Source of the DNA: a virus
Reading direction: 5' to 3' (one strand)
DNA length: 64,000 nucleotides
Virus record (IMG/VR): IMGVR_UViG_3300030380_006483
Below the pieces are notes generated by a model. The model did not search any database. It saw only the letters and a program-made list of their open reading frames with translations, and had not been told where the DNA came from. The translations under genes and the position numbers were made by a program. Numbering within the stretch: the stretch's first letter is position 1; each line of letters begins with the position of its first letter. Below, one piece after another: positions 1 through 64,000 of this stretch.

Positions 1-920
1 CCAGATACTAGCATCCCCGACACTTCTATTCCAGATACTTCAGTCCCGGATACTAGCATCCCAGATACAAGTGTACCGGATACATCAGTACCTGACACAG
101 ACATACCCGACACTAGTGTGCCTGATACTGATGTACCTGATACAACTACTCCTGATACTAGTACAGCTAGTACAGATGTACCTGATACTTCAACTGATAC
201 TGATGTACCCGATACTTCAACCGATACAAGTACACCAGATACATCTACAGATACTGACGTTGACACTTCTACAGATACGGATGTAGATACTTCTTCAACT
301 GAAACCACAGAAACAGAAACAGCTGATACAGGTAGTACTGAATCAACTGAAACCACAGAAACAGAAACAACCGAAACAACTGAAACTAATGAATCAACTG
401 AAACAGAGACTACAGAATCCGAAACAACAGAAACCACAGATGATACTACCGAGACAGAATCAACAGAATCAGAAACAGAAACAACTGAATCTGAGAGTAC
501 TGAAAGTGAATCTGAAACTTCTGAGACGGAAACTGAAGAGACTGAATCCGATTCCGAAGTAGAATCTGAAAGTGAATCAGATGACAGTACAGAAGGTGAA
601 AGTGAAAGCGAATCTGAAAGCGAGAGTGAATCAGAGAGTGAAAGCGAAAGTGAATCTGATGAAAGTACTGAAGAGGAATCAAAAGAGGAAGAACAAACCG
701 AAGAAGAATCTAAAGAAGAAGAAAAACAAGATGAAGAATCAGAAGAAGAACAATCAGAAGAAGAATCAGAAGAAGAATCAGAATCAGATGACGAGGAGCA
801 AGAAGAAGACAGTGAAGAGGAGAGCGATGAAGAGGAATCTGACGAAGAAGAAACTGAAGATGATGAGGAAGAAAACGATGAAGAGGAAAGCGACAACGAA
901 GATACAGAGGAGGAAGAAAA
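1..920 (+). repeat. Coding low-complexity repeats: 15-bp PDTS[IV] units, then TET, ES and EE/DD tracts
   Basis: Units such as ccagatactagcatc vary at synonymous positions, so they are protein-level repeats. Confidence 0.85.
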
Positions 921-1614
921 GAAGAAACGAGAAAAAAGACAGTTTGCTCCACCTGTTATTATGTCAAATGTTTTAGCACAACAGGCCCCAACAGGTGAAT
1001 ACAATATGGCCGCTATGGTTGGTTATAGCCAGTCAACATTACTTGGTACTGAAACATTTGGTGTTAATGCAATGGTTTATGATAATATGGAACAATTTTT
1101 ACTTAATTTAAGTTATACTAAAGTTAATATAAATGATGAAGGTAGAGCTAATAGAGTATATTCCTTAGGTTTAGGTGGATCTAAAATGTTTACTACTTAT
1201 ATGGGTACTATTAATAATAGTTTTATATGGTTAGGTGAAAAAGGATCAGTTGCTGGGGTAGCATTTGGAACATCATTCTCATCATTTGAATTAGATATAA
1301 GAGAAGGTGTTGTATATTTTGATGATGTTTTACTTAGTACTTCATTAACTGGGTTTATAACTAAACCCTATAAATGGAATGAACGATTAACTATAAGCCC
1401 AATGTTGGCAGTATCAAGCCCATTTTTCTCAATGAGTATGAGTAATTATAGTACTATATGGAATAAAGATGTTATGGCAATTGGTGGTTTAAACTTTAAT
1501 TATATGTTTACTAAACGATTTGGCTTAACTTTAGGTACTACCGTTATAGAATCAACAATACCACAGTTCCCTACTTTAACCAACTTTATGTTAGGTGGTA
1601 GATTTTCATTTTAA
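1..1614 (+). CDS. 5'-truncated large acidic protein: PDTS[IV] repeats, T/E/S/D low-complexity stalk, C-terminal putative outer-membrane beta-barrel
   Basis: Frame +1 is open from base 1 (PDTSIPDTSIPDTSV...), extending the tracked ORF 118..1614. The last ~215 aa show alternating hydrophobic strands and end in GGRFSF (terminal Phe). Confidence 0.75.
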   Translation, partial: PDTSIPDTSIPDTSVPDTSIPDTSVPDTSVPDTDIPDTSVPDTDVPDTTTPDTSTASTDVPDTSTDTDVPDTSTDTSTPDTSTDTDVDTSTDTDVDTSSTETTETETADTGSTESTETTETETTETTETNESTETETTESETTETTDDTTETESTESETETTESESTESESETSETETEETESDSEVESESESDDSTEGESESESESESESESESESESDESTEEESKEEEQTEEESKEEEKQDEESEEEQSEEESEEESESDDEEQEEDSEEESDEEESDEEETEDDEEENDEEESDNEDTEEEEKKKREKRQFAPPVIMSNVLAQQAPTGEYNMAAMVGYSQSTLLGTETFGVNAMVYDNMEQFLLNLSYTKVNINDEGRANRVYSLGLGGSKMFTTYMGTINNSFIWLGEKGSVAGVAFGTSFSSFELDIREGVVYFDDVLLSTSLTGFITKPYKWNERLTISPMLAVSSPFFSMSMSNYSTIWNKDVMAIGGLNFNYMFTKRFGLTLGTTVIESTIPQFPTLTNFMLGGRFSF

Positions 1615-1615
1615 A

Positions 1616-1647
1616 TTTGGATACTGAATAAAATATTATTATATTTC
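1616..1647 (+). promoter_or_regulatory. Bacteroidota-type -33/-7 promoter
   Basis: TTTGG (1616-1620), 19-nt spacer, TATATTTC (1640-1647), just upstream of ORF 1653. Confidence 0.65.
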
Positions 1648-1652
1648 ACTAA

Positions 1653-1937
1653 ATGATTACAGTTATTAAATGTATTAATACTAATTTTGCAGCTACATCG
1701 AGACCATCTATAATTTGTAGTTCTATTATAGGTAGAACAGCTGCTTGGTACCATAAAGAAGGTAGAACAGATGTAGAATTTATTGAAAAAAATAATAAAG
1801 AACATCATTTATGGTTAGAAAAAAATGATATTTTTGCATTTCCAACATTACTTTTTTATAAAGATGGAGAATTAAAATATAGTAGAGCTCATATAATGGC
1901 TCAAGCACAAATAATGGAAGTAATTGAAAAACTTTAA
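1653..1937 (+). CDS. Thioredoxin-fold-like protein lacking CxxC
   Basis: C-terminal AFPTLLFYKDGE resembles the thioredoxin cis-Pro strand; no CxxC present. Confidence 0.55.
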   Translation: MITVIKCINTNFAATSRPSIICSSIIGRTAAWYHKEGRTDVEFIEKNNKEHHLWLEKNDIFAFPTLLFYKDGELKYSRAHIMAQAQIMEVIEKL

Positions 1938-1945
1938 TATTTATA
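1937..1945 (+). promoter_or_regulatory. ATATTTATA putative late promoter motif
   Basis: The same motif recurs just upstream of many structural or modular genes (2548, 23991, 29302, 38844, 55117, 57598, 61667). Confidence 0.55.
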
Positions 1946-1961
1946 ACATATATAAAAAATT

Positions 1962-2528
1962 ATGGATCAACAAGAAAAAATAAGAATGAGTAAATTATCT
2001 TCAGATGATCAACTTAAATTAAAAGCAATAATGCAAATGATGGCAAAAGAAAAAGATGCCATTGAAAAAGATGCTAGGAAAGCAAAGGGTATGATGGAAG
2101 ATAGACCTACTGATAAGGAAAATCCTAAAGGAATAGGACAACTTTATATACAACCTGCTGTTGTAGATGAAATTGGATTCCATATAGATGCTTATAAAGA
2201 AGGAACTATTAATGTTGATGATATGATCCAAGCAATTGAAGAAATTTTATATGGTAGAGTAAAGGCTCCAGGTCAAAGATTTGAAGAGCAAGAGGAAAAA
2301 CAATCAAATACAGTGGAAAATTTAATAATTAGACATTTAAAAGGTATTTATACAAATGCTTATCCTGATGATTTTTACCAATCATTTGCTGATCAATTAA
2401 TGAATAATGCTGAAGCTGGTTTAGTAGATTTAGATGGGCTAGATGTAGAAGGTGAATTTGATAATTTTGCAGCTGATAATAGGGATAATGTTAACGAAAC
2501 TATTTCTTTAAAAGAAATATTAGACTAG
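1962..2528 (+). CDS. Hypothetical acidic protein, possible head/internal protein
   Basis: 188-aa ORF; shares EKDARKAKGMM with ORF 55141..55887. Confidence 0.8.
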   Translation: MDQQEKIRMSKLSSDDQLKLKAIMQMMAKEKDAIEKDARKAKGMMEDRPTDKENPKGIGQLYIQPAVVDEIGFHIDAYKEGTINVDDMIQAIEEILYGRVKAPGQRFEEQEEKQSNTVENLIIRHLKGIYTNAYPDDFYQSFADQLMNNAEAGLVDLDGLDVEGEFDNFAADNRDNVNETISLKEILD

Positions 2529-2577
2529 GTTTTCTTTAAAAAATATAATATTTATATCCGAATAAAAATATTAAACA

Positions 2578-3006
2578 ATGGCATTAACAGGAGATATAGT
2601 AATAACAACATACACTGAACATCCATCTTTAACCTCTTCAGTATTTGTAGAATATCCAGCAGATTTACCTTCAGACCATGAACACTATGATAAAAGGGGC
2701 ACTTCAGGATATATTTCAGTTTCACAATCACAAGAAACCAGAACTGTGTATAGTGGATCTTATATTAGAGTAAAAAACGCTAATGTATATACATTAGCTC
2801 AAAGTGGAAGCACTACTTTTATGGGGTTAGAAGGACATTATAGAGTATATGGTTCAGCGGAATCCAGATCAGCAGATTGGACAAATCATTTATATGAAGG
2901 TGAAATTATAGGTTCATGGGATTTTAGCTCAGACACAAACCCTTATGAGGCAGCTTATGATTGGATAAAAACTACAACATATAATAGTGGTTTAACAGAC
3001 GCTTAA
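2578..3006 (+). CDS. Hypothetical, probably virion-associated protein
   Basis: 142-aa S/T/G/Y-rich ORF downstream of an ATATTTATA motif. Confidence 0.7.
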   Translation: MALTGDIVITTYTEHPSLTSSVFVEYPADLPSDHEHYDKRGTSGYISVSQSQETRTVYSGSYIRVKNANVYTLAQSGSTTFMGLEGHYRVYGSAESRSADWTNHLYEGEIIGSWDFSSDTNPYEAAYDWIKTTTYNSGLTDA

Positions 3007-3028
3007 AAATTTAAAAAATTAAAATATT

Positions 3029-3895
3029 ATGGCAATACCTAATACTGGTACATTAAAATTATGGGACACTATATGGAATAGTGAATTGCAAGGTTCTAAA
3101 GGTGAAAATTCACTACATAGTGCCTCACTTTATGCTGAATTTACAACACCTGATGCAATGAGTGATTTTTATGGTTGGAGTGATATTGAAGTTCCTACTG
3201 TTACAACAAATGCATTTACCTCCATTAGTGATAGTTCAATGACAGCTAATGGTAATGTTACACAAGATGGTAATGATCCTGCCGTAACAAGAGGTTTTTA
3301 TTTTGGTACTTCTAATTCTTATACCTCAAATACTAAATATACTACCCCTGGTAGTGGACCTGGTGCTTATTCACAAGGATTTGGAAGTTTAACTCATAAT
3401 ACCAATTATAAAGGAAGAGCTTGGGCTGCAACACCTGCAGGAGAGTGTGTAGCAACAAATCAATGTCAAACTACAACTCCATATCCTCCTTTTACACCAC
3501 AAAGATATCAAACATCAAGATATAGATGGTGTGTACAAGCCCAAAATTTAGTTAATACTGGTTTTCAGGGGTATATAAATCCATACACAGGCCAAAGTGT
3601 TGAACTTTATACAGTTGGAGGTATTCCACAGCCACAAAACCCATCTAACTCATATGATTCTTATCAATATACTACTAAAAATGCAAGAAATATAATGAAA
3701 GCTAATTCTGCTTATGGAATGGCGTGTGCTAATTTAGCTTTTAGTTGTTGTGTATATAACCGTTCGATGACCCATAGTGTGCCATCCGTTTGGAATTTTA
3801 TTTCATCTAAATCAAATAACTGTAAACTTTGTTATTGGGCAAATAGTGACACCTGTACTACTGCTTTTGTTGATATGAGATTCTGTGGAAGTTAA
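3029..3895 (+). CDS. Putative virion/tail-fibre protein with FN3-like domain and Cys-rich C-terminus
   Basis: PTVTTNAFTSISDSSMTANGNVTQDG...VTRGFYFGT resembles FN3-like repeats of Bacteroidota surface proteins; S/T/G/N-rich. Confidence 0.6.
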   Translation: MAIPNTGTLKLWDTIWNSELQGSKGENSLHSASLYAEFTTPDAMSDFYGWSDIEVPTVTTNAFTSISDSSMTANGNVTQDGNDPAVTRGFYFGTSNSYTSNTKYTTPGSGPGAYSQGFGSLTHNTNYKGRAWAATPAGECVATNQCQTTTPYPPFTPQRYQTSRYRWCVQAQNLVNTGFQGYINPYTGQSVELYTVGGIPQPQNPSNSYDSYQYTTKNARNIMKANSAYGMACANLAFSCCVYNRSMTHSVPSVWNFISSKSNNCKLCYWANSDTCTTAFVDMRFCGS

Positions 3896-3908
3896 TATTT
3901 ATTAGAAA

Positions 3909-4502
3909 ATGTTATACAAAAAAAGATCCCAGTTAGAAAAATTGGGTTACTGTAAAATAGAAAATTATTTTACAAAAGACTTACTTTACTTTTTAAAACC
4001 AAATTCTGCATTAACATCACTTAATGCAAATATAGAGTATAGAGATGGAGATAGTGTTGTTGTAGGAGATGGTAAAAATAAAGCTTTATATGCTTCTACT
4101 ATAAGTGAATCTCTTCTTATATATTTAACTCCTTTTTATAAAAACTTAACAGGTAAAAATTTAATGCCTTCTTATTCTTATTTTAGAGTTTATAATGAAG
4201 GATATACTCTTCGTCCACATAAAGATAGACCCTCTTGTCAATATTCTGCTACTATTTGTTTAGATACTGATCAAAATTGGGTTTGGCCCTTTTTCTTAAA
4301 AGATAAAAAGTCAAATATTGTAAAAAATCTCCAACAAACTTCAGATATTATTTTTTATAAAGGAATGGAAGTAGAACATTGGAGAGAATCTTTAGAAGTA
4401 AAATTTAGTACTCATTGTTTTCTTCATTGGGTAGATGGAGATGATCCTAATTTTCAACCTTATATTTTTGATGGTAGAGAAAGTATAGGTCACCCAAGAT
4501 AA
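3909..4502 (+). CDS. 2OG-Fe(II) oxygenase (prolyl-hydroxylase-like)
   Basis: HKD (HxD) in LRPHKDRPSCQYSATICL; distal His in VEHWRE. Confidence 0.85.
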   Translation: MLYKKRSQLEKLGYCKIENYFTKDLLYFLKPNSALTSLNANIEYRDGDSVVVGDGKNKALYASTISESLLIYLTPFYKNLTGKNLMPSYSYFRVYNEGYTLRPHKDRPSCQYSATICLDTDQNWVWPFFLKDKKSNIVKNLQQTSDIIFYKGMEVEHWRESLEVKFSTHCFLHWVDGDDPNFQPYIFDGRESIGHPR

Positions 4503-4503
4503 A

Positions 4504-4535
4504 TTTGGTTTCCCCAAATAGAGTTCGTATATTTA
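4504..4535 (+). promoter_or_regulatory. -33/-7 promoter with ATTTGG-N5-CCAAAT palindrome
   Basis: tttgg 4504-4508, cgtatattta 4526-4535. Confidence 0.75.
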
Positions 4536-4551
4536 TGGGTAATCAAAGGTT

Positions 4552-4992
4552 ATGGCATTATTACAATTTAGTAATACAAATAAGTACGGTAATAAACGTA
4601 CTAGAATAATTCACAAAGATACCACATCACTAGGTATTAATCCCTCAGGTTTTGGAAGTTATATTCATGTTAGTGTTTTCAAATACGAGTATGAACACCC
4701 AATTCTTGCTCCAAGTTTATTTGTTGACCTGAAGGGAGATAAGTATATTGTCCCTACTTGGCAAAAAGTTCATCCTAAAACTGAACTAAATGATATTATT
4801 TGGAAAAAACCCAAAATAAAAAAAGAAAAACCAAAACAAAAAACATGGACATTTAAGTCCTCAAGCAGTGATGCAGTTTACACTGTAAGACAAGTCGATT
4901 CTAGTTCATTAAAATGTAACTGTCCAGGTGCCTGGAGATCAAGAGGTAACTGTAAGCATATTAAGGAAATTAGAGCAAGTTTAACTAAATAA
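4552..4992 (+). CDS. SWIM zinc-finger protein
   Basis: C-terminal CNCPGAWRSRGNCKHIK fits CxC-xn-CxH. Confidence 0.75.
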   Translation: MALLQFSNTNKYGNKRTRIIHKDTTSLGINPSGFGSYIHVSVFKYEYEHPILAPSLFVDLKGDKYIVPTWQKVHPKTELNDIIWKKPKIKKEKPKQKTWTFKSSSSDAVYTVRQVDSSSLKCNCPGAWRSRGNCKHIKEIRASLTK

Positions 4993-4997
4993 TTTAT

Positions 4998-5591
4998 ATG
5001 AGAAAATTATCGTCAGCAATAGGATTAATATTTTTATTATCCGTTCTATCAGCATTTACAAGAATGGTTTTTATTACTCCTAAAGTTGAAGCTATTGAGG
5101 TTCAACCAATTATTAAATCACTTGATATAATAGAACCTAAATTAGAGGTGAAAGTAGAAATACCTGTAATTAAAAGTCATAATAAATTTTTAGATGATAT
5201 TGGATTTAGAGAATCATCTAATAACTATAAAGCCGTTAATCAATTTGGTTATTTAGGCAAATATCAATTTGGTAGAAAAACTTTAAATGCAATTGGATTT
5301 GAAGAAATATCTAATTATGAATTCCTATCAAACCCTGAAATACAGGAGGAAGCAATGTTAGTTTTATTACAAAAAAATAGACATACATTACGTAGAGAAA
5401 TTAAAAAATACGTAGGAGAAACAATAAATGGTATTTATATTACGGAATCAGGAATATTAGCTGCAGCACATTTAGGTGGAGCAGGTAATGTAAGAAAGTT
5501 TTTTAGAAAAGGACATGAATTTGAAGATGGTAATGGTACTAAAATGACTTCATACATGATTAGATTTTCTGATTATAATTTAAATTTATAA
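4998..5591 (+). CDS. Membrane-anchored lysozyme-like peptidoglycan hydrolase (possible endolysin)
   Basis: N-terminal hydrophobic segment; RESSNNYKAVNQFGYLGKYQFG and SGILAAAHLGG match lysozyme/SLT-like proteins common in flavobacteria. Confidence 0.7.
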   Translation: MRKLSSAIGLIFLLSVLSAFTRMVFITPKVEAIEVQPIIKSLDIIEPKLEVKVEIPVIKSHNKFLDDIGFRESSNNYKAVNQFGYLGKYQFGRKTLNAIGFEEISNYEFLSNPEIQEEAMLVLLQKNRHTLRREIKKYVGETINGIYITESGILAAAHLGGAGNVRKFFRKGHEFEDGNGTKMTSYMIRFSDYNLNL

Positions 5592-5592
5592 T

Positions 5593-5931
5593 ATGAAAGC
5601 AGGTTCTTTTGTTGAATGTATTGATGATAAATTTTCATCAGAACAACTAAAAAAACTAAGTAAAATCCCTAAAGAAGGTGATTATTATACTATTAGGGAA
5701 ATAATTGACTACCCAAATTTAGGTAGAACTGGTGTTAAATTAGAAGAAATATCTAACCCATTAATCGAAATGAATGGTGGTATGGGTGAACCTACATTTA
5801 ACATATTCAGATTTAGAGAATTAGAGATTCCACCACCAATGGAACTTGAAATTAGAGAAGCATTAGACAACGATTTAGGTTTAGAAATAATAGAAGAAGA
5901 TGACGGCTTACTTAGAAGGATTCGTAACTAA
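5593..5931 (+). CDS. Hypothetical protein
   Basis: 112-aa ORF in tightly packed operon context. Confidence 0.75.
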   Translation: MKAGSFVECIDDKFSSEQLKKLSKIPKEGDYYTIREIIDYPNLGRTGVKLEEISNPLIEMNGGMGEPTFNIFRFRELEIPPPMELEIREALDNDLGLEIIEEDDGLLRRIRN

Positions 5932-5932
5932 A

Positions 5933-6118
5933 ATGATCGAACAATACATCCCGGAAGGGAAGGATACAGTTGCACACGTTGACTGTAGAGAATTTATGTA
6001 TGAATATATTTTTCAGTTAATTGAAGAGGAAAAACTTCCGCGCAAATTAGCTGCTATTAAATATTTATGTATGAATTATAAAAGGTTTGTTTATACAAAC
6101 TTATCAATGTTAAATTAA
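5933..6118 (+). CDS. Hypothetical protein
   Basis: Tracked ORF 5900..6118; ATG 5933, just after the previous stop, is the likelier start. Confidence 0.55.
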   Translation: MIEQYIPEGKDTVAHVDCREFMYEYIFQLIEEEKLPRKLAAIKYLCMNYKRFVYTNLSMLN

Positions 6119-6128
6119 AATTCAAATT

Positions 6129-6446
6129 ATGAATACGTTATTAATTATTATCTTAATTGTAGCAGCATTAGCAGGGGTTACTTGGGTATTAACCAAGTAC
6201 TTTAATCTATTTGCTGACGCGGACGAGGATGGAATTCCAGACGAAGTCGAAGAAACAGTAGAAGATGTTACTAAAGCAGTTAAAAAAACTACTAAAGAAG
6301 TCAAAAGAAGGGCTAAAAGAGTAAAAGAAGAGCTTAGTGATATTGGAGATGCAGCTAAAGATCTTGCTAACCAAGTAGGTGATGTAGGAGCAGCAGTTAA
6401 AGGTAAACCAAGAGCTGGTAGAAAAAAGAAATCAGTAAAAAAGTAG
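6129..6446 (+). CDS. Small membrane-anchored protein with amphipathic, basic tail
   Basis: TM helix LLIIILIVAALAGVTWVL followed by a K/E/A helical region. Confidence 0.8.
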   Translation: MNTLLIIILIVAALAGVTWVLTKYFNLFADADEDGIPDEVEETVEDVTKAVKKTTKEVKRRAKRVKEELSDIGDAAKDLANQVGDVGAAVKGKPRAGRKKKSVKK

Positions 6447-6447
6447 T

Positions 6448-6792
6448 ATGTATACTTATAAAGCAAAGGTTGTAAGGGTAGTTGATGGAGATACTATTGA
6501 CGCCCTTATTGATCTTGGATTTGATATCCATAAAAAAATAAGAATTAGAATGGTAGGGATGAATGCCCCTGAATCTAGAACTAGAGATCTAGAGGAAAAA
6601 AAACGTGGTTTAGCTGCTAAAGCTAGATTAAAGGAGATACTTAAAGAAGGTAAAAATAAGTTTATTTTAGAATCTCAAGGTGTGGGTAAATATGGTAGAT
6701 GTCTTGCTGTTATTAAAGTTGATGATATAAATGTTAATCAACAATTAATAGAAGAAGGACACGCTACTGCATACTTTGGTGGAAAAAGATAG
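6448..6792 (+). CDS. SNase-like (thermonuclease) nuclease
   Basis: RVVDGDTID, IRMVGMNAPESR, GKYGRCLA motifs. Confidence 0.9.
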   Translation: MYTYKAKVVRVVDGDTIDALIDLGFDIHKKIRIRMVGMNAPESRTRDLEEKKRGLAAKARLKEILKEGKNKFILESQGVGKYGRCLAVIKVDDINVNQQLIEEGHATAYFGGKR

Positions 6793-6809
6793 GTTATTAA
6801 ATTATTGTT

Positions 6810-7706
6810 ATGGGGGAAAAATATGTTATATGGCATGTCCAGGGTGGACTTGGTAAAAATATTGCAGCAACTGCTCTTATTAAAGATATTAAAAATAAAT
6901 ATTCTGATAGGAAGTTTATATTAGTTTGTAGTTTCCCAGAAGTATTTTTAAACAATCCTAATATTGATAGGGTTTATTCTATAGGTAATCATCCTTATTT
7001 TTATGAAAATTATATTGAAAATAAAGATGTTATTATTTTTAAACATGAACCATATGATCAAACAGGGCACATCACTAGAAAAAAACACTTAATTGAAAAT
7101 TGGTGTGATTTATTAAATATAAAATACCAAAATCAACAACCTCAAATTTTAACTAATTATCCCCAAAGTCAATCACCTGCTAAATGGGTTAGAGAAAAAC
7201 CTATTTTATTATTACAGACTACAGGAGGTCCTTTTATGCAGGAAAATCCTACCCTATATGAATGGACACGAGATTTACCTATAGAAATATCTCAAGCCTT
7301 AGTAAATAAATATTCTTCTTTGTATCATATAATTCATGTTACAAAACCTGGAGGATATTTACTAGAAGGTATAGAACGTATTGAAAATTCTTTATCTAAT
7401 ATGGATTTATTTTCTTTAGTTGCTTCCTCTTCACAAAGAATTTTTATTGATTCTTGTTTACAACATGTAGCTGCAGCTATAAATTTACCTTCAATTGTGT
7501 TTTGGGTAGGTACGTCTCCTAAAGTATTTGGATATAATTTACATAAAAATATTATTGCTAAATTACCTACTAAAGCAAATCAATTAATTAATTCTTATGT
7601 ATTTGATTATTCATTTAATGATAATGAATATGAATGCCCTTATCTAAACATAAACGAAATGTTTGATGTAGAAAAAATATTAAAAGATTTGGATACCCTA
7701 TTTTAA
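6810..7706 (+). CDS. GT-B glycosyltransferase, GT9/heptosyltransferase-like
   Basis: N-terminal GGLGKNIAAT and C-terminal FIDSCLQHVAAA resemble GT9 motifs. Confidence 0.7.
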   Translation: MGEKYVIWHVQGGLGKNIAATALIKDIKNKYSDRKFILVCSFPEVFLNNPNIDRVYSIGNHPYFYENYIENKDVIIFKHEPYDQTGHITRKKHLIENWCDLLNIKYQNQQPQILTNYPQSQSPAKWVREKPILLLQTTGGPFMQENPTLYEWTRDLPIEISQALVNKYSSLYHIIHVTKPGGYLLEGIERIENSLSNMDLFSLVASSSQRIFIDSCLQHVAAAINLPSIVFWVGTSPKVFGYNLHKNIIAKLPTKANQLINSYVFDYSFNDNEYECPYLNINEMFDVEKILKDLDTLF

Positions 7707-7719
7707 TTTATTACATTAT
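7688..7719 (+). promoter_or_regulatory. -33/-7 promoter variant
   Basis: tttgg 7688-7692, 19-nt spacer, TACATTAT at 7712. Confidence 0.5.
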
Positions 7720-7725
7720 ATCATA

Positions 7726-7863
7726 ATGAGTTATTTAGATTATAGAAAAAAAGTATATGAAGATCTATTAAAAGAGATAGATAAAGGTACTGATGTTAAA
7801 TCACTCCGTAAACATTTAATTAAAGAAATTAATCATTTAAATTATTTAAAAAGTTATGAGTAA
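7726..7863 (+). CDS. Small hypothetical protein (45 aa)
   Basis: Manual translation MSYLDYRKKVYEDLLKEID...; below track cutoff; follows a promoter motif. Confidence 0.6.
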   Translation: MSYLDYRKKVYEDLLKEIDKGTDVKSLRKHLIKEINHLNYLKSYE

Positions 7864-7987
7864 AACAAGCGCAAAAAGTAGATATACACAATTAATGTCC
7901 TGGTTATCAGGGTATAAATCTTCACCAGTATCAAATTTTAGAAAACAACAAGAAAAAAAGAAAAGTAATTATAGACAAAAAAGATAA
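7856..7987 (+). CDS. Small basic hypothetical protein (43 aa)
   Basis: Manual translation MSKTSAKSRYTQLMSWL...; overlaps the previous stop. Confidence 0.6.
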   Translation: MSKTSAKSRYTQLMSWLSGYKSSPVSNFRKQQEKKKSNYRQKR

Positions 7988-7989
7988 TA

Positions 7990-8613
7990 ATGGATTTGTT
8001 TAATTCAAAAGATAATTTCCAAATAAGAGTATTTGATAATTTTATCAGTTATAATTATATCTCTGAACTATATTTACATTGTAGTAGGGGGCTAGGTTTT
8101 ATAGATAGTAATTTTGATAACCCTTGGTCAACAAAATTTGCAACCCCTAAACAAATATGTACTATACACCCACCCTCAGAGTTAAATCAAACTGTACACC
8201 ATACTATAGCTCATAATTTGGTAGCAAGTGAAATTTTAAATTCAAAACAATTTAGTTTTTTTTCTGAAACTCATGAAGTTTTATCAATATCTTTTAATAA
8301 ATCCTCATTTGGAACTAGTGATCTTGTTCATGTAGATTCAACTGATAATGATAACTATACTATATTAGCTTATATTAATCCTGAATGGAGTATAGATTGG
8401 GGAGGTGAAACTTTATTTTATGATTCAAATTTACAAGAAATTGTTAAATCTATAATACCCAAACCAGGTAGGGTTATAATATTTGATTCAACAATTCCTC
8501 ACTCTGCTAGACCTCCTCAAATTCATTGCCCGTATTCTAGATGTGTGTTAGCTATAAAATTAATAAAAAAAGAAAATAATAATAAAAATAATAAAAGTAA
8601 TGGAAAACATTAA
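7990..8613 (+). CDS. 2OG-Fe(II) oxygenase (P4H-like)
   Basis: HVD, WGGETLFY, PHSARPP motifs. Confidence 0.85.
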   Translation: MDLFNSKDNFQIRVFDNFISYNYISELYLHCSRGLGFIDSNFDNPWSTKFATPKQICTIHPPSELNQTVHHTIAHNLVASEILNSKQFSFFSETHEVLSISFNKSSFGTSDLVHVDSTDNDNYTILAYINPEWSIDWGGETLFYDSNLQEIVKSIIPKPGRVIIFDSTIPHSARPPQIHCPYSRCVLAIKLIKKENNNKNNKSNGKH

Positions 8614-9400
8614 TAATCCTTGGGAAAAATACAAATTTGAAGAAGAAGATACTTCTAATGATACTTCAAATCCAAAAGATTCTATAAATACCCTTAATTG
8701 GGAAACAGATAATATATCTGAAACAGATAATAATAATACTCTAAACACAGAAGATTCTGTAAATGCCCCTGATTGGAGAACAGATAATACATCTGAAATA
8801 GATTTAGAAACTGAAAATGATTTTGATAATTTTTCAACTGAACTCGAAAACCCAGATGAAGAAAATAATAATTTTGACGTTAACACTCCTGAAAATTTTG
8901 AAAAGAAATATTCTTTTTTAGGAGCAGTAACTAGAATAAAGGTAGATACCTTACAATATAAACTTGATTATGATAATGAAAAAGCAACTGCAGAAACACA
9001 TAATACCCCTTTAACCCCTTTAGACCAGGATGGAAAATTTAAATTAAACTTAAATGAAAATACCCCTGAATTAAATAATATTGTTTCTGGTATTAAAGAG
9101 ATAGCATTTGATATGGGGTTAAATATAAATCATGCTTATTTTTATAAGAATTTTCCTAAAGAATCTACAATAAATGTATCTAGAACAAATAATAGCCGAT
9201 TTGATTTTATATATTTTTTAAGAGCAGATAAAGATAAGGGTAACCTAATTTTAGATCTTTCAAGTATTAATGGCCCTTCTGTACAAGCATTCCAATCATC
9301 AGCAGGTATTTTAGTATTAATTCCAAGTTGGGTTTCTTATAGTATAACAAGAAATAAATCAAATGATGATTTCATAGCTATAGGTGGTAAGCTTTCTTAA
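8600..9400 (+). CDS. Acidic N-terminal region plus degenerate TIGR02466-like oxygenase fold
   Basis: C-terminus FIYFL...LVLIPSWVSYSIT...FIAIGGK parallels its neighbours, but the His ligands are missing. Confidence 0.55.
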   Translation: MENINNPWEKYKFEEEDTSNDTSNPKDSINTLNWETDNISETDNNNTLNTEDSVNAPDWRTDNTSEIDLETENDFDNFSTELENPDEENNNFDVNTPENFEKKYSFLGAVTRIKVDTLQYKLDYDNEKATAETHNTPLTPLDQDGKFKLNLNENTPELNNIVSGIKEIAFDMGLNINHAYFYKNFPKESTINVSRTNNSRFDFIYFLRADKDKGNLILDLSSINGPSVQAFQSSAGILVLIPSWVSYSITRNKSNDDFIAIGGKLS

Positions 9401-10059
9401 TGAATATAAATGAACCTTTATATAGAGCTTTAAGTAGAGACTTTGGTTATTTAACATTTATTACTCCTTTGGAAGTACAAGAGGAAATTAATAACTTACT
9501 TGAAGAAATTAATCCTCAAACAAATGGTAAAGGACCTATATGGAGTTATGCTCATATTGAAAATCAATGGATTAAACCTATTCCTAAAATATTTAAACAA
9601 TTTATTCTTGATTTATCTTCAAATTTTAACTATCAGGATAATTTATTAAATAATGGTTATTTAGAAGATTACTATAGAACATTTAAAAAAAACCTACCTG
9701 ATGTAGTTGTAGATGAAAATATATGGTTTAATTTTCAAAAAAAGAATGAATATATAGCTCCTCACAATCATGATGGTATTTTACATTATATAATATTTCA
9801 CAAAATTCCATATACATTAGAAGATGAACAATTAGATAGTCCTCTTCTATCAGAATCCCAATATACAAACTCTAATGGAAATTTTTACTTTATACAACCC
9901 GGTTCTAGAAATGTACATTTTCAATGCCTTGATATAGATAAAAAATGGGAAAACATTATAATTTTATTTCCATCAAATCTTACTCATATGACTTTTCCAT
10001 TCTATAGTAGTGATGAGTATAAAATAACAGTAAATGGATCTATACACTTTAGAATTTAA
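9400..10059 (+). CDS. 2OG-Fe(II) oxygenase, TIGR02466-like
   Basis: WFNFQKKNEYIAPHNHDG...FPSNLTHMTFPF. Confidence 0.85.
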   Translation: MNINEPLYRALSRDFGYLTFITPLEVQEEINNLLEEINPQTNGKGPIWSYAHIENQWIKPIPKIFKQFILDLSSNFNYQDNLLNNGYLEDYYRTFKKNLPDVVVDENIWFNFQKKNEYIAPHNHDGILHYIIFHKIPYTLEDEQLDSPLLSESQYTNSNGNFYFIQPGSRNVHFQCLDIDKKWENIIILFPSNLTHMTFPFYSSDEYKITVNGSIHFRI

Positions 10060-10070
10060 ACTTTTTAACT

Positions 10071-10286
10071 ATGCAACAAATTATTGAAATTAAAAAAAAT
10101 AAAACAAATTATGTACAAATAGAACTTCGTGAATACGAAGGCCACGAATATGTAGATGTGAGGGAATTTTATGATGCTGAAGATGGGAAGCGTTTACCTA
10201 CTAAAAAAGGTATAACATTTTCACCCAGAGTATTAGAAGAAGTTATAGATGGTTTAACTATGTTAAAAGATCAAATTAATGGATGA
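10071..10286 (+). CDS. PC4/p15-like ssDNA-binding protein
   Basis: YVDVREFY...PTKKGITF signature. Confidence 0.85.
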   Translation: MQQIIEIKKNKTNYVQIELREYEGHEYVDVREFYDAEDGKRLPTKKGITFSPRVLEEVIDGLTMLKDQING

Positions 10287-10524
10287 TCATAGAATGAGGT
10301 TCGTAGATTATTTATGGGCTGCTTTTATTTTTATGTTAGCAATGCTAGCTGCCTCATGTGTTAGTGAGGAAAACCAAACAGTATGTTTAGAGGTATATTG
10401 GCCAGTCTGTGCTGAAGGAGAAATGTATCATAATGAATGTTATGCTTACAAGGCGGGATACGAAAATGATGAATTAACAGAGCCAGTATGTGAGTTAAAT
10501 ACTGCACAATGTAAGTGTGACTAA
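10279..10524 (+). CDS. Lipoprotein with Kazal-like domain
   Basis: Lipobox LAAS-C, then CLEVYWPVCAEGEMYHNECYA. Confidence 0.7.
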   Translation: MDDHRMRFVDYLWAAFIFMLAMLAASCVSEENQTVCLEVYWPVCAEGEMYHNECYAYKAGYENDELTEPVCELNTAQCKCD

Positions 10525-11062
10525 GATAATTAATTTATTTGGTGGACCAGGTATTGGTAAATCTAGTATTGCTGCTGGTTTAACTTATAAACTAAAGAAA
10601 AAACATATAAGTTGTAATAACCCATATGAATTTCCTAAAACAGTAGCTTGGGATAATAATATATCAGCAATTAAAGATCAATTGTTTATATTTGCTAACC
10701 AACATAGAGGAATAGCACAAGCGTATGGAAAAGTAGATTATATTATAGTTGATTCACCTATATTATTTTCTATTATGTATAATACTTGGTATACAAAAGG
10801 ATACCCAGCAGAACGATACAATGAATCATTTAATAATATGGTTGTAGATTTATTTAATAGCTATGACAATATAAACATACTATTAAAACGAAATAATAAT
10901 ACACACAATAATGATGAAAGATTTCAGGATTTAGATGAATCACTTAAATTAGATAAACACATTAAAAATACATTAAATGAACATAATGTAGAGTATAATA
11001 AAATAAAAGTAAATAAAAAAACGGTTAATAAAATTTTAGATATAATATGGGAGCAAAAGTAA
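10517..11062 (+). CDS. NadR/AAA_28-like P-loop kinase
   Basis: N-terminal GGPGIGKS; IIVDSP. Confidence 0.8.
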   Translation: MTKIINLFGGPGIGKSSIAAGLTYKLKKKHISCNNPYEFPKTVAWDNNISAIKDQLFIFANQHRGIAQAYGKVDYIIVDSPILFSIMYNTWYTKGYPAERYNESFNNMVVDLFNSYDNINILLKRNNNTHNNDERFQDLDESLKLDKHIKNTLNEHNVEYNKIKVNKKTVNKILDIIWEQK

Positions 11063-11244
11063 AACCATCAGTTAAAGAATATACAAGAGATGCTAGAGGT
11101 AAAAGAACTAATAAATGGGTATGGAAACATTATAATGTAGAAAGTATCTCAACTAAAGAATTAAAGGAATTCTATACAAGTCCTAGTTACAAACGTAAAA
11201 AGGAGGCGATTAGATTAGAGTTAGTAAAAAGAAATGCTATATGA
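11047..11244 (+). CDS. Small basic hypothetical protein
   Basis: 65-aa ORF coupled to its neighbours. Confidence 0.7.
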   Translation: MGAKVKPSVKEYTRDARGKRTNKWVWKHYNVESISTKELKEFYTSPSYKRKKEAIRLELVKRNAI

Positions 11245-11546
11245 TAAACCATCTAAAACAATATATTGGTTGGTATGTAATGGTACCTTCAATATATTTA
11301 GCTTTAATTGGAGAGTCGGAAATATGGCTTGTTATCTTTGTTGTACTTCTTAAAATGCCACCATTCGATCTAGTAGGTAGATATGAGGATTGGCTATCAA
11401 GAAAGATGAAAGTACAAGAAAGGGGAGAAAAATTAAAGGCTAATATGGCTAAAAGACCTAAATGGCAAAGATGGCTATATGGTTTATTTGTTATTATATT
11501 AGTTATTTTATGGGTGTTATTTGCACCCGAATGTGAATTATGTTAA
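11241..11546 (+). CDS. Hypothetical membrane protein
   Basis: Two to three hydrophobic segments. Confidence 0.7.
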   Translation: MINHLKQYIGWYVMVPSIYLALIGESEIWLVIFVVLLKMPPFDLVGRYEDWLSRKMKVQERGEKLKANMAKRPKWQRWLYGLFVIILVILWVLFAPECELC

Positions 11547-11563
11547 ATTTAAAATAAATAAAA

Positions 11564-11764
11564 ATGAGTTATTGGCAAGTTACAATTCAATTTGAAAGAG
11601 AAAACGATAGAGGTAGAATACAAAAAGTAAGAGAAGTATACCTAGTGGATGCAATGTCGGGGACAGAAGCAGAAGCAAAAACATATAAGGCATTAGAGGA
11701 TACAGTAGGTAATTTTAAAATTACTTCATTAGTTGAATCTAAAATAATTAAGGTTATAGCATAA
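11564..11764 (+). CDS. DUF4494-like protein (Bacteroidota family)
   Basis: YLVDAMSGTEAEAK resembles the family motif YLVDAxSFTEAEAR. Confidence 0.7.
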   Translation: MSYWQVTIQFERENDRGRIQKVREVYLVDAMSGTEAEAKTYKALEDTVGNFKITSLVESKIIKVIA

Positions 11765-12334
11765 ATGGAAGGTATAAAAGTTATAGATAATTGTATTCCA
11801 CTTAAAATACAAAATTATATTGAAAATTTAGTATTATCTAGTAATACTAAATATTCATTCAATAACTTAACTAATTATTTTATTGCTAATAACTCAAAAT
11901 ACCAGGATGGTAGTCAACTAATTAATAAGTTTATAGAAGATGGTAAATTTATTGTAGAAGATGTATCTCATTATTTTCTTATACCATTACAAATACTTTG
12001 TTTACAAGAAGGTATATTTTTTAATTTACAAGATGTTGTAAGAGCTAAAGTTAATTTAAAATTTAAACAAGAAGCTAAAGAAAATACCTTTATAAACCCA
12101 CCTCATATAGATACTAATTTATCAAACAGTTTAATAGGAATATATTATATAAATGATTCAGATGGAGATACTATTATATATGAAGGTAATAATATAAACA
12201 ATTTAAAACCTATACAAAAAATAAACCCTAAAAAAGGTAGAATGATATTAATGGATGGGTCAACATGGCACTCTGCATCCCATCCACTTAAAACAGAAAC
12301 AAGAATGGTTATTAATTATAATATAATATTATAA
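11765..12334 (+). CDS. 2OG-Fe(II) oxygenase
   Basis: PHID, YYINDSDGDT, WHSASHP; paralog of 18473..19084. Confidence 0.85.
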   Translation: MEGIKVIDNCIPLKIQNYIENLVLSSNTKYSFNNLTNYFIANNSKYQDGSQLINKFIEDGKFIVEDVSHYFLIPLQILCLQEGIFFNLQDVVRAKVNLKFKQEAKENTFINPPHIDTNLSNSLIGIYYINDSDGDTIIYEGNNINNLKPIQKINPKKGRMILMDGSTWHSASHPLKTETRMVINYNIIL

Positions 12335-12351
12335 TAGATAAAAGTAAAAAA

Positions 12352-12930
12352 ATGATAATAAATAGGCACCATTTAAGATCACCAGTTGATATAATAGAAA
12401 CTAAATTAGGAATACCCCAAAATTACAAACAAGAGTGTATTGATAAAATCTATAAAATAGGTGATTCCCAGAATCAAGGTACTAATGTTAAAGCTATTAT
12501 GTCTAGTTGGTTTTTATGGAAAGAAACTGATATAATTCATCCTTTGTTAAACAGAATAATGGATGTTATTTTAGTAAGTAGTAAAGATAGAGAAAATTTA
12601 ACATTATCCGAGACATGGTCTGCTATTTATAAAAAAAATCATTATACTATTTCCCATTCTCATGTCCCAAGCTATATATCTTTTGTATATTATTTACAAT
12701 CCAGTGGTAATACACCTTTAGTTTTTGATAATATGGAATTTTCTCTTAAACCTATAGATGATACATTAATAATATTCCCTGGTTATTTAAATCATAGTGT
12801 CCCTTCCCATAATGATGAAAAAGATAGAATATGTGTAGCTGGAAATATTGGATGGAAGAAAATATTAAATCAAGAGCAGTTAACAGAATATAATGAAAAT
12901 ATTTATCCTTATAATTTTAATAATAAATAA
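12352..12930 (+). CDS. 2OG-Fe(II) oxygenase, TIGR02466-like
   Basis: HSHVP...FPGYLNHSVP...RICVAGN. Confidence 0.85.
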   Translation: MIINRHHLRSPVDIIETKLGIPQNYKQECIDKIYKIGDSQNQGTNVKAIMSSWFLWKETDIIHPLLNRIMDVILVSSKDRENLTLSETWSAIYKKNHYTISHSHVPSYISFVYYLQSSGNTPLVFDNMEFSLKPIDDTLIIFPGYLNHSVPSHNDEKDRICVAGNIGWKKILNQEQLTEYNENIYPYNFNNK

Positions 12931-13604
12931 TGGAATATAGAATTTTAAAACCAGGATACGTCCCTATATTAAGTCAAGGTTTAGGTTATTATTTAGATAA
13001 AGTACCAATAAATGTACTTAATGAATTAAAATTACAGATAGATAATTTAAAACATGATTTTAGTTTAGGAGAAAAATATAATGATAGGTTAGCAGGAGAA
13101 ATAGAACATGAGTATGGTTTACAGGTTAAACCAAATCTAACAAATTATATTAAAGATTTAAGCTTCCGTTTAGAAGAAAATAGTGGGTGGATGGAAAGCA
13201 CCTGGAAGGAGGAACTAGCAAATAGATCATCTCACTTACCAAATGTACCAACTTTAAATTTGAGCCAATTATGGGTTAATTTTCAAAAAAAATATGAATA
13301 TAATCCTATGCATAACCATTCAGGACTTTTTTCATTTGTTATATGGTATAAAGTTCCATATCTTTTAAGTGATGAACGATCTCAATATGGGTATAAATCA
13401 GATCAAGAAACAATTAATCACGGGCAATTTTATTTTGTATTTAACCATCCAATTTCAGGAGTAACTCTACATAGTCTCCCAATAGATAAAAATTCCGAAG
13501 GTATGGTAGCTATATTCCCTTCAAAATTACATCATTGTGTTAATCCATTTTATACTAGTGATGAATATAGAATTAGTGTATCGGGAAATGTATTATTATC
13601 TTAA
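12930..13604 (+). CDS. 2OG-Fe(II) oxygenase, TIGR02466-like
   Basis: WVNFQKKYEYNPMHNHSG...FPSKLHHCVNPF...RISVSGN; paralog of 9400..10059. Confidence 0.85.
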   Translation: MEYRILKPGYVPILSQGLGYYLDKVPINVLNELKLQIDNLKHDFSLGEKYNDRLAGEIEHEYGLQVKPNLTNYIKDLSFRLEENSGWMESTWKEELANRSSHLPNVPTLNLSQLWVNFQKKYEYNPMHNHSGLFSFVIWYKVPYLLSDERSQYGYKSDQETINHGQFYFVFNHPISGVTLHSLPIDKNSEGMVAIFPSKLHHCVNPFYTSDEYRISVSGNVLLS

Positions 13605-13608
13605 ATAA

Positions 13609-14178
13609 ATGTTGATAGAGGAAATATATCATACTAAAGCACCAATTAAAATATGGAGCACACCCTTAGGTGTTCCTAAAGAGTATAGGGATGAATTAGT
13701 TAAAGCAACTTATAAACAAAAACAAAATGCACCTCGTACGGATGCCTTTTACGATGTATTTAATGAGGAAAATGGTAGAGTAATAGCTACATCCCCAAAC
13801 GCATGGGAAGATATACCTTTATATAATGAATTATTAAATGGCATTCAAACAAAATTCCAAGAAATAATATATAAAGATAAAGATTGGGGCGGTGGAATAA
13901 TAAACTATCAAATAACATCGGCATGGTCCGGCTTATATGAGGAAGGACAAATAGCAAAACCACACCATCATATACCATCATATTTCTCATTTTGTTACTA
14001 CATGAAAGCCGAGGCGCCTTATACACCAATGGTGTTTGATGAAGTTAATATTTCAATTAATGCTGTAACAGATAGAATAATATTTTTTCCATCTTGGGTT
14101 TCTCATAGTGTACCACCTGTTAAAGCGGAACGTATTTTTATATCGGGAAATATGGTAGGTACTTCAATGCAACAATAA
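13609..14178 (+). CDS. 2OG-Fe(II) oxygenase, TIGR02466-like
   Basis: PHHHIP...FPSWVSHSVP...RIFISGN. Confidence 0.85.
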   Translation: MLIEEIYHTKAPIKIWSTPLGVPKEYRDELVKATYKQKQNAPRTDAFYDVFNEENGRVIATSPNAWEDIPLYNELLNGIQTKFQEIIYKDKDWGGGIINYQITSAWSGLYEEGQIAKPHHHIPSYFSFCYYMKAEAPYTPMVFDEVNISINAVTDRIIFFPSWVSHSVPPVKAERIFISGNMVGTSMQQ

Positions 14179-14198
14179 TCAAATTAAAAATAAGTTAA

Positions 14199-14402
14199 AT
14201 GAAAAAAATAATAGGTTACGTTTGGGAATATACTTGGATGTTTGTATTACTAGGTTTTCTATGGCATAAAGGCGATGGAGAAAATAGGGAAGAAGATCTC
14301 GCACGGTTATATAAAGCGGGAGATCAAATCGAAATAAACAACGAAATTAAGTATAAAACAAAATTAAATAATAAATCCAGCGACGATAAACATTACGAAT
14401 AG
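14199..14402 (+). CDS. Small hypothetical protein with hydrophobic N-terminus
   Basis: 67-aa ORF ending in TAG; the frame stays open for 21 more codons. Confidence 0.6.
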   Translation: MKKIIGYVWEYTWMFVLLGFLWHKGDGENREEDLARLYKAGDQIEINNEIKYKTKLNNKSSDDKHYE

Positions 14403-14464
14403 GACTCAGAAAAAGTTTTATATGAATGTGTCATTGGTGACTACATATATACAAGGCAATTAAT

Positions 14465-14590
14465 ATGATAGATGTACTTAACATATGGCTTAAAATAATT
14501 GGTATAGTGATACTATGGGAAGTGTGGAAATACTTTGCGTGGGAGGCAATTAACTGGTGGATAGAAAGGCAAGTAAATAGGCGTAAATAG
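14465..14590 (+). CDS. Small Trp-rich membrane peptide (41 aa)
   Basis: Manual translation MIDVLNIWLKIIGIVILWEVWKYFAWEAINWW... Confidence 0.55.
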   Translation: MIDVLNIWLKIIGIVILWEVWKYFAWEAINWWIERQVNRRK

Positions 14591-14732
14591 CTGGGTATAA
14601 TTATAACCCTTACACGCGAGTGCTTGCGATATAACGCACGGCCTCATCCCCAAGTTACATCTCCACCTTACCCTATTTATCGCATTGTTACAACGCGTAA
14701 ACGCATTATATAAGCACATACATATATCAAAT

Positions 14733-14769
14733 AATGTGGACCTCCACCTTAAAATGTGGACCTCCACAT
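14733..14769. repeat. Tandem AATGTGGACCTCCAC direct repeat (20-bp period), each an internal palindrome
   Basis: Copies at 14733-14747 and 14753-14767; GTGGA-CC-TCCAC is an inverted repeat. Confidence 0.85.
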
Positions 14770-14900
14770 CGTTATATTATCTAAACTAACGTATTATATT
14801 AAGTGGGCAAATCGCGTGGTATACTCATGTTCATTGACGCAACCAAATCTCGTTACGAACAAAAGTATATACGCTTGTTCATAAAGTAATGTGCGTTTTA

Positions 14901-14932
14901 TTTGGAGTAGCGAGGTAATGTTCGTATATTTA
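14901..14932 (+). promoter_or_regulatory. -33/-7 promoter
   Basis: tttgg 14901-14905, cgtatattta 14923-14932. Confidence 0.75.
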
Positions 14933-14955
14933 CGGTGAAATTAAAAGTAAAGGTT

Positions 14956-15213
14956 ATGATTAAATATTCAGAATTACAAGAATTAAGTTTAGAAGAATTG
15001 CAAACGTTGAAAGGGCAAGTAAATGCCTTAATTCAAGGTAAACAAGTTATCGAGTTAGGTAAAATTAAAGTTGGAGACAAAGTAATGGTTAACCACAAGA
15101 AGGCAGGTGGAGAGTATACGGTAGTGAAAATGAATAGAAAAACGTATACACTGGAGAACATGTTCGGCCGAGTAAAATGTTCAATCGGGTTAATCAGTCC
15201 TATAGCAGCGTAA
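14956..15213 (+). CDS. Hypothetical protein, possible SH3/KOW-like C-terminus
   Basis: Tracked ORF 14935..15213; ATG 14956 preferred. IKVGDKVMV...YTVVKMNRK is SH3-like. Confidence 0.7.
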   Translation: MIKYSELQELSLEELQTLKGQVNALIQGKQVIELGKIKVGDKVMVNHKKAGGEYTVVKMNRKTYTLENMFGRVKCSIGLISPIAA

Positions 15214-15223
15214 TTTAAGTAAT

Positions 15224-15370
15224 ATGTTTCCAGGATTCAAAATAGAAATAGTACACCCCTCAATGCAATGTTTAGTTGGGTTTCAGTACTTTCCAGCGGA
15301 TAATGAATCGCATTATGAAACATTTAAATTACATTTCCTATGGATCGTGTTAAGGTGGGATTGGGTATAA
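15224..15370 (+). CDS. Small hypothetical protein (48 aa)
   Basis: Manual translation MFPGFKIEIVHPSMQCLVGFQYFP... Confidence 0.6.
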   Translation: MFPGFKIEIVHPSMQCLVGFQYFPADNESHYETFKLHFLWIVLRWDWV

Positions 15371-15414
15371 CATATTTTCCGCTTCACTTCAAAATTATAT
15401 CCACCACGTAATCT

Positions 15415-15460
15415 CTTCCCGCCCAAGCCTTGGGTGGGGGGACGATCCTTTGTATATTTA
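15415..15460 (+). promoter_or_regulatory. GC-rich hairpin overlapping a -33/-7 promoter
   Basis: 12-bp stem 15415-15441 (with G-U pairs); TTGG 15430-15433, 19-nt spacer, TATATTTA 15453-15460. Confidence 0.65.
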
Positions 15461-15476
15461 GGACAAATAAAATGAT

Positions 15477-15713
15477 ATGGCAACATTAAAAGAAATATAT
15501 AACGAATTAGAAATGATAATGGAAGATATTGATGCATATGTAGAAGAAGCCGACAATGCTAATTTAGCCAGCGATGTCGCCGGAAATGTTAAAAACCCAT
15601 TAGATAAAATATTAAGCGCGCTAGATGGCATAATGGACGACGAGAGCGCAGGAGTGTATGAAAATGACGAGGATGAGGATATTTACGAAAGAGAGTATGA
15701 TTTGGATTGGTAG
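15477..15713 (+). CDS. Acidic hypothetical protein
   Basis: 78-aa D/E-rich helical ORF after the promoter. Confidence 0.75.
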   Translation: MATLKEIYNELEMIMEDIDAYVEEADNANLASDVAGNVKNPLDKILSALDGIMDDESAGVYENDEDEDIYEREYDLDW

Positions 15714-15854
15714 CGCCCCGATAGCGGCCCTATAGCGATCCGCTCCCACGCTAGCCGCGATCCATCGATGGGGCGTGGTTACCGTAAGAAAGGTTGGGTG
15801 ATTCATGGGTTTATAACGATCTTTACACATCGATGCGTATATACAAATATATAA

Positions 15855-16076
15855 ATGAGTAAAAAAAATATAGATTACGATGGGATGGACAATCAGGGTA
15901 GATTCACACCCGAGAGAGAATATTTTCATATAAAAGCATGGAAGACCGTTGATTGGATAATAAAAGGCATTGTATATATGTTTTTAGCAACAGGTAGTTT
16001 AGAAGATATAGAGATAATGGATGTAGTAGCACGAGTTATGTTACTAATTATAATCGTCCTACTTTTTATGTTATGA
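15855..16076 (+). CDS. Small membrane protein
   Basis: Two hydrophobic segments. Confidence 0.65.
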   Translation: MSKKNIDYDGMDNQGRFTPEREYFHIKAWKTVDWIIKGIVYMFLATGSLEDIEIMDVVARVMLLIIIVLLFML

Positions 16077-16192
16077 GTTGGGTAGAGAAAATATGGTATT
16101 GTAGTTGTGGGGCTATGAATGCAGGGTGGTTGGATAAATGTGGCAAGTGTAATAAAGAAAAATTAATCAATAAAAACAAAAATTATGAGTAA
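16073..16192 (+). CDS. Small zinc-ribbon protein (39 aa)
   Basis: Manual translation MSWVEKIWYCSCGAMNAGWLDKCGKCNK... (CxC and CxxC). Confidence 0.6.
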   Translation: MSWVEKIWYCSCGAMNAGWLDKCGKCNKEKLINKNKNYE

Positions 16193-16364
16193 ACACGAAA
16201 TATTTAATCAGATATTGGAGCAATTCAATATATTACAAGGCGAGAACAACGGTTCTACTAAAGCATCACAGCAGAGAGCGAGAAAGGCGGCGGGTGAGAT
16301 AAAGAAATTGATAACTCCGTATAGAAAAGCATCTATATCGGAAGCCGGGAAACCGAGACTATAA
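16185..16364 (+). CDS. Hc1-like (histone H1-like) small DNA-binding protein, Bacteroidota type (59 aa)
   Basis: Manual translation ...STKASQQRARKAAGEIKKLITPYRKASISEAG... resembles KAAGxRARKxxxExxKxxKxFRKxS. Confidence 0.7.
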   Translation: MSKHEIFNQILEQFNILQGENNGSTKASQQRARKAAGEIKKLITPYRKASISEAGKPRL

Positions 16365-16474
16365 TGAAAAAAAGGAAAAGTTTATTAGAATGGTTGCTCA
16401 TCGGTTATATTGTAATCGGGGCCGCCGTTCTATTAGCTCTTCTAGTATTAATCGTAAAGGGAGCATTAGCGTGA
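16364..16474 (+). CDS. Small single-TM peptide (36 aa)
   Basis: Manual translation MKKRKSLLEWLLIGYIVIGAAVLLALLVLIVKGALA. Confidence 0.55.
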   Translation: MKKRKSLLEWLLIGYIVIGAAVLLALLVLIVKGALA

Positions 16475-16532
16475 TGGGAGTCATTTAGCATTATCCCTGG
16501 CTTTATTATATATCCAGCATAAAAAATCAGTT

Positions 16533-16718
16533 ATGAACGAACAATCGTTATTTGAGTTATATTTATCAGGGAGCATTACACACGCTCAGTATATTGGTAA
16601 CTTAAAACAAATTAATGAAAAACATATTCAAGACCAAAGAAGCAAAACGTCGAATGGCGGCAGAACAAGTAAACAACAAGAAACTACCTCTTTGGAAGAG
16701 GATACTTGGTTTATTTAA
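16533..16718 (+). CDS. Hypothetical protein
   Basis: 61-aa ORF; an alternative overlapping frame starts at ATG 16615 (MKNIFKTKEAKRRM...). Confidence 0.45.
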   Translation: MNEQSLFELYLSGSITHAQYIGNLKQINEKHIQDQRSKTSNGGRTSKQQETTSLEEDTWFI

Positions 16719-16772
16719 ATTTGCGGTTACTGGTTTAGGTAAGCAAGATTAGTAGACACCCTCATCGGCAAA

Positions 16773-16840
16773 GAGTCTCCCGCGAGTCCCTTTAAACGGT
16801 TTTGAGTCAAAGGATCGAGTCTTTAAGAAGAGTCTTTAAA
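16773..16840. repeat. Cluster of five GAGTC pentamers
   Basis: GAGTC at 16773, 16784, 16804, 16817 and 16830; the last two share GAGTCTTTAA. Confidence 0.85.
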
Positions 16841-16860
16841 AAAGATTTTTATATCGACAA

Positions 16861-17208
16861 TTACTGGATTTTATATTCCATTAGAAATATTGGGTTTTTG
16901 AATTCAAATCCTTTTTTTCTAAATATATCTACTGTTGTATCTCTACAATATGTTCTTATAGTATAACCTTTATAGTTTTCATTTACGAATTTCCACCTTG
17001 CCTCCCATAGTTTTGTATATACACCTTTTCTTCTATATTTCTCATCTACATAGGCATTCTCAAATAGTATTTCATTATTAGATAAAAAAGACATTGTTAC
17101 CCATCCTATCTCTTTATCATTAAGCATAGCAACCCAACCACAATTAGAATTCTTATTAGCGGGTACATTAGTTGGTATTCTATATGTTACTATTTTTAGG
17201 CCTTTCAT
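16861..17208 (-). CDS. GNAT-family acetyltransferase
   Basis: YVDEKYRRKGVYTKL (motif A) and FRKKGF; the only credible minus-strand gene. Confidence 0.85.
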   Translation of the reverse strand: MKGLKIVTYRIPTNVPANKNSNCGWVAMLNDKEIGWVTMSFLSNNEILFENAYVDEKYRRKGVYTKLWEARWKFVNENYKGYTIRTYCRDTTVDIFRKKGFEFKNPIFLMEYKIQ

Positions 17209-17221
17209 GGTAATAAATAGG

Positions 17222-17252
17222 TTGGAGAAGTGAGAAAAAGTTATTATATTAC
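17222..17252 (+). promoter_or_regulatory. -33/-7 promoter variant
   Basis: ttgg 17222-17225, 19-nt spacer, TATATTAC at 17245. Confidence 0.55.
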
Positions 17253-17277
17253 ATAGTTATATACGAATATATTAGTT

Positions 17278-17853
17278 ATGAAATTTGATTTAAACACTGT
17301 TACTTTTCGTAAATTTAACGAACATTTACATACCTACCACATCCCAGGTTTACATGATAGTTTAATTCCTTATAAGGAAAAGGTAATGAGGGTTTATGAA
17401 GATTCCCATCCTAGGAAAAATAAATCTCCTGATGCTAATGTTTTGTTTGTTGATAAAGAATTTAATGATATTTATCAAACTTTACTTTATGATATAGTAA
17501 ATAAATACTATATTGTTGATAGTACATGGGAAGGGTGTGCTTTTGCTATATATTCTCAAAGTAATGAAGATTCTATTAATAATTTACATTGTCATATTAA
17601 TGATCATAGTTTAGTGTGTACTTTTTATATTGATCCCCCAAATTCAAATGAAGGGGGAGAACTTGAAATTTGGGATAATGAAATGCAAAAATTTCAAAAT
17701 ATTAAAATTAATAAAGATTACATATACTTCTTCCCAGGTTGGTTACTTCATAGACCTTTACCGCAAACTTCTACAATACCAAGAGTATGTTTTAATTGGG
17801 GATATAGAAGTTCTTTAAAACCACTTCATAGATTAACAGGAGATATATGGTAA
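17278..17853 (+). CDS. 2OG-Fe(II) oxygenase, TIGR02466-like
   Basis: LHCHIN...GGELE...FPGWLLHRPLP...RVCFNW. Confidence 0.85.
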   Translation: MKFDLNTVTFRKFNEHLHTYHIPGLHDSLIPYKEKVMRVYEDSHPRKNKSPDANVLFVDKEFNDIYQTLLYDIVNKYYIVDSTWEGCAFAIYSQSNEDSINNLHCHINDHSLVCTFYIDPPNSNEGGELEIWDNEMQKFQNIKINKDYIYFFPGWLLHRPLPQTSTIPRVCFNWGYRSSLKPLHRLTGDIW

Positions 17854-18416
17854 TGAAGAAAATACAAGATCAAATATATTCATACAAATTTCCTTATACT
17901 AATATTATTAATAAGTATAAACCTTCTATTATTAAAAAATATTCTGAAGAGTTTGATAATAGGGTTAAAACAGGTCAACCTTTTTCTGATTTTCACTTCC
18001 AAGACACAGATTTTACAAATGAAATATGCCCTTCTTTAGAAAAAATAGTTAAAAATAATTGGTATACAGGAAATATATTAGTAAAACAGGGTTTAAGAGT
18101 TTATATTCAAACAGATGCTTATTTTACTTCTGTTTTCCATTCTCATGAGCATTTATTAGGTTCTATAGCATGTGTTTTTTATGTAAATATCCCTAAAGAA
18201 GGAGGTGAAATTGAGTTTGAGTATAGTGGGAATAAAGGACCTAATGGTTATAATCAAATTATTAAACCTGAGGAGGATACTATATATTTTTTTCCTATGT
18301 GGTTACCACATCGTCCCTTACCTCATAAAGATAAAAATTTTACAAGGTTATGTTTTAATTGGTTTTATTGTTGTGAAACCAGAGCACAACACAAATATTT
18401 TGGAGATAGGTGGTAA
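17847..18416 (+). CDS. 2OG-Fe(II) oxygenase, TIGR02466-like (tandem paralog of the previous gene)
   Basis: FHSHEH...GGEIE...FPMWLPHRPLP...RLCFNW; both end [HQ]...GD[IR]W. Confidence 0.85.
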   Translation: MVMKKIQDQIYSYKFPYTNIINKYKPSIIKKYSEEFDNRVKTGQPFSDFHFQDTDFTNEICPSLEKIVKNNWYTGNILVKQGLRVYIQTDAYFTSVFHSHEHLLGSIACVFYVNIPKEGGEIEFEYSGNKGPNGYNQIIKPEEDTIYFFPMWLPHRPLPHKDKNFTRLCFNWFYCCETRAQHKYFGDRW

Positions 18417-18421
18417 AATAT

Positions 18422-18455
18422 TTAGCTACCCGGGAGGCTTTTCGTATATTTACGG
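18422..18455 (+). promoter_or_regulatory. -33/-7 promoter, near-duplicate of 19097..19130
   Basis: ttagctacccgggaggcttttcgtatatttacgg; 28/34 identical to the 19097 copy by manual alignment. Confidence 0.75.
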
Positions 18456-18472
18456 TGATATAATTTATAATT

Positions 18473-19084
18473 ATGAAAAATATTAAAATTCCAGGAGATG
18501 GGTTTCTAGTAATTGATGATTTACTTCATCCATCTATATCAGATAAAATAGAGGATGTTATATTTGAAGAAACTAGGGTAGGATTAGGAGAATGTATAGA
18601 AGCTACATGTCAGGATCCCCCAAATCATAAAAATATATACGAACAATTCCAACTTACACATGCTACAGTATTAAATGGTGAATGGTCTTGGTCTCAAGAT
18701 CTTCTTGGAATACATTCTTTACCTTTACTTTCTGCTATTTCTCATTTAGGATTAACTATACATGATTCAGAAATATCTCGGTTAAAAATTAATTTACAAA
18801 CTAAAGCCTATGGAGATGTTACAAATAGATATAATACACCTCATGTAGACATTGTTGATCCAAATTATATAGTTGTAATATATTATGTAAATGATAGTGA
18901 TGGTGATACATTTTTATTTAATGAACCTGATGGAACTGATATTAATGATTTAACTATTAAAGCAAAAATATCTCCTAAAAAAGGAAGAATTATTATAATG
19001 AATAGTGATATTTTACATACAGGGTGCCATCCTACTAAGAATATGTATAGAGCCGTTATAAATTATGGCTATAAGCCGAAGTAA
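18473..19084 (+). CDS. 2OG-Fe(II) oxygenase
   Basis: PHVD, YYVNDSDGDT, LHTGCHP, YRAVINY. Confidence 0.85.
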   Translation: MKNIKIPGDGFLVIDDLLHPSISDKIEDVIFEETRVGLGECIEATCQDPPNHKNIYEQFQLTHATVLNGEWSWSQDLLGIHSLPLLSAISHLGLTIHDSEISRLKINLQTKAYGDVTNRYNTPHVDIVDPNYIVVIYYVNDSDGDTFLFNEPDGTDINDLTIKAKISPKKGRIIIMNSDILHTGCHPTKNMYRAVINYGYKPK

Positions 19085-19096
19085 TGCACAGGAGGC

Positions 19097-19130
19097 TTGG
19101 CTACCCGAGTAACCTTTCGTATATTTACGG
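19097..19130 (+). promoter_or_regulatory. -33/-7 promoter
   Basis: ttggctacccgagtaacctttcgtatatttacgg. Confidence 0.75.
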
Positions 19131-19157
19131 CATATTAATAATTAAAAATAAAAGGTT

Positions 19158-19997
19158 ATGTTAGATTTACAAAGTTCAGATTTTTTAAGTTTAGAGGAGA
19201 TTAGAGAAATGGCTCCTTCAGTATTTACTACTAATGGTAGTAAAAGTACTTCCGATAAGTATACACACATCCCAACAGATAGAGTAATTAGAGATTTAGA
19301 GGTATTAGGATGGAAAGTAGCCGATGTAAAAGAGGTTGCTGCTAGAAAAGAGGATAATAAAGGTTTCCAAAAGCACCTAGTTGTATTTAGAAATGAAGAT
19401 GTTGTGATTACAGGTAATGATGGTGATACAGTTTATCCACAAATTTTACTTACTAATTCACATGATGGAAAAAATTCATTTAAATTCCAAGCTGGTTTAT
19501 TTAGGATGATATGTGAAAATGGTTTAGTTGTTGCTGACGAGTCATTTGAGGATTATTCAATTAGACATATGGGTTATGATTTTGAATCATTACAGTCATT
19601 AATTACAGAAATGGTTTCAAATCTTGATTTAACAGTTGAATCAATGAATAAAATGAAGCAAATTGAATTAGATGAAGAACAACAATTAAAATTAGCTAAG
19701 AAGTTACTTGATATTAGATTAGAAGGTACAGGTAATGCTTATGATGATTATCAACCAAAATCTATAAATTATTCTCAAAGAAAAGAAGATAATGGAGTTG
19801 ATTTATGGAGTGTATTTAATAGACAACAAGAGAATATTATAGAAGGTAATTTTAAATATTTCAATGGAGAGAAATATGCTAAATACGAGAATGTTAATAT
19901 GGAGTTTATAGGCAGACAAGCTAGACCAATTAAGAATTTTAAGCAGGATATGGATGTTAATAAAAAAATGTTCGCTGCAGCATTAGAATTAGTATAA
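19158..19997 (+). CDS. DUF932 family protein
   Basis: APSVF, YTHIPT, LLTNSHDG...FQAGLFRMICENGLV, DLWSVFNRQQEN. Confidence 0.85.
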   Translation: MLDLQSSDFLSLEEIREMAPSVFTTNGSKSTSDKYTHIPTDRVIRDLEVLGWKVADVKEVAARKEDNKGFQKHLVVFRNEDVVITGNDGDTVYPQILLTNSHDGKNSFKFQAGLFRMICENGLVVADESFEDYSIRHMGYDFESLQSLITEMVSNLDLTVESMNKMKQIELDEEQQLKLAKKLLDIRLEGTGNAYDDYQPKSINYSQRKEDNGVDLWSVFNRQQENIIEGNFKYFNGEKYAKYENVNMEFIGRQARPIKNFKQDMDVNKKMFAAALELV

Positions 19998-20221
19998 TGA
20001 AACAGTGGATTAAAAATACTTTAGATGGTATGAGGGAGGATTTAAAAGAATTCCTCCCTAAATCCCTTATTGATGTTGTTGAACCAACAGATTTAGTTAA
20101 AATGCATCAATATAAATGTGGGAATGAATTGTTGAAAGAAGAATATAGAATTAAAAGTACCAATGAATATATTGAAATGATGAATTGGTATGAAGCGAAA
20201 TCAAAAATAAAAATGTTATGA
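19997..20221 (+). CDS. Hypothetical protein
   Basis: 74-aa coupled ORF. Confidence 0.7.
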   Translation: MKQWIKNTLDGMREDLKEFLPKSLIDVVEPTDLVKMHQYKCGNELLKEEYRIKSTNEYIEMMNWYEAKSKIKML

Positions 20222-20753
20222 AAAATATAGGAAAATATGAGTTTATGTTAATATGGTGGATAGGTATTCCATTATATTTAATTGCAGTTTCATTAATAAT
20301 GATATTAGTGGCACTTAAAGATTCAATGTGCTTTTAATATGAGTTTAATTTATATGCAATCCACTATTGATTATATGCATTCAAAAGATCCTTTATTATT
20401 AGATAAATTAATAAAGTTGGGTGATCCTGAAATTAAAGAAATTATTAGAGAGGATACTATTAAATATTATAAATTTAAGTTATGAATAAGCAAAAATTAG
20501 AAAAATTATATTTGGAAGTTGGTCAGATTCAAGAATTACTCGAAGATGGTTATATCCATACTGCTAAAATAATGGTTGAGGAATTAAGAGTAAAATTGCA
20601 AAATCAAGTTTACTAATGAAAAAACATCCTTATTACGATAGAGAAAGTAAAGAAACATCATTTAAAATAGCGATTTGGTGTGGTATTGGATTAGTAGTAT
20701 TACTTATAATTATACTCGCAGGTTCTGCCCTTAATTTAATTGAATTACAATAA
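20218..20753 (+). CDS. Four coupled small ORFs: 20218..20337 (TM), 20339..20485, 20482..20616, 20616..20753 (TM)
   Basis: Manual translation; 39, 48, 44 and 45 aa, with abutting or overlapping start/stop codons. Confidence 0.6.
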
Positions 20754-20763
20754 GATAATATAT

Positions 20764-21288
20764 ATGGATATAAAAATAATTGATAATGCGTTTGAAATTG
20801 AGCGTCAACAGTTTTTATATGAAGTTTGTAAAAAAGCAAACTACACTATAGGGTGGAATGATACTGGGTTAATAGATACTTTAGGTAGAGTTTATTTTCA
20901 TTGCATATTAAGTACTGAGTTAATTGCAAGGTTTAGAATTGAAGAAGAGATTAGAAAAACTGAATTTGGAGAAATGTTAAAGGATTATAAGGTAAAAAAA
21001 GGAGTTATTAACTGTTCTAGACCTGGGGAGACTTATTATGCTCATTCTCATGATATGGGTGAAATAGTGGTTTTATATTATCCAAATCTTAGATGGCAAC
21101 AAGAATGGGGAGGGGAGACTATGTTTTATGATAAAAGAACCCAAGAATTAGCATATGCAAGTGAATATAAACCTAACCGATTGTTAATATTTGATGGCAC
21201 AATTCCCCATAGTGTTAGGCCACCTTCTTACATATCAGATCAATATAGATTTACTATGGCAACATTCTTTGAACCAAAAAATAATTAA
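20764..21288 (+). CDS. 2OG-Fe(II) oxygenase (P4H-like)
   Basis: Tracked ORF 20740; ATG 20764 preferred. AHSHD, WGGETMFY, PHSVRPP; paralog of 7990..8613. Confidence 0.85.
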   Translation: MDIKIIDNAFEIERQQFLYEVCKKANYTIGWNDTGLIDTLGRVYFHCILSTELIARFRIEEEIRKTEFGEMLKDYKVKKGVINCSRPGETYYAHSHDMGEIVVLYYPNLRWQQEWGGETMFYDKRTQELAYASEYKPNRLLIFDGTIPHSVRPPSYISDQYRFTMATFFEPKNN

Positions 21289-21290
21289 AA

Positions 21291-21578
21291 ATGGAAGATA
21301 TATTTAAAAATACATTAGAAGATTTAGATAAAACTTATAGTGAATTAGGGAAGATGAAAGATCAACTACTTTCTATGTCCTTAAGTTCAATAGACCCTCT
21401 TTTCGAAGAAAAAGACCCGGCATACAAATTAATGGACCAAAAAAGTACTAATGAAGTTCTTTCTACATTAAAAAAAGATTTATTACCTTTATTTAAAGAT
21501 CAAAAATTTAAAAAAGGGGTATCTAAGGTTAAAAAATATATAAAACTTTTACAAGAAAACTTGGAAAAGCAAAAATAA
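21291..21578 (+). CDS. Hypothetical helical protein
   Basis: 95-aa ORF. Confidence 0.7.
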   Translation: MEDIFKNTLEDLDKTYSELGKMKDQLLSMSLSSIDPLFEEKDPAYKLMDQKSTNEVLSTLKKDLLPLFKDQKFKKGVSKVKKYIKLLQENLEKQK

Positions 21579-21627
21579 AACATTACCTTTTGGGTACGAG
21601 AGATTTAAAAAATTAAATATTTATGAA

Positions 21628-21960
21628 ATGGGGGTTAAGGAAATAGAAATAAAAGGGGTAGGGGATACCACGTTATATACACTTACACACTGTACTTACT
21701 GTATTGCTTTAAAAAAAGCACTCAACCATTTAAAAATTCCATTTAAAGAGATTGATGTTGATGAAAATGAATATATGGGTGATTGGATTGAAAGAAATTT
21801 AAAAACAGAAAGCTACCCAGTAATACATTTCACCAAAAGACCAGGAGAAGATTTATATATTCTTCCTAGTAGTGATTTGGATAAGTTAGGGAGCAATCGT
21901 ATATTTAATACGATAGAGGAAGCACTAGAAATCCTTTTAGAATATTATTATGAGATATAA
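21628..21960 (+). CDS. Glutaredoxin-like protein
   Basis: CTYC, IPFKEIDVD, ESYPVI. Confidence 0.85.
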   Translation: MGVKEIEIKGVGDTTLYTLTHCTYCIALKKALNHLKIPFKEIDVDENEYMGDWIERNLKTESYPVIHFTKRPGEDLYILPSSDLDKLGSNRIFNTIEEALEILLEYYYEI

Positions 21961-22123
21961 AGATTTAATACAAAGAAATTTTGAAAAAATTGAAAACCAG
22001 CTTAACATTGTAAAACACAATGCTCAAAGGGGTGAACAAAGACAAGTTAATGAGACAATCGACAATATAAAAGAAATTATTGAACAATCTCAAACTTATT
22101 TAAATAACGAAACACAAGAATAA
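21950..22123 (+). CDS. Small coiled-coil protein (57 aa)
   Basis: Manual translation MRYKDLIQRNFEKIENQLNIV... Confidence 0.7.
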   Translation: MRYKDLIQRNFEKIENQLNIVKHNAQRGEQRQVNETIDNIKEIIEQSQTYLNNETQE

Positions 22124-22125
22124 AC

Positions 22126-22878
22126 ATGGTTTTAACAGCGGAGCAAATAAAAAGCAATTACGACGTTCTTTTGAATGGTATTGAAAAATATGTTGAAGGC
22201 GAACGTAAACAACAGTTTCTAGATTTTTATAATAAACTAGACGAAAGAATTGCTTTACTACCTGCTTCTCATAAAAAAGCGTATCATAATTGCTTCCCGG
22301 GGGGTTATGTTGATCACGTTATACGTGTTATAACTGCCGCATTCAAGGTTCATAAGGTGTGGCAGGAAATGGGAACAAAAGATACCTATACAGAAGAGGA
22401 ATTATTTGTTGCCGCTTTAAACCATGACTTAGGTAAAATAGGAACATTAGAACATGTTGCAGTTTTACCATCCAAAGATGAATGGAGAAAGAAAAATTTA
22501 GGTGAAATGTACACCTTTAATACTAATAATGAATACATGACTGTCCCAGACAGAGGTTTATTCTTATTACAACAAGCAGGGATCCAATTAACTACAAATG
22601 AATGGATTGCTATTAAAACACACGATGGTTTATATGATCAAGCAAATGAACCTTATTTAAAAGGTTTTATGCCTGAAACTAAACCTCGTACTTCACTTCC
22701 CTTTATTTTACATCAGGCAGACCTTATGGCTGCTAGAATTGAATTTGAAAGAGAATGGTTAGACACTTTCGGTGATCAACCAAAACCAAAACAAACAAAG
22801 CAAGATCGAATTAACAAAAACTTCGATAAAATAGGTTCTGATAATGATAATTTAATGAATTTAGTTAAGAATCTCTAA
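22126..22878 (+). CDS. HD-domain phosphohydrolase (YhaM-like)
   Basis: YHNCFPGGYVDHV, NHDLGKIG, THDG, LHQAD. Confidence 0.85.
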   Translation: MVLTAEQIKSNYDVLLNGIEKYVEGERKQQFLDFYNKLDERIALLPASHKKAYHNCFPGGYVDHVIRVITAAFKVHKVWQEMGTKDTYTEEELFVAALNHDLGKIGTLEHVAVLPSKDEWRKKNLGEMYTFNTNNEYMTVPDRGLFLLQQAGIQLTTNEWIAIKTHDGLYDQANEPYLKGFMPETKPRTSLPFILHQADLMAARIEFEREWLDTFGDQPKPKQTKQDRINKNFDKIGSDNDNLMNLVKNL

Positions 22879-23168
22879 TGACTACAACCACTATAATAAT
22901 TTTAATTAATGTTGGACTTTTAATTTTTGGTACAATTTCTTATATAATTTGGAATTTACTTAGAAAAAATGAAAGACAAGAAGATATAATTAATACTCAA
23001 AATGAGTATATTCAAACTATATCTACTATAATGACGGAGTCAAATAAAAAAATCAAAGAAATAGATTCAAAACAAATATTTCAATCTGACGATGAAATAG
23101 GGTGGTTTTTTAAAGGTATAAAAGAGATTCAAGAACTAATCAACGAATACAACATCAACCATAAATAA
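22878..23168 (+). CDS. Membrane-anchored coiled-coil protein
   Basis: N-terminal TM helix. Confidence 0.75.
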   Translation: MTTTTIIILINVGLLIFGTISYIIWNLLRKNERQEDIINTQNEYIQTISTIMTESNKKIKEIDSKQIFQSDDEIGWFFKGIKEIQELINEYNINHK

Positions 23169-23975
23169 ATGATTGCACCATTAGACGAATCTCTTGAGGG
23201 TAAAATTCTAGCTGTACCCCAAAAAGATGAAGGCCCCCAATATACCAAAAAAGGAACTTTAAGAAAAAGAAGACCTAAAACCAAAAACCAATATTTTACT
23301 TCTGATACTGAAGAGGCTATTATAGAATACGTTAATGAGACGGATCAAGATAAGCGTAATGCTATTTATAATGCACGTATAAAGTATGCTTTCTTTAAGT
23401 TAACTGAAAATATTATTCATACATTCAAATTTTATTATACAGAAGTAGATACAATTCAACATCTACAACATGAAGTAATAACATTTTTACTTGAAAAACT
23501 TCACTTATACAAACAAGATAAAGGTAAAGCATTTTCTTATTTTGGTACTATAGCAAAAAGGTATTTAATACTTTATAATAATAATAATTATAAAAAATTA
23601 AAACAAAAAACAGATGTTGAAGCTGTTGACACAGACCAATCCATAGTAATTGATTTAACTAATAACTACTCACCAGACGAACCTATGGATAGGGCTACAG
23701 AATTTATAGAATATTTACTTAGATATTTTGATTTATATCTCTTCGATCACTTCACTAAACCAGAAGATGCTAAAACGGCAGATGCAGTATTAGAACTCTT
23801 CCGTAAAAGAGAAAATATCGAATTATTCAATAAAAAAGCGATATATATTTATATACGTGAAATGACTGATCAATCTACACCTCAAATTACTAAAGTAATT
23901 AAAAAGATGAAGAAAATTTATCTTAAATTAATGAACCAATATAGTGAGCATGGATATGTCAGTATGAAATTCTAA
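23169..23975 (+). CDS. Phage sigma factor, gp55-like (late transcription)
   Basis: LLEKLHLYKQDKGKAFSYFGTIAKRYL resembles sigma region 2; directly precedes the structural block. Confidence 0.6.
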   Translation: MIAPLDESLEGKILAVPQKDEGPQYTKKGTLRKRRPKTKNQYFTSDTEEAIIEYVNETDQDKRNAIYNARIKYAFFKLTENIIHTFKFYYTEVDTIQHLQHEVITFLLEKLHLYKQDKGKAFSYFGTIAKRYLILYNNNNYKKLKQKTDVEAVDTDQSIVIDLTNNYSPDEPMDRATEFIEYLLRYFDLYLFDHFTKPEDAKTADAVLELFRKRENIELFNKKAIYIYIREMTDQSTPQITKVIKKMKKIYLKLMNQYSEHGYVSMKF

Positions 23976-24014
23976 CTTTTCTATATATCCATATTTATAT
24001 CCAAAGCATAAATT

Positions 24015-24386
24015 ATGGATTTTTCAAGTATAAAATTATTCGGAAAGAAAAACTTTGCCGATCTTTTAAAAGAAATACATACAAACCAAAAAGATAAAGA
24101 AGTTCAATTACGTTCTTTAATAGAAGGACTAAAACCATTAATTACTTCACCCGGTGAAGCAACAATGATTGTCCCTTTAATTAAGGAATATATGGAATTA
24201 GCTATTAAAAATGATGATGCTCTAATTAAAATGGCCGGTATTGTCCAAAGAGCAATGAATAGCAAAGCAGCTGATTCAGAAGAACTTTTAACAGATGAGG
24301 ATAAAGAAATGCTCTTTAGTTCTCTTCAAGAATTAGATAATAAAATAGAAGTACCTAAATTAGAGGAGGCCAAGCATGCCAGTTAA
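24015..24386 (+). CDS. Hypothetical helical protein
   Basis: 123-aa ORF after ATATTTATA (23991). Confidence 0.8.
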   Translation: MDFSSIKLFGKKNFADLLKEIHTNQKDKEVQLRSLIEGLKPLITSPGEATMIVPLIKEYMELAIKNDDALIKMAGIVQRAMNSKAADSEELLTDEDKEMLFSSLQELDNKIEVPKLEEAKHAS

Positions 24387-25524
24387 TAGTCAATTTCCCA
24401 CTATAGGGAACTCTGCATTTGTACCTAATAGTAATCCAATATCTGTAATACAAAATGGAGGATTATTACCTGCTAGAGTTATAGATATATCTTTAGTTAC
24501 ATCTACTAATGGGAAGTCCATATTCCAAACTACAGGAGAATTTGCAAATATTGGAGCTATTAAATTTGAATTATTAGGTAATAATAATTCTAAAGCAAAT
24601 TTTCCACAAGGACCCGTCGCCTACCCACTTGATAATAATGTTAGAAAGGTTCCTTTAATTAATGAAATAGTTTTTATAATATCTGGTCCCTCTAGAAATA
24701 TAGCTTTAGAGGAAAATAGTGATGCTATAGACTTTTATTATATGAATGCTATTTCAATTTGGGGAAGGAGTCATCTAAATATGCTTCCTCCAAATTCATC
24801 TGTTAGTAAAAATACTAATACTGTACCTAAAGAGGATGTAGAAAAAGGAATTAATAATAATGAAAATAATCAAATAGATGAACCTAAACCAGGAAATATT
24901 TTTGTAGAAAAATCAGATATAAGAAATTTATTTCCAAATGAGGGGGATGTTATAATAGAGGGAAGGTTTGGAAATTCACTTAGATTTGGTTCAACTGCAA
25001 AACAACCCTCTGGAAGTAAAGATGTAGAAAGCCCTTGGAGTTCAGTAGGAGTAAATGGTCAACCTATCACTATTTTAAGAAATGGTCAATCCCAATTAGA
25101 TTTAGATTTTAATAATTGGTTTCCTATTTATGAAGATATTCAAAATGATGATTCATCAATTTATTTAACATCGGGACAAACTATTCCTATATTATATGGT
25201 TCATTTAGACGTGCATCTTTTCAACTTGATGGTACACCTGAAGCAAACACCACAAAACTTCTTCAAGAGGTGGACATAGTAGACCCTGATGCATCACCTA
25301 AAGAACTAGATGATATAAATAATCCTATTGATTCTATTAATCAGGAACCTGATTTAAGTACCGAAGAAAAATTTAAGGAATCTTTTAAATCTAAATTTAA
25401 TGAAGAACTAGATAAAATAAGTGAATTAAATAAATCCGGTGAAGATGTAAAAACTAGATCTAATATTGTTAATGAAGAAAATATCCAAAGAGATAGCTAT
25501 AGGGTAGGAGATCAAGATAGATAA
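24376..25524 (+). CDS. Baseplate hub/spike gp5-like protein, N-terminal part
   Basis: VPLINEIVFII (OB-fold-like) and EGDVIIEGRFGNSLRF; baseplate context. Confidence 0.55.
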   Translation: MPVNSQFPTIGNSAFVPNSNPISVIQNGGLLPARVIDISLVTSTNGKSIFQTTGEFANIGAIKFELLGNNNSKANFPQGPVAYPLDNNVRKVPLINEIVFIISGPSRNIALEENSDAIDFYYMNAISIWGRSHLNMLPPNSSVSKNTNTVPKEDVEKGINNNENNQIDEPKPGNIFVEKSDIRNLFPNEGDVIIEGRFGNSLRFGSTAKQPSGSKDVESPWSSVGVNGQPITILRNGQSQLDLDFNNWFPIYEDIQNDDSSIYLTSGQTIPILYGSFRRASFQLDGTPEANTTKLLQEVDIVDPDASPKELDDINNPIDSINQEPDLSTEEKFKESFKSKFNEELDKISELNKSGEDVKTRSNIVNEENIQRDSYRVGDQDR

Positions 25525-25542
25525 TGGTAAAAATTTAAAAAT

Positions 25543-26127
25543 ATGGGAAAAACATCAAAAGCAAAAAAACTAATGAAAGGGCTAGAAAATCAGGGAATAC
25601 CTGAATTTGAAGCGGCTGGATTTGATAGTAGTGAAATCCCAAGTTATAATACGGATAAAAACCCAACTCGTAGAGAAACTTTAGCTTCTAATAAGGCACC
25701 TAAAGGTCTTAGTTATAAACCTGAATTTCCTTATAGAGGAAAACAAATTATAATTGATTCTGATAGAGTAATATTAAATGGTAAAAAAGATTCTGCTTTT
25801 ATAATTGCGGATAAAGCAGTAGGTATATCTACTAATGGTACTTTTAATGTAGATAGTGGTGGAAAAACAATAATAAATTCCCCACAAATAGATTTAGGGT
25901 TAGAAGCTTCTCATCCTAGTGTAAAAGGTGATATTCTTGTAGCAGTATTACAACAATTTTTAATAGTAATAACTACACAAGTAGCCCCTCAATTACAAGC
26001 AGCTACAGATTCAAATAATGTGGATATAGCAACTGTAAACAGGGCAGGTGATGCTTTATTAGCTTCCGCAGTAGCTTTAAATGAAATATTAATAGATACG
26101 TTGTCTGAAAAAGTTAAAATACAATAA
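25543..26127 (+). CDS. Baseplate spike-like protein, C-terminal part
   Basis: GKQIIIDSDRVILNGKKD...INSPQIDLG...VKGD, beta-helix-like. Confidence 0.5.
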   Translation: MGKTSKAKKLMKGLENQGIPEFEAAGFDSSEIPSYNTDKNPTRRETLASNKAPKGLSYKPEFPYRGKQIIIDSDRVILNGKKDSAFIIADKAVGISTNGTFNVDSGGKTIINSPQIDLGLEASHPSVKGDILVAVLQQFLIVITTQVAPQLQAATDSNNVDIATVNRAGDALLASAVALNEILIDTLSEKVKIQ

Positions 26128-26129
26128 TT

Positions 26130-29100
26130 ATGGCATTCGGTGGAGCAATTAATCTTAGTGCAGATTTAGGTAAAACAAAATCTCGTGAACCAAAAAAGAT
26201 ATTAGAAAATGCTTATAATACTTTAAGCAAATTTAATAAAGGTCTACAGAATGTATCTAATGTTATTGTATTTGGAAAACCAGCTGCAGAGGATCTTGCA
26301 AATGGTTTAGAAATAGTACCCGTAGATTTTGCTAAAAGTGCAGAAAGAAAAAAACTAACAGCTGCAATTAGAAATATTGGTTCAAACCCTTCATTATTTA
26401 ATACAACTAGAACCCTTCAGGTAATTAATACATATGATGTTTGTAACCCACTTCAATTTATTGTATCACAAGTTTTCCCCGCTGATAGTCCTGTAGCAAA
26501 TGTCCTTGCAGATGCACAAGAATTTATAGATAAAATAGTAGGTACTTTTAGGGATACTACATTAATAGAGGGTGATTTTGAAATAGAAGCCTTTACGGTT
26601 CTTGATTTTTTAACACAAGAAATAGAATCTATCCCATTCAAAACGGGCAATATTGTACTAGCTACTACTGGTGATATTTCTTTAAAAACTAACCAAGAAG
26701 GAATACCTGAAACAGGTAGAGATAAAAATAAACTTGCTAATGGTACTTATGTTACTATAAGACAAACTGATGATGCTGGTGTGGATGCTACAATGAGAGG
26801 ACCAATAATTAATTCTAGCCCCTATGAAGACCCAAATACTGGAGTTATATTAGGTACACAATATGCTATATCCGTAGAAACTATAAATCCTCAAAAGCCC
26901 CCATTTGCAAAAGATGATCAAGGAAATCCTCTTATAGATGAAACTGGAGAACCTATTCTTGCTACATTTCAAAACTTTATAATATCAGGCCAATCAAAAC
27001 TTTCATCAGATGTTAATGAAATAGGTGATAGTTTAGTTAGTATAGCAAATGACTTAAGAAATCTTGATTTTATAAGATTAAATCAAATTGTACAAAGACT
27101 TCCATCTTCTATAAAAGGTATGAATAAATTTAAAAAGGCTATAAAAAAAATAGCGGAGGAAGTTGAATCTATTAATAAAAGAACTAGTGGGCCTACTGAT
27201 ACTCTTCAAACAACGGGGTTATTACTTGCTTCTGATTTCACAAAAGGACCGGCAGGGTTTACAACAGAAGAAGCAATTGCAAAATCTAGAACTTTAAGGG
27301 AAGCTTATAGAGATATTCTTCCTTTTACTAATATAAAATTTGCCATACAAGAAAAATTTAAAAAAGAAATTGAAGATGTAAATAGAGTTTTAAGAGATTT
27401 TATACCATATGAAGACTTAGCAAATGTTTTTAGATGGCTTACTAGTACTACTAGAACAATCACTACAGCAATTGATTTTATTTTAGCTCTTCTACTTAGT
27501 GTTAATAATATTGTAAAAATAATAGTAATAGTTCTCAAAGTACTAGATGTAGTACTACAGGTTCTTGAATTCTTTATAGGAACTATTCCAATTCCTCCAT
27601 TCTTCCCTATGAAGGGGGTTGAAGCACCAACTAATACTAAAAAATCATTAAGAGATGCTATTGGTAGAGCTATTGATTTACTAACTAAAATAGCTAAAGA
27701 ATTTGATGTAACAATTGGATTACTAACATTCATTAGATTCTATTTAGAATCATTGATAAAAGAAACTGTTAAATTAGCTGCTACATTAGATAGTTGTCGT
27801 AAAATTAATAGAGCCCAAGATGATTTACAATCACAAATAAACAATGCAAATAAAGATGCTTATCTAGCTTATGTAAAATTAATTGAAGGAGTACCAGGTT
27901 TAAATAAATTTGAATTTGGGCAATTTGGGACAGCAATATCTAATAGAACAGGAGCTCAAACATTTGTAAGATTAGAAGATGGTAATATATTAATATTTCC
28001 CGATTCTGTATTTGGTTATGATGAAGATGGAAATATTTTATTTTATGGAGAATTATCTTCATTAGCTACAGGAATTTCATTTGAAACTACTTTAGGACAG
28101 GACTTTAGAAGTAGACTTCAATATTATACTTTTAATAAATTTGATGCTGCAAAACATGGTGCATTAATCCAATCAGCAGATAATTTATACTTAGATGATC
28201 AAGGTATAGCCGATCCTGAAGATGCATTTGGTAATTTCCAAGAAATATTTTTAGGATATACTTTAAAAATTCAAGAGGATAAACCCATAGATAAAAATAA
28301 AAATAATCTTCTTAGAAGAAGAGGGATAGCCCTAGATTCGGAAAACAATATAGTGGCAGCTACTGAATTAACCTTTTCTGACGATTTACCAGGTATAGTT
28401 AATGAATTAAAATATAAAGTAAGAGTTAGAGTAGATCAGGGTATTATAGGAATTAATACACTTGATAAAGAACCAAACCAAATAAGTGATTCTGAAGCTA
28501 TTAATTTAGCAGAAGATATAGGTACAAATCCACTATTACTTAACAACCTAAAAGCGGGAGCAAACAATAGATCTCTTGGTAATATATCTTCGGGTCAGGC
28601 AGGTAATGAAATAGAAGGTAAATCTATTGATCCAAATGATCCTGTAGAAACAAGAATAGGAGGAGGTTCTTTTGTTAAAGATCCTTATATGGGAGATGGA
28701 GATTCATTTGGTGCTAGTAGCATTCAGGATGGAGAATCTGATAGAAGATATATAGATACTACTACTATATTAAGTGAAATAATAGAAGAACAACAAGATG
28801 GTGACCCTAAAGTACAATCTATAAGAAATGTATTTTCAGTACTTAACTCAGTAGATCCAAAAACAATAAGTAATCTTCTTAAATCCCCTGGTTCACAAAA
28901 CTTGACTGATTCAGAATTATTTAATACATTAAAGGAACAAGTACTAAGTTCTGTTGACCCTAATCCTGTAAAAGTTGATGAAGTTAAGAAAAAAACAGAA
29001 TTATGGTATGAAGGTTTAAGAGAATCTACAAGAATAGATTGGGAACAATTAACATTAAATTATAGACCTCCTAGAAGACCTGCTCCACCACCATATGAAA

Positions 29101-29294
29101 CATATTTTACAGAAATAGAACAGCAGGCATTGCCGGCATGGGTTAGAAAATTACTAAGATCTGGTTATACTGAAACTGAAATTCAAACAGGTATTAGTGA
29201 TCCTGATATAAGAGACAAATATACAATAAAAATTGGCCCAGAACCTTCAAAAGTTAAGGTAACATTACGTCCAGCATTTAGAAGAAAAAGATAA
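26130..29294 (+). CDS. Large hypothetical structural protein
   Basis: 1054-aa ORF in the baseplate block; central helical and hydrophobic segment. Confidence 0.8.
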   Translation: MAFGGAINLSADLGKTKSREPKKILENAYNTLSKFNKGLQNVSNVIVFGKPAAEDLANGLEIVPVDFAKSAERKKLTAAIRNIGSNPSLFNTTRTLQVINTYDVCNPLQFIVSQVFPADSPVANVLADAQEFIDKIVGTFRDTTLIEGDFEIEAFTVLDFLTQEIESIPFKTGNIVLATTGDISLKTNQEGIPETGRDKNKLANGTYVTIRQTDDAGVDATMRGPIINSSPYEDPNTGVILGTQYAISVETINPQKPPFAKDDQGNPLIDETGEPILATFQNFIISGQSKLSSDVNEIGDSLVSIANDLRNLDFIRLNQIVQRLPSSIKGMNKFKKAIKKIAEEVESINKRTSGPTDTLQTTGLLLASDFTKGPAGFTTEEAIAKSRTLREAYRDILPFTNIKFAIQEKFKKEIEDVNRVLRDFIPYEDLANVFRWLTSTTRTITTAIDFILALLLSVNNIVKIIVIVLKVLDVVLQVLEFFIGTIPIPPFFPMKGVEAPTNTKKSLRDAIGRAIDLLTKIAKEFDVTIGLLTFIRFYLESLIKETVKLAATLDSCRKINRAQDDLQSQINNANKDAYLAYVKLIEGVPGLNKFEFGQFGTAISNRTGAQTFVRLEDGNILIFPDSVFGYDEDGNILFYGELSSLATGISFETTLGQDFRSRLQYYTFNKFDAAKHGALIQSADNLYLDDQGIADPEDAFGNFQEIFLGYTLKIQEDKPIDKNKNNLLRRRGIALDSENNIVAATELTFSDDLPGIVNELKYKVRVRVDQGIIGINTLDKEPNQISDSEAINLAEDIGTNPLLLNNLKAGANNRSLGNISSGQAGNEIEGKSIDPNDPVETRIGGGSFVKDPYMGDGDSFGASSIQDGESDRRYIDTTTILSEIIEEQQDGDPKVQSIRNVFSVLNSVDPKTISNLLKSPGSQNLTDSELFNTLKEQVLSSVDPNPVKVDEVKKKTELWYEGLRESTRIDWEQLTLNYRPPRRPAPPPYETYFTEIEQQALPAWVRKLLRSGYTETEIQTGISDPDIRDKYTIKIGPEPSKVKVTLRPAFRRKR

Positions 29295-29313
29295 TATATA
29301 AATATTTATAATC

Positions 29314-29796
29314 ATGAAATTAGAAGCTTTTAGAAAAATAATTAGAGAGGAAGTAAGAGGTGTAATTAAAGAAGAATTATCTTTAATTATGCAAACTCCT
29401 ATCACTGAAACTAAAATAGTTCAGAAGCCGGTTGTAGCACAAAAATCAAAAAATCACTCGCTATCTGAATTAATTGAAGAAACACCTAAAGAAGAAATAC
29501 CTAAACACGAAACCACGGCATTTTCAAAACCCTTATTTGAAGGAGTTGGTGCCTTAGCGGATGTTTTAAACCAAACACATGTTGAAGGTGGTTGGAGAAA
29601 TCTTAATGGTGGAATGTCATCACAAGATGCTGTAGGATTCCAAGGTGGTATGCCCGGAACACCTACTAAAGTAGTAGATTCTGTTGATGCAATGATATCA
29701 AACCAAAAAACATCTGATATAAATCAAGTTTCAATTGATGCCGTACCAGATTTTTCAGGTTTAATGGGCACTTTAAAAAATCAAGGTAAAATATAA
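29314..29796 (+). CDS. Hypothetical virion protein with MKLEAFRKIIREEV leader
   Basis: ORF after ATATTTATA (29302). Confidence 0.75.
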   Translation: MKLEAFRKIIREEVRGVIKEELSLIMQTPITETKIVQKPVVAQKSKNHSLSELIEETPKEEIPKHETTAFSKPLFEGVGALADVLNQTHVEGGWRNLNGGMSSQDAVGFQGGMPGTPTKVVDSVDAMISNQKTSDINQVSIDAVPDFSGLMGTLKNQGKI

Positions 29797-30209
29797 TGCC
29801 CTATATAGTTAGAAATATAGATGTTTTAGAGCTAAAACCTAGTACAGGTATTGGTGTTTCAGTACCATTTGATGGTCCAACTGGGATAAACACTACATTT
29901 ACAACTAAAGATACAATAAAGTCAAATTTAATAAACTTTATTTTAACAGGTAAAAGAGAAAGAATATTTAATCCAAGTTTTGGTTCTGGAGTAAGGGAAT
30001 TATTATTTCAACCAATAACTGATGATATAATTGATCAAGTAGATAATCTAATTAGAGGTGGAGTAGAATCCTATTTCCCTACAGTTGACATACAAGATTT
30101 AGAAGTAACACTTCAACCCGAAAATCATAGCTTTAATATATATATAAGTTATACTATTATTAATACTAATATTGAGGATGAAGTTCAAATAACCTTTAAC
30201 AATGGCTGA
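29796..30209 (+). CDS. Baseplate wedge protein, gp25-like
   Basis: NLINFILTGKRERIFNPSFGSGVRELLF is the GPW/gp25 motif. Confidence 0.9.
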   Translation: MPYIVRNIDVLELKPSTGIGVSVPFDGPTGINTTFTTKDTIKSNLINFILTGKRERIFNPSFGSGVRELLFQPITDDIIDQVDNLIRGGVESYFPTVDIQDLEVTLQPENHSFNIYISYTIINTNIEDEVQITFNNG

Positions 30210-32073
30210 GAGTAAACAAATACAATACTTAAATAAGGACTTTGACGGGTTCAAACAAAAATTACTTGAATTTGCTCAAGTATATTATCCTGACACATAT
30301 AATGACTTTTCGGATACATCAGCTGGTTTGATGTTAATTGAAATGGCAGCCTATGTAGGTGATGTTTTATCATTTTATGGAGACAATCAAGTTCAAGAAA
30401 ATTTTATAGAATTTGCTAAACAAAGGGATAATTTATTATCATTAGCTTATACACATGGGTATTTCCCCCAAGTAACTACAGCTGCAACAACAGGTATTGA
30501 CATATTTCAACTACTACCATCTACAACAGAATTTGGACAAGTAAGACCAGATTATAATTATGCTATGATTTTAGCTAATGGGGCCCAAATCCAATCATCT
30601 AATGATGGAAGTGTCTTCTTTTACATAGAAGATCAAGTTAATTTTACATCATCAGGAAGTTTTGACCCCACTACAGTATCAGTATATTCTGTAGATAGTT
30701 CAAATAATCCTAACTTTTATTTACTTAAAAAAACAGCTAATGCCTCTGCAGGAACTTTAAAATCAGCAGAATTTACGTTTACTACACCTGAAAAGTTTGC
30801 AACTATAGAAATACAGGATACAAATATAATAGAAATAGTTAAAGTTACAGACAGTGATGGTAATACTTACCATGAAGTTCCTTATTTAGCACAGGAAACA
30901 GTTTTTGATGCTGTAACTAATATAGCATCAAATGACCCTACTTTAGCACAGTATAATGATACTACACCTTTCTTACTTAAAGTAAAGAAAGTGCCTCGTA
31001 GATTTATTAAAAGATTTCAATCTGATAATAAATTACAAATACAATTTGGACCTGGTGTTTCATCTGACCCGGATGAAATAATAACACCTAATTCTGATAA
31101 TATAGGTTTAGGATTACCATATGGAACGGATAAACTAACAACAGCATGGGATCCAGCTAATTTTACTTATACTAAAACTTATGGAATAGCACCTTCAAAT
31201 ACTACATTAACAGTAGAATATTTGGTAGGAGGTGGTGCCTCATCTAATGTTTCAGTACAATCTTTAACAATATTAGATTCTGGTTCTGTATCTTTCTTTG
31301 GATCAGGATTAGATAATACGTTAAAAACTACAGTTAGTGGTTCATTAGCATTCTCTAATCCAGAGGCTGCTACAGGAGGAGGAGATGGAGATACAAATGA
31401 AGATATAAGAAGGAAATCTGTAGCTCAATATCCAACACAGTTAAGAACTGTAACTAAAGATGATTATGCTATTAGAAGTTTATCCTTACCTTCAAAATTT
31501 GGGAAAGTATCTAAGGTATTTGTAACACAGGAAAATCAAGAAACATCACAAAATTCAGAAGAATTATATGATACAAATACTTTATCACTATATATTTTAT
31601 CACAAAATAATGTAAATGATTTAACAGTTGCTGATCCTGCTTTAAAAGAAAATTTAAGAATATTTTTAGCAGAATATAGGATGTTAACAGATGCTATTAG
31701 AATAAAAGATGCATTTATTATTAATATAGGAATTAATTTTGATGTTATTTTATTACCTAATGTTAATAGTCAAACTGTATTAAATGCTTGTATAAATGCA
31801 TTAAAAGATTATTTTGATATAGATAAATGGCAAATCAACCAACCAATTTTAATTAATAATGTTAGAAATGTAATTGATCAAGTAGAAGGAGTTCAAACAG
31901 TTAAAAAATTAGAATTTACAAATAAAGTAGGAGAATCAGATGGGTATTCAAAATTAGCATATGATATCAAAGGTGGTACAATAAATGAAGTAATATATCC
32001 TTCTTTAGATCCATCTATATTTGAAATAAAATTTCCTGATACAGATATATTAGGAAGAGTAGTAACAAACTAA
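30202..32073 (+). CDS. Baseplate wedge protein, gp6/baseplate-J-like
   Basis: YLNKDFDGFKQKL...YNDFSDTS, AYVGDVLSFY, RTVTKDDY; follows gp25. Confidence 0.85.
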   Translation: MAESKQIQYLNKDFDGFKQKLLEFAQVYYPDTYNDFSDTSAGLMLIEMAAYVGDVLSFYGDNQVQENFIEFAKQRDNLLSLAYTHGYFPQVTTAATTGIDIFQLLPSTTEFGQVRPDYNYAMILANGAQIQSSNDGSVFFYIEDQVNFTSSGSFDPTTVSVYSVDSSNNPNFYLLKKTANASAGTLKSAEFTFTTPEKFATIEIQDTNIIEIVKVTDSDGNTYHEVPYLAQETVFDAVTNIASNDPTLAQYNDTTPFLLKVKKVPRRFIKRFQSDNKLQIQFGPGVSSDPDEIITPNSDNIGLGLPYGTDKLTTAWDPANFTYTKTYGIAPSNTTLTVEYLVGGGASSNVSVQSLTILDSGSVSFFGSGLDNTLKTTVSGSLAFSNPEAATGGGDGDTNEDIRRKSVAQYPTQLRTVTKDDYAIRSLSLPSKFGKVSKVFVTQENQETSQNSEELYDTNTLSLYILSQNNVNDLTVADPALKENLRIFLAEYRMLTDAIRIKDAFIINIGINFDVILLPNVNSQTVLNACINALKDYFDIDKWQINQPILINNVRNVIDQVEGVQTVKKLEFTNKVGESDGYSKLAYDIKGGTINEVIYPSLDPSIFEIKFPDTDILGRVVTN

Positions 32074-32078
32074 TAAAA

Positions 32079-33140
32079 ATGGCAGTATATAAAATATTTC
32101 CCGAAAAAGATACTTTTATTTTATCCCAATACCCTGCTCAAAATACAGGTAGAGATGAAATATTAGAGGTTACAAATTATAATGGAATTAATGTTTTGTC
32201 ATCCGCTCAAGGTGATTTACCTGCCGTTACACGTGCATTAATTCAGTTTAAAACAGCTGATATAAACAATGTAGTTAATAATATAATAACTGGTAGTGCA
32301 TTCCAAAGTAAACTTAATTTATACCTTGCAAGTGCTGGAAATGCACCTTTAAATTATATGATAGAAGCTTACGCTATTTCAGGGTCATGGAATATGGGTA
32401 CTGGAAAGGTAAGTGATGTACCAAAAACTGAAAATGGATGTTCATGGGGGTGGAGAGAAGAATCAGGTTCAATGGCTTGGACAACAGCTGGAGGAGATTT
32501 CTATTCAGATAAATCTGGTTCTTCCCAAACCTTTTTATATACAAGTGATAAAGATATTTCAATGGATATTACTAATATGGTTAAACTATGGAACAGTAGT
32601 TCAATTCCTAATGATGGTCTTATCCTTAAACATACTAGTAGCATAGAATTTTCAGCATCATATGTTGAAACAAACTATTTTTCTATGGATACACATACAA
32701 TTTACCCACCTGAAATTGAATTTAAATGGGATGATTCTGATTTTGATACACCTTTAACAGTTGTAACATCAAGTGATTTTGTAGCTTCATTTACAAATAT
32801 TAAAGAAGAATTTGAGGATACTGCTATATACGATTTTAGAGTAAAAGCAAGAGATAAATTCCCTACTAGAGTATTCCAAACATCCTCAGTATACTTGAAT
32901 TCTAAAGTATTACCTACATCTTCATATTGGGGGTTAAAAGATCTAAAAACTAATGAAATGGTAGTTGACTTTGATACTTCATACACTAAACTAAGTGCAG
33001 ATAGTGGTAGTAATTATTTTAAAGTTTATATGGATGGGTTAGAACCCGAAAGATATTATCAATTAATGATAAAAACTACAGTTGGAGATGAAACTTTAAT
33101 AATTGAAAATAAAGATAACTATTTTAAAGTAGTTAGATAA
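32079..33140 (+). CDS. Structural protein, DNRLRE/CBM96-like beta-sandwich
   Basis: EKDTFI...NTG.DEILEV, RALIQF, DITNMVKLW...NDGLILK pattern. Confidence 0.55.
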   Translation: MAVYKIFPEKDTFILSQYPAQNTGRDEILEVTNYNGINVLSSAQGDLPAVTRALIQFKTADINNVVNNIITGSAFQSKLNLYLASAGNAPLNYMIEAYAISGSWNMGTGKVSDVPKTENGCSWGWREESGSMAWTTAGGDFYSDKSGSSQTFLYTSDKDISMDITNMVKLWNSSSIPNDGLILKHTSSIEFSASYVETNYFSMDTHTIYPPEIEFKWDDSDFDTPLTVVTSSDFVASFTNIKEEFEDTAIYDFRVKARDKFPTRVFQTSSVYLNSKVLPTSSYWGLKDLKTNEMVVDFDTSYTKLSADSGSNYFKVYMDGLEPERYYQLMIKTTVGDETLIIENKDNYFKVVR

Positions 33141-33484
33141 TGGCAAGACAAGAAATAAAACTTAATAAGCAAGTATTTGGAAAAGTATCTTATCCTAAAG
33201 TTATTGATACTGAATTTAAACAATTAGTTAAACCTGAAGAAGTTCTAACAATTGAAGAACCCTTAACTATACCAGAATTTTTTGCTGAATATGATAAACT
33301 GTTTTTTGAAATCCCTCAAAAGGGAGCAGGTTCACATGATGAAATAGTTAAAAGAAGTTCTGCTTACATAGGTGTAACAGGACAATCTGAACAAATACAA
33401 GCATTATTAGATGAAATAAATGAATTAAGATCACAATTACTATCGGCTCAACAAGAGATAGTTAACTTAAGTAGTAATATATAA
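33140..33484 (+). CDS. Hypothetical structural protein with C-terminal coiled coil
   Basis: 114-aa coupled ORF. Confidence 0.75.
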   Translation: MARQEIKLNKQVFGKVSYPKVIDTEFKQLVKPEEVLTIEEPLTIPEFFAEYDKLFFEIPQKGAGSHDEIVKRSSAYIGVTGQSEQIQALLDEINELRSQLLSAQQEIVNLSSNI

Positions 33485-36400
33485 TGATAGAAGAAGTAAG
33501 CATTTCTAGTGTTTCAGCTAGTTCTCTAGAAACACAAGTTTATTCATCACAGGATATAAACCTGTTAAATGAATTTGAGTTAAATAGAGACTTTGGGGCT
33601 GAACAGGATATAATTGAATATCATATATTTGATATTAACAATAATCTTTTATCTTCAAGTTATGATTATACAAGTTATAACACTCAAGTAACAAACCCTT
33701 CCAGTTCATTATATAATACCCTTTATATTAACCCTGACCAGGACCTAAATAATTCAGGATTTAATATAGGAGAATATAATGTTTTATATAAATTCTATAG
33801 GCCTGTATTTTTATCTTCCAATACTACAAGATATTTTATTAAGGAAATATCTTCGGATAGAACAGAGATCCAAATTTCAACTAATAATTTATCTTATAAT
33901 GCTGTAGGTACATCTTATTTTAATTATTTAACATCTAAAGCAGAAAAAACTTTTTACTCTGATTTACTTTTAAATTTTGGAGATAATAATACTTTAATAG
34001 CTGTAAATAGTTTATTAGATACAGAAGACACATCACAAGCTGGTATATTTATAAAACTATACGAACCACTACCCGCAGAATACAGTCTTAAAGATACTTT
34101 ATATATAGTAGAAGAGATATCTGATCCAATCTCATTTCAAGTTAATATTCAATTTACATCTGAAGAAACAGAAGAGATAGAGTTTTTAAGAGGCCCTAAT
34201 ACTAGCATTGATTTAAATGATAAAACTAATACCCCTACTAAATATTTTAATACAAATGAATTACTAGGTACAGTTTTAACATCTTCATTCCAACAAGTAC
34301 AGTCTGTATTGGAAGAAAAGGGTATTTCTATTAATATAGATTATACAGACTATAATAATTTTGTCCAATTTTCATCTGCATATGATAGATTAGCTAATTT
34401 TAAACATAAATTAACCCAAATTCAATCCTTTCAAAGTGATTTAAATACAATAAAAGGTTTAAATCCATTAACGGATCAAACATCAATTTCTGCATCGGAG
34501 GCAACTTTACAAGAAAATATTAATACATTAATAGAACAATTTGATGGATATGAATATTTCTTATATTTTGAATCAGGAAGTAAATCATGGCCTAAATCAA
34601 ATTCAACCCCACCATTTAATAATTTTAGCGTAACATCAAATTCAGCTTCAGTTTGGTATGGTTCTAAAGTTGAAAGTGATTCAAATTTTGGAGGACAGAG
34701 TTTATCTGCTTCTTTATATGATACTAATAACTTAACTTATGTTTGGAATACATTACCAACTTATGTACAAGAAGATACTCAAAACCAAAATTTAGAACTA
34801 TTAGTATCAATGTTAGGTCAACATTTTGATACTATATGGACATATACAAGGGCTATTACTGATATAACAAATGCAGATAATAGAATTGACAGAGGTATTT
34901 CAAAAGATATAGTAGCAGATACTTTACGCTCATTAGGTATTAAATTATATACTTCCAATAGAACAAATCAGGATGTATTTACTACTTTATTAGGTATAAC
35001 TCCTTCGGGATCATTAGTCCCTGAAACTGGATCCTTAAGAGTAGAAACTTATATTTCTGCTTCAAATGAAGTTACACCTTATAATGATATAAATAAGGAA
35101 GTATATAAAAGAATTTATCATAATTTACCTTATTTATTAAAAACTAAGGGATCATATAGAGGTTTAAGAGCTCTCTTAAATTGTTTTGGTGTTGAAGATA
35201 CTATTTTAAGAATACATGAATATGGAGGAATTGAGAAAAATGTAAAACAAATAACCCAATTTTATAAAAATCATGTATATGCACTAGATACAAGAAGATC
35301 AAGTTCAGTTGAAATTCCATGGTTACCATCTTTAATGCCTATAGTAGGAGAAAATTGGGAAGATATAGAACAAGATTGGAATAATATAGAAGGTTGGTGG
35401 AACGGAACATTAGCAGAGGACCAAGTACCTGATACAGTACAATTTAGATTCAAAGCATCTAGTATACCATCAGCATCTTACGCTACTCAATCCTTATTTC
35501 AAGTTAACACCGGTAGTGCTACACAATTTGGAATACAATTAAGGCATACATCCGCATCATTTGGTGAAATGAAATTTATACTATCCGGTTCTCAGGGATA
35601 TGTAACTACTAGTCCTATGCTACAACCTTTCTTTACAGGAGGATTTTGGGATGTAATGTTAAGAAGAGATCCTGGTAAAACAAATTTAAACCAAACCGGA
35701 TCAGTAGATGTTACCTATGAATTAATAACTAAAAATAGCAGATTTGATGGGGATAATTCATTTATACAATATCAAGATTCTTCAAGTTTATTTATTTCTA
35801 GTTCAACTTCCGCTTCATATAATGAAGCTTGGAGCAAATACACTTTCTCTTCAGAAAATACTCATTTATTAGGTTATCTAGGAGGAACAGGAAGTAATAA
35901 TGTAATAGCACCTAATAATATTATTTTTGATGGTGAATTCCAAGAATTTAGATATTGGATAACTAGTTTATCTCAATCAAAATTTGATGAACATGTTTTA
36001 AATCCAACATCTTATATTGATAACGATTTAACATCATCCTATTATAATTTAGTATATAGACTACCTTTAGGAAATTATGACCAAATATCAGGTTCAGACG
36101 GAGACAATAAAATAACATCAGTTCACCCAATGGTCACAGGATCCTTTGCTCCTACAGGATCATTTTTAGGTACGGGATCATCAACAGTTAACTTTGCTAT
36201 TATAAATAATTTTACAGGTAGTAGTTTTAAATCCGAAAGTAGAGTAGATGCAATCCAAGGACCAGATTTGGGTGGGTTTGTTACAAATGACAACAAGGTA
36301 AGGGTATTAAACAACGAAATAATATCTGGTTCAACACTGTCACCGTATGTATCAGTTCAAATTAATCAACTAAGCAGTTCAGTAATTGATTACACACCAG

Positions 36401-38829
36401 ATTTAGATATAGCAGAAATAGCAATATCTCCACAAAATAGTATTGATCAAGATATTATTAACCAATTTGGGTTTTTTGATATAGATGAATATATAGGTGA
36501 CCCTACTTTATCTGGCTCTTTAACTTATCCTAAATTAGATGAACTAAAGGATTTTTATTTTAGAAAATATTTTCAAAAAACAAGTGTATTACAATCTATA
36601 AGGTTATTATCATATTTTGATAATTCTTTATTTAAAATGTTAAGGGATTTTGTTCCTGCTAAAACCTTATTAAATACTGGATTAGTAATAAAACCTACAA
36701 TATTAGAAAGAACTAAAGTAGAAAAATTTGAACCCGCTTTTACTTATATAGATTATAGTGGTTCCACTCAAGTAGTAAGTGTTACTGGATCCAACCCAAT
36801 GGACAAAAACCTAAACACCAGCTATACTGGTGAAGTTATAATCCCATCCAGTTCAGCTAATACTATTACGGCTTCAGGGGTAATTTTTAATTTTAACGAT
36901 TTAAGAGAACCTTTTACTGGAGAGTTTAGTGGTAGTGAATTAACAGTTTATACTTTACCTACTAGTAGTACAGTAACAGAACTAAGCTTTTTTGATAAAG
37001 AAATAGATTCTAATACTATGCTAACCTATTCTGCTATACCTTTAAACCCTACTTTAAATAACATATCGGAACCACGAAAATCAATAAGATTTATGGATAT
37101 TGATTACTCATCAAACCCAATAGTTCCTGTTAATATAGGTTTTATAACAAGTAGATCATTAGGAACACTATCAGAATTAAGTTCATCTTTCTTAGATGCT
37201 CCTGTACAAGATAGTAATTATACTTTATTGCGTAGTAAAAACCCTAGATATTTAGGTAGTAAAAACACATCCCAAAAATATAATATATTTACTGTAGGAG
37301 ATACTTCTTTTGGGCAAACTGCAGCAATTGATTTAAATTCACTTAAATTTGCCTACTTTTCAGAAATAGTAGAAACTGGATCGGCATTTCCAGAAAGATC
37401 TAATGTGTATATTAAATATTTAATTGATGGAAGATCTAATGTTATAGAATTAACTAGAAATAATGAAAATATATTTGATTTACAAAATATATTTAATGCT
37501 AAAAAAGAAGTTGATATATCTTTAGATAATAATCAATTATTTGGAGACCAAAAATATTTAGATGGTTTAAAACCTGTATATGCTGGTGGATTTAAATATT
37601 TACCTACACTACAAAATCCAACAGGAAGTAGTAATTTAAATTATAGATTTACAGCTGGGCCGATTGAAAATCTAACTAAGGAAGATATATTCCCTATACC
37701 TAATAGTTTAGGGGGTAAATTTGTAAATATAGGTGATTTTACTCTAGGAACCATTCAAATACAAAGTGGAAGCAATAGTGTATCAGTAGGAGGATACCCT
37801 GCTATTACATTAACTAGAAGTGAACCTATTAATAGAGAAAGTATTTGGTGGGATAATGATTTATTGATTAATGTAGAAGGACAAGTAGAACTAGAAATTA
37901 ATGTTCCTAAAAATGTATCGGCTTCATTTGATACTATATCCTGGAACCCATTTAATGGAGTGGCACCAATATTTTCAGCATCAACAGATTTCGGAGATTT
38001 TGAATTAATAGAAGCTATTTATCATATTTCTAATTCTGTAATTTTACCTAAAAATACAGATAAAATCGAAGCAATATTTGATGAATCAATATCAGCAATG
38101 GGGGGACAATTTGAAACTAGTTTTGAAACACCTGATATAGTAAGTGCTTCTGTAAATATAGGTGGTTTACAAGCGGCCTCTTTTGGTACTCCCTCTTATA
38201 CTTACTATTTCCCTTCGGATCCAATGACTTCATTTACATCAAGTATAGTTGATGGTGGAGATGCTAGTAATGGAAATGCATTTTTCTTAAGAAATAATAC
38301 AGGATCATTTAATATTTTAACTGCTTCTGTATCCATGTCTTTTTGGTATGACAATTTTACTCAAACTTCATCTATTTATGAAAGTGGTTCTGATTCATAT
38401 GGTGTTATAGATGAAAGGTTTGTTATAGAAGAAGGAGATCTATTTAGATTTGTAGATAAAGCTGGAGGAGTAGCAGGTTCAGGAAGTGGAGAATTTCCTA
38501 TAACATTTGAAAGACAAGTTAAAAGAGTAAGTGTTATACCGAGGGATGAAGTAACAAATACAAGACGTTTAACTATTGAATTTGACAAAGACATACCAGC
38601 TAGGGCTTGTGAAGATTTTACAACCGCAAACCCGGACGCTGCTAGACAAATTAAAAGATTTGTCATACTAAAAAAAGTAGAAGATGAAACAAATATTGTC
38701 CTTAATTTTGAAAAACAACCAGGACAAACTTCTACAGGTATAGTATTACCCGCTGACTTACCTCAAACATTACAGGAAAAAGCAGGTAATATAGTAAAAG
38801 AACTTAAGTCACAAAACTTAATAACATAA
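33484..38829 (+). CDS. Very large baseplate/tail structural protein
   Basis: 1781 aa; NLPYLLKTKGSYRGLRALLNCFG resembles baseplate wedge proteins; LamG-like segment (EFQEFRYW). Confidence 0.75.
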   Translation: MIEEVSISSVSASSLETQVYSSQDINLLNEFELNRDFGAEQDIIEYHIFDINNNLLSSSYDYTSYNTQVTNPSSSLYNTLYINPDQDLNNSGFNIGEYNVLYKFYRPVFLSSNTTRYFIKEISSDRTEIQISTNNLSYNAVGTSYFNYLTSKAEKTFYSDLLLNFGDNNTLIAVNSLLDTEDTSQAGIFIKLYEPLPAEYSLKDTLYIVEEISDPISFQVNIQFTSEETEEIEFLRGPNTSIDLNDKTNTPTKYFNTNELLGTVLTSSFQQVQSVLEEKGISINIDYTDYNNFVQFSSAYDRLANFKHKLTQIQSFQSDLNTIKGLNPLTDQTSISASEATLQENINTLIEQFDGYEYFLYFESGSKSWPKSNSTPPFNNFSVTSNSASVWYGSKVESDSNFGGQSLSASLYDTNNLTYVWNTLPTYVQEDTQNQNLELLVSMLGQHFDTIWTYTRAITDITNADNRIDRGISKDIVADTLRSLGIKLYTSNRTNQDVFTTLLGITPSGSLVPETGSLRVETYISASNEVTPYNDINKEVYKRIYHNLPYLLKTKGSYRGLRALLNCFGVEDTILRIHEYGGIEKNVKQITQFYKNHVYALDTRRSSSVEIPWLPSLMPIVGENWEDIEQDWNNIEGWWNGTLAEDQVPDTVQFRFKASSIPSASYATQSLFQVNTGSATQFGIQLRHTSASFGEMKFILSGSQGYVTTSPMLQPFFTGGFWDVMLRRDPGKTNLNQTGSVDVTYELITKNSRFDGDNSFIQYQDSSSLFISSSTSASYNEAWSKYTFSSENTHLLGYLGGTGSNNVIAPNNIIFDGEFQEFRYWITSLSQSKFDEHVLNPTSYIDNDLTSSYYNLVYRLPLGNYDQISGSDGDNKITSVHPMVTGSFAPTGSFLGTGSSTVNFAIINNFTGSSFKSESRVDAIQGPDLGGFVTNDNKVRVLNNEIISGSTLSPYVSVQINQLSSSVIDYTPDLDIAEIAISPQNSIDQDIINQFGFFDIDEYIGDPTLSGSLTYPKLDELKDFYFRKYFQKTSVLQSIRLLSYFDNSLFKMLRDFVPAKTLLNTGLVIKPTILERTKVEKFEPAFTYIDYSGSTQVVSVTGSNPMDKNLNTSYTGEVIIPSSSANTITASGVIFNFNDLREPFTGEFSGSELTVYTLPTSSTVTELSFFDKEIDSNTMLTYSAIPLNPTLNNISEPRKSIRFMDIDYSSNPIVPVNIGFITSRSLGTLSELSSSFLDAPVQDSNYTLLRSKNPRYLGSKNTSQKYNIFTVGDTSFGQTAAIDLNSLKFAYFSEIVETGSAFPERSNVYIKYLIDGRSNVIELTRNNENIFDLQNIFNAKKEVDISLDNNQLFGDQKYLDGLKPVYAGGFKYLPTLQNPTGSSNLNYRFTAGPIENLTKEDIFPIPNSLGGKFVNIGDFTLGTIQIQSGSNSVSVGGYPAITLTRSEPINRESIWWDNDLLINVEGQVELEINVPKNVSASFDTISWNPFNGVAPIFSASTDFGDFELIEAIYHISNSVILPKNTDKIEAIFDESISAMGGQFETSFETPDIVSASVNIGGLQAASFGTPSYTYYFPSDPMTSFTSSIVDGGDASNGNAFFLRNNTGSFNILTASVSMSFWYDNFTQTSSIYESGSDSYGVIDERFVIEEGDLFRFVDKAGGVAGSGSGEFPITFERQVKRVSVIPRDEVTNTRRLTIEFDKDIPARACEDFTTANPDAARQIKRFVILKKVEDETNIVLNFEKQPGQTSTGIVLPADLPQTLQEKAGNIVKELKSQNLIT

Positions 38830-38869
38830 TTTTTAAAAACATTATATTTATATATAACAAAAATAAACC

Positions 38870-39529
38870 ATGGGATACTTAAACAATACCACAGTTACTG
38901 TTGACGCCATTTTAACAAAAAAAGGACGTGAATTATTAGCGCGAAACGATGGCTCATTTAGAATTACACAGTTTTCATTAGCTGATGATGAAATAGATTA
39001 CACTTTATATAATCCATTCCATCCATCAGGTTCAGCTTTTTATGGAGAAGCTATTGAAAACATGCCAATTCTTGAAGCATTTCCAGATGAAACTCAAGTA
39101 ATGAAATATAAATTATTAACATTACCAAGAGGAACTGCTAAATTACCTGTATTAGAAGTAGGATATACTACTATTACATTAAAACAAGGAGCAGCATTAT
39201 CTATTACTCCTCAAACCTTAAATTATTTAGGTGCTGATACAACGTTTGAAGCATCAGGATATACTGCAACAATTGGAGATTCAAGAGTTTTATCTGTTTT
39301 CCAAGGAACGGGAATAAACACTACAGATGCTGCTACATTAAATTCTACTTCAACAGTAGGAACAAACGTATCAAGAACAGTAATTGGAACTACAATTAAC
39401 CTAACCGCTACTACAGTTAATACTTTATTTGGAACGGCAAATACTTTAAATACTATATTAACAATTACAGGTAGAGATTCGGGAGCCAGATTAACTATTC
39501 CTCTTAACATAACTAAAGTAACTACATAA
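38870..39529 (+). CDS. Virion structural protein
   Basis: MGYLNNTTVTVDAILTKKGRELLA...ITQFSLADDEIDY; after ATATTTATA (38844). Confidence 0.75.
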   Translation: MGYLNNTTVTVDAILTKKGRELLARNDGSFRITQFSLADDEIDYTLYNPFHPSGSAFYGEAIENMPILEAFPDETQVMKYKLLTLPRGTAKLPVLEVGYTTITLKQGAALSITPQTLNYLGADTTFEASGYTATIGDSRVLSVFQGTGINTTDAATLNSTSTVGTNVSRTVIGTTINLTATTVNTLFGTANTLNTILTITGRDSGARLTIPLNITKVTT

Positions 39530-39530
39530 T

Positions 39531-40571
39531 ATGAGCTTTGTAAGTTTAAACACTAGCGATTTCGTAGTAAGTGCAGATTCAATCACTTCTACACTATGGT
39601 CAGGTGAAGTACCAACATTAACACAATTTTTTACTTCATCACAAACTTCTTCATTTGATACCTTTTTAGATGTTTTTCAAACAGCATCTTTAAGATCAGA
39701 TGCTGCAGTACAATTTTCTATAGCTTATGGAGAAGTAGCAGGTTCAGGTTCAGCACCATATAATACTTTAGTTACTGGTAGTTCACCATCAAGAGTAACT
39801 TATGGACAATATAGAACTTTAGTTAATGGAGATGAAAATACAAACTTTAATTTTGGAGTAGGAAACACCGATTCTAGAGATATGTATGCTTTAACTATTA
39901 ATAGAGCAAGATATAAAGAAAAACTATTCCCAGGAACCTTTAATTTAACATTATCTGGTTCGGACGGTAGTGTTGCTTCTAAAATCCAATTAACAGATAA
40001 TTCAAAAGATATAAGTACACTAACTTTTTCAGATGCCGGTAGAGTATTTGATATAGTAAGTGGTACAAATGGAAGTGCTGTATCAGAAAGTGTTACAGGA
40101 AGTGTAACACCTGGACGTACACCTTCAGGTTCATATGGTAAGTTTTTACCAGATGTAGGTTTAGTATTATTAAACCCAAGAGCCTTAGCATTATCAGCAT
40201 CACAAGGAGGAGTAGGATTAGTAATTAATGATGATTTAACAAACACAGCATTAGTTGCTAATCATAGTGCTTTATTTGAATCAATAAAATTAGCCTCAAC
40301 ATTCTCAATGAATTCAGAAGAAACAATAACTTCTGATTATATATTTGTTAGAGTAAGAAATACAGACTTTAATTATACAACTAATCCATCTATGATAAGT
40401 GGTAGTGGAGAGTTTGTACATTCTAGTTTAATTAATAACCCTCAAACTTTTATTACAACTGTAGGTTTATATAATGATGCTACAGAATTATTATCAGTAG
40501 CAAAATTATCAAAACCATTAGTTAAAGATTTCACTAAAGAAGCTCTTGTAAGAGTAAAATTAGATTTTTAA
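39531..40571 (+). CDS. Virion structural protein
   Basis: S/G/T-rich; C-terminal TTVGLYNDATELLSVAKLSKP is homologous to ORF 45584. Confidence 0.75.
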   Translation: MSFVSLNTSDFVVSADSITSTLWSGEVPTLTQFFTSSQTSSFDTFLDVFQTASLRSDAAVQFSIAYGEVAGSGSAPYNTLVTGSSPSRVTYGQYRTLVNGDENTNFNFGVGNTDSRDMYALTINRARYKEKLFPGTFNLTLSGSDGSVASKIQLTDNSKDISTLTFSDAGRVFDIVSGTNGSAVSESVTGSVTPGRTPSGSYGKFLPDVGLVLLNPRALALSASQGGVGLVINDDLTNTALVANHSALFESIKLASTFSMNSEETITSDYIFVRVRNTDFNYTTNPSMISGSGEFVHSSLINNPQTFITTVGLYNDATELLSVAKLSKPLVKDFTKEALVRVKLDF

Positions 40572-40574
40572 TGA

Positions 40575-43500
40575 ATGAGTTTTGCATACAAAAAACTAAA
40601 TCCAGCTGATATTAAATCGGTTCCTTATATTGCTAATAAGCAATATGAGTACGATTCATCATCTTATTCAGATAATAATATTCAAACTTATGTAGGAGAG
40701 TATATTCCTATTACTACAGATCGACCTTTTGATCCTGTAAATGATAATCTAACTACTGATCAAAATTATAGAAGATTAATATATGAATCTATTCGTCATT
40801 TATATTATGAAAATTATATTACAGCTTCTTCAGTTGATCAAACCCCAGAAAGATCAGGCTTAGAATTTCCAGATAATGTTAATTATTTTTGGCATTCTTC
40901 ATCATTTGATAATTATATCCAAAATACTTTAGCATCAGGTTCCTTCCCAAATTATAGGAATTTTCCTTATTTCCAATCTCAGGAATTTGATTATGATGAT
41001 GAGGGAAATGCTTTATACGGAACAGCAGTTTATTTCATAGAAAACTCAGCTAAAATTAGAGTTATATCTGTTCCAAAGGACAAATATAGTGAAGGAATAA
41101 AACCTACAACTTTTGCTATCTCGGGTTCAGATTATTTTATAGCTGATGATGGGCAAGGAAATTTATTTGATTTTATAAAAGTAATAGCCGAATATGGTGA
41201 TGTATTTTATTCTGCTGCACCAGCATTTTATGCAGGAAAAGCAGATGGATTAGTTATACCTGTAGGAAATATATTTTATAATCATGGTTTAGCCGTTATT
41301 ACTAATCAAGACTATTTATGTTTTATAGAAGGTAATCCCGTAGCTAGAAATGATTATTTTACAATATTAAACACCCAGGAAGAAAAAATATTAAATATAA
41401 TATCCCAAGATTTTGATGATTGTGTATTTATAGCAACAGAATCAGTATCAACTTCTAATATTACAGATTTTACATTTCCTGATTTTAGTGTAAGTGGAAG
41501 TGGAGATTTAGTAATTACCCCTAATTTATCAAGTGCTATTCCGGGACAATATAAATTGCAATATACAGTAGATAATACTTTAGGAAATACAAGCAATACA
41601 GCATCAATAACATTAAATATAACTGCAGAGCCATTAACATCTTCAATAAATTCTGTAACAGAATCTTGTTTTGAAGGAAATGATTCTGCTTCTGTAACAT
41701 TTTCAATAGATAAAGGTTTACCACCTTATAGTTGGTCTATTGATGATTTAAATTATACTCCTTCAAATGATTTATTTCAACCTATATTAAGTGCCTCATT
41801 AACTCCAACACGTTCTTTAGTACTTTATATAAAAGATAATGAAGGAAATAAAGTAACTCAATCTTTAAATACTTCTTTTATCCCAATTAATGGAAAGGTA
41901 TTTCAAAATGAAGTATCATTTTGTGATACAGATGATGGTGAGATAATAATTAGTGCAAGTGGAGCAGAAGGCATAATATCAGCATCACTAACATCTTCAT
42001 TCTCTAACTCAGTATCATTACCAAACTCATATTCTTTATTAACTGAAGGGTCTTATACTGTATATTTTAAAGATTCTAATTTATGTACAAGTTCTTCTAC
42101 AATTACAGTAGGTAAAATATCACCTGTAACAGCTAGCTATTCTCTAACTCATATAGATTGTTTTGCTTCAAATAGTGGGCAAATTTTACTTGATGTATTA
42201 GATACTAATGATACTGCTTCTGATTCTTTTATAACAGGGGGTAGAGAACCTTTATCTTGGAGTTGGACGGGCCCTGGTGGGTTTACTACTACCTCTATAG
42301 ATGCAAACAACTTAGTAAGTGGAACTTATGAATTATATATATTTGATAATGATAATTGTAATTATCTTTTTAGTTATGAAATAACTTCTTCTGAAGAAAT
42401 TAAATATACTGCTAGTATTAATTATAGTAGTAGTATTTTTACTGCCCTTGATATTACAAATTTAAGTGGTAGTAGTGCTGAATATAATTATGTTCTATCT
42501 ACTTCTCAAAGTATACTTACAGGAAGTGTAACTACAGGGTCTAATAATATTTCTTTAGATGAAATAGGTCTTAACTCGGGTTCTGCTAGTTTAACTATTA
42601 CAGATACTTTAGGTTGTCAAGCTTCTACTTCAAGTTTAGAAATCTATGGTAGAACATGGGAAGTAAGCCAATCATTTTGTGAAGATGGAACAGGTAGTGT
42701 ATCAGCAAGAAATCTTAATTTTTATACTCTTAATACTGCAAGTGCAGAATGGGTAACAGTTAAAATACATTCTGGAAGTGAAACCCCAGTAGAAGTAGCT
42801 ACTTCAGGTAGTGCTACAGGAAGCTATACATGGAATCATAATAGTACATTATACTTAGATATATTTACAGGATCAAATAATAATTTTTCACTAGTAAGAG
42901 AATTTAGTGGATCCAGTGATTTACTAAATTACCCTGCAAACTTAACAGGTAGTGAAATTACAAATTCAGCTATTATTACGGGTAGTGGTAGAATGGATTA
43001 TTTTTATGAAAATAAAGATGTTTCATTATCATTTGGTACTAGTCATTCAATTTCTTCTTTACATTTAACAGCATCAAAAGTTAATACTGAAGAGTTAGTT
43101 ACTAATATTAATTTTAAATTTGGTAAAACTATTGATTTAAAAGATATTAGAGATAACTTTACAGGTAGTGCTACAAATTTATCATTAACAGGAAGTGGAG
43201 GAACAAACATAGCGGATGGTTCAGGTAGTAACTTTATAGCACGAGATAATGAATTTACAGATACTATATATGGTAATACAGGTAGTTTTATAGGACCTAA
43301 TACTTTATTGTTTAGAGAAGAATATCCATTTGGAAATATAATTAATACACCATCTGCATCTAATGTAGAATTTACTAATGGAAAAATATTTAGTGGATCA
43401 ATATCAGCAAGTTATTTTGGAAGTGATAATGCACAATATTTTACTCAAAGAACAGATAAAGCATGGTTAATGACAGCAGATATAGATAGTATTCCTTTTG

Positions 43501-43853
43501 TAGAAGCTTATTCCTACACAGATAATAGTCAGTATCAAAATGACCCTATAGGAATTAGAACTAATACTACAGGTAGTCATCGTGGATATAATATTTTTGC
43601 TGCAACTCAAAGAATGGAACATGATTTAATGTATTTAATGATAATACATGAAGATGAGTTTGCTAATATGCCTTTACCTACTGGTATAGGAAGTGGACAA
43701 ATATTTAGAAGAAGATTAAATTTAATAAGAGATGTTAATAGAATATACTATTTATTTATGTCTCCTATAGCAACATCAGGATCACAAGCTCAATTAGATA
43801 ATAGAGCAATATCAATTGGAAAATATTTTATAGATAATGTAATTAATGGCTAA
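40575..43853 (+). CDS. Tail/receptor-binding-like protein with Ig-like and SprB-like repeats
   Basis: THIDCFASNSGQI...GGREPLSWSWTGPGGFT...NLVSGTYELYIFDNDNC and KGLPPYSWS match SprB-type repeats. Confidence 0.7.
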   Translation: MSFAYKKLNPADIKSVPYIANKQYEYDSSSYSDNNIQTYVGEYIPITTDRPFDPVNDNLTTDQNYRRLIYESIRHLYYENYITASSVDQTPERSGLEFPDNVNYFWHSSSFDNYIQNTLASGSFPNYRNFPYFQSQEFDYDDEGNALYGTAVYFIENSAKIRVISVPKDKYSEGIKPTTFAISGSDYFIADDGQGNLFDFIKVIAEYGDVFYSAAPAFYAGKADGLVIPVGNIFYNHGLAVITNQDYLCFIEGNPVARNDYFTILNTQEEKILNIISQDFDDCVFIATESVSTSNITDFTFPDFSVSGSGDLVITPNLSSAIPGQYKLQYTVDNTLGNTSNTASITLNITAEPLTSSINSVTESCFEGNDSASVTFSIDKGLPPYSWSIDDLNYTPSNDLFQPILSASLTPTRSLVLYIKDNEGNKVTQSLNTSFIPINGKVFQNEVSFCDTDDGEIIISASGAEGIISASLTSSFSNSVSLPNSYSLLTEGSYTVYFKDSNLCTSSSTITVGKISPVTASYSLTHIDCFASNSGQILLDVLDTNDTASDSFITGGREPLSWSWTGPGGFTTTSIDANNLVSGTYELYIFDNDNCNYLFSYEITSSEEIKYTASINYSSSIFTALDITNLSGSSAEYNYVLSTSQSILTGSVTTGSNNISLDEIGLNSGSASLTITDTLGCQASTSSLEIYGRTWEVSQSFCEDGTGSVSARNLNFYTLNTASAEWVTVKIHSGSETPVEVATSGSATGSYTWNHNSTLYLDIFTGSNNNFSLVREFSGSSDLLNYPANLTGSEITNSAIITGSGRMDYFYENKDVSLSFGTSHSISSLHLTASKVNTEELVTNINFKFGKTIDLKDIRDNFTGSATNLSLTGSGGTNIADGSGSNFIARDNEFTDTIYGNTGSFIGPNTLLFREEYPFGNIINTPSASNVEFTNGKIFSGSISASYFGSDNAQYFTQRTDKAWLMTADIDSIPFVEAYSYTDNSQYQNDPIGIRTNTTGSHRGYNIFAATQRMEHDLMYLMIIHEDEFANMPLPTGIGSGQIFRRRLNLIRDVNRIYYLFMSPIATSGSQAQLDNRAISIGKYFIDNVING

Positions 43854-45573
43854 TACTGGATTTGAAATATCACAACATGTAGCTCAATATTTTACTACAG
43901 GACCTAATTCAGGTAGTAAAGTAACAAGTAGCTTTGATGTAAATTTAGGTCTCACTCCTTTTAGTGCATCATTAAATGGAGAAGAATTTTTTAATAGGTC
44001 TTATAACCCAGTAACATGTGAACCTGGGTTTGAAGATTGTTTAGTTCCTTTATTAACTAGTTTAACAACAGGATCTAGAAGAGGAAGATTTACTGTAAAT
44101 TATGTTACTCAATCTTCAACAAACACTCCTACTAGAATAACCGCTTCAGTTAGTGATGATATAAATTTTTCATCAGGAAGAACAGAAATATTTTCTGCTT
44201 CAATAGGTACTTTATTTCCAATAACATCTTCCTTTATAAGTGGGACAGTATATTTTAGAGCATTTACATCTTGTAGTGGACCTACCCCTTCACCTAATTC
44301 AGATTTATTATCATTTACTTATGATTTAATCCCTCCATTAAGTAAAAGTACAGTAGAAGTAGTATTTACTAATACTTTATCTTCACCAATGGAAGTAGAA
44401 ATTAGAAGTGAAAGAGGAAATCAAAATTATATTATAGAGGCTAAGGAATCAATTACATATGATTATACAAATAATTCATTTGACCCTGGAGCATGGGTAT
44501 CAACTAATAAATCATCTGATTTAACTGTAACTATAAAAGGAGGATCTAAAAGTACTTATGGTAATTCAATTCAAAGAGTTACTAATGGTGTTATAAAAGA
44601 AACATTTACAAAAGAAGGAGGATTTAATAACCCTACTAGTAGAAGAGATACTAGTGCTAATTACAACCCAGATGTTGGTATTACATTTAAAATTCAACAG
44701 TTAGTATTACCTGAAGGAGATACTACAACAACAACATTATCATTAGTACAAAATACCCCACCCCCACCACCACCAGCGGAACCAACTCCTGTATATACCC
44801 CTTACCCAAGAGCAGTTGTAGGATCTATTCCATATGAAACTGAAGAAGAAGCTTGTGCTGATTCTGGAGTTAATTTTAGAGAAAAAACTTATCAAAAATT
44901 TAAGGGATATTTGTATGATAATATAGAAGATGCTTTAATTGATAATAAAACCACATTTGAATTTTTAAATAATTTTATTCTTACTACTTTAACTGAGTAT
45001 TTAGAAGTAACAAAAGAAGGAAAAATAATAAGGGAAGGAGAAACATGTGATTTACCTCAAATTTCAATAGAAACAAGTAGAGGATCTTATACTGACCAAG
45101 AATCGGCCTGTAGAAGGAAAAAAATTGCAGGAGTTAATTTTAATTTTAAAGATAACACTTTAATAGGATCACGTTTAACAGGTAGATTCCCAGTATTTGA
45201 AGGCATAGGAAGAGGAGGTCGTAATATTATTTTAGAAAATGGTAAAATATTAGCATATGAAACTTGTGGAACTGAATTAACAGATATTCAATATTCTGAA
45301 ATAGGATTTAACAACGAAATATACCCATTAGAAACCCCTGAATTAATTAACCCAAGTCAATTAAGATTTGTTTGTAATTTTTCACAAAGATACATAAACT
45401 ATTCCTTAGGCCCATCAGGGATCGTATATTATGGGTTTAATTATAAAGAAGGTAAATATAAATATGTCCCACTAGGATTAGGACTTAGATGGTATAGAAC
45501 AACAGATGATAAATTTATAATACTTAATAAAGGATTAGTAGTAAATACTATAGATAATATAACATTTTGTTAA
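43846..45573 (+). CDS. Hypothetical structural/adhesin-like protein
   Basis: 575 aa, S/T-rich with a poly-Pro linker and Cys-bounded short repeats. Confidence 0.75.
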   Translation: MANTGFEISQHVAQYFTTGPNSGSKVTSSFDVNLGLTPFSASLNGEEFFNRSYNPVTCEPGFEDCLVPLLTSLTTGSRRGRFTVNYVTQSSTNTPTRITASVSDDINFSSGRTEIFSASIGTLFPITSSFISGTVYFRAFTSCSGPTPSPNSDLLSFTYDLIPPLSKSTVEVVFTNTLSSPMEVEIRSERGNQNYIIEAKESITYDYTNNSFDPGAWVSTNKSSDLTVTIKGGSKSTYGNSIQRVTNGVIKETFTKEGGFNNPTSRRDTSANYNPDVGITFKIQQLVLPEGDTTTTTLSLVQNTPPPPPPAEPTPVYTPYPRAVVGSIPYETEEEACADSGVNFREKTYQKFKGYLYDNIEDALIDNKTTFEFLNNFILTTLTEYLEVTKEGKIIREGETCDLPQISIETSRGSYTDQESACRRKKIAGVNFNFKDNTLIGSRLTGRFPVFEGIGRGGRNIILENGKILAYETCGTELTDIQYSEIGFNNEIYPLETPELINPSQLRFVCNFSQRYINYSLGPSGIVYYGFNYKEGKYKYVPLGLGLRWYRTTDDKFIILNKGLVVNTIDNITFC

Positions 45574-45583
45574 AAAATAAAAC

Positions 45584-45883
45584 ATGGCAATAACAGTAGG
45601 ACCAAATATCATTAAATTTAAAAATAAACATACTATATATGAAAATGAAATAGTATGTAGGGTAAATGCTACTGAACTTAATATGTCCCAAAACCCAACA
45701 ATCACAACCAACACTTCGGGTTCATTAAGGGATTTTGCTACAGGTTCTATTTTCCAACCTTATGCTACTACCATAGGAATATACAATGAAGCAAACGAAT
45801 TATTATTAGTAGGTAAATTTGGTCAACCTATTCCAATGACTAATGAAACAGACATTACATTCGTAATTAGATACGATCAATAA
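45584..45883 (+). CDS. Small structural protein, homologous to the C-terminus of ORF 39531
   Basis: TTIGIYNEANELLLVGKFGQP vs TTVGLYNDATELLSVAKLSKP. Confidence 0.75.
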   Translation: MAITVGPNIIKFKNKHTIYENEIVCRVNATELNMSQNPTITTNTSGSLRDFATGSIFQPYATTIGIYNEANELLLVGKFGQPIPMTNETDITFVIRYDQ

Positions 45884-46303
45884 ATGTGGTTATACAATAA
45901 TAAAGTTATAAAAGGCATTGAACAAATGCCTAAAAATACATTTGGTTTCATTTATGAAGCTACTTATATTCCAACTAATGAAAAATACTTAGGTAAAAAG
46001 GTATTATATTTTAATAGAACTTTACCACCTTTAAAAGGATTTAAACGTAAAAGAAAAGTAGTAAAAGAAAGTGATTGGCTAACATATTATGGTAGCCATG
46101 AAAAAATAAAAACTCTCCTAAAAGAAAATAAACATAATGATTTTAGAAGAGAAATTTTAGAATTTGCATTTAATAAAAAACACCTTACATACTTAGAGAC
46201 AAAATATTTGTTTTGTAATAATGTATTAGAGAATACAGAATATATAAATGATAATATATTAGGCAAGTTTTTTAGAAAAGATTTGGTTAACCCAAATATC
46301 TAA
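45884..46303 (+). CDS. GIY-YIG-like endonuclease
   Basis: GFIYEATYIPTNEKYLGKK...YYGS...LETK. Confidence 0.75.
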   Translation: MWLYNNKVIKGIEQMPKNTFGFIYEATYIPTNEKYLGKKVLYFNRTLPPLKGFKRKRKVVKESDWLTYYGSHEKIKTLLKENKHNDFRREILEFAFNKKHLTYLETKYLFCNNVLENTEYINDNILGKFFRKDLVNPNI

Positions 46304-46313
46304 CGTATCTTAA
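46282..46313 (+). promoter_or_regulatory. -33/-7 promoter with ATTTGG-N5-CCAAAT palindrome
   Basis: tttgg 46282-46286, cgtatcttaa from 46304. Confidence 0.65.
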
Positions 46314-46334
46314 ATCTAAACTGAAGTCTTTTTT

Positions 46335-47264
46335 ATGGTAAACCAAATATTACTTGGATTAGTGGAATCCGTTCTGGGTAAGAGTAATCCAACAGCAAGG
46401 GGAAATCATGCTTTCCATTGTGCTTTTTGTCATCATAAAAACCCAAAACTAGAAATAAATTTAATACCAAATAAAAAGAAAGAAAATTTATGGCATTGTT
46501 GGGTATGTGATAAAAAAGGTAAAACTTTATTTGGTTTATTTAAAGCATTAAAAGTATCTTCTAATAAACTTACCCAATTAAAAGATATATTAGGAACTAC
46601 AGAAAAATATGATATTGTAGTTACAAACACAAAAGTTGAACTCCCCCCAGAATATAAATCATTATATAATCTTACTAAATCGGATATACATGCTAGACAT
46701 GCTTTGGCTTATCTTAAAAGAAGAGGAGTTTCTACTATAGATATTTTAAAATATCAAATAGGATATTGTGAAAAAGGTAGATATGCTAATAAAATTATTA
46801 TCCCCACATATAATGTTAATGGACAGTTGGATTATTTTGTAGCACGTTCATTTGAAAGAGAACCATCAAGAAAATATGACGCACCATCTTCAGATAAAAA
46901 TATTATAGGGTTCGAAAATATGATAAATTGGAATATTCCTATTGTATTATGTGAAGGTGCCTTCGATGCTATTGCTATAAAAAGAAATGCTATACCATTA
47001 TTTGGCAAAAATATATCAAAAAAACTAATGCAAAAATTAGTTACATCTGAAGTTAAAAAAGTATATTTAGCTTTAGATAAAGATGCTATTAAATCAACTT
47101 ATAAAATAGCAAAACAATTGTTAGAAGCAGGAAAAAAAATATTTGTAATAGACTTAGACGACAAAGACCCAGCTGATATGGGGTTTGCTTTATTTACAAA
47201 TAAAATTCAACAATCACAAGAATTTACATTTTCTTCTCTATTTAACTTAAAATTATCTATATGA
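46335..47264 (+). CDS. DNA primase (T4 gp61-like)
   Basis: Zn finger CAFC...HCWVC; TOPRIM VLCEGAFD and LALDKD; KDPAD. Confidence 0.9.
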   Translation: MVNQILLGLVESVLGKSNPTARGNHAFHCAFCHHKNPKLEINLIPNKKKENLWHCWVCDKKGKTLFGLFKALKVSSNKLTQLKDILGTTEKYDIVVTNTKVELPPEYKSLYNLTKSDIHARHALAYLKRRGVSTIDILKYQIGYCEKGRYANKIIIPTYNVNGQLDYFVARSFEREPSRKYDAPSSDKNIIGFENMINWNIPIVLCEGAFDAIAIKRNAIPLFGKNISKKLMQKLVTSEVKKVYLALDKDAIKSTYKIAKQLLEAGKKIFVIDLDDKDPADMGFALFTNKIQQSQEFTFSSLFNLKLSI

Positions 47265-48019
47265 AATTAAGGAAAGCTAATTTTCCTAAGCAGGAATTAA
47301 ACCGCGAATTTACTCAAATTACTACTAACGATTCTAGATTCTATGAAGATGGAGAAAAAACATATCCTTCTGTTACGTATGTTTTATCATATTTCCCTAA
47401 AGGAAAACATTTTGAAGAATGGTTAAAGAGAGTAGGATATAATGCTGATTTTATTGCTAAAAAAGCAGCAGGTGAAGGAACATTAGCTCATGACTTATGT
47501 GAGCAATATTTACTAGGTAAAGAAATTAATTTAATGAAAGATGGTTCTCCACAATATGATTTACATGTTTGGAAAATGTTTTTACGTTTTGTTGATTTTT
47601 GGGAAACTAGTGGTGCAGAATTAATTGAAACAGAAGTATTTTTATATTCTGATACTTTACATATAGCAGGAACCTGTGATTTAGTTTGTAAAATAAATGA
47701 TGAAATATGGGTTATTGACATTAAAACATCAAACAATCTACAAACCACATATGATGTCCAATCAGCTATATATGCTAGATGTTTTGAAGAATGTTATGAG
47801 CAAAAAGTAGATAGGGTAGGTATTTTATGGTTAAAATCATCTAAACGTGGTCCAAAAGAAGGTAAACTACAAGGTAAAAAATGGGAAGTATATGAATCAC
47901 CTCGTTCTATAGATGAAAATTTAGAAATTTATACTAATGTTAGAGCTTTATTTGATTTAGAAAATCCTGTTCTTAAACCTCTATCAGAAAAATACAGAAC
48001 TTCTGTTAAAAAATCCTAG
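47261..48019 (+). CDS. PD-(D/E)xK exonuclease (Cas4/RecB-like)
   Basis: YPSVTYVL, GTLAH, AGTCDLV...VIDIKTS, QSAIYA. Confidence 0.85.
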   Translation: MKLRKANFPKQELNREFTQITTNDSRFYEDGEKTYPSVTYVLSYFPKGKHFEEWLKRVGYNADFIAKKAAGEGTLAHDLCEQYLLGKEINLMKDGSPQYDLHVWKMFLRFVDFWETSGAELIETEVFLYSDTLHIAGTCDLVCKINDEIWVIDIKTSNNLQTTYDVQSAIYARCFEECYEQKVDRVGILWLKSSKRGPKEGKLQGKKWEVYESPRSIDENLEIYTNVRALFDLENPVLKPLSEKYRTSVKKS

Positions 48020-48047
48020 GCTTCTTCATTAATTTTTCGTATATTTA
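48016..48047 (+). promoter_or_regulatory. -33/-7 promoter variant
   Basis: ctagg 48016-48020, cgtatattta 48038-48047. Confidence 0.6.
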
Positions 48048-48067
48048 TATGTTGATAATGTAAGCCT

Positions 48068-48868
48068 ATGTATAAATTACGTGATATAATACTTGAACGT
48101 ATAAGCCGTCCTAAAGCAATGATACTTGCTGGATCCCCCGGTGCTGGTAAGTCTTCTTTTATAGAAGATATTGATAATGCTTTAATAATGAATATCGATG
48201 ACATTTTTATTCGTAATTTACGAAATATGGGGGTGTCTTTAGATTTAAAAAATGCTAGTGCTGAAGAACGCAGCAAAGCAGCCTCAGCATTTGCCGCAGC
48301 TAATAAAGAATTTCGTCCTCAAATAATAGATATAATTAAAGGAAAGAAAAATTTTGTATTAGATACCACATCTGCAAATACAGGTACTACTCTTAGATAT
48401 AAACAACAATTAGAAGAATTAGGTTATGAAGTATTAATGGTATATGTTTTTGCTTCATTAGAAAAATCACTAGATAGAAATGAAACAAGGTTTAAACGTT
48501 CACAAGGCAAAGATAGAAGTTTATCACCCGCTATTGTATTACGTACTTGGAATTCTGTAACTCAAAATTATGATTTTTTTAAAAAAGAATTTGGAAATAA
48601 TTTTGTTTCTGTTGTAAATGATAAAGCCTTACAAAAAGGTGAACCACAAAAATCATTAGAAGATTTATTAGATAAGTATGTCACTCCTTATAAACCAACA
48701 GATACTAAACCTAAAACAGATAAACAACAACAAAAATCTGACCAACAAAAAGCAGAATTAAATAATCAAATAACAACTTTTATTAATTCTGATAAGGTAG
48801 AAGATATAAAAAGTGATTCTGTATCTAAAGGTGAAGCAAAATCTAGAGTAAAACAATTTTTCTCATGA
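48068..48868 (+). CDS. Zeta-toxin-like/AAA_33 P-loop kinase
   Basis: ILAGSPGAGKS, FVLDTT, SLDRNETR. Confidence 0.75.
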   Translation: MYKLRDIILERISRPKAMILAGSPGAGKSSFIEDIDNALIMNIDDIFIRNLRNMGVSLDLKNASAEERSKAASAFAAANKEFRPQIIDIIKGKKNFVLDTTSANTGTTLRYKQQLEELGYEVLMVYVFASLEKSLDRNETRFKRSQGKDRSLSPAIVLRTWNSVTQNYDFFKKEFGNNFVSVVNDKALQKGEPQKSLEDLLDKYVTPYKPTDTKPKTDKQQQKSDQQKAELNNQITTFINSDKVEDIKSDSVSKGEAKSRVKQFFS

Positions 48869-50616
48869 ACCCAGAAAAAGTAGGTAAACAAATAGCTAAA
48901 AGAATCCTAATGGAAGAAGAAATGACTAAAGTTTCTATCTATCCAGGTGCTTTTAAACCACCACATAAAGGACATGTTGAAACAGCTTTAAGATCTATGG
49001 ATGATAAAACTAATAAGGTAATTATTTTTATGTCTACTAAGGAAAGAGAAAATATAGATGTAGAGGAAGCAAAACAAGTATGGGATTTATATAAAGCTAA
49101 TATACCTGAATTAGAAAAAGTTGAAATACAATTAACACCCACCCCAGTAAAATCTGTTTATGATTATGCTAAAGATAATCCTACACATGATATAAGAGCT
49201 GTATTTGGTAAAGGTGAAGAAGAAAGATTTAAATCATTATTAGATAAGGAAAAATATCCCCACGTAGAAGTATTTGATGCCGGTACTGTAGGTGATTTTT
49301 CAGCTACAACTTTAAGACAAGCTATTAGAGATAAAGATTTAGAAACAATCAGGGACTATATTCCATATTTAATTAATGTAGATGATTTTTTAAATATATT
49401 TCAATTAAATGAAGCTATTGTAGGTGATAAAATCGTATGTGATAATTGTGGGTGGGAATGGAAAATAAAAGATGGAGGAGATGATTTATTTATATGCCAT
49501 AAATGTGGGTATGATAATAACCCTTTAGATGAAGGTTTATACCCTAGATATGATTATAGAAAAGTTAAACAAGTAAGATACAAAGCATCAGATGTTAGAA
49601 CTAATGATCCGGATGCATTAGAGGAAGATCCTAAAAAAGGTACAGGTAAAAAACCTAAGGGGTCTGGTAGAAGATTATATACTGATGAAGATCCAAGCGA
49701 TACAGTAAAAGTTAAATTTAGTACTAGACAGGATATAGTAGATACTTTAGGTAAAACCTCATTTAAAAATAAATCTCATGCTAGGCAATCCCAAGTAATA
49801 AATTTAATACATCAAAGAGTAAGAGCGGCTTTAGGTAGAACTAAAGATCCACTAAAAAAAGCTAAATTAAAATCTGCTTTTGAATATATTAAAAAACGAA
49901 AGGAAGCATCTAAGAAAAAAACACAAAGATTGAAAAAACAAAAAACAAATGAAGGGGTTTTATCTCAAACTAGTCTTGTATTACCAAGAGGTAAGAAAAT
50001 AGTATTACAAGCTGAAGAACAAGACTATGATAGAGGACTAATAGTAGAACTTACCGAAGAAGGAGGATATAAAATATACTATTGGTATGGTGATGATATA
50101 AAAATATATCCTGCTGAAGTTTTAGTAGACGGAGAATCAATAAAACCAGATGCAAGAGAAGTTTATATTAAATTCCATCCAGAATTGGAAAAAGAAAATA
50201 TAGAAGAAGGAGATAAATATTTACAAGAAGCTAGATATAAAAAATTTTTAAATGAAGCTTGGGATGATTCTAAAGCTAAAATTATAAATAGATTTATGGA
50301 TTTTGCTACAGATTATTTATCTATAGATAGACCTAAAATTAAACTTATTAACCAAGAAGGATATACCCAAGAATATAAAAGTTTTGGTGGTTATTTACCT
50401 TCTGAAGAAAAAATATTTGTTGTAGTTAGAAATCGTAATATGGCAGACATTTTACGTACATTAGCACATGAAATGGTCCATCATATGCAAAACCTTGATG
50501 GTAGATTAACACCAACCTCGGGTGAAGATGGATCCCCTGATGAAAATGAAGCAAATTCATTAGCAGCAGTTTTAATGAGAAAATTTGGAAGAGAAAACCC
50601 AGACATTTATGAATAA
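48865..50616 (+). CDS. Modular protein: HIGH-motif nucleotidyltransferase, Zn ribbon, basic module, C-terminal HExxH zincin-like domain
   Basis: YPGAFKPPHKGH...FSAT; CDNC...CHKC; RTLAHEMVH. Confidence 0.8.
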   Translation: MNPEKVGKQIAKRILMEEEMTKVSIYPGAFKPPHKGHVETALRSMDDKTNKVIIFMSTKERENIDVEEAKQVWDLYKANIPELEKVEIQLTPTPVKSVYDYAKDNPTHDIRAVFGKGEEERFKSLLDKEKYPHVEVFDAGTVGDFSATTLRQAIRDKDLETIRDYIPYLINVDDFLNIFQLNEAIVGDKIVCDNCGWEWKIKDGGDDLFICHKCGYDNNPLDEGLYPRYDYRKVKQVRYKASDVRTNDPDALEEDPKKGTGKKPKGSGRRLYTDEDPSDTVKVKFSTRQDIVDTLGKTSFKNKSHARQSQVINLIHQRVRAALGRTKDPLKKAKLKSAFEYIKKRKEASKKKTQRLKKQKTNEGVLSQTSLVLPRGKKIVLQAEEQDYDRGLIVELTEEGGYKIYYWYGDDIKIYPAEVLVDGESIKPDAREVYIKFHPELEKENIEEGDKYLQEARYKKFLNEAWDDSKAKIINRFMDFATDYLSIDRPKIKLINQEGYTQEYKSFGGYLPSEEKIFVVVRNRNMADILRTLAHEMVHHMQNLDGRLTPTSGEDGSPDENEANSLAAVLMRKFGRENPDIYE

Positions 50617-51154
50617 ATACAGTTTAAAAGAATTAATGTTTGAAGATATAGCTAAAGCTTATGACATTTTTGTTGATATGGATGGGGTATTAACTAATTT
50701 TGAAGGTAGATTTGAACAATTTGCCGGAGTTACACCTGATGAATACATATCTCAAAAAACTATTCAAGTTGGAAAAGATAAGGCATATGAGCAATTTTGG
50801 GATTTAGTAGATGAGCAAGTAGGGGTTAGATTTTGGGCAGGGATGCCTTGGATGCCCGAAGGAGAAGGATTATACAAATATATAAAAAAATACAAACCAA
50901 CTATTTTAACATCTCCTTCTAGAAATGAAGCATCTAAAATAGGAAAAGGTGTGTGGGTTAAAAGAAATATGTCTGGCACACCATTAAAATTTGGTTATCA
51001 AGCACAGGGCAAAGCTAAATTCGCGGGTCCAAATAAAATATTAATAGATGATAGAACCGATAATATCTCTGCTTGGAAAGCTGCAGGGGGTATTGGTATA
51101 TTATTTAAATCAACAGAACAAGTAAAAAACGAGTTATCTAAACTAGGGTTATGA
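50609..51154 (+). CDS. HAD-family 5'(3')-deoxyribonucleotidase-like protein
   Basis: Tracked ORF 50585; ATG 50609 preferred. FVDMDGVL, ILTSP, LIDDR. Confidence 0.85.
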   Translation: MNKYSLKELMFEDIAKAYDIFVDMDGVLTNFEGRFEQFAGVTPDEYISQKTIQVGKDKAYEQFWDLVDEQVGVRFWAGMPWMPEGEGLYKYIKKYKPTILTSPSRNEASKIGKGVWVKRNMSGTPLKFGYQAQGKAKFAGPNKILIDDRTDNISAWKAAGGIGILFKSTEQVKNELSKLGL

Positions 51155-51723
51155 GCACACAATTAAATAAAGAATTCTCTAAACGTGATGTTCAGAGAAT
51201 GAGAAATATAGTCACAGGAAATACCGCTGATAAAACAAGAGTTCAAGCTGGGTATGAAAAGGAAAATAAAGTATATGTTGAGGGTGATATATGGGAGGAA
51301 AATGGTAAAACATGGACTATAAAAAATGGTCTTAAACAAACCATCACCAAACATGATAAATTAAGACAAATTATTGTAATGCCATTAAAATGCCCTGAGT
51401 GTGAAAAGGCAATAAAAGTAAATGATCTTAATAAAAAAATGTGGTCAATTCATAATAAGTGCTTTGATTGTGTTGTTGAATATGAAACACATTTAAGGAA
51501 AACAGGAAAATATAAAGAATACGAAAAAAAATTAATGAATGATAATAAAGATAGTTTTGTTGACGATTATGAACAAGCTGTAAATGCATTTATTAATGAC
51601 CAAGGAGAATCATTTATGTCTGAGGCAGGAGACATGGAAAATTGGTCAAAAGCTAAAATAAATCCCGAAGTAATTAAATCCCTTAAAGATAATATTAAAC
51701 AATTAAGGGAATTAGAGATATAA
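51151..51723 (+). CDS. Hypothetical protein with Zn-binding motif
   Basis: CPEC...HNKCFDC. Confidence 0.75.
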   Translation: MSTQLNKEFSKRDVQRMRNIVTGNTADKTRVQAGYEKENKVYVEGDIWEENGKTWTIKNGLKQTITKHDKLRQIIVMPLKCPECEKAIKVNDLNKKMWSIHNKCFDCVVEYETHLRKTGKYKEYEKKLMNDNKDSFVDDYEQAVNAFINDQGESFMSEAGDMENWSKAKINPEVIKSLKDNIKQLRELEI

Positions 51724-51760
51724 TATCTTTATATATTTATTACAGAATAATTCTAGAACT

Positions 51761-52378
51761 ATGAAAAAATCAGAAATTAAAAAAATCTTAAAAGAGAATA
51801 TCACTGATTGGTTAAAGGAACGTAATATTCCCGAAGCTGATAGTGGTGATATGGCTTATACAGAAAAAGCTAAAGTAAAAGAAAATAAAATCGAGGACCA
51901 AATTGCTGAATTTTATTACGTAACAAAACCAACTAAAGAATCTAAAGTAGAAGAATTAGTTAAAAGTGGGGACGTATTTGAATTTGCTGTGAGTGGTTTA
52001 ACTCGAGAAGACATCTCAGGTATTTACAAATCAGAAGGTAGAGCAAAATCTGCTGCTAATAAAGTAATTAAAGAAAGAGATATTAAACTTAAAGAAACTT
52101 ATAAAAAAGGTCAAGATAAGTTAAAGAAAATGGAATCTTCAATTGATGAAATTAAAACTCAAATTGAAGGTAAAATGTCTGAAGCTACATCAAATCCAGA
52201 TATGAGAGAATCTTTAACAGCTGAATCTAATAGCTTAATGGAAAAACTTTCTATGTTAGAAGCACAGGTTGAAAGACTAAGAGAAGTGTTAGAAGCAGAA
52301 GGAATGCGTTTCGAAAAGAAAAAGCCTAAAAAAGATAACAAGAAAGACGAAAAAGAGGACGATAAAGATAAAGAGTAA
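51761..52378 (+). CDS. Coiled-coil protein with MKKSEIKKILKE leader
   Basis: 205-aa K/E-rich ORF. Confidence 0.8.
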   Translation: MKKSEIKKILKENITDWLKERNIPEADSGDMAYTEKAKVKENKIEDQIAEFYYVTKPTKESKVEELVKSGDVFEFAVSGLTREDISGIYKSEGRAKSAANKVIKERDIKLKETYKKGQDKLKKMESSIDEIKTQIEGKMSEATSNPDMRESLTAESNSLMEKLSMLEAQVERLREVLEAEGMRFEKKKPKKDNKKDEKEDDKDKE

Positions 52379-52381
52379 TCA

Positions 52382-53185
52382 ATGGATAAGCTCAAACTCA
52401 GATATCTAATCAGAGAGGCTATAGAAAATGTTGCTAATATTTCATCCAAATTTTCTGTAGGTGATAAAGTAACAACTGTAGATGGAGACACTGCGTTTGT
52501 TACAATGGCAGAACATCCTTTTTATACTGTAGAATTAGAAGAAACTGGTACAACTAAATCATTTAACTTTAAGGATTTAGCTCCTTTTCAAGAAAAAGTA
52601 ATAGCAAAAACATCGGAAGGTATTAAGCTACAAGAGGGAGTTAATGCCTCTCCCGGTTTATTATTTCACCAAGCCCACAATAAACCACTATCAGAATGTA
52701 TTTTTAGAATTGGTTCTAAATCATATATAGAGTTCTACTCTGAAGCAAGAGAATTATTCAATGAAGGTATTCTAAAAATTAATGAATTAGATAAAGATTT
52801 AATTCGTAAAACTGATATTGGTGAATATGGGTTATTTGAAGGTATAGAAGTACCATTAGATGTTCCTTATATTAATGAAAATATTGAGGAAAAAAAGAAA
52901 AAATCAACTAAAAAGGATCCACCTATTGGAAAACCAAAAAGAGGAGGTTCAAAAGCCTACTATGTTTATGTAAGGGATCCTAAAACAAAAAGAATTAAAA
53001 AGGTTTCATTTGGGTCAGGAGGTTTAAGGGCAAAAATTAATAACCCCAAAGCACGTAGAGCATTTGCTGCTAGACATAAATGTTCACAAAAAAATGATAG
53101 AACAAAAGCTTCATATTGGAGCTGTAGGTTGCCAAGATATGCAAAGCAGTTAGGTTTAGGTGCTAATAAAAACACTTTTTGGTAA
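52382..53185 (+). CDS. Modular protein: SH3-like module, central module, basic Cys-containing C-terminal module
   Basis: FSVGDKVT...; GKPKRGGSKAYYVYV...HKC...YWSC. Confidence 0.8.
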   Translation: MDKLKLRYLIREAIENVANISSKFSVGDKVTTVDGDTAFVTMAEHPFYTVELEETGTTKSFNFKDLAPFQEKVIAKTSEGIKLQEGVNASPGLLFHQAHNKPLSECIFRIGSKSYIEFYSEARELFNEGILKINELDKDLIRKTDIGEYGLFEGIEVPLDVPYINENIEEKKKKSTKKDPPIGKPKRGGSKAYYVYVRDPKTKRIKKVSFGSGGLRAKINNPKARRAFAARHKCSQKNDRTKASYWSCRLPRYAKQLGLGANKNTFW

Positions 53186-53186
53186 A

Positions 53187-53444
53187 ATGGCCGCATACAC
53201 TGACTACGATTATAAAGGTTATCATGTAAGACATTTTTCACACGATACTGAAAGCGCTGAGCTAGTATGGCATCGTGACAGAAAAGATAGATATATTACA
53301 CCTATTGGTAAAACTGATTGGCAAATTCAATTTGATGATGAGTTGCCTAGACCAATAGATGATTGTATCTTTATAAAAGAAGGTGTATGGCACAGGGTAA
53401 TAAAAGGCAGTGGATGTTTAAAAATATTAATAGATGAAAATTAG
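53187..53444 (+). CDS. Cupin-like protein
   Basis: Tracked ORF 53160; ATG 53187 preferred. LVWHRD...IKEGVWHRVIKG. Confidence 0.65.
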   Translation: MAAYTDYDYKGYHVRHFSHDTESAELVWHRDRKDRYITPIGKTDWQIQFDDELPRPIDDCIFIKEGVWHRVIKGSGCLKILIDEN

Positions 53445-54174
53445 TAAATTAAAAGAAATATTTGAAGATGAAAGTTTAAAGTATGCTTTAGCTACTAATA
53501 TAGCTAAATATGGGCGTCCTCAATCTAAGAAATCAGATAAAAAAGCTAAACTAACTAAAGGTTTAGAGAAAAAAAGAGAAAAAGCAGTGAAAGATTTAAA
53601 AAAATCTATGGGTGAACAAGATATGGGCTCACCATTCCCAGCACCTGATTTAGATAATAAAGGATACATGGCCGCTAGAAAGCTTATAGATCAATTAAGA
53701 TTAACTACATTTAGAAAACTAAATCCGGATGAGTTTGAGGAATTCAAAAGGGAAATAGCCAGTGCTTTTAATATGACATTAAATGAAGCTAAGGATACAG
53801 GAGTTGGATTAGATAGAATTAAATTTTATTTTGATAAATTATATGGTCCTGATTTAAGATTTAATATTAATAGAGATCCTAATAATCCTGAAAGAGATCG
53901 TATTGATGTTCGTGGTTCACAACAAGATTTAGCAGATTTTGGAAGAGCATTACAAGGTGAAAAAATGGAAGGTTACGAAGTATTTTGGACGGATGAGGAG
54001 GATAGAGGAAATATAGTTCGTATCGTTAAATCAGATTCTATAAATGAAAAAAAGAAAAAAGATGGGGATAGATGTCTTAGAATAGCTAGAAGAAAAATGC
54101 CTAAAACATCTGCATACCGTTCTGGATTAATAGTTAAGTGTAGAAAAGGAATGATATGGAAAAAAGAGAAATAA
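53434..54174 (+). CDS. Modular hypothetical protein
   Basis: Segments bounded by LNE and INE; basic Cys-containing end module. Confidence 0.8.
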   Translation: MKISKLKEIFEDESLKYALATNIAKYGRPQSKKSDKKAKLTKGLEKKREKAVKDLKKSMGEQDMGSPFPAPDLDNKGYMAARKLIDQLRLTTFRKLNPDEFEEFKREIASAFNMTLNEAKDTGVGLDRIKFYFDKLYGPDLRFNINRDPNNPERDRIDVRGSQQDLADFGRALQGEKMEGYEVFWTDEEDRGNIVRIVKSDSINEKKKKDGDRCLRIARRKMPKTSAYRSGLIVKCRKGMIWKKEK

Positions 54175-54479
54175 AAAAAGAAACCATTGAATTCAGCCAA
54201 GATTTAAAGGCTTTTACTAAGGGGTTTTTAAAAGAATCTCTTCGTAATTGGTTTAAAAAGGAAAAATGGGTTAGAATAGATACTCAAGGAAATATTACTG
54301 GTCCTTGTGGTACAATGAAAAAAGGTAAAGCTACAACACGTTGTTTACCTTCAGCTAAAGCTAGAAGTTTAACTAAAGCCCAAAGAGCTTCTACAGCTAG
54401 AAAAAAAACAAGGGGTTCTAGAAAAGGTAAACAGTTTGTAAAAAATACTAAAAAGGCAACCGTAAGACTAAAAAAATGA
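54156..54479 (+). CDS. Highly basic protein
   Basis: LKESLRNWFKKEKWV...GPCG...RCLP; K/R-rich. Confidence 0.75.
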   Translation: MEKREIKKETIEFSQDLKAFTKGFLKESLRNWFKKEKWVRIDTQGNITGPCGTMKKGKATTRCLPSAKARSLTKAQRASTARKKTRGSRKGKQFVKNTKKATVRLKK

Positions 54480-55117
54480 AAAAATTATTATTATTAATTG
54501 TTTTAATGTTAACAGGTTGTAGCAGTTATCAAGTTAATGATAACCGAATAGCAAGTATATTAGCTGTAACTGAAAAAGGAGACACTATTTCTGTCCCTTA
54601 TAAAAAATTTTTAAATGATAGATATACTGAATATACTAGATTTAATTATAATAATAATTGGTATTGGAATAATTGGAGATATGATTGGCAATGGAGATAT
54701 AATTATTGGTATTATGGACAATTAGATTATTACAATAATTACTATAATAATACACCAACACGTAGTTATAATTTTTCAAACCCAAGTAGTAAAAGGGGAG
54801 AAAAAGTAACAGTTATACCACCTGAAAATGATGGGATATATGTACCACCTTCACCTCCAAAACCACCAAAGGATAAAAAAGATAATATACGTATTTGGAA
54901 TAATCCTAGGCCTGCCCCAGGAAATCCAGTAAGAAGAAGTTTTAATCAACCTAATCAACCTTCTTATAGACAAAATAGTTTTAGTGCCCCTAGAAATAAT
55001 TTTAGTGCCCCTAGAAGCTATAGTGCTCCTAGAAGTAGTGCACCCACAAGATCGGCATCTCCTGTTCAAAGTGCGCCATCGGGTGGAAAAGGAAGTTCAA
55101 CTGGCAAAATTAATTAA
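54476..55117 (+). CDS. Lipoprotein with W/Y/N-rich core and P/S/R-rich tail
   Basis: Lipobox LTG-C; SAPR repeats near the C-terminus. Confidence 0.8.
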   Translation: MKKLLLLIVLMLTGCSSYQVNDNRIASILAVTEKGDTISVPYKKFLNDRYTEYTRFNYNNNWYWNNWRYDWQWRYNYWYYGQLDYYNNYYNNTPTRSYNFSNPSSKRGEKVTVIPPENDGIYVPPSPPKPPKDKKDNIRIWNNPRPAPGNPVRRSFNQPNQPSYRQNSFSAPRNNFSAPRSYSAPRSSAPTRSASPVQSAPSGGKGSSTGKIN

Positions 55118-55140
55118 TATTTATATAAAAATATATAATC

Positions 55141-55887
55141 ATGGATAAATTTAACTTAAAAGGATATATCAACGAAAATAATCTTGGCGCCTATTCTAGG
55201 TTAAAAGAAAAACTTGATCCAGTAGGAAAAGAAGATAGTGATATTGACAACGATGGTGATGTTGATAAAACAGATGACTATTTAGCTAATAAAAGAAAAG
55301 CTGTATCTAAAGCAATAGCTGATAAAGAAAAAACTGACACTGAAAAAGATGCTAGAAAAGCAAAAGGTATGATGAATGAAGCTACTGATGCTGAGATAAT
55401 TGATTTATTATCTGATATGTTACTTAAATTATCTGATGGGAATACTACAGCTAGACAAGCTGCTTTTGATATAGCTAAAGAACAAGGTGTAAGTTTTAAT
55501 CTTATTATACAAAAATACCAACAAAAAGGTGGTGAGTTACAAGATATAGATTTTGAAACGTTAAAAGAAGATTTAGATGTAGGACATCAAGATGATGAAC
55601 CAAATATGTTAAAGAAAACTTTATATAGATCAGCTAAAATGGCTTCAATGTTATATAAGGAACTAGATAAATTTGATAAATTCCCAACGGAAGTAGATTT
55701 TCCAAATTGGTGGCAAGCCAAAATTATTAAAGCTAATGATTATTTAACTGCGGCATTTGATTATTTAGATGGTGAACAACAAACTGCTAAATTAGATGCT
55801 ATGCAGGAAAAGAAAATTGAAGTAGATGATGATACTAATTTTAAAGTGTCATTATCCCATTTATTAGATAAGCATATAACTAAATAG
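55141..55887 (+). CDS. Modular protein with DIDNDGDVD (EF-hand-like) motif
   Basis: MDKFNLKGYINE leader; modules bounded by LKE, MNE, LKE, MQE. Confidence 0.8.
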   Translation: MDKFNLKGYINENNLGAYSRLKEKLDPVGKEDSDIDNDGDVDKTDDYLANKRKAVSKAIADKEKTDTEKDARKAKGMMNEATDAEIIDLLSDMLLKLSDGNTTARQAAFDIAKEQGVSFNLIIQKYQQKGGELQDIDFETLKEDLDVGHQDDEPNMLKKTLYRSAKMASMLYKELDKFDKFPTEVDFPNWWQAKIIKANDYLTAAFDYLDGEQQTAKLDAMQEKKIEVDDDTNFKVSLSHLLDKHITK

Positions 55888-57596
55888 TGGATAAAAAAGA
55901 ATTCATACAACTTTTAGAGCAAGAAATAGAGGATTTTGTCCAAACTCAAGCCGAAAAGATTGTCTCATTTGAAGATGATCCCAAGGAATATATTCTGCAA
56001 AAATACCCCTCATTAAAGGAAACACTTGTTGATTTAATGACGGAAAGTTTTGATGAGTACATTACTGGTATCTATGTAATGGCTCCTAAACCAACTACAT
56101 TTAAAGTACTACTTCACAATGGTCAACATTTCTTTTTAATCTATGCTAAAGATTCTTACATAGCAAAAATTTCAGGTAAAAAATATTATTTATCAGATTT
56201 AGGAGCAGAAGAATATGCTATTAAAGCAATAGCGGATTTACTTACAATGGGTATGCCTCCAGGAGCAGAAGGTCCTGATCAAGAAGCTGATAATGATATG
56301 ACTAAGGATGCTGATGAAACCCCAGATGCAGAACCAGCAGATGATACAGGAGGGGATGAAGAAGAACTAGCAGAAAGTGTTGATGATATTCCTGATAGTG
56401 AAAAAGATGATTATGGTCGTCCATTTGTAGATCCAAAAGGTTCAAGAACGTTTATGGAGCCAGATGAAATGAAGCCTTTTAATAGATTTAAAAAAATGAT
56501 GGATAAATTAGAAAAAAAATTACCATCTAAAAAGCTTCGTATCTTAAAAGAGCAAGAAGAAAAAAAAACTGATCTAAAGACTGATCTTATTAATTTAATA
56601 CGTTCTAGTGAACTTTCTGATGAACAACTTGCTGTTTATATAAAATCTGTTAAAAATAAAGGAAAAAAAGATAGTTTAACAAACCAATTAACTTCAAAAG
56701 GATACACCCCAGATAGATTCAAATTTGGGGAAAAAGCAATTGAAAAAATAAACAGAGATTTAGATAATGCTGATTTAGATGCTTATTTTAAATATCTTGA
56801 AAATCCTAAATCTCTAAAAAGTTTATCTCCTTCAGGAAAATTTTATCAAGAATTAGGTTTAGATAAAGAATTAGTAAATTCATTTGTTAATATAGAACCA
56901 GGGGCTGACCAAGGAGGATCCTCTATTGGTAAAGCGGAATTGTTTTTAAGTTTATTTTTTAAAGATGTAGGTAATTCAGAAGGTGGAATAGATCCTGAAA
57001 CGGGTGAAATTAAAAAAGCAAAAGGTGATAATAATTGGGAAGGTGTAGGAAACTTAGAAGTAAAAGGTACTAATGGTAGATTAGGACAACAAGGAGGTAG
57101 AGGGCTAGATGCTACTAATACTTTTGAAAATTTATCTAAAGACTTACTTTCTGATGAACAATTAAAAGAATTTGGGGATAGATTTTTTAAAAAACCTTGG
57201 ACAATGTCTACATCAATAGCTGAGTTATATAAATTAGCTATGCAAAATAAAGTTCCTGAAACTGAAATACAAAGTAAAATAAATAAGGCTTTAGATGCCG
57301 TATATTTTAATCAAAATTTAGCTAATGATTATTTTAAAACAGAAACAGATTTTACAGATTTAGAAGAAATAACTAAAAACTTGTTAAAATTAAATGCCGC
57401 TTCTTATTCAAAAGCTAAAGGCATAGATGCTGTTTTATTTGTAGACACAGCAGGAGGTGAAAATAGATATGTTATAGTAAAAAAATCTGACTATGATGAA
57501 ACTATTGATAATAAAAAATTTTGGACTACAACTAAGGGACCTACTGGTTTCCAATGGACAAATGTTAACCCTAATTTAGTAGTTGCTAAAGATTAA
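55887..57596 (+). CDS. Modular protein with a possible PD-(D/E)xK-like nuclease module
   Basis: IGKAEL...KGD...NLEVKG after an acidic linker and LKE. Confidence 0.7.
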   Translation: MDKKEFIQLLEQEIEDFVQTQAEKIVSFEDDPKEYILQKYPSLKETLVDLMTESFDEYITGIYVMAPKPTTFKVLLHNGQHFFLIYAKDSYIAKISGKKYYLSDLGAEEYAIKAIADLLTMGMPPGAEGPDQEADNDMTKDADETPDAEPADDTGGDEEELAESVDDIPDSEKDDYGRPFVDPKGSRTFMEPDEMKPFNRFKKMMDKLEKKLPSKKLRILKEQEEKKTDLKTDLINLIRSSELSDEQLAVYIKSVKNKGKKDSLTNQLTSKGYTPDRFKFGEKAIEKINRDLDNADLDAYFKYLENPKSLKSLSPSGKFYQELGLDKELVNSFVNIEPGADQGGSSIGKAELFLSLFFKDVGNSEGGIDPETGEIKKAKGDNNWEGVGNLEVKGTNGRLGQQGGRGLDATNTFENLSKDLLSDEQLKEFGDRFFKKPWTMSTSIAELYKLAMQNKVPETEIQSKINKALDAVYFNQNLANDYFKTETDFTDLEEITKNLLKLNAASYSKAKGIDAVLFVDTAGGENRYVIVKKSDYDETIDNKKFWTTTKGPTGFQWTNVNPNLVVAKD

Positions 57597-57610
57597 AATA
57601 TTTATAACAT

Positions 57611-57847
57611 ATGGATAATTTCGATCTAAAAAAATATTTAGTAGAAGGTAAATTAACCGAACAAGAAGAAGAAATGGATTTTTCTTATACTGAACTAACT
57701 GATGATGAAAAAGATATGGTTAGTGATGTACTTGAAGATATATATGAAAAGATAAATCCAACTAATGATATAAAAAAATACACAGGATTATTTAAATTCA
57801 TTGATAGCTGGTTTGAAGCTAGAGGTGGTATAGGATCAGGAGCATAA
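57611..57847 (+). CDS. Small protein with MDNFDLKKYLVEG leader
   Basis: Leader shared with the next two ORFs; body unrelated. Confidence 0.8.
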   Translation: MDNFDLKKYLVEGKLTEQEEEMDFSYTELTDDEKDMVSDVLEDIYEKINPTNDIKKYTGLFKFIDSWFEARGGIGSGA

Positions 57848-57857
57848 TATAAATAAT

Positions 57858-58139
57858 ATGAATAATTTTAATTTAAAAAAATACTTAGCTGAAGGTCACT
57901 TATTAAAGGAGGCCGTAATTTGGAACTGGGATGGAGATAGAAACTCTCTAGAGGAAGTTCCACCAAAATTTAAAGCTGCTGTAAAAGCAGAATTAGAAGA
58001 TCCATTAAGTGACGAACAATTTGAAGAAGCTTTTGATGCTGTTAAAAATTCTTTTGCTGATGAAGCAGGTAGAGGTAGCATGAAATTTAAATCAGACGAT
58101 TGGGCTGAAATGATTGATATGGATTACGATCCAGATTAA
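57858..58139 (+). CDS. Small protein with MNNFNLKKYLAEG leader
   Basis: Leader shared; body unrelated. Confidence 0.8.
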   Translation: MNNFNLKKYLAEGHLLKEAVIWNWDGDRNSLEEVPPKFKAAVKAELEDPLSDEQFEEAFDAVKNSFADEAGRGSMKFKSDDWAEMIDMDYDPD

Positions 58140-58174
58140 CTTTAAAAATAAATGTATAATTAAAATAAATAAAA

Positions 58175-58483
58175 ATGAATAATTTTAATTTAAAAAAATA
58201 CTTAGCAGAAGGTCGCTTATTTGAATCAATTAATCTTGACATTGAAGATGATATAGCAATACTAAGTGGGGATTCAGGTGAATACGAAGGTGAAATTAAA
58301 GATGGAAAAGTATCATTTTCTATTATATATGATAATTTAGATTTTAGAATAACAGATAAATTTAATAAAAATAATATTGAAGATTTTTTAGGTAAAAGTC
58401 ATGCATTTGTAGAATTAGCTAAAAAATATGACCATAATTGGGATATTGAACGTGATTTAGTTGGTATAACAATAAAATTATAA
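58175..58483 (+). CDS. Small protein with MNNFNLKKYLAEG leader
   Basis: First 13 codons near-identical to ORF 57858. Confidence 0.8.
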   Translation: MNNFNLKKYLAEGRLFESINLDIEDDIAILSGDSGEYEGEIKDGKVSFSIIYDNLDFRITDKFNKNNIEDFLGKSHAFVELAKKYDHNWDIERDLVGITIKL

Positions 58484-58536
58484 TAAAAAACATACAGACT
58501 ATATTCATAGCATAGTCGTTTATTTTAGTTAATAGG

Positions 58537-58574
58537 AGCTGTGGCCCAATTTTTTGGAGCCACAACTTTTTTTT
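58537..58574 (+). terminator. Intrinsic terminator overlapping the next promoter
   Basis: tgtggc-ccaa-tttt-ttgg-a-gccaca hairpin followed by a T8 run; its TTGG lies 19 nt upstream of TATATTTA (58577). Confidence 0.7.
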
Positions 58575-58601
58575 CGTATATTTAATAGTTAAATCGTGTA
58601 A

Positions 58602-59897
58602 ATGAAAAACGTAGTAATAATAGGTGCAGGTGTAGCAGGTGTAAATGCTGCTACTAAATTAATTGATAATCAATTTGATGGTCAAATTACTATCATTGAT
58701 ATGGGTAAGGATCCTTATAAGAGACCTTATGAAGAAGTAATGACAGGCTTTTTAGGAGCTGGTGGTTGGTCAGATGGTAAATTAACTTACCACACATCTA
58801 TAGGTGGACAATTAGCAAAATATTGTGGTGAAGAAAAAGCAATGGAGTTAATGGATCAAGTAATTGAAAATTTTAAAAGATTCCACCCTAAACCGGAGGC
58901 AGTACAATGTTCTAACCCAATAGAAGAACCAGATTTTATTAAACCATATTTTGGTTTGAGATTATTCCCAGTATGGCATGTTGGTACTGATTACTTACAT
59001 GAAATAGGTAAAAATTGGTATAATTTTTTAGTTGATAATTTTGTAAACTTTAAATGGGAAACTAAAGTGACTGATATTGATTTTGATAAAAACTTAGTCT
59101 ATATGGGTGATGAAGTTATATTATATGATGAATTAATATTTGGAGTAGGAAAATCAGGAATTGATTTTGGTAAACAATTAGCTGAAAAATATGAATTACC
59201 AACTGAACCTAAATCAGTACAAATAGGTGTTAGATTTGAAGCACCACAAGAACATTTCCAAAAGTTAATAGATGTTTCTTATGATTTTAAATTATATAGA
59301 AAATTTGATGATGAAGGGGTATCATTAAGATCATTCTGTACTAATAATAACGCTGCTTACGTAGCAGTGGAAGAAACGTATGGAGACCATAGTTACAATG
59401 GTCACGCCAAAAAAGATGAGGCCTACCGAAATAACATGACTAACTTCGGAATTCTCATGGAAATACAGGGTATAACATACCCATTTAATTTCTCAAGAAG
59501 TGTAGTATCTAATTTAAATGATATGTCTAAAGATGGAACTGGATTATACTATAGTCCATCCCGTAAACCTTCAACAACATCAGAAGGTGTAGATGTATCT
59601 GCTATTCAAATTGGTGAAGATGATTTAAAACAAGTAAGAGAAGAATTTAGAGGATATTTTAAATATATAGATGGTTTCATTGATGATATGAAAAAAGTAT
59701 TTCCAACATTAAAAGATGATTGGGGTATTTACATACCAGAAGTCAAATATTTATCACCCGAACCATTAGTAAATTATAATAATTTAAGTTTAACAAAATA
59801 TGGACAAGTCTACTTTGTCGGCGATGCGCTCTCTGCTAGAGGAATTACAGTCAGTGGAGCACAAGGCATCTACGTTGCCGAAAAACTTATCAGCTAA
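58602..59897 (+). CDS. FAD-dependent oxidoreductase (COG2509-like)
   Basis: IIGAGVAG, GFLGAGGWSDGKL, GVRFE, RSFCTN, YFVGD...GITVSG. Confidence 0.85.
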   Translation: MKNVVIIGAGVAGVNAATKLIDNQFDGQITIIDMGKDPYKRPYEEVMTGFLGAGGWSDGKLTYHTSIGGQLAKYCGEEKAMELMDQVIENFKRFHPKPEAVQCSNPIEEPDFIKPYFGLRLFPVWHVGTDYLHEIGKNWYNFLVDNFVNFKWETKVTDIDFDKNLVYMGDEVILYDELIFGVGKSGIDFGKQLAEKYELPTEPKSVQIGVRFEAPQEHFQKLIDVSYDFKLYRKFDDEGVSLRSFCTNNNAAYVAVEETYGDHSYNGHAKKDEAYRNNMTNFGILMEIQGITYPFNFSRSVVSNLNDMSKDGTGLYYSPSRKPSTTSEGVDVSAIQIGEDDLKQVREEFRGYFKYIDGFIDDMKKVFPTLKDDWGIYIPEVKYLSPEPLVNYNNLSLTKYGQVYFVGDALSARGITVSGAQGIYVAEKLIS

Positions 59898-60069
59898 GGA
59901 ATTAGAAGAACTGTTAATAGCAATTGATGGGTATTTTGTACTTAATTACTCCAATAAATCATTATTTGATCCACTTACTTTAAAGGAAATGGAAGGATTT
60001 CTAGATTTAAGGCATGAGGTTTTAACTAAATATCAAACGCTTAGTCCGCACAAATATTTATTGATATAA
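59824..60069 (+). CDS. Hypothetical helical protein overlapping the 3' end of the oxidoreductase gene
   Basis: Tracked ORF 59800; ATG 59824 gives MRSLLEELQ.... No ATG start for this frame lies between the oxidoreductase stop and codon ~60 of the ORF. Confidence 0.55.
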   Translation: MRSLLEELQSVEHKASTLPKNLSAKELEELLIAIDGYFVLNYSNKSLFDPLTLKEMEGFLDLRHEVLTKYQTLSPHKYLLI

Positions 60070-60073
60070 CCTT

Positions 60074-60394
60074 ATGAACGAAAACTTGATCCATATTTTA
60101 ATTGCTGTTATTTCTGCGCTTGGTAGTGTAGGAGCATGGAGATTTTATGAAACTAGATTAACATTAAAATCTAAAGTTGAACGAAGTACTCAACGAGCTA
60201 ATGAGAATTTTATTAATGATTTACAAGAAAGAGTAAATAAACTAGAAGCTTTACTTGTAGAATCATCAGAAGAAAAAGATGAAATGCGTGATATAATTAC
60301 TTCATTATCTTCTGAAGTATCAGGTTTAAAAGTTAAAATTGAGTATTTAGAGAATGAAAATATATTTCTTAAAGGAAAGAAATCACGCAAATAA
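60074..60394 (+). CDS. Membrane-anchored coiled-coil protein (holin-like candidate)
   Basis: One N-terminal TM helix plus a long coiled coil. Confidence 0.65.
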   Translation: MNENLIHILIAVISALGSVGAWRFYETRLTLKSKVERSTQRANENFINDLQERVNKLEALLVESSEEKDEMRDIITSLSSEVSGLKVKIEYLENENIFLKGKKSRK

Positions 60395-60426
60395 TTTGGA
60401 GAAGCCAAATATTGTTCGTATATTTA
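60395..60426 (+). promoter_or_regulatory. -33/-7 promoter with ATTTGG-N5-CCAAAT palindrome
   Basis: tttgg 60395-60399, cgtatattta 60417-60426. Confidence 0.75.
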
Positions 60427-60451
60427 TGTGTTCAAATTAAAATTAAATGTT

Positions 60452-60703
60452 ATGAAAAAATCTACAAAAGGAGATTGGAGTACTCGCACAATAAACACTC
60501 CAGAAGGTATTCAAGTTACTTTTTTTGATAAAAAATTCCATAATTGGAATGGCCCAGCTATAAAATATCCAAGAGAATTTAAGCAAAAAGCTAGATATTT
60601 CTTATATGGATTTGAGAAAACAAGAGATGAATGGATTGATGCTAGAAGAGATAGAAATGGTGTTCCACCAGATAAAAACCCACAAGTAAAAGCTAGATTC
60701 TAA
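60452..60703 (+). CDS. Hypothetical protein with an HxxxGPA-type motif
   Basis: Tracked ORF 60428; ATG 60452 preferred. FHNWNGPAIKY. Confidence 0.7.
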   Translation: MKKSTKGDWSTRTINTPEGIQVTFFDKKFHNWNGPAIKYPREFKQKARYFLYGFEKTRDEWIDARRDRNGVPPDKNPQVKARF

Positions 60704-61129
60704 ATGAAAAAAGCTATAATAGTATCTGGTTATTTTAACCCAATACATAAAGGTCACTTAGAGCTCTTCGCGAAAGCGAAGGCTCAAGCTGATGAGTTAT
60801 GGGTTATTGTTAATAGTGATTTACAACGTGAATTAAAAGGTTCAAAAGAATTTCAAGATGAAAATGAAAGATTATTAATAGTAAGCAGTCTTAAAATGGT
60901 TGATTATGCTATGGTATCTGTTGATAAAGATAGAACAGTATGTGAATCAATTAGAACATTAAATGTAAAAGCAATAACTAAGGATCCTAAATATCAAATT
61001 ACATTTGCTAATGGTGGTGATCAAAACAATGATTCTATACCAGAAGCGGGGATTTGTAGAGAACTTGGTGTATCTTTATTAGAAGGTTTAGGTGATAAAA
61101 TTCAATCATCTAGTTGGTTATTAAAATAA
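60704..61129 (+). CDS. Cytidylyltransferase-like protein (TagD/RfaE family)
   Basis: VSGYFNPIHKGH, FANGGD, KIQSSS. Confidence 0.85.
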   Translation: MKKAIIVSGYFNPIHKGHLELFAKAKAQADELWVIVNSDLQRELKGSKEFQDENERLLIVSSLKMVDYAMVSVDKDRTVCESIRTLNVKAITKDPKYQITFANGGDQNNDSIPEAGICRELGVSLLEGLGDKIQSSSWLLK

Positions 61130-61135
61130 AAATAT

Positions 61136-61666
61136 ATGAAAATAGGTTTATGTGGTACAATGAGTGTAGGTAAAACTACATTAGTTAATAGATTAAAAGA
61201 ATTAGGTCAATTTAAAGATTTTGAATTTGCTACTGAGCGTAGTAAATATTTAAATGATTTAGGTATTCCATTAAATACTGATTCTACATTAAAAGGTCAA
61301 ACTGTATTTTTAGCAGAACGTGTTGCTGAATTAATGAAAGAAAATATTATAACTGATAGAACAATTATAGATGTTATTGCTTTTACTAATTTAGCTAGAT
61401 CAATTGATTTTAAAGATAAAGAATATTTTGAAGATTATGCTTGTTTATTTGTAGGTGAGTATGATTATATATTTTATATTTCTCCCGAAGGTACTGTTAT
61501 GGAAGATAATGGTGTTAGAGAAACTGATTTAGAATATAGAGATAATATTGATGAAGCTATTCGTAATACATTAAATAAGTTTGGTCATAGATGCGATAAT
61601 GTGCATATATTAAAGGGAAGCACTAATGATAGAATCGAACAAATGCTAGGAATTATACAAGATTAA
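61136..61666 (+). CDS. NadR/AAA_28-like nucleotide kinase
   Basis: GTMSVGKTT, ITDRTIID, EDNGVRE. Confidence 0.85.
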   Translation: MKIGLCGTMSVGKTTLVNRLKELGQFKDFEFATERSKYLNDLGIPLNTDSTLKGQTVFLAERVAELMKENIITDRTIIDVIAFTNLARSIDFKDKEYFEDYACLFVGEYDYIFYISPEGTVMEDNGVRETDLEYRDNIDEAIRNTLNKFGHRCDNVHILKGSTNDRIEQMLGIIQD

Positions 61667-61689
61667 ATATTTATAGCAAATATAATATC

Positions 61690-62508
61690 ATGGATAATTT
61701 TAGTTTACAAAACTGGAGAATCAGAGTAGTTAACGAAGACGCATTTAGAGAAGGAATGGGAGAATTAAATGTATATGGGTATCAAACTAACCATTTTGAT
61801 ATATGCCCAGGTGCCCAAACTTTATTTAAGGACATTTTAAGAGGAGAATTTACTGATGGCATACCTAGTGCTAAGGAACAAGATAAAATTGTTGAATTAG
61901 CTAAATTACATGATATTTTATTTAAATTAGAAAAAATTGCTCTTAAGGATCAGGGTGATGCAAAGGTAGTATTTGATAAAGTTGTAGAGACGGCTTCTGA
62001 TATCTACACATTAGGTACTGAAATTGGATTAGATCAAAATTCCGACTTAAGATATATTCAAGGCCATGTAGAAAGGGTTAATGATGCAGCTAGAGGAACA
62101 GATGATATTGGTAGACCCTTAGATGAAGATAAAGCTGAAGATATGGCAGCTTTAATTAAACAAAGAGATGCCTTAATAAAAAAACATTCTGATGCTGGGG
62201 AAATGTTTAGTGATAAAGTCTATGATCTTGATAGCCAAATTCAAAAAATAGCAAAATCAGAAAGCTTAGATGAAATTGAATTAGAAATCCCAGGTGAAGA
62301 AAACGCACCTGCAGGGGATAAGGTTTTAAATAAAAAGTTAACTAAAAATGATAAAATTATTGCAGCTTATAAAGATATAGAGCAAGAAATTAAAGATAGT
62401 ATTCAAAAAATTAAATCAGGTAATGAACTTGAAAAAAAGACTGCTATGGATTTCTTAAAATCTAATCAAGATACTATAAAAGCTTACAATAATTTAAAGA
62501 AGGTTTGA
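61690..62508 (+). CDS. Modular hypothetical protein with MDNFSL leader
   Basis: Segments bounded by VNE, LDE, LDE. Confidence 0.8.
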   Translation: MDNFSLQNWRIRVVNEDAFREGMGELNVYGYQTNHFDICPGAQTLFKDILRGEFTDGIPSAKEQDKIVELAKLHDILFKLEKIALKDQGDAKVVFDKVVETASDIYTLGTEIGLDQNSDLRYIQGHVERVNDAARGTDDIGRPLDEDKAEDMAALIKQRDALIKKHSDAGEMFSDKVYDLDSQIQKIAKSESLDEIELEIPGEENAPAGDKVLNKKLTKNDKIIAAYKDIEQEIKDSIQKIKSGNELEKKTAMDFLKSNQDTIKAYNNLKKV

Positions 62509-62852
62509 ACCGAATAAGTGTTATATTACTTTGTATTACTACCCTTGCTATATTCTTCATAATTAATAAAAAAGAAGATATAGACTTATCCGAGTATAGA
62601 GATAAAATTGAAGAATTGCAACAACAGGTAGAAGTGTTGGAGCAAGTAAATGATAGTCTAGAACTAATAGAACAACAATTAGAGACTAAAATATCTAATT
62701 ATGATAATACAATTAATAACCTAAATAGACAACTTGATGTTATTAAAATTGAAACAGAAGCTAAACTTAACGCTGTTAATAATCTTGATGCTACTGAGCT
62801 GGAATGGTTTTTCACAAACCGATATAGATTCAGTAAAGATACAATTAACTAA
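62505..62852 (+). CDS. TM-anchored coiled-coil protein (i-spanin-like candidate)
   Basis: TTG start, N-terminal TM helix, long heptad region. Confidence 0.65.
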   Translation: MNRISVILLCITTLAIFFIINKKEDIDLSEYRDKIEELQQQVEVLEQVNDSLELIEQQLETKISNYDNTINNLNRQLDVIKIETEAKLNAVNNLDATELEWFFTNRYRFSKDTIN

Positions 62853-63165
62853 ACCTGTTGCTAAATTAGTAATACAGGATTTAATAAAATTTGATGCCTC
62901 TTATATGGAGATAGAGACATTACAACAAATTCTTAAAGAAACTAATTCAAAAATTGATACTCAAAACGAATTAAATACTAATTTAAGATCTCAAATTGAA
63001 ACATATAGAACAATGTTATCAACTAAAGATGAACAATTAGATACTTCAAAAGATATGTCTAAAGAATTAGAAAGAGCGTATAAAAAAGAAAGACGTCTTA
63101 AAAAATTCTACCAAATAACTTCTATGGTAGGTGGAGCAGCAATATTATTACTATTAGTACAATAA
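62737..63165 (+). CDS. Signal-peptide coiled-coil protein with C-terminal hydrophobic helix (spanin-partner candidate)
   Basis: MLLKLKQKLNLTLLIILMLLSWNGFS/QTD; overlaps the previous gene by ~116 nt. Confidence 0.6.
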   Translation: MLLKLKQKLNLTLLIILMLLSWNGFSQTDIDSVKIQLTKPVAKLVIQDLIKFDASYMEIETLQQILKETNSKIDTQNELNTNLRSQIETYRTMLSTKDEQLDTSKDMSKELERAYKKERRLKKFYQITSMVGGAAILLLLVQ

Positions 63166-64000
63166 TGGCTGATAATTTAAAACATATAATAAAGGAGGAA
63201 TTTATAAAGTGTGCTAAGGACCCAGTATACTTTATGAAAAAATACTATACTATCCAGCACCCACAAAGAGGTAGAATTAAATTTAATCTTTACCCATTTC
63301 AAGAGAAAGTTCTTACTCACATGAATAATGAAGATTATGTTATAATAAATAAATCAAGACAATTAGGTATATCAACTTTATGTTCAGCTTATTCATTATG
63401 GATGATGTTATTTCATAAAGATAAAAACGTATTATGTATAGCAACTAAACAAGAAACTGCTAAAAACATGGTAACTAAGGTAAGGTTTGCTTATGACCAA
63501 TTGCCAAAGTGGTTACAAATAAAAACAGATGAACATAATAAATTATCTTTACGTTTAGCAAATGGTTCCCAAATTAAAGCAGTAGCAGCAAGTCAAGACG
63601 CAGGTAGGAGTGAAGCAGTATCTTTATTATTAATAGATGAGGCAGCCTTTATTGATGGAATAGATGAGATATTCGCCTCAGCCCAACAGACACTAGCTAC
63701 TGGTGGTGGATGTATAGCATTATCAACACCTTATGGTACTGGTAATTGGTTTCATTCAACTTGGGCTAAAGCAGAAGCAAGAGAAAATACATTTTTACCA
63801 ATTAGATTACCATGGACGGTTCACCCAGAAAGAAATCAAGAATGGAGAGATGAACAAGATATAGTACTAGGACCTAGAATGGCCTCACAGGAATGTGATT
63901 GTGATTTTAGCACTTCAGGTGACACTGTTATAGAACCTGATATATTAAATTTTTACGAAAGTACTTACATCCAAGAACCAGTTGAAAGAAGAGGTATAGA
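63165..64000 (+). CDS. terL: Terminase large subunit (T4 gp17-like), 3'-truncated
   Basis: Manual translation (absent from the track): KCAKDPVYF, LYPFQ, KSRQLGISTL (Walker A), GRSEAVSLLLIDEAAF (Walker B), STPYG, QECDCDF. Confidence 0.95.
   Translation, partial: MADNLKHIIKEEFIKCAKDPVYFMKKYYTIQHPQRGRIKFNLYPFQEKVLTHMNNEDYVIINKSRQLGISTLCSAYSLWMMLFHKDKNVLCIATKQETAKNMVTKVRFAYDQLPKWLQIKTDEHNKLSLRLANGSQIKAVAASQDAGRSEAVSLLLIDEAAFIDGIDEIFASAQQTLATGGGCIALSTPYGTGNWFHSTWAKAEARENTFLPIRLPWTVHPERNQEWRDEQDIVLGPRMASQECDCDFSTSGDTVIEPDILNFYESTYIQEPVERRGI

Follow-up and report, generated by a model that had tools for sequence, protein, structure and literature searches.

Candidate capsid cargo genes with T4-like leaders and modular joints in an uncultured phage of aquatic Bacteroidota

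Capsid cargo in T4 and giant phages

Bacteriophage T4 uses a short leader to bring a few small internal proteins into its head. This capsid-targeting sequence and its removal by gp21 were reportedly described by Mullaney and Black in 1996. The T4 prohead core proteins gp22, gp67 and gp68 are cut into many peptides by gp21. The targeting sequence is removed by this prohead protease from IPI, IPII, IPIII and Alt (PMC3012670, PMC9026906); in the IPIII leader, residues 4 and 7 act in targeting and residues 8 and 10 in processing (PMC9026906). In the giant phages phiKZ, 201phi2-1 and SPN3US, inner-body and ejection proteins are processed by gp21-like proteases, and numerous head proteins, enzymes among them, are cleaved behind Glu at several positions, with redundant sites in the propeptides. 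These proteases cut at S/A/G-x-E, and the propeptides are at least 100 residues long (PMC5694885).

The candidate block and its phage

We analysed a window of 64,000 nucleotides from viral record IMGVR_UViG_3300030380_006483, which belongs to an uncultured, T4-like phage of aquatic Bacteroidota. The candidate block (48068-62508) lies between an exonuclease gene and a terminase gene. TerL shares 65% identity with its counterpart in Flavobacterium phage immuto, a cultured relative with which the region is syntenic, with the gp20 portal, a gp21-type protease and gp23 downstream. From the sequence, we consider it moderately probable that the block carries a large gene family for T4-type capsid cargo, an enlarged version of the capsid-targeting and gp21-processing system.

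Several features are shared with the T4 internal proteins and Alt. Both phages belong to the T4-like lineage, and the relatives of the present one encode an S77 protease. Both show a 10-residue leader with hydrophobic residues at 4, 7 and 8 and Glu at 10, the motif (L/I)-x-E as the cleavage site (putative here), and a conserved leader on unrelated, fast-changing cargo, among which T4 Alt is an enzyme. Multiple LxE sites per protein are shared with gp22, gp67 and gp68. Unlike in T4, tagged genes are far more numerous, with about 12 in the window and 20% of the ORFs in relatives' loci; there are several leader classes, and the cargo often consists of multi-module fusions with the motif at each joint, including enzymes of nucleotide-metabolism type. 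Unlike the T4 core proteins, the block proteins have folded enzyme and Zn-binding domains and are encoded outside the head gene module; they also have no sequence homology to the T4 internal proteins. A phiKZ-like inner-body type was rejected: the conserved sites examined in leaders and joints have L/I/V/M at P3, and leader length is 10-12 residues.

N-terminal leaders

The leader was scored at the N-terminus as the pattern h-x-x-h-h-x-E, both in the window and in 80 related phage loci (1427 ORFs) fetched via the anchor gene 51151. It occurs in 291 of these 1427 ORFs against 19.9 expected, an approximately 15-fold enrichment in which related sequences are not fully independent, and in 11 of the 90 ORFs of the window against 1.4 expected. 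A preliminary description of this DNA had claimed that many ORFs open with a short leader, which these counts bear out; every [LIM]-x-E tripeptide and leader that it listed is present where it was placed. The terminal Glu is at residue 10 (139 cases) or 12 (78 cases), and the logo of 113 unique leaders from the relatives gives the consensus M-I-K-L-x-D-[IL]-L-x-E. The classes comprise a 10-mer, two 12-mers, which retain the C-terminal pattern of the 10-mer, and, in some relatives, a copy of the C-terminal tail of the scaffold protein (RMQKLAGII). Up to 50% of ORFs carry a leader in bins equivalent to the block, against at most 4% in bins of tail genes. Leaders are found on unrelated bodies: on the kinase and NT5C, on the Zn ribbon and basic modules, and on small orphan ORFs.

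Within single genomes, leader pairs are only 71% identical in DNA and use different codons at 32% of their identical residues, which resembles the codon diversity of the genomes (0.27-0.58, varying with the residue). Because these codons differ, selection acts on the leader peptide. The same pairs led us to reject a promoter-stem-loop mobile cassette, for which conservation at the DNA level was not found. They also argue against reading the leaders as DNA-level mobile cassettes or recombination scars, with internal LxE as a neutral remnant of fusion. We consider this very improbable, although the start regions of 57858 and 58175 are near-identical in DNA, an upstream motif of their own is common on leader genes, and fusions and fissions are frequent; internal joints retain the three-residue motif alone, without the rest of the leader.

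In the AlphaFold models of the two folded proteins, 48865 and 52382, residues 3-16/17 form a helix. This favours a structural explanation in which leader and joint motif are conserved without proteolysis, the helix serving partner docking, oligomerisation or efficient translation start and the modules carrying the helix end [LIV]-x-E as part of their fold. We regard it as unlikely: the Glu occupies a set position, residue 10 or 12, and eight or more unrelated folds, among them a Zn ribbon, a Rossmann-type kinase and a HAD phosphatase, have the tripeptide ahead of them; at many of the internal joints it comes after a loop rather than a helix.

Joints and module shuffling

In raw density of [LIM]xE the block does not stand out from the ORFs at 4-22 kb (1.95 versus 1.87 per 100 aa). 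With composition shuffles, z is 4.25 for the block, 2.26 for this control and 3.3 for the 22-46 kb stretch. LxE exceeds the shuffle expectation in every gene class of the window, another point for the structural explanation. The signal is one of position, not density. Just upstream of internal module joints, [LIMV]xE is present in 85 of 107 independent contexts against a background of 0.29 (about 2.7-fold; binomial p 4e-27). For this count the seeds of the module families had been cut at LxE positions of the window itself, and related sequences in it are only partly independent; for modules M8-M10 and M12 it gives little enrichment or none. LxE is common in K/E/L/I-rich proteins of an AT-rich genome, and the block density equals that of the control region, so the tripeptides might be put down to chance; we give this almost no credence, as it is refuted by the N-terminal and joint enrichments.

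Module families occur alone behind a leader or fused in varied orders, and among relatives they shuffle exactly at [LIVM]-x-E joints. The basic DPKxGTGK module has the motif in all 13 of its 13 unique contexts, N-terminal and internal. AlphaFold models place the joint sites within low-confidence linkers or beside them.

Leader-bearing and jointed proteins

The genes below are on the + strand. The first (48068..48868) encodes a P-loop kinase (Zeta_toxin/AAA_33, Pfam E 6.6e-17) with the leader MYKLRDIILE (48068-48097; ILE10), an exact fit to the T4 pattern, being hydrophobic at 4, 7 and 8 with Glu at 10. Its homologs begin with MIKLxTLLKE.

Next comes the 583-aa modular protein 48865 (48865..50616), defined by AlphaFold domains and linkers, whose modules stand alone or are reshuffled in relatives. 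An N-terminal helix ending in LME17/MEE18 is followed by a nucleotidyltransferase of NMNAT/PPAT fold (residues 21-183), with a Foldseek match to NMN/NaMN adenylyltransferases (E 6e-7). Then come LNE183, a Zn ribbon (190-219), LDE223, LEE254, a basic helical module (255-362), a beta module (376-417), IEE448/LQE455/LNE464 and an HExxH zincin-like domain (466-583). Six of its 13 sites fall in low-confidence linkers, and one site or more is found at four of the five boundaries between domains. Taken by itself, 48865 shows no significant linker enrichment (p 0.18).

Since 48865 and many homologs end in this conserved HExxH...E.xA domain, it or a protease other than the prohead one could cut the joints in the cytoplasm, as in viral polyproteins and without capsid targeting. 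Such self-processing is quite improbable: the domain, which also stands alone, is absent from most leader-bearing or jointed proteins and has no significant Pfam or PDB sequence match, nor one to any characterised peptidase family, whereas the motif fits what T4-type S77 proteases are known to cut, and every complete relative encodes such a protease.

The next gene (50609..51154) encodes a 5'-deoxyribonucleotidase (NT5C/HAD, phrog_2643, E 9e-26). Its true start is probably the ATG at 50609, giving the leader MNKYSLKELMFE; if read from this internal ATG, the leader ends in MFE. Homologs begin with MISLxxLFEE, and internal copies have [LIMV]xE upstream in five of seven cases and FTE in two more. 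The conserved Zn-ribbon protein 51151 (51151..51723) has no leader, and its membership in the system is uncertain. It is followed by a 205-aa coiled-coil, charged protein (51761..52378) with the 12-residue leader MKKSEIKKILKE (LKE12) and the second-strongest excess of [LIM]xE (z 3.4).

The 267-aa protein 52382 (52382..53185; excess z 4.5) comprises three modules by alignment and AlphaFold. Its leader (IRE12) is followed by a small beta domain (22-70), LQE85, a conserved middle domain (86-166), INE166/IEE170 and a basic C-terminal domain (171-267, phrog_7595). The joint sites fall in or beside the AlphaFold linkers (17-21, 71-77, 167-176), and in homolog alignments LxE is retained while upstream parts are gained or lost.

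The 246-aa protein 53434 (53434..54174; leader MKISKLKEIFE, IFE11) has INE205 ahead of its C-terminal module, which is basic, contains Cys and is of DUF5872 type. In the 107-aa basic protein 54156 (54156..54479), a 27-residue N-terminal part ending in LKE27 precedes the SLRNWFKKE module (phrog_23735). Across a collection of 5.8 billion proteins, [LIVMF]xE stands directly ahead of this module in 68 of 69 unique contexts. The module reads as one continuous amphipathic helix running straight through LxE, which favours the structural explanation; LxE ahead of a module could be part of its conserved first helix and not a cut site.

The 248-aa protein 55141 (55141-55887; 55118..55887 with its motif) carries the leader MDKFNLKGYINE, with INE12, LKE23, an acidic DPVGKED module, MNE80, LKE143, MQE223 and a C-terminal module (residues 141-222). 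The 569-aa protein 55887 (55887..57596; N-terminus MDKKEFIQLLE, LLE11) has a conserved N-domain, an acidic linker with LAE163, LKE222 and a unique C-terminal domain; in phage immuto this N-domain is fused to the homolog of 55141. Three small genes in tandem, 57611, 57858 and 58175 (57599..58483 with their motif), share the leader M(D/N)NF(D/N)LKKYL(V/A)EG (LVE12, LAE12 and LAE12) on unrelated bodies. The related leader MDNFSLQNW...VNE16 opens the 272-aa protein 61690 (61690-62508; 61668..62508 with its motif). In the 80 relatives' loci, 57611 has just two homologs, and none was found for 57858, 58175 or 61690.

Prohead protease and head genes

As the preliminary description had stated, the prohead protease gene is outside the window (none by tblastn). 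The gp21-like protease that it called for is found in the relatives, with Peptidase_S77 above the Pfam cut-off in all five complete ones, and in phage immuto it is annotated downstream of the terminase. Leaders occur around this gene: in relative G001 the ORF directly after the protease carries MENFDLKKYLSEG, and in immuto related leaders are found on small genes flanking it on both sides. The C-terminal module of 55141 is found again in G001, in the gene just ahead of the protease (E 7.5e-34). The head-core and scaffold proteins of G001 show an LxE excess (z 2-4), as do 51761 and 52382. Across the G001 genome, leaders are present on head-module genes and missing from replication and nucleotide enzymes, which also counts against the structural explanation.

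Proposed route into the capsid

Given T4-like leaders and a matching joint motif, the leader-bearing and jointed proteins are probably loaded into the capsid and cleaved into separate parts. The T4-type cargo reading put forward earlier is supported in part, by lineage, the S77 protease of the relatives, leader pattern, joints, linkers, leaders on head genes and the shared upstream motif, and not by density; metabolic enzymes such as NT5C, being unusual capsid cargo, count against it. We infer that these proteins are targeted, cleaved and retained in the virion, with possible ejection into the next host. The amphipathic leader of 10 or 12 residues, hydrophobic at -6, -3 and -2 from its terminal Glu, would act like the T4 capsid-targeting sequence: as the prohead assembles, it would dock the cargo into the scaffold core. 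The Peptidase_S77 prohead protease would then cut after the Glu of [LIVM]-x-E, removing the leader, and the same cut would separate fused modules at every accessible joint. This would release in the head the kinase, the NMNAT-fold nucleotidyltransferase, the 5'-nucleotidase, the zincin-like domain and small basic modules.

More tentatively, these genes might belong to a plug-and-play form of protein delivery used by a whole clade of aquatic T4-like phages, in which gaining a leader or an LxE fusion suffices for prohead loading, release by the protease and injection with the DNA. Ready-made enzymes (kinase, NMNAT-fold nucleotidyltransferase, nucleotidase and zincin) and DNA-binding peptides injected in this way would therefore be active in the next host ahead of any phage gene expression; nucleotide- or NAD-based defences are possible, if speculative, examples of their targets.

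If the cargo reading is true, the T4 logic has been scaled up to at least a dozen genes per genome and to multi-enzyme fusions with the protease motif at their joints. Capsid cargo would be a large, fast-evolving and modular share of aquatic T4-like phage genomes, the ever-changing fusion orders of unrelated domains would be accounted for, and hundreds of "hypothetical" marine phage protein families would gain a cellular location. The natural leaders and cut sites could also serve as a toolkit for packaging foreign proteins in Bacteroidota phages.

Leaderless genes and promoter-like motifs

The leaderless genes of the span are 51151, 53160, 54476, 58602, 60074, 60428, 60704 and 61136. The leaderless lipoprotein 54476 (54476..55117, +; signal peptide, lipobox Cys and a weak Cor-like match) was rejected as a member. 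The stretch 58575..61666 (+) encodes an FAD oxidoreductase (58602), a membrane coiled-coil protein (60074), 60428, a cytidylyltransferase-like enzyme (60704) and an AAA_28 NadR-like kinase (61136). The genes at 58602-61666 probably lie outside the system, as they are leaderless and the early-type motif CGTATATTTA stands ahead of 58602 and of the 60428 operon. The block is not uniform: among the genes that lack leaders are those of the lipoprotein and the FAD oxidoreductase, along with those of the second nucleotidyltransferase and the NadR-like kinase.

The late-type promoter-like motif TATTTATA (48042..48049, +) lies 26 nt ahead of gene 48068 and is overlapped by an early-type CGTATATTTA at 48038. 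It recurs at 55118, 57599 and 61668 (+), ahead of 55141, 57611 and 61690, and the variant TATTTATT lies at 51734, ahead of 51761. From the genes behind it, which in the window and in G001 are virion genes and leader genes, we infer that TATTTATA is a late promoter. Across the relatives, it stands upstream of 55% of leader ORFs versus 28% of the others.

Genomic setting and gene content of the block

The window has a G+C content of about 30%, and almost every gene lies on its + strand. Its partial large terminase (63165) shares 65% identity with that of the Flavobacterium phage immuto, with remoter matches in Microcystis phage Mel-JY01, Rhodothermus RM378 and the cyanomyoviruses. We found no near-DNA match to the window in the cultured-phage collection and no tRNA genes in the window, and viral and metagenome contigs lacked an exact 38-mer taken from it. 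Immuto is syntenic, with the order primase, exonuclease, variable block, terminase, gp20 portal, small core proteins, gp21-type prohead protease, scaffold-like protein and gp23. This synteny places the block (48068-62508) between the exonuclease (47261-48019) and the spanin-like pair plus terminase; the head genes must lie just beyond the end of the window. The protease family, Peptidase_S77, scored above the Pfam cut-off in 5/5 complete relatives.

Among the block genes we identified a P-loop kinase of the Zeta-toxin/AAA_33 type (48068), a 583-aa protein (48865) that begins with a domain folded like an NMN/NaMN adenylyltransferase or PPAT (Foldseek E 6e-7), an NT5C deoxyribonucleotidase (50585), an FAD oxidoreductase (58602), a cytidylyltransferase-like enzyme (60704) and an AAA_28 (NadR-like) kinase (61136). 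The remaining genes have no informative family, apart from a lipoprotein (54476-55117) that contains a lipobox Cys, repeats rich in Tyr/Asn/Trp and a tail rich in Pro/Ser, and that also gave a weak match to Cor-like superinfection exclusion (phrog_1119, E 6e-4). Against the Pfam domain of crAss-virus cargo protein 1, the basic helical module of 48865 (49627-49950) gave a match that falls short of significance (E 0.26), noted as no more than a lead.

Capsid targeting and processing of head proteins are well established in T4. The most economical reading of the block, which we consider probable, is a predicted enlarged version of this T4 machinery for capsid targeting and gp21 processing; fused modules would be freed at accessible joints. 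Ejection of the cargo would be suggested purely by analogy with T4. Literature searches turned up no virion proteome for either the immuto clade or Mel-JY01. Nor did they yield a description of expanded leader families, or of cargo fusions with protease joints, in marine or other aquatic T4-like phages.

N-terminal leaders

The relatives compared comprise 80 loci around the conserved gene 51151, plus the complete 173-kb genome G001. We scored as a leader any h-x-x-h-h-x-E whose Glu falls at residue 9-14. This pattern begins 11/90 ORFs of the window (1.4 expected), 15/281 in G001 (4.1 expected) and 291/1427 in the relatives' loci (19.9 expected). The Glu is residue 10 in 139 cases and residue 12 in a further 78. 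Within the segment of the loci that corresponds to the block, up to 50% of ORFs bear a leader, compared with at most 4% of the upstream tail genes; none of the replication and nucleotide-synthesis enzymes of G001 carries one.

The consensus of 113 unique 10-mers is M-I-K-L-x-D-[IL]-L-x-E; the search had put no constraint on positions 2-4. Its residue pattern is that of the T4 IPIII capsid-targeting sequence, in which residues 4 and 7 are used for targeting and residues 8 and 10 for processing (PMC9026906). Three leader classes are present in the window. The first is the 10-mer type of 48068, with a 12-residue variant in NT5C if this gene starts at the ATG at 50609. As listed, NT5C has a TTG start and overlaps ORF 48865 by 32 nt (50585-50616); the internal ATG is the more likely start, and the leader then resembles those of its homologs. 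The second class is a 12-mer of the MKKSEIKKILKE type (51761, 52382), and the third is the 12-mer M(D/N)NFNLKKYLxEG (55141, 57611, 57858, 58175 and, more loosely, 61690).

Identical leader residues are encoded by differing codons in 32% of within-genome pairs, and therefore it is the peptide that is conserved, not the DNA. An explanation by cassettes acting at the DNA level fits the data more poorly, and we hold it to be very unlikely.

Joints between modules

BLAST comparison of the window with immuto revealed both fusions and fissions. In immuto, ORF 55141 is joined to the N-domain of 55887 in a single protein of 841 aa, the segment 81-267 of 52382 corresponds to a complete protein starting MIRLQE, and the modules of 48865 recur in a different context inside a 907-aa protein. 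A first, crude test of the joints by all-vs-all BLAST gave 36% versus 21%; because tail-fibre repeats and contig-end fragments were mixed in, it was replaced by module starts defined with HMMs for 17 modules, every start being mapped in all relatives.

The preliminary description had placed joints at [LIM]-x-E and suggested a check for module shuffling there, and the relatives bear such joints out: with all modules pooled, [LIVM]-x-E lies within 12 residues upstream in 85/107 independent contexts (background 0.29, p 4e-27), modules M8-M10 and M12 contributing little. Chance was excluded as an explanation. The basic DPKxGTGK module either stands alone behind MIKLxDILxE or lies inside a protein, following a Zn ribbon or different sequence, and is preceded by the motif in all 13 of its unique contexts, N-terminal and internal. 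The motif likewise precedes the Zn ribbon (7/7 independent contexts), the zincin-like domain (21/21), the two domains of 52382 (6/6 and 13/13), internal kinase copies (2/2), five of seven internal NT5C copies, the other two having FTE, and 10/11 instances of the 54156 module. In a collection of 5.8 billion proteins, [LIVMF]-x-E stands immediately before the 54156 module in 68/69 distinct contexts, which include N-terminal leaders and fusions behind Zn ribbons or DUF5872-type modules. When 52382 homologs are aligned, the LxE column is retained and the part upstream varies: it can be no more than a start codon, or a leader, which stands by itself or is extended by either a Cys motif or a 60-residue beta domain.

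Self-processing by an embedded HExxH domain would be another source of cleavage, but it accounts less well for the data and we regard it as very unlikely. Neither Pfam nor a PDB sequence profile assigned the zincin-like domain to a peptidase family; its likeness to M78/ImmA is an impression that no score supports.

Motif frequency and predicted structures

All tripeptides and leaders named in the preliminary description were found at their positions. A higher density than in the 4-22 kb ORFs of the window was not observed, with 1.95 [LIM]xE per 100 residues in the block and 1.87 in this control. An excess over composition shuffles exists in every gene class (block z 4.25, control z 2.26, 22-46 kb stretch z 3.3), and [LIM]xE frequency by itself is uninformative. 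Taken singly, just two block ORFs stand out, 51761 (z 3.4) and 52382 (z 4.5); in this they are akin to a relative's head-core and scaffold proteins (z 2.0-4.2).

For 48865, AlphaFold predicts five domains, each confident or semi-confident, with linkers of low confidence between them (mean pLDDT 76). Six sites, LNE183, LDE223, LEE254, IEE448, LQE455 and LNE464, are in these linkers; enrichment in this model is not significant on its own (p 0.18), four sites lie within domains, and the boundary at 362-376 has TNE only. In 52382, IRE12, LQE85 and INE166/IEE170 are at most 8 residues from the predicted linkers 17-21, 71-77 and 167-176, and six more sites are buried inside domains. The main rival to gp21-type processing, that leaders and LxE motifs are structural or interaction elements that are not cleaved, seems to us unlikely.

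Promoter-like motifs

The window has 25 copies of the T4 late promoter TATAAATA against 29 expected, which is no enrichment. What proved informative was TATTTATA, the reverse complement of TATAAATA, read on the coding strand. Of 17 coding-strand copies, the nine intergenic ones (1938, 2549, 23992, 29303, 38845, 48042, 55118, 57599, 61668) all lie 11-29 nt upstream of a start codon. Five are in the 2-39 kb part, before 1962, 2578, 24015, 29314 and 38870, and homologs of the last three have TATTTATA in the virion-gene region of G001. The four in the block each precede a leader gene (48068, 55141, 57611, 61690), and 51761 has a one-base variant upstream. In G001, TATTTATA lies upstream of genes for the portal, the head core, head completion and the tail, and of block genes too. 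Among relatives' ORFs with an upstream gap, it is found before 55% of leader ORFs versus 28% of others (p 6e-8).

The second motif, CGTATATTTA, keeps strictly to one strand and was never seen in reverse (4526, 14923, 18443, 19118, 48038, 58575, 60417). It stands before 4552, 14935, 18473 and 19158 in the 4-20 kb part and before the leaderless 58602 and 60428; in the window both motifs are 11-40 nt upstream of start codons. In G001, CGTATATTTA occurs only before genes at 100-172 kb, and the two motifs divide the gene classes as in the window. We infer that TATTTATA is a late and CGTATATTTA an early promoter.

The span first reported for the system, the whole block, needs trimming: neither 54476 nor 58602-61666 has leaders, and their upstream motifs would put them in a different expression class. 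We place 51151 and 53160 neither inside nor outside the system.

Links to head genes

The small genes flanking the protease on both sides in immuto bear the two 12-mer leader classes of the block, and in G001 the ORF directly after the protease begins MENFDLKKYLSEG. The C-terminal module of 55141 is also present in G001 at 41160-42431, just upstream of the prohead protease (E 7.5e-34). The N-terminus of that gene matches the corresponding immuto head gene; this head-module gene has acquired the C-terminal module of 55141.

A further leader class, with no member in the window, is a copy of the scaffold C-terminal tail (RMQKLAGII) followed by x-E. It begins proteins in nine relatives (L005, L011, L018, L037, L045, L048, L049, L050 and immuto, L001:10647-11111), and the tail itself ends the scaffolds at L001:24598-25839 and G001 43515-44492. 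In our by-eye alignment of the G001 capsid protein with the propeptide region of T4 gp23, VVE|S falls near the LTE|A cut of T4.

Leader genes also occur beyond the block in G001 (75167-76184, 84241-84831, 148229-148705), with two MIKLSN[IL]L.E leaders near replication genes and two of the MxNFDLKK type. In the baseplate gene cluster of the window, a 160-aa ORF (29314-29796) starts with the 12-mer leader MKLEAFRKIIRE, is strongly enriched in LxE (z 3.6), comes with a TATTTATA of its own and keeps a counterpart in G001 (7237-7725).
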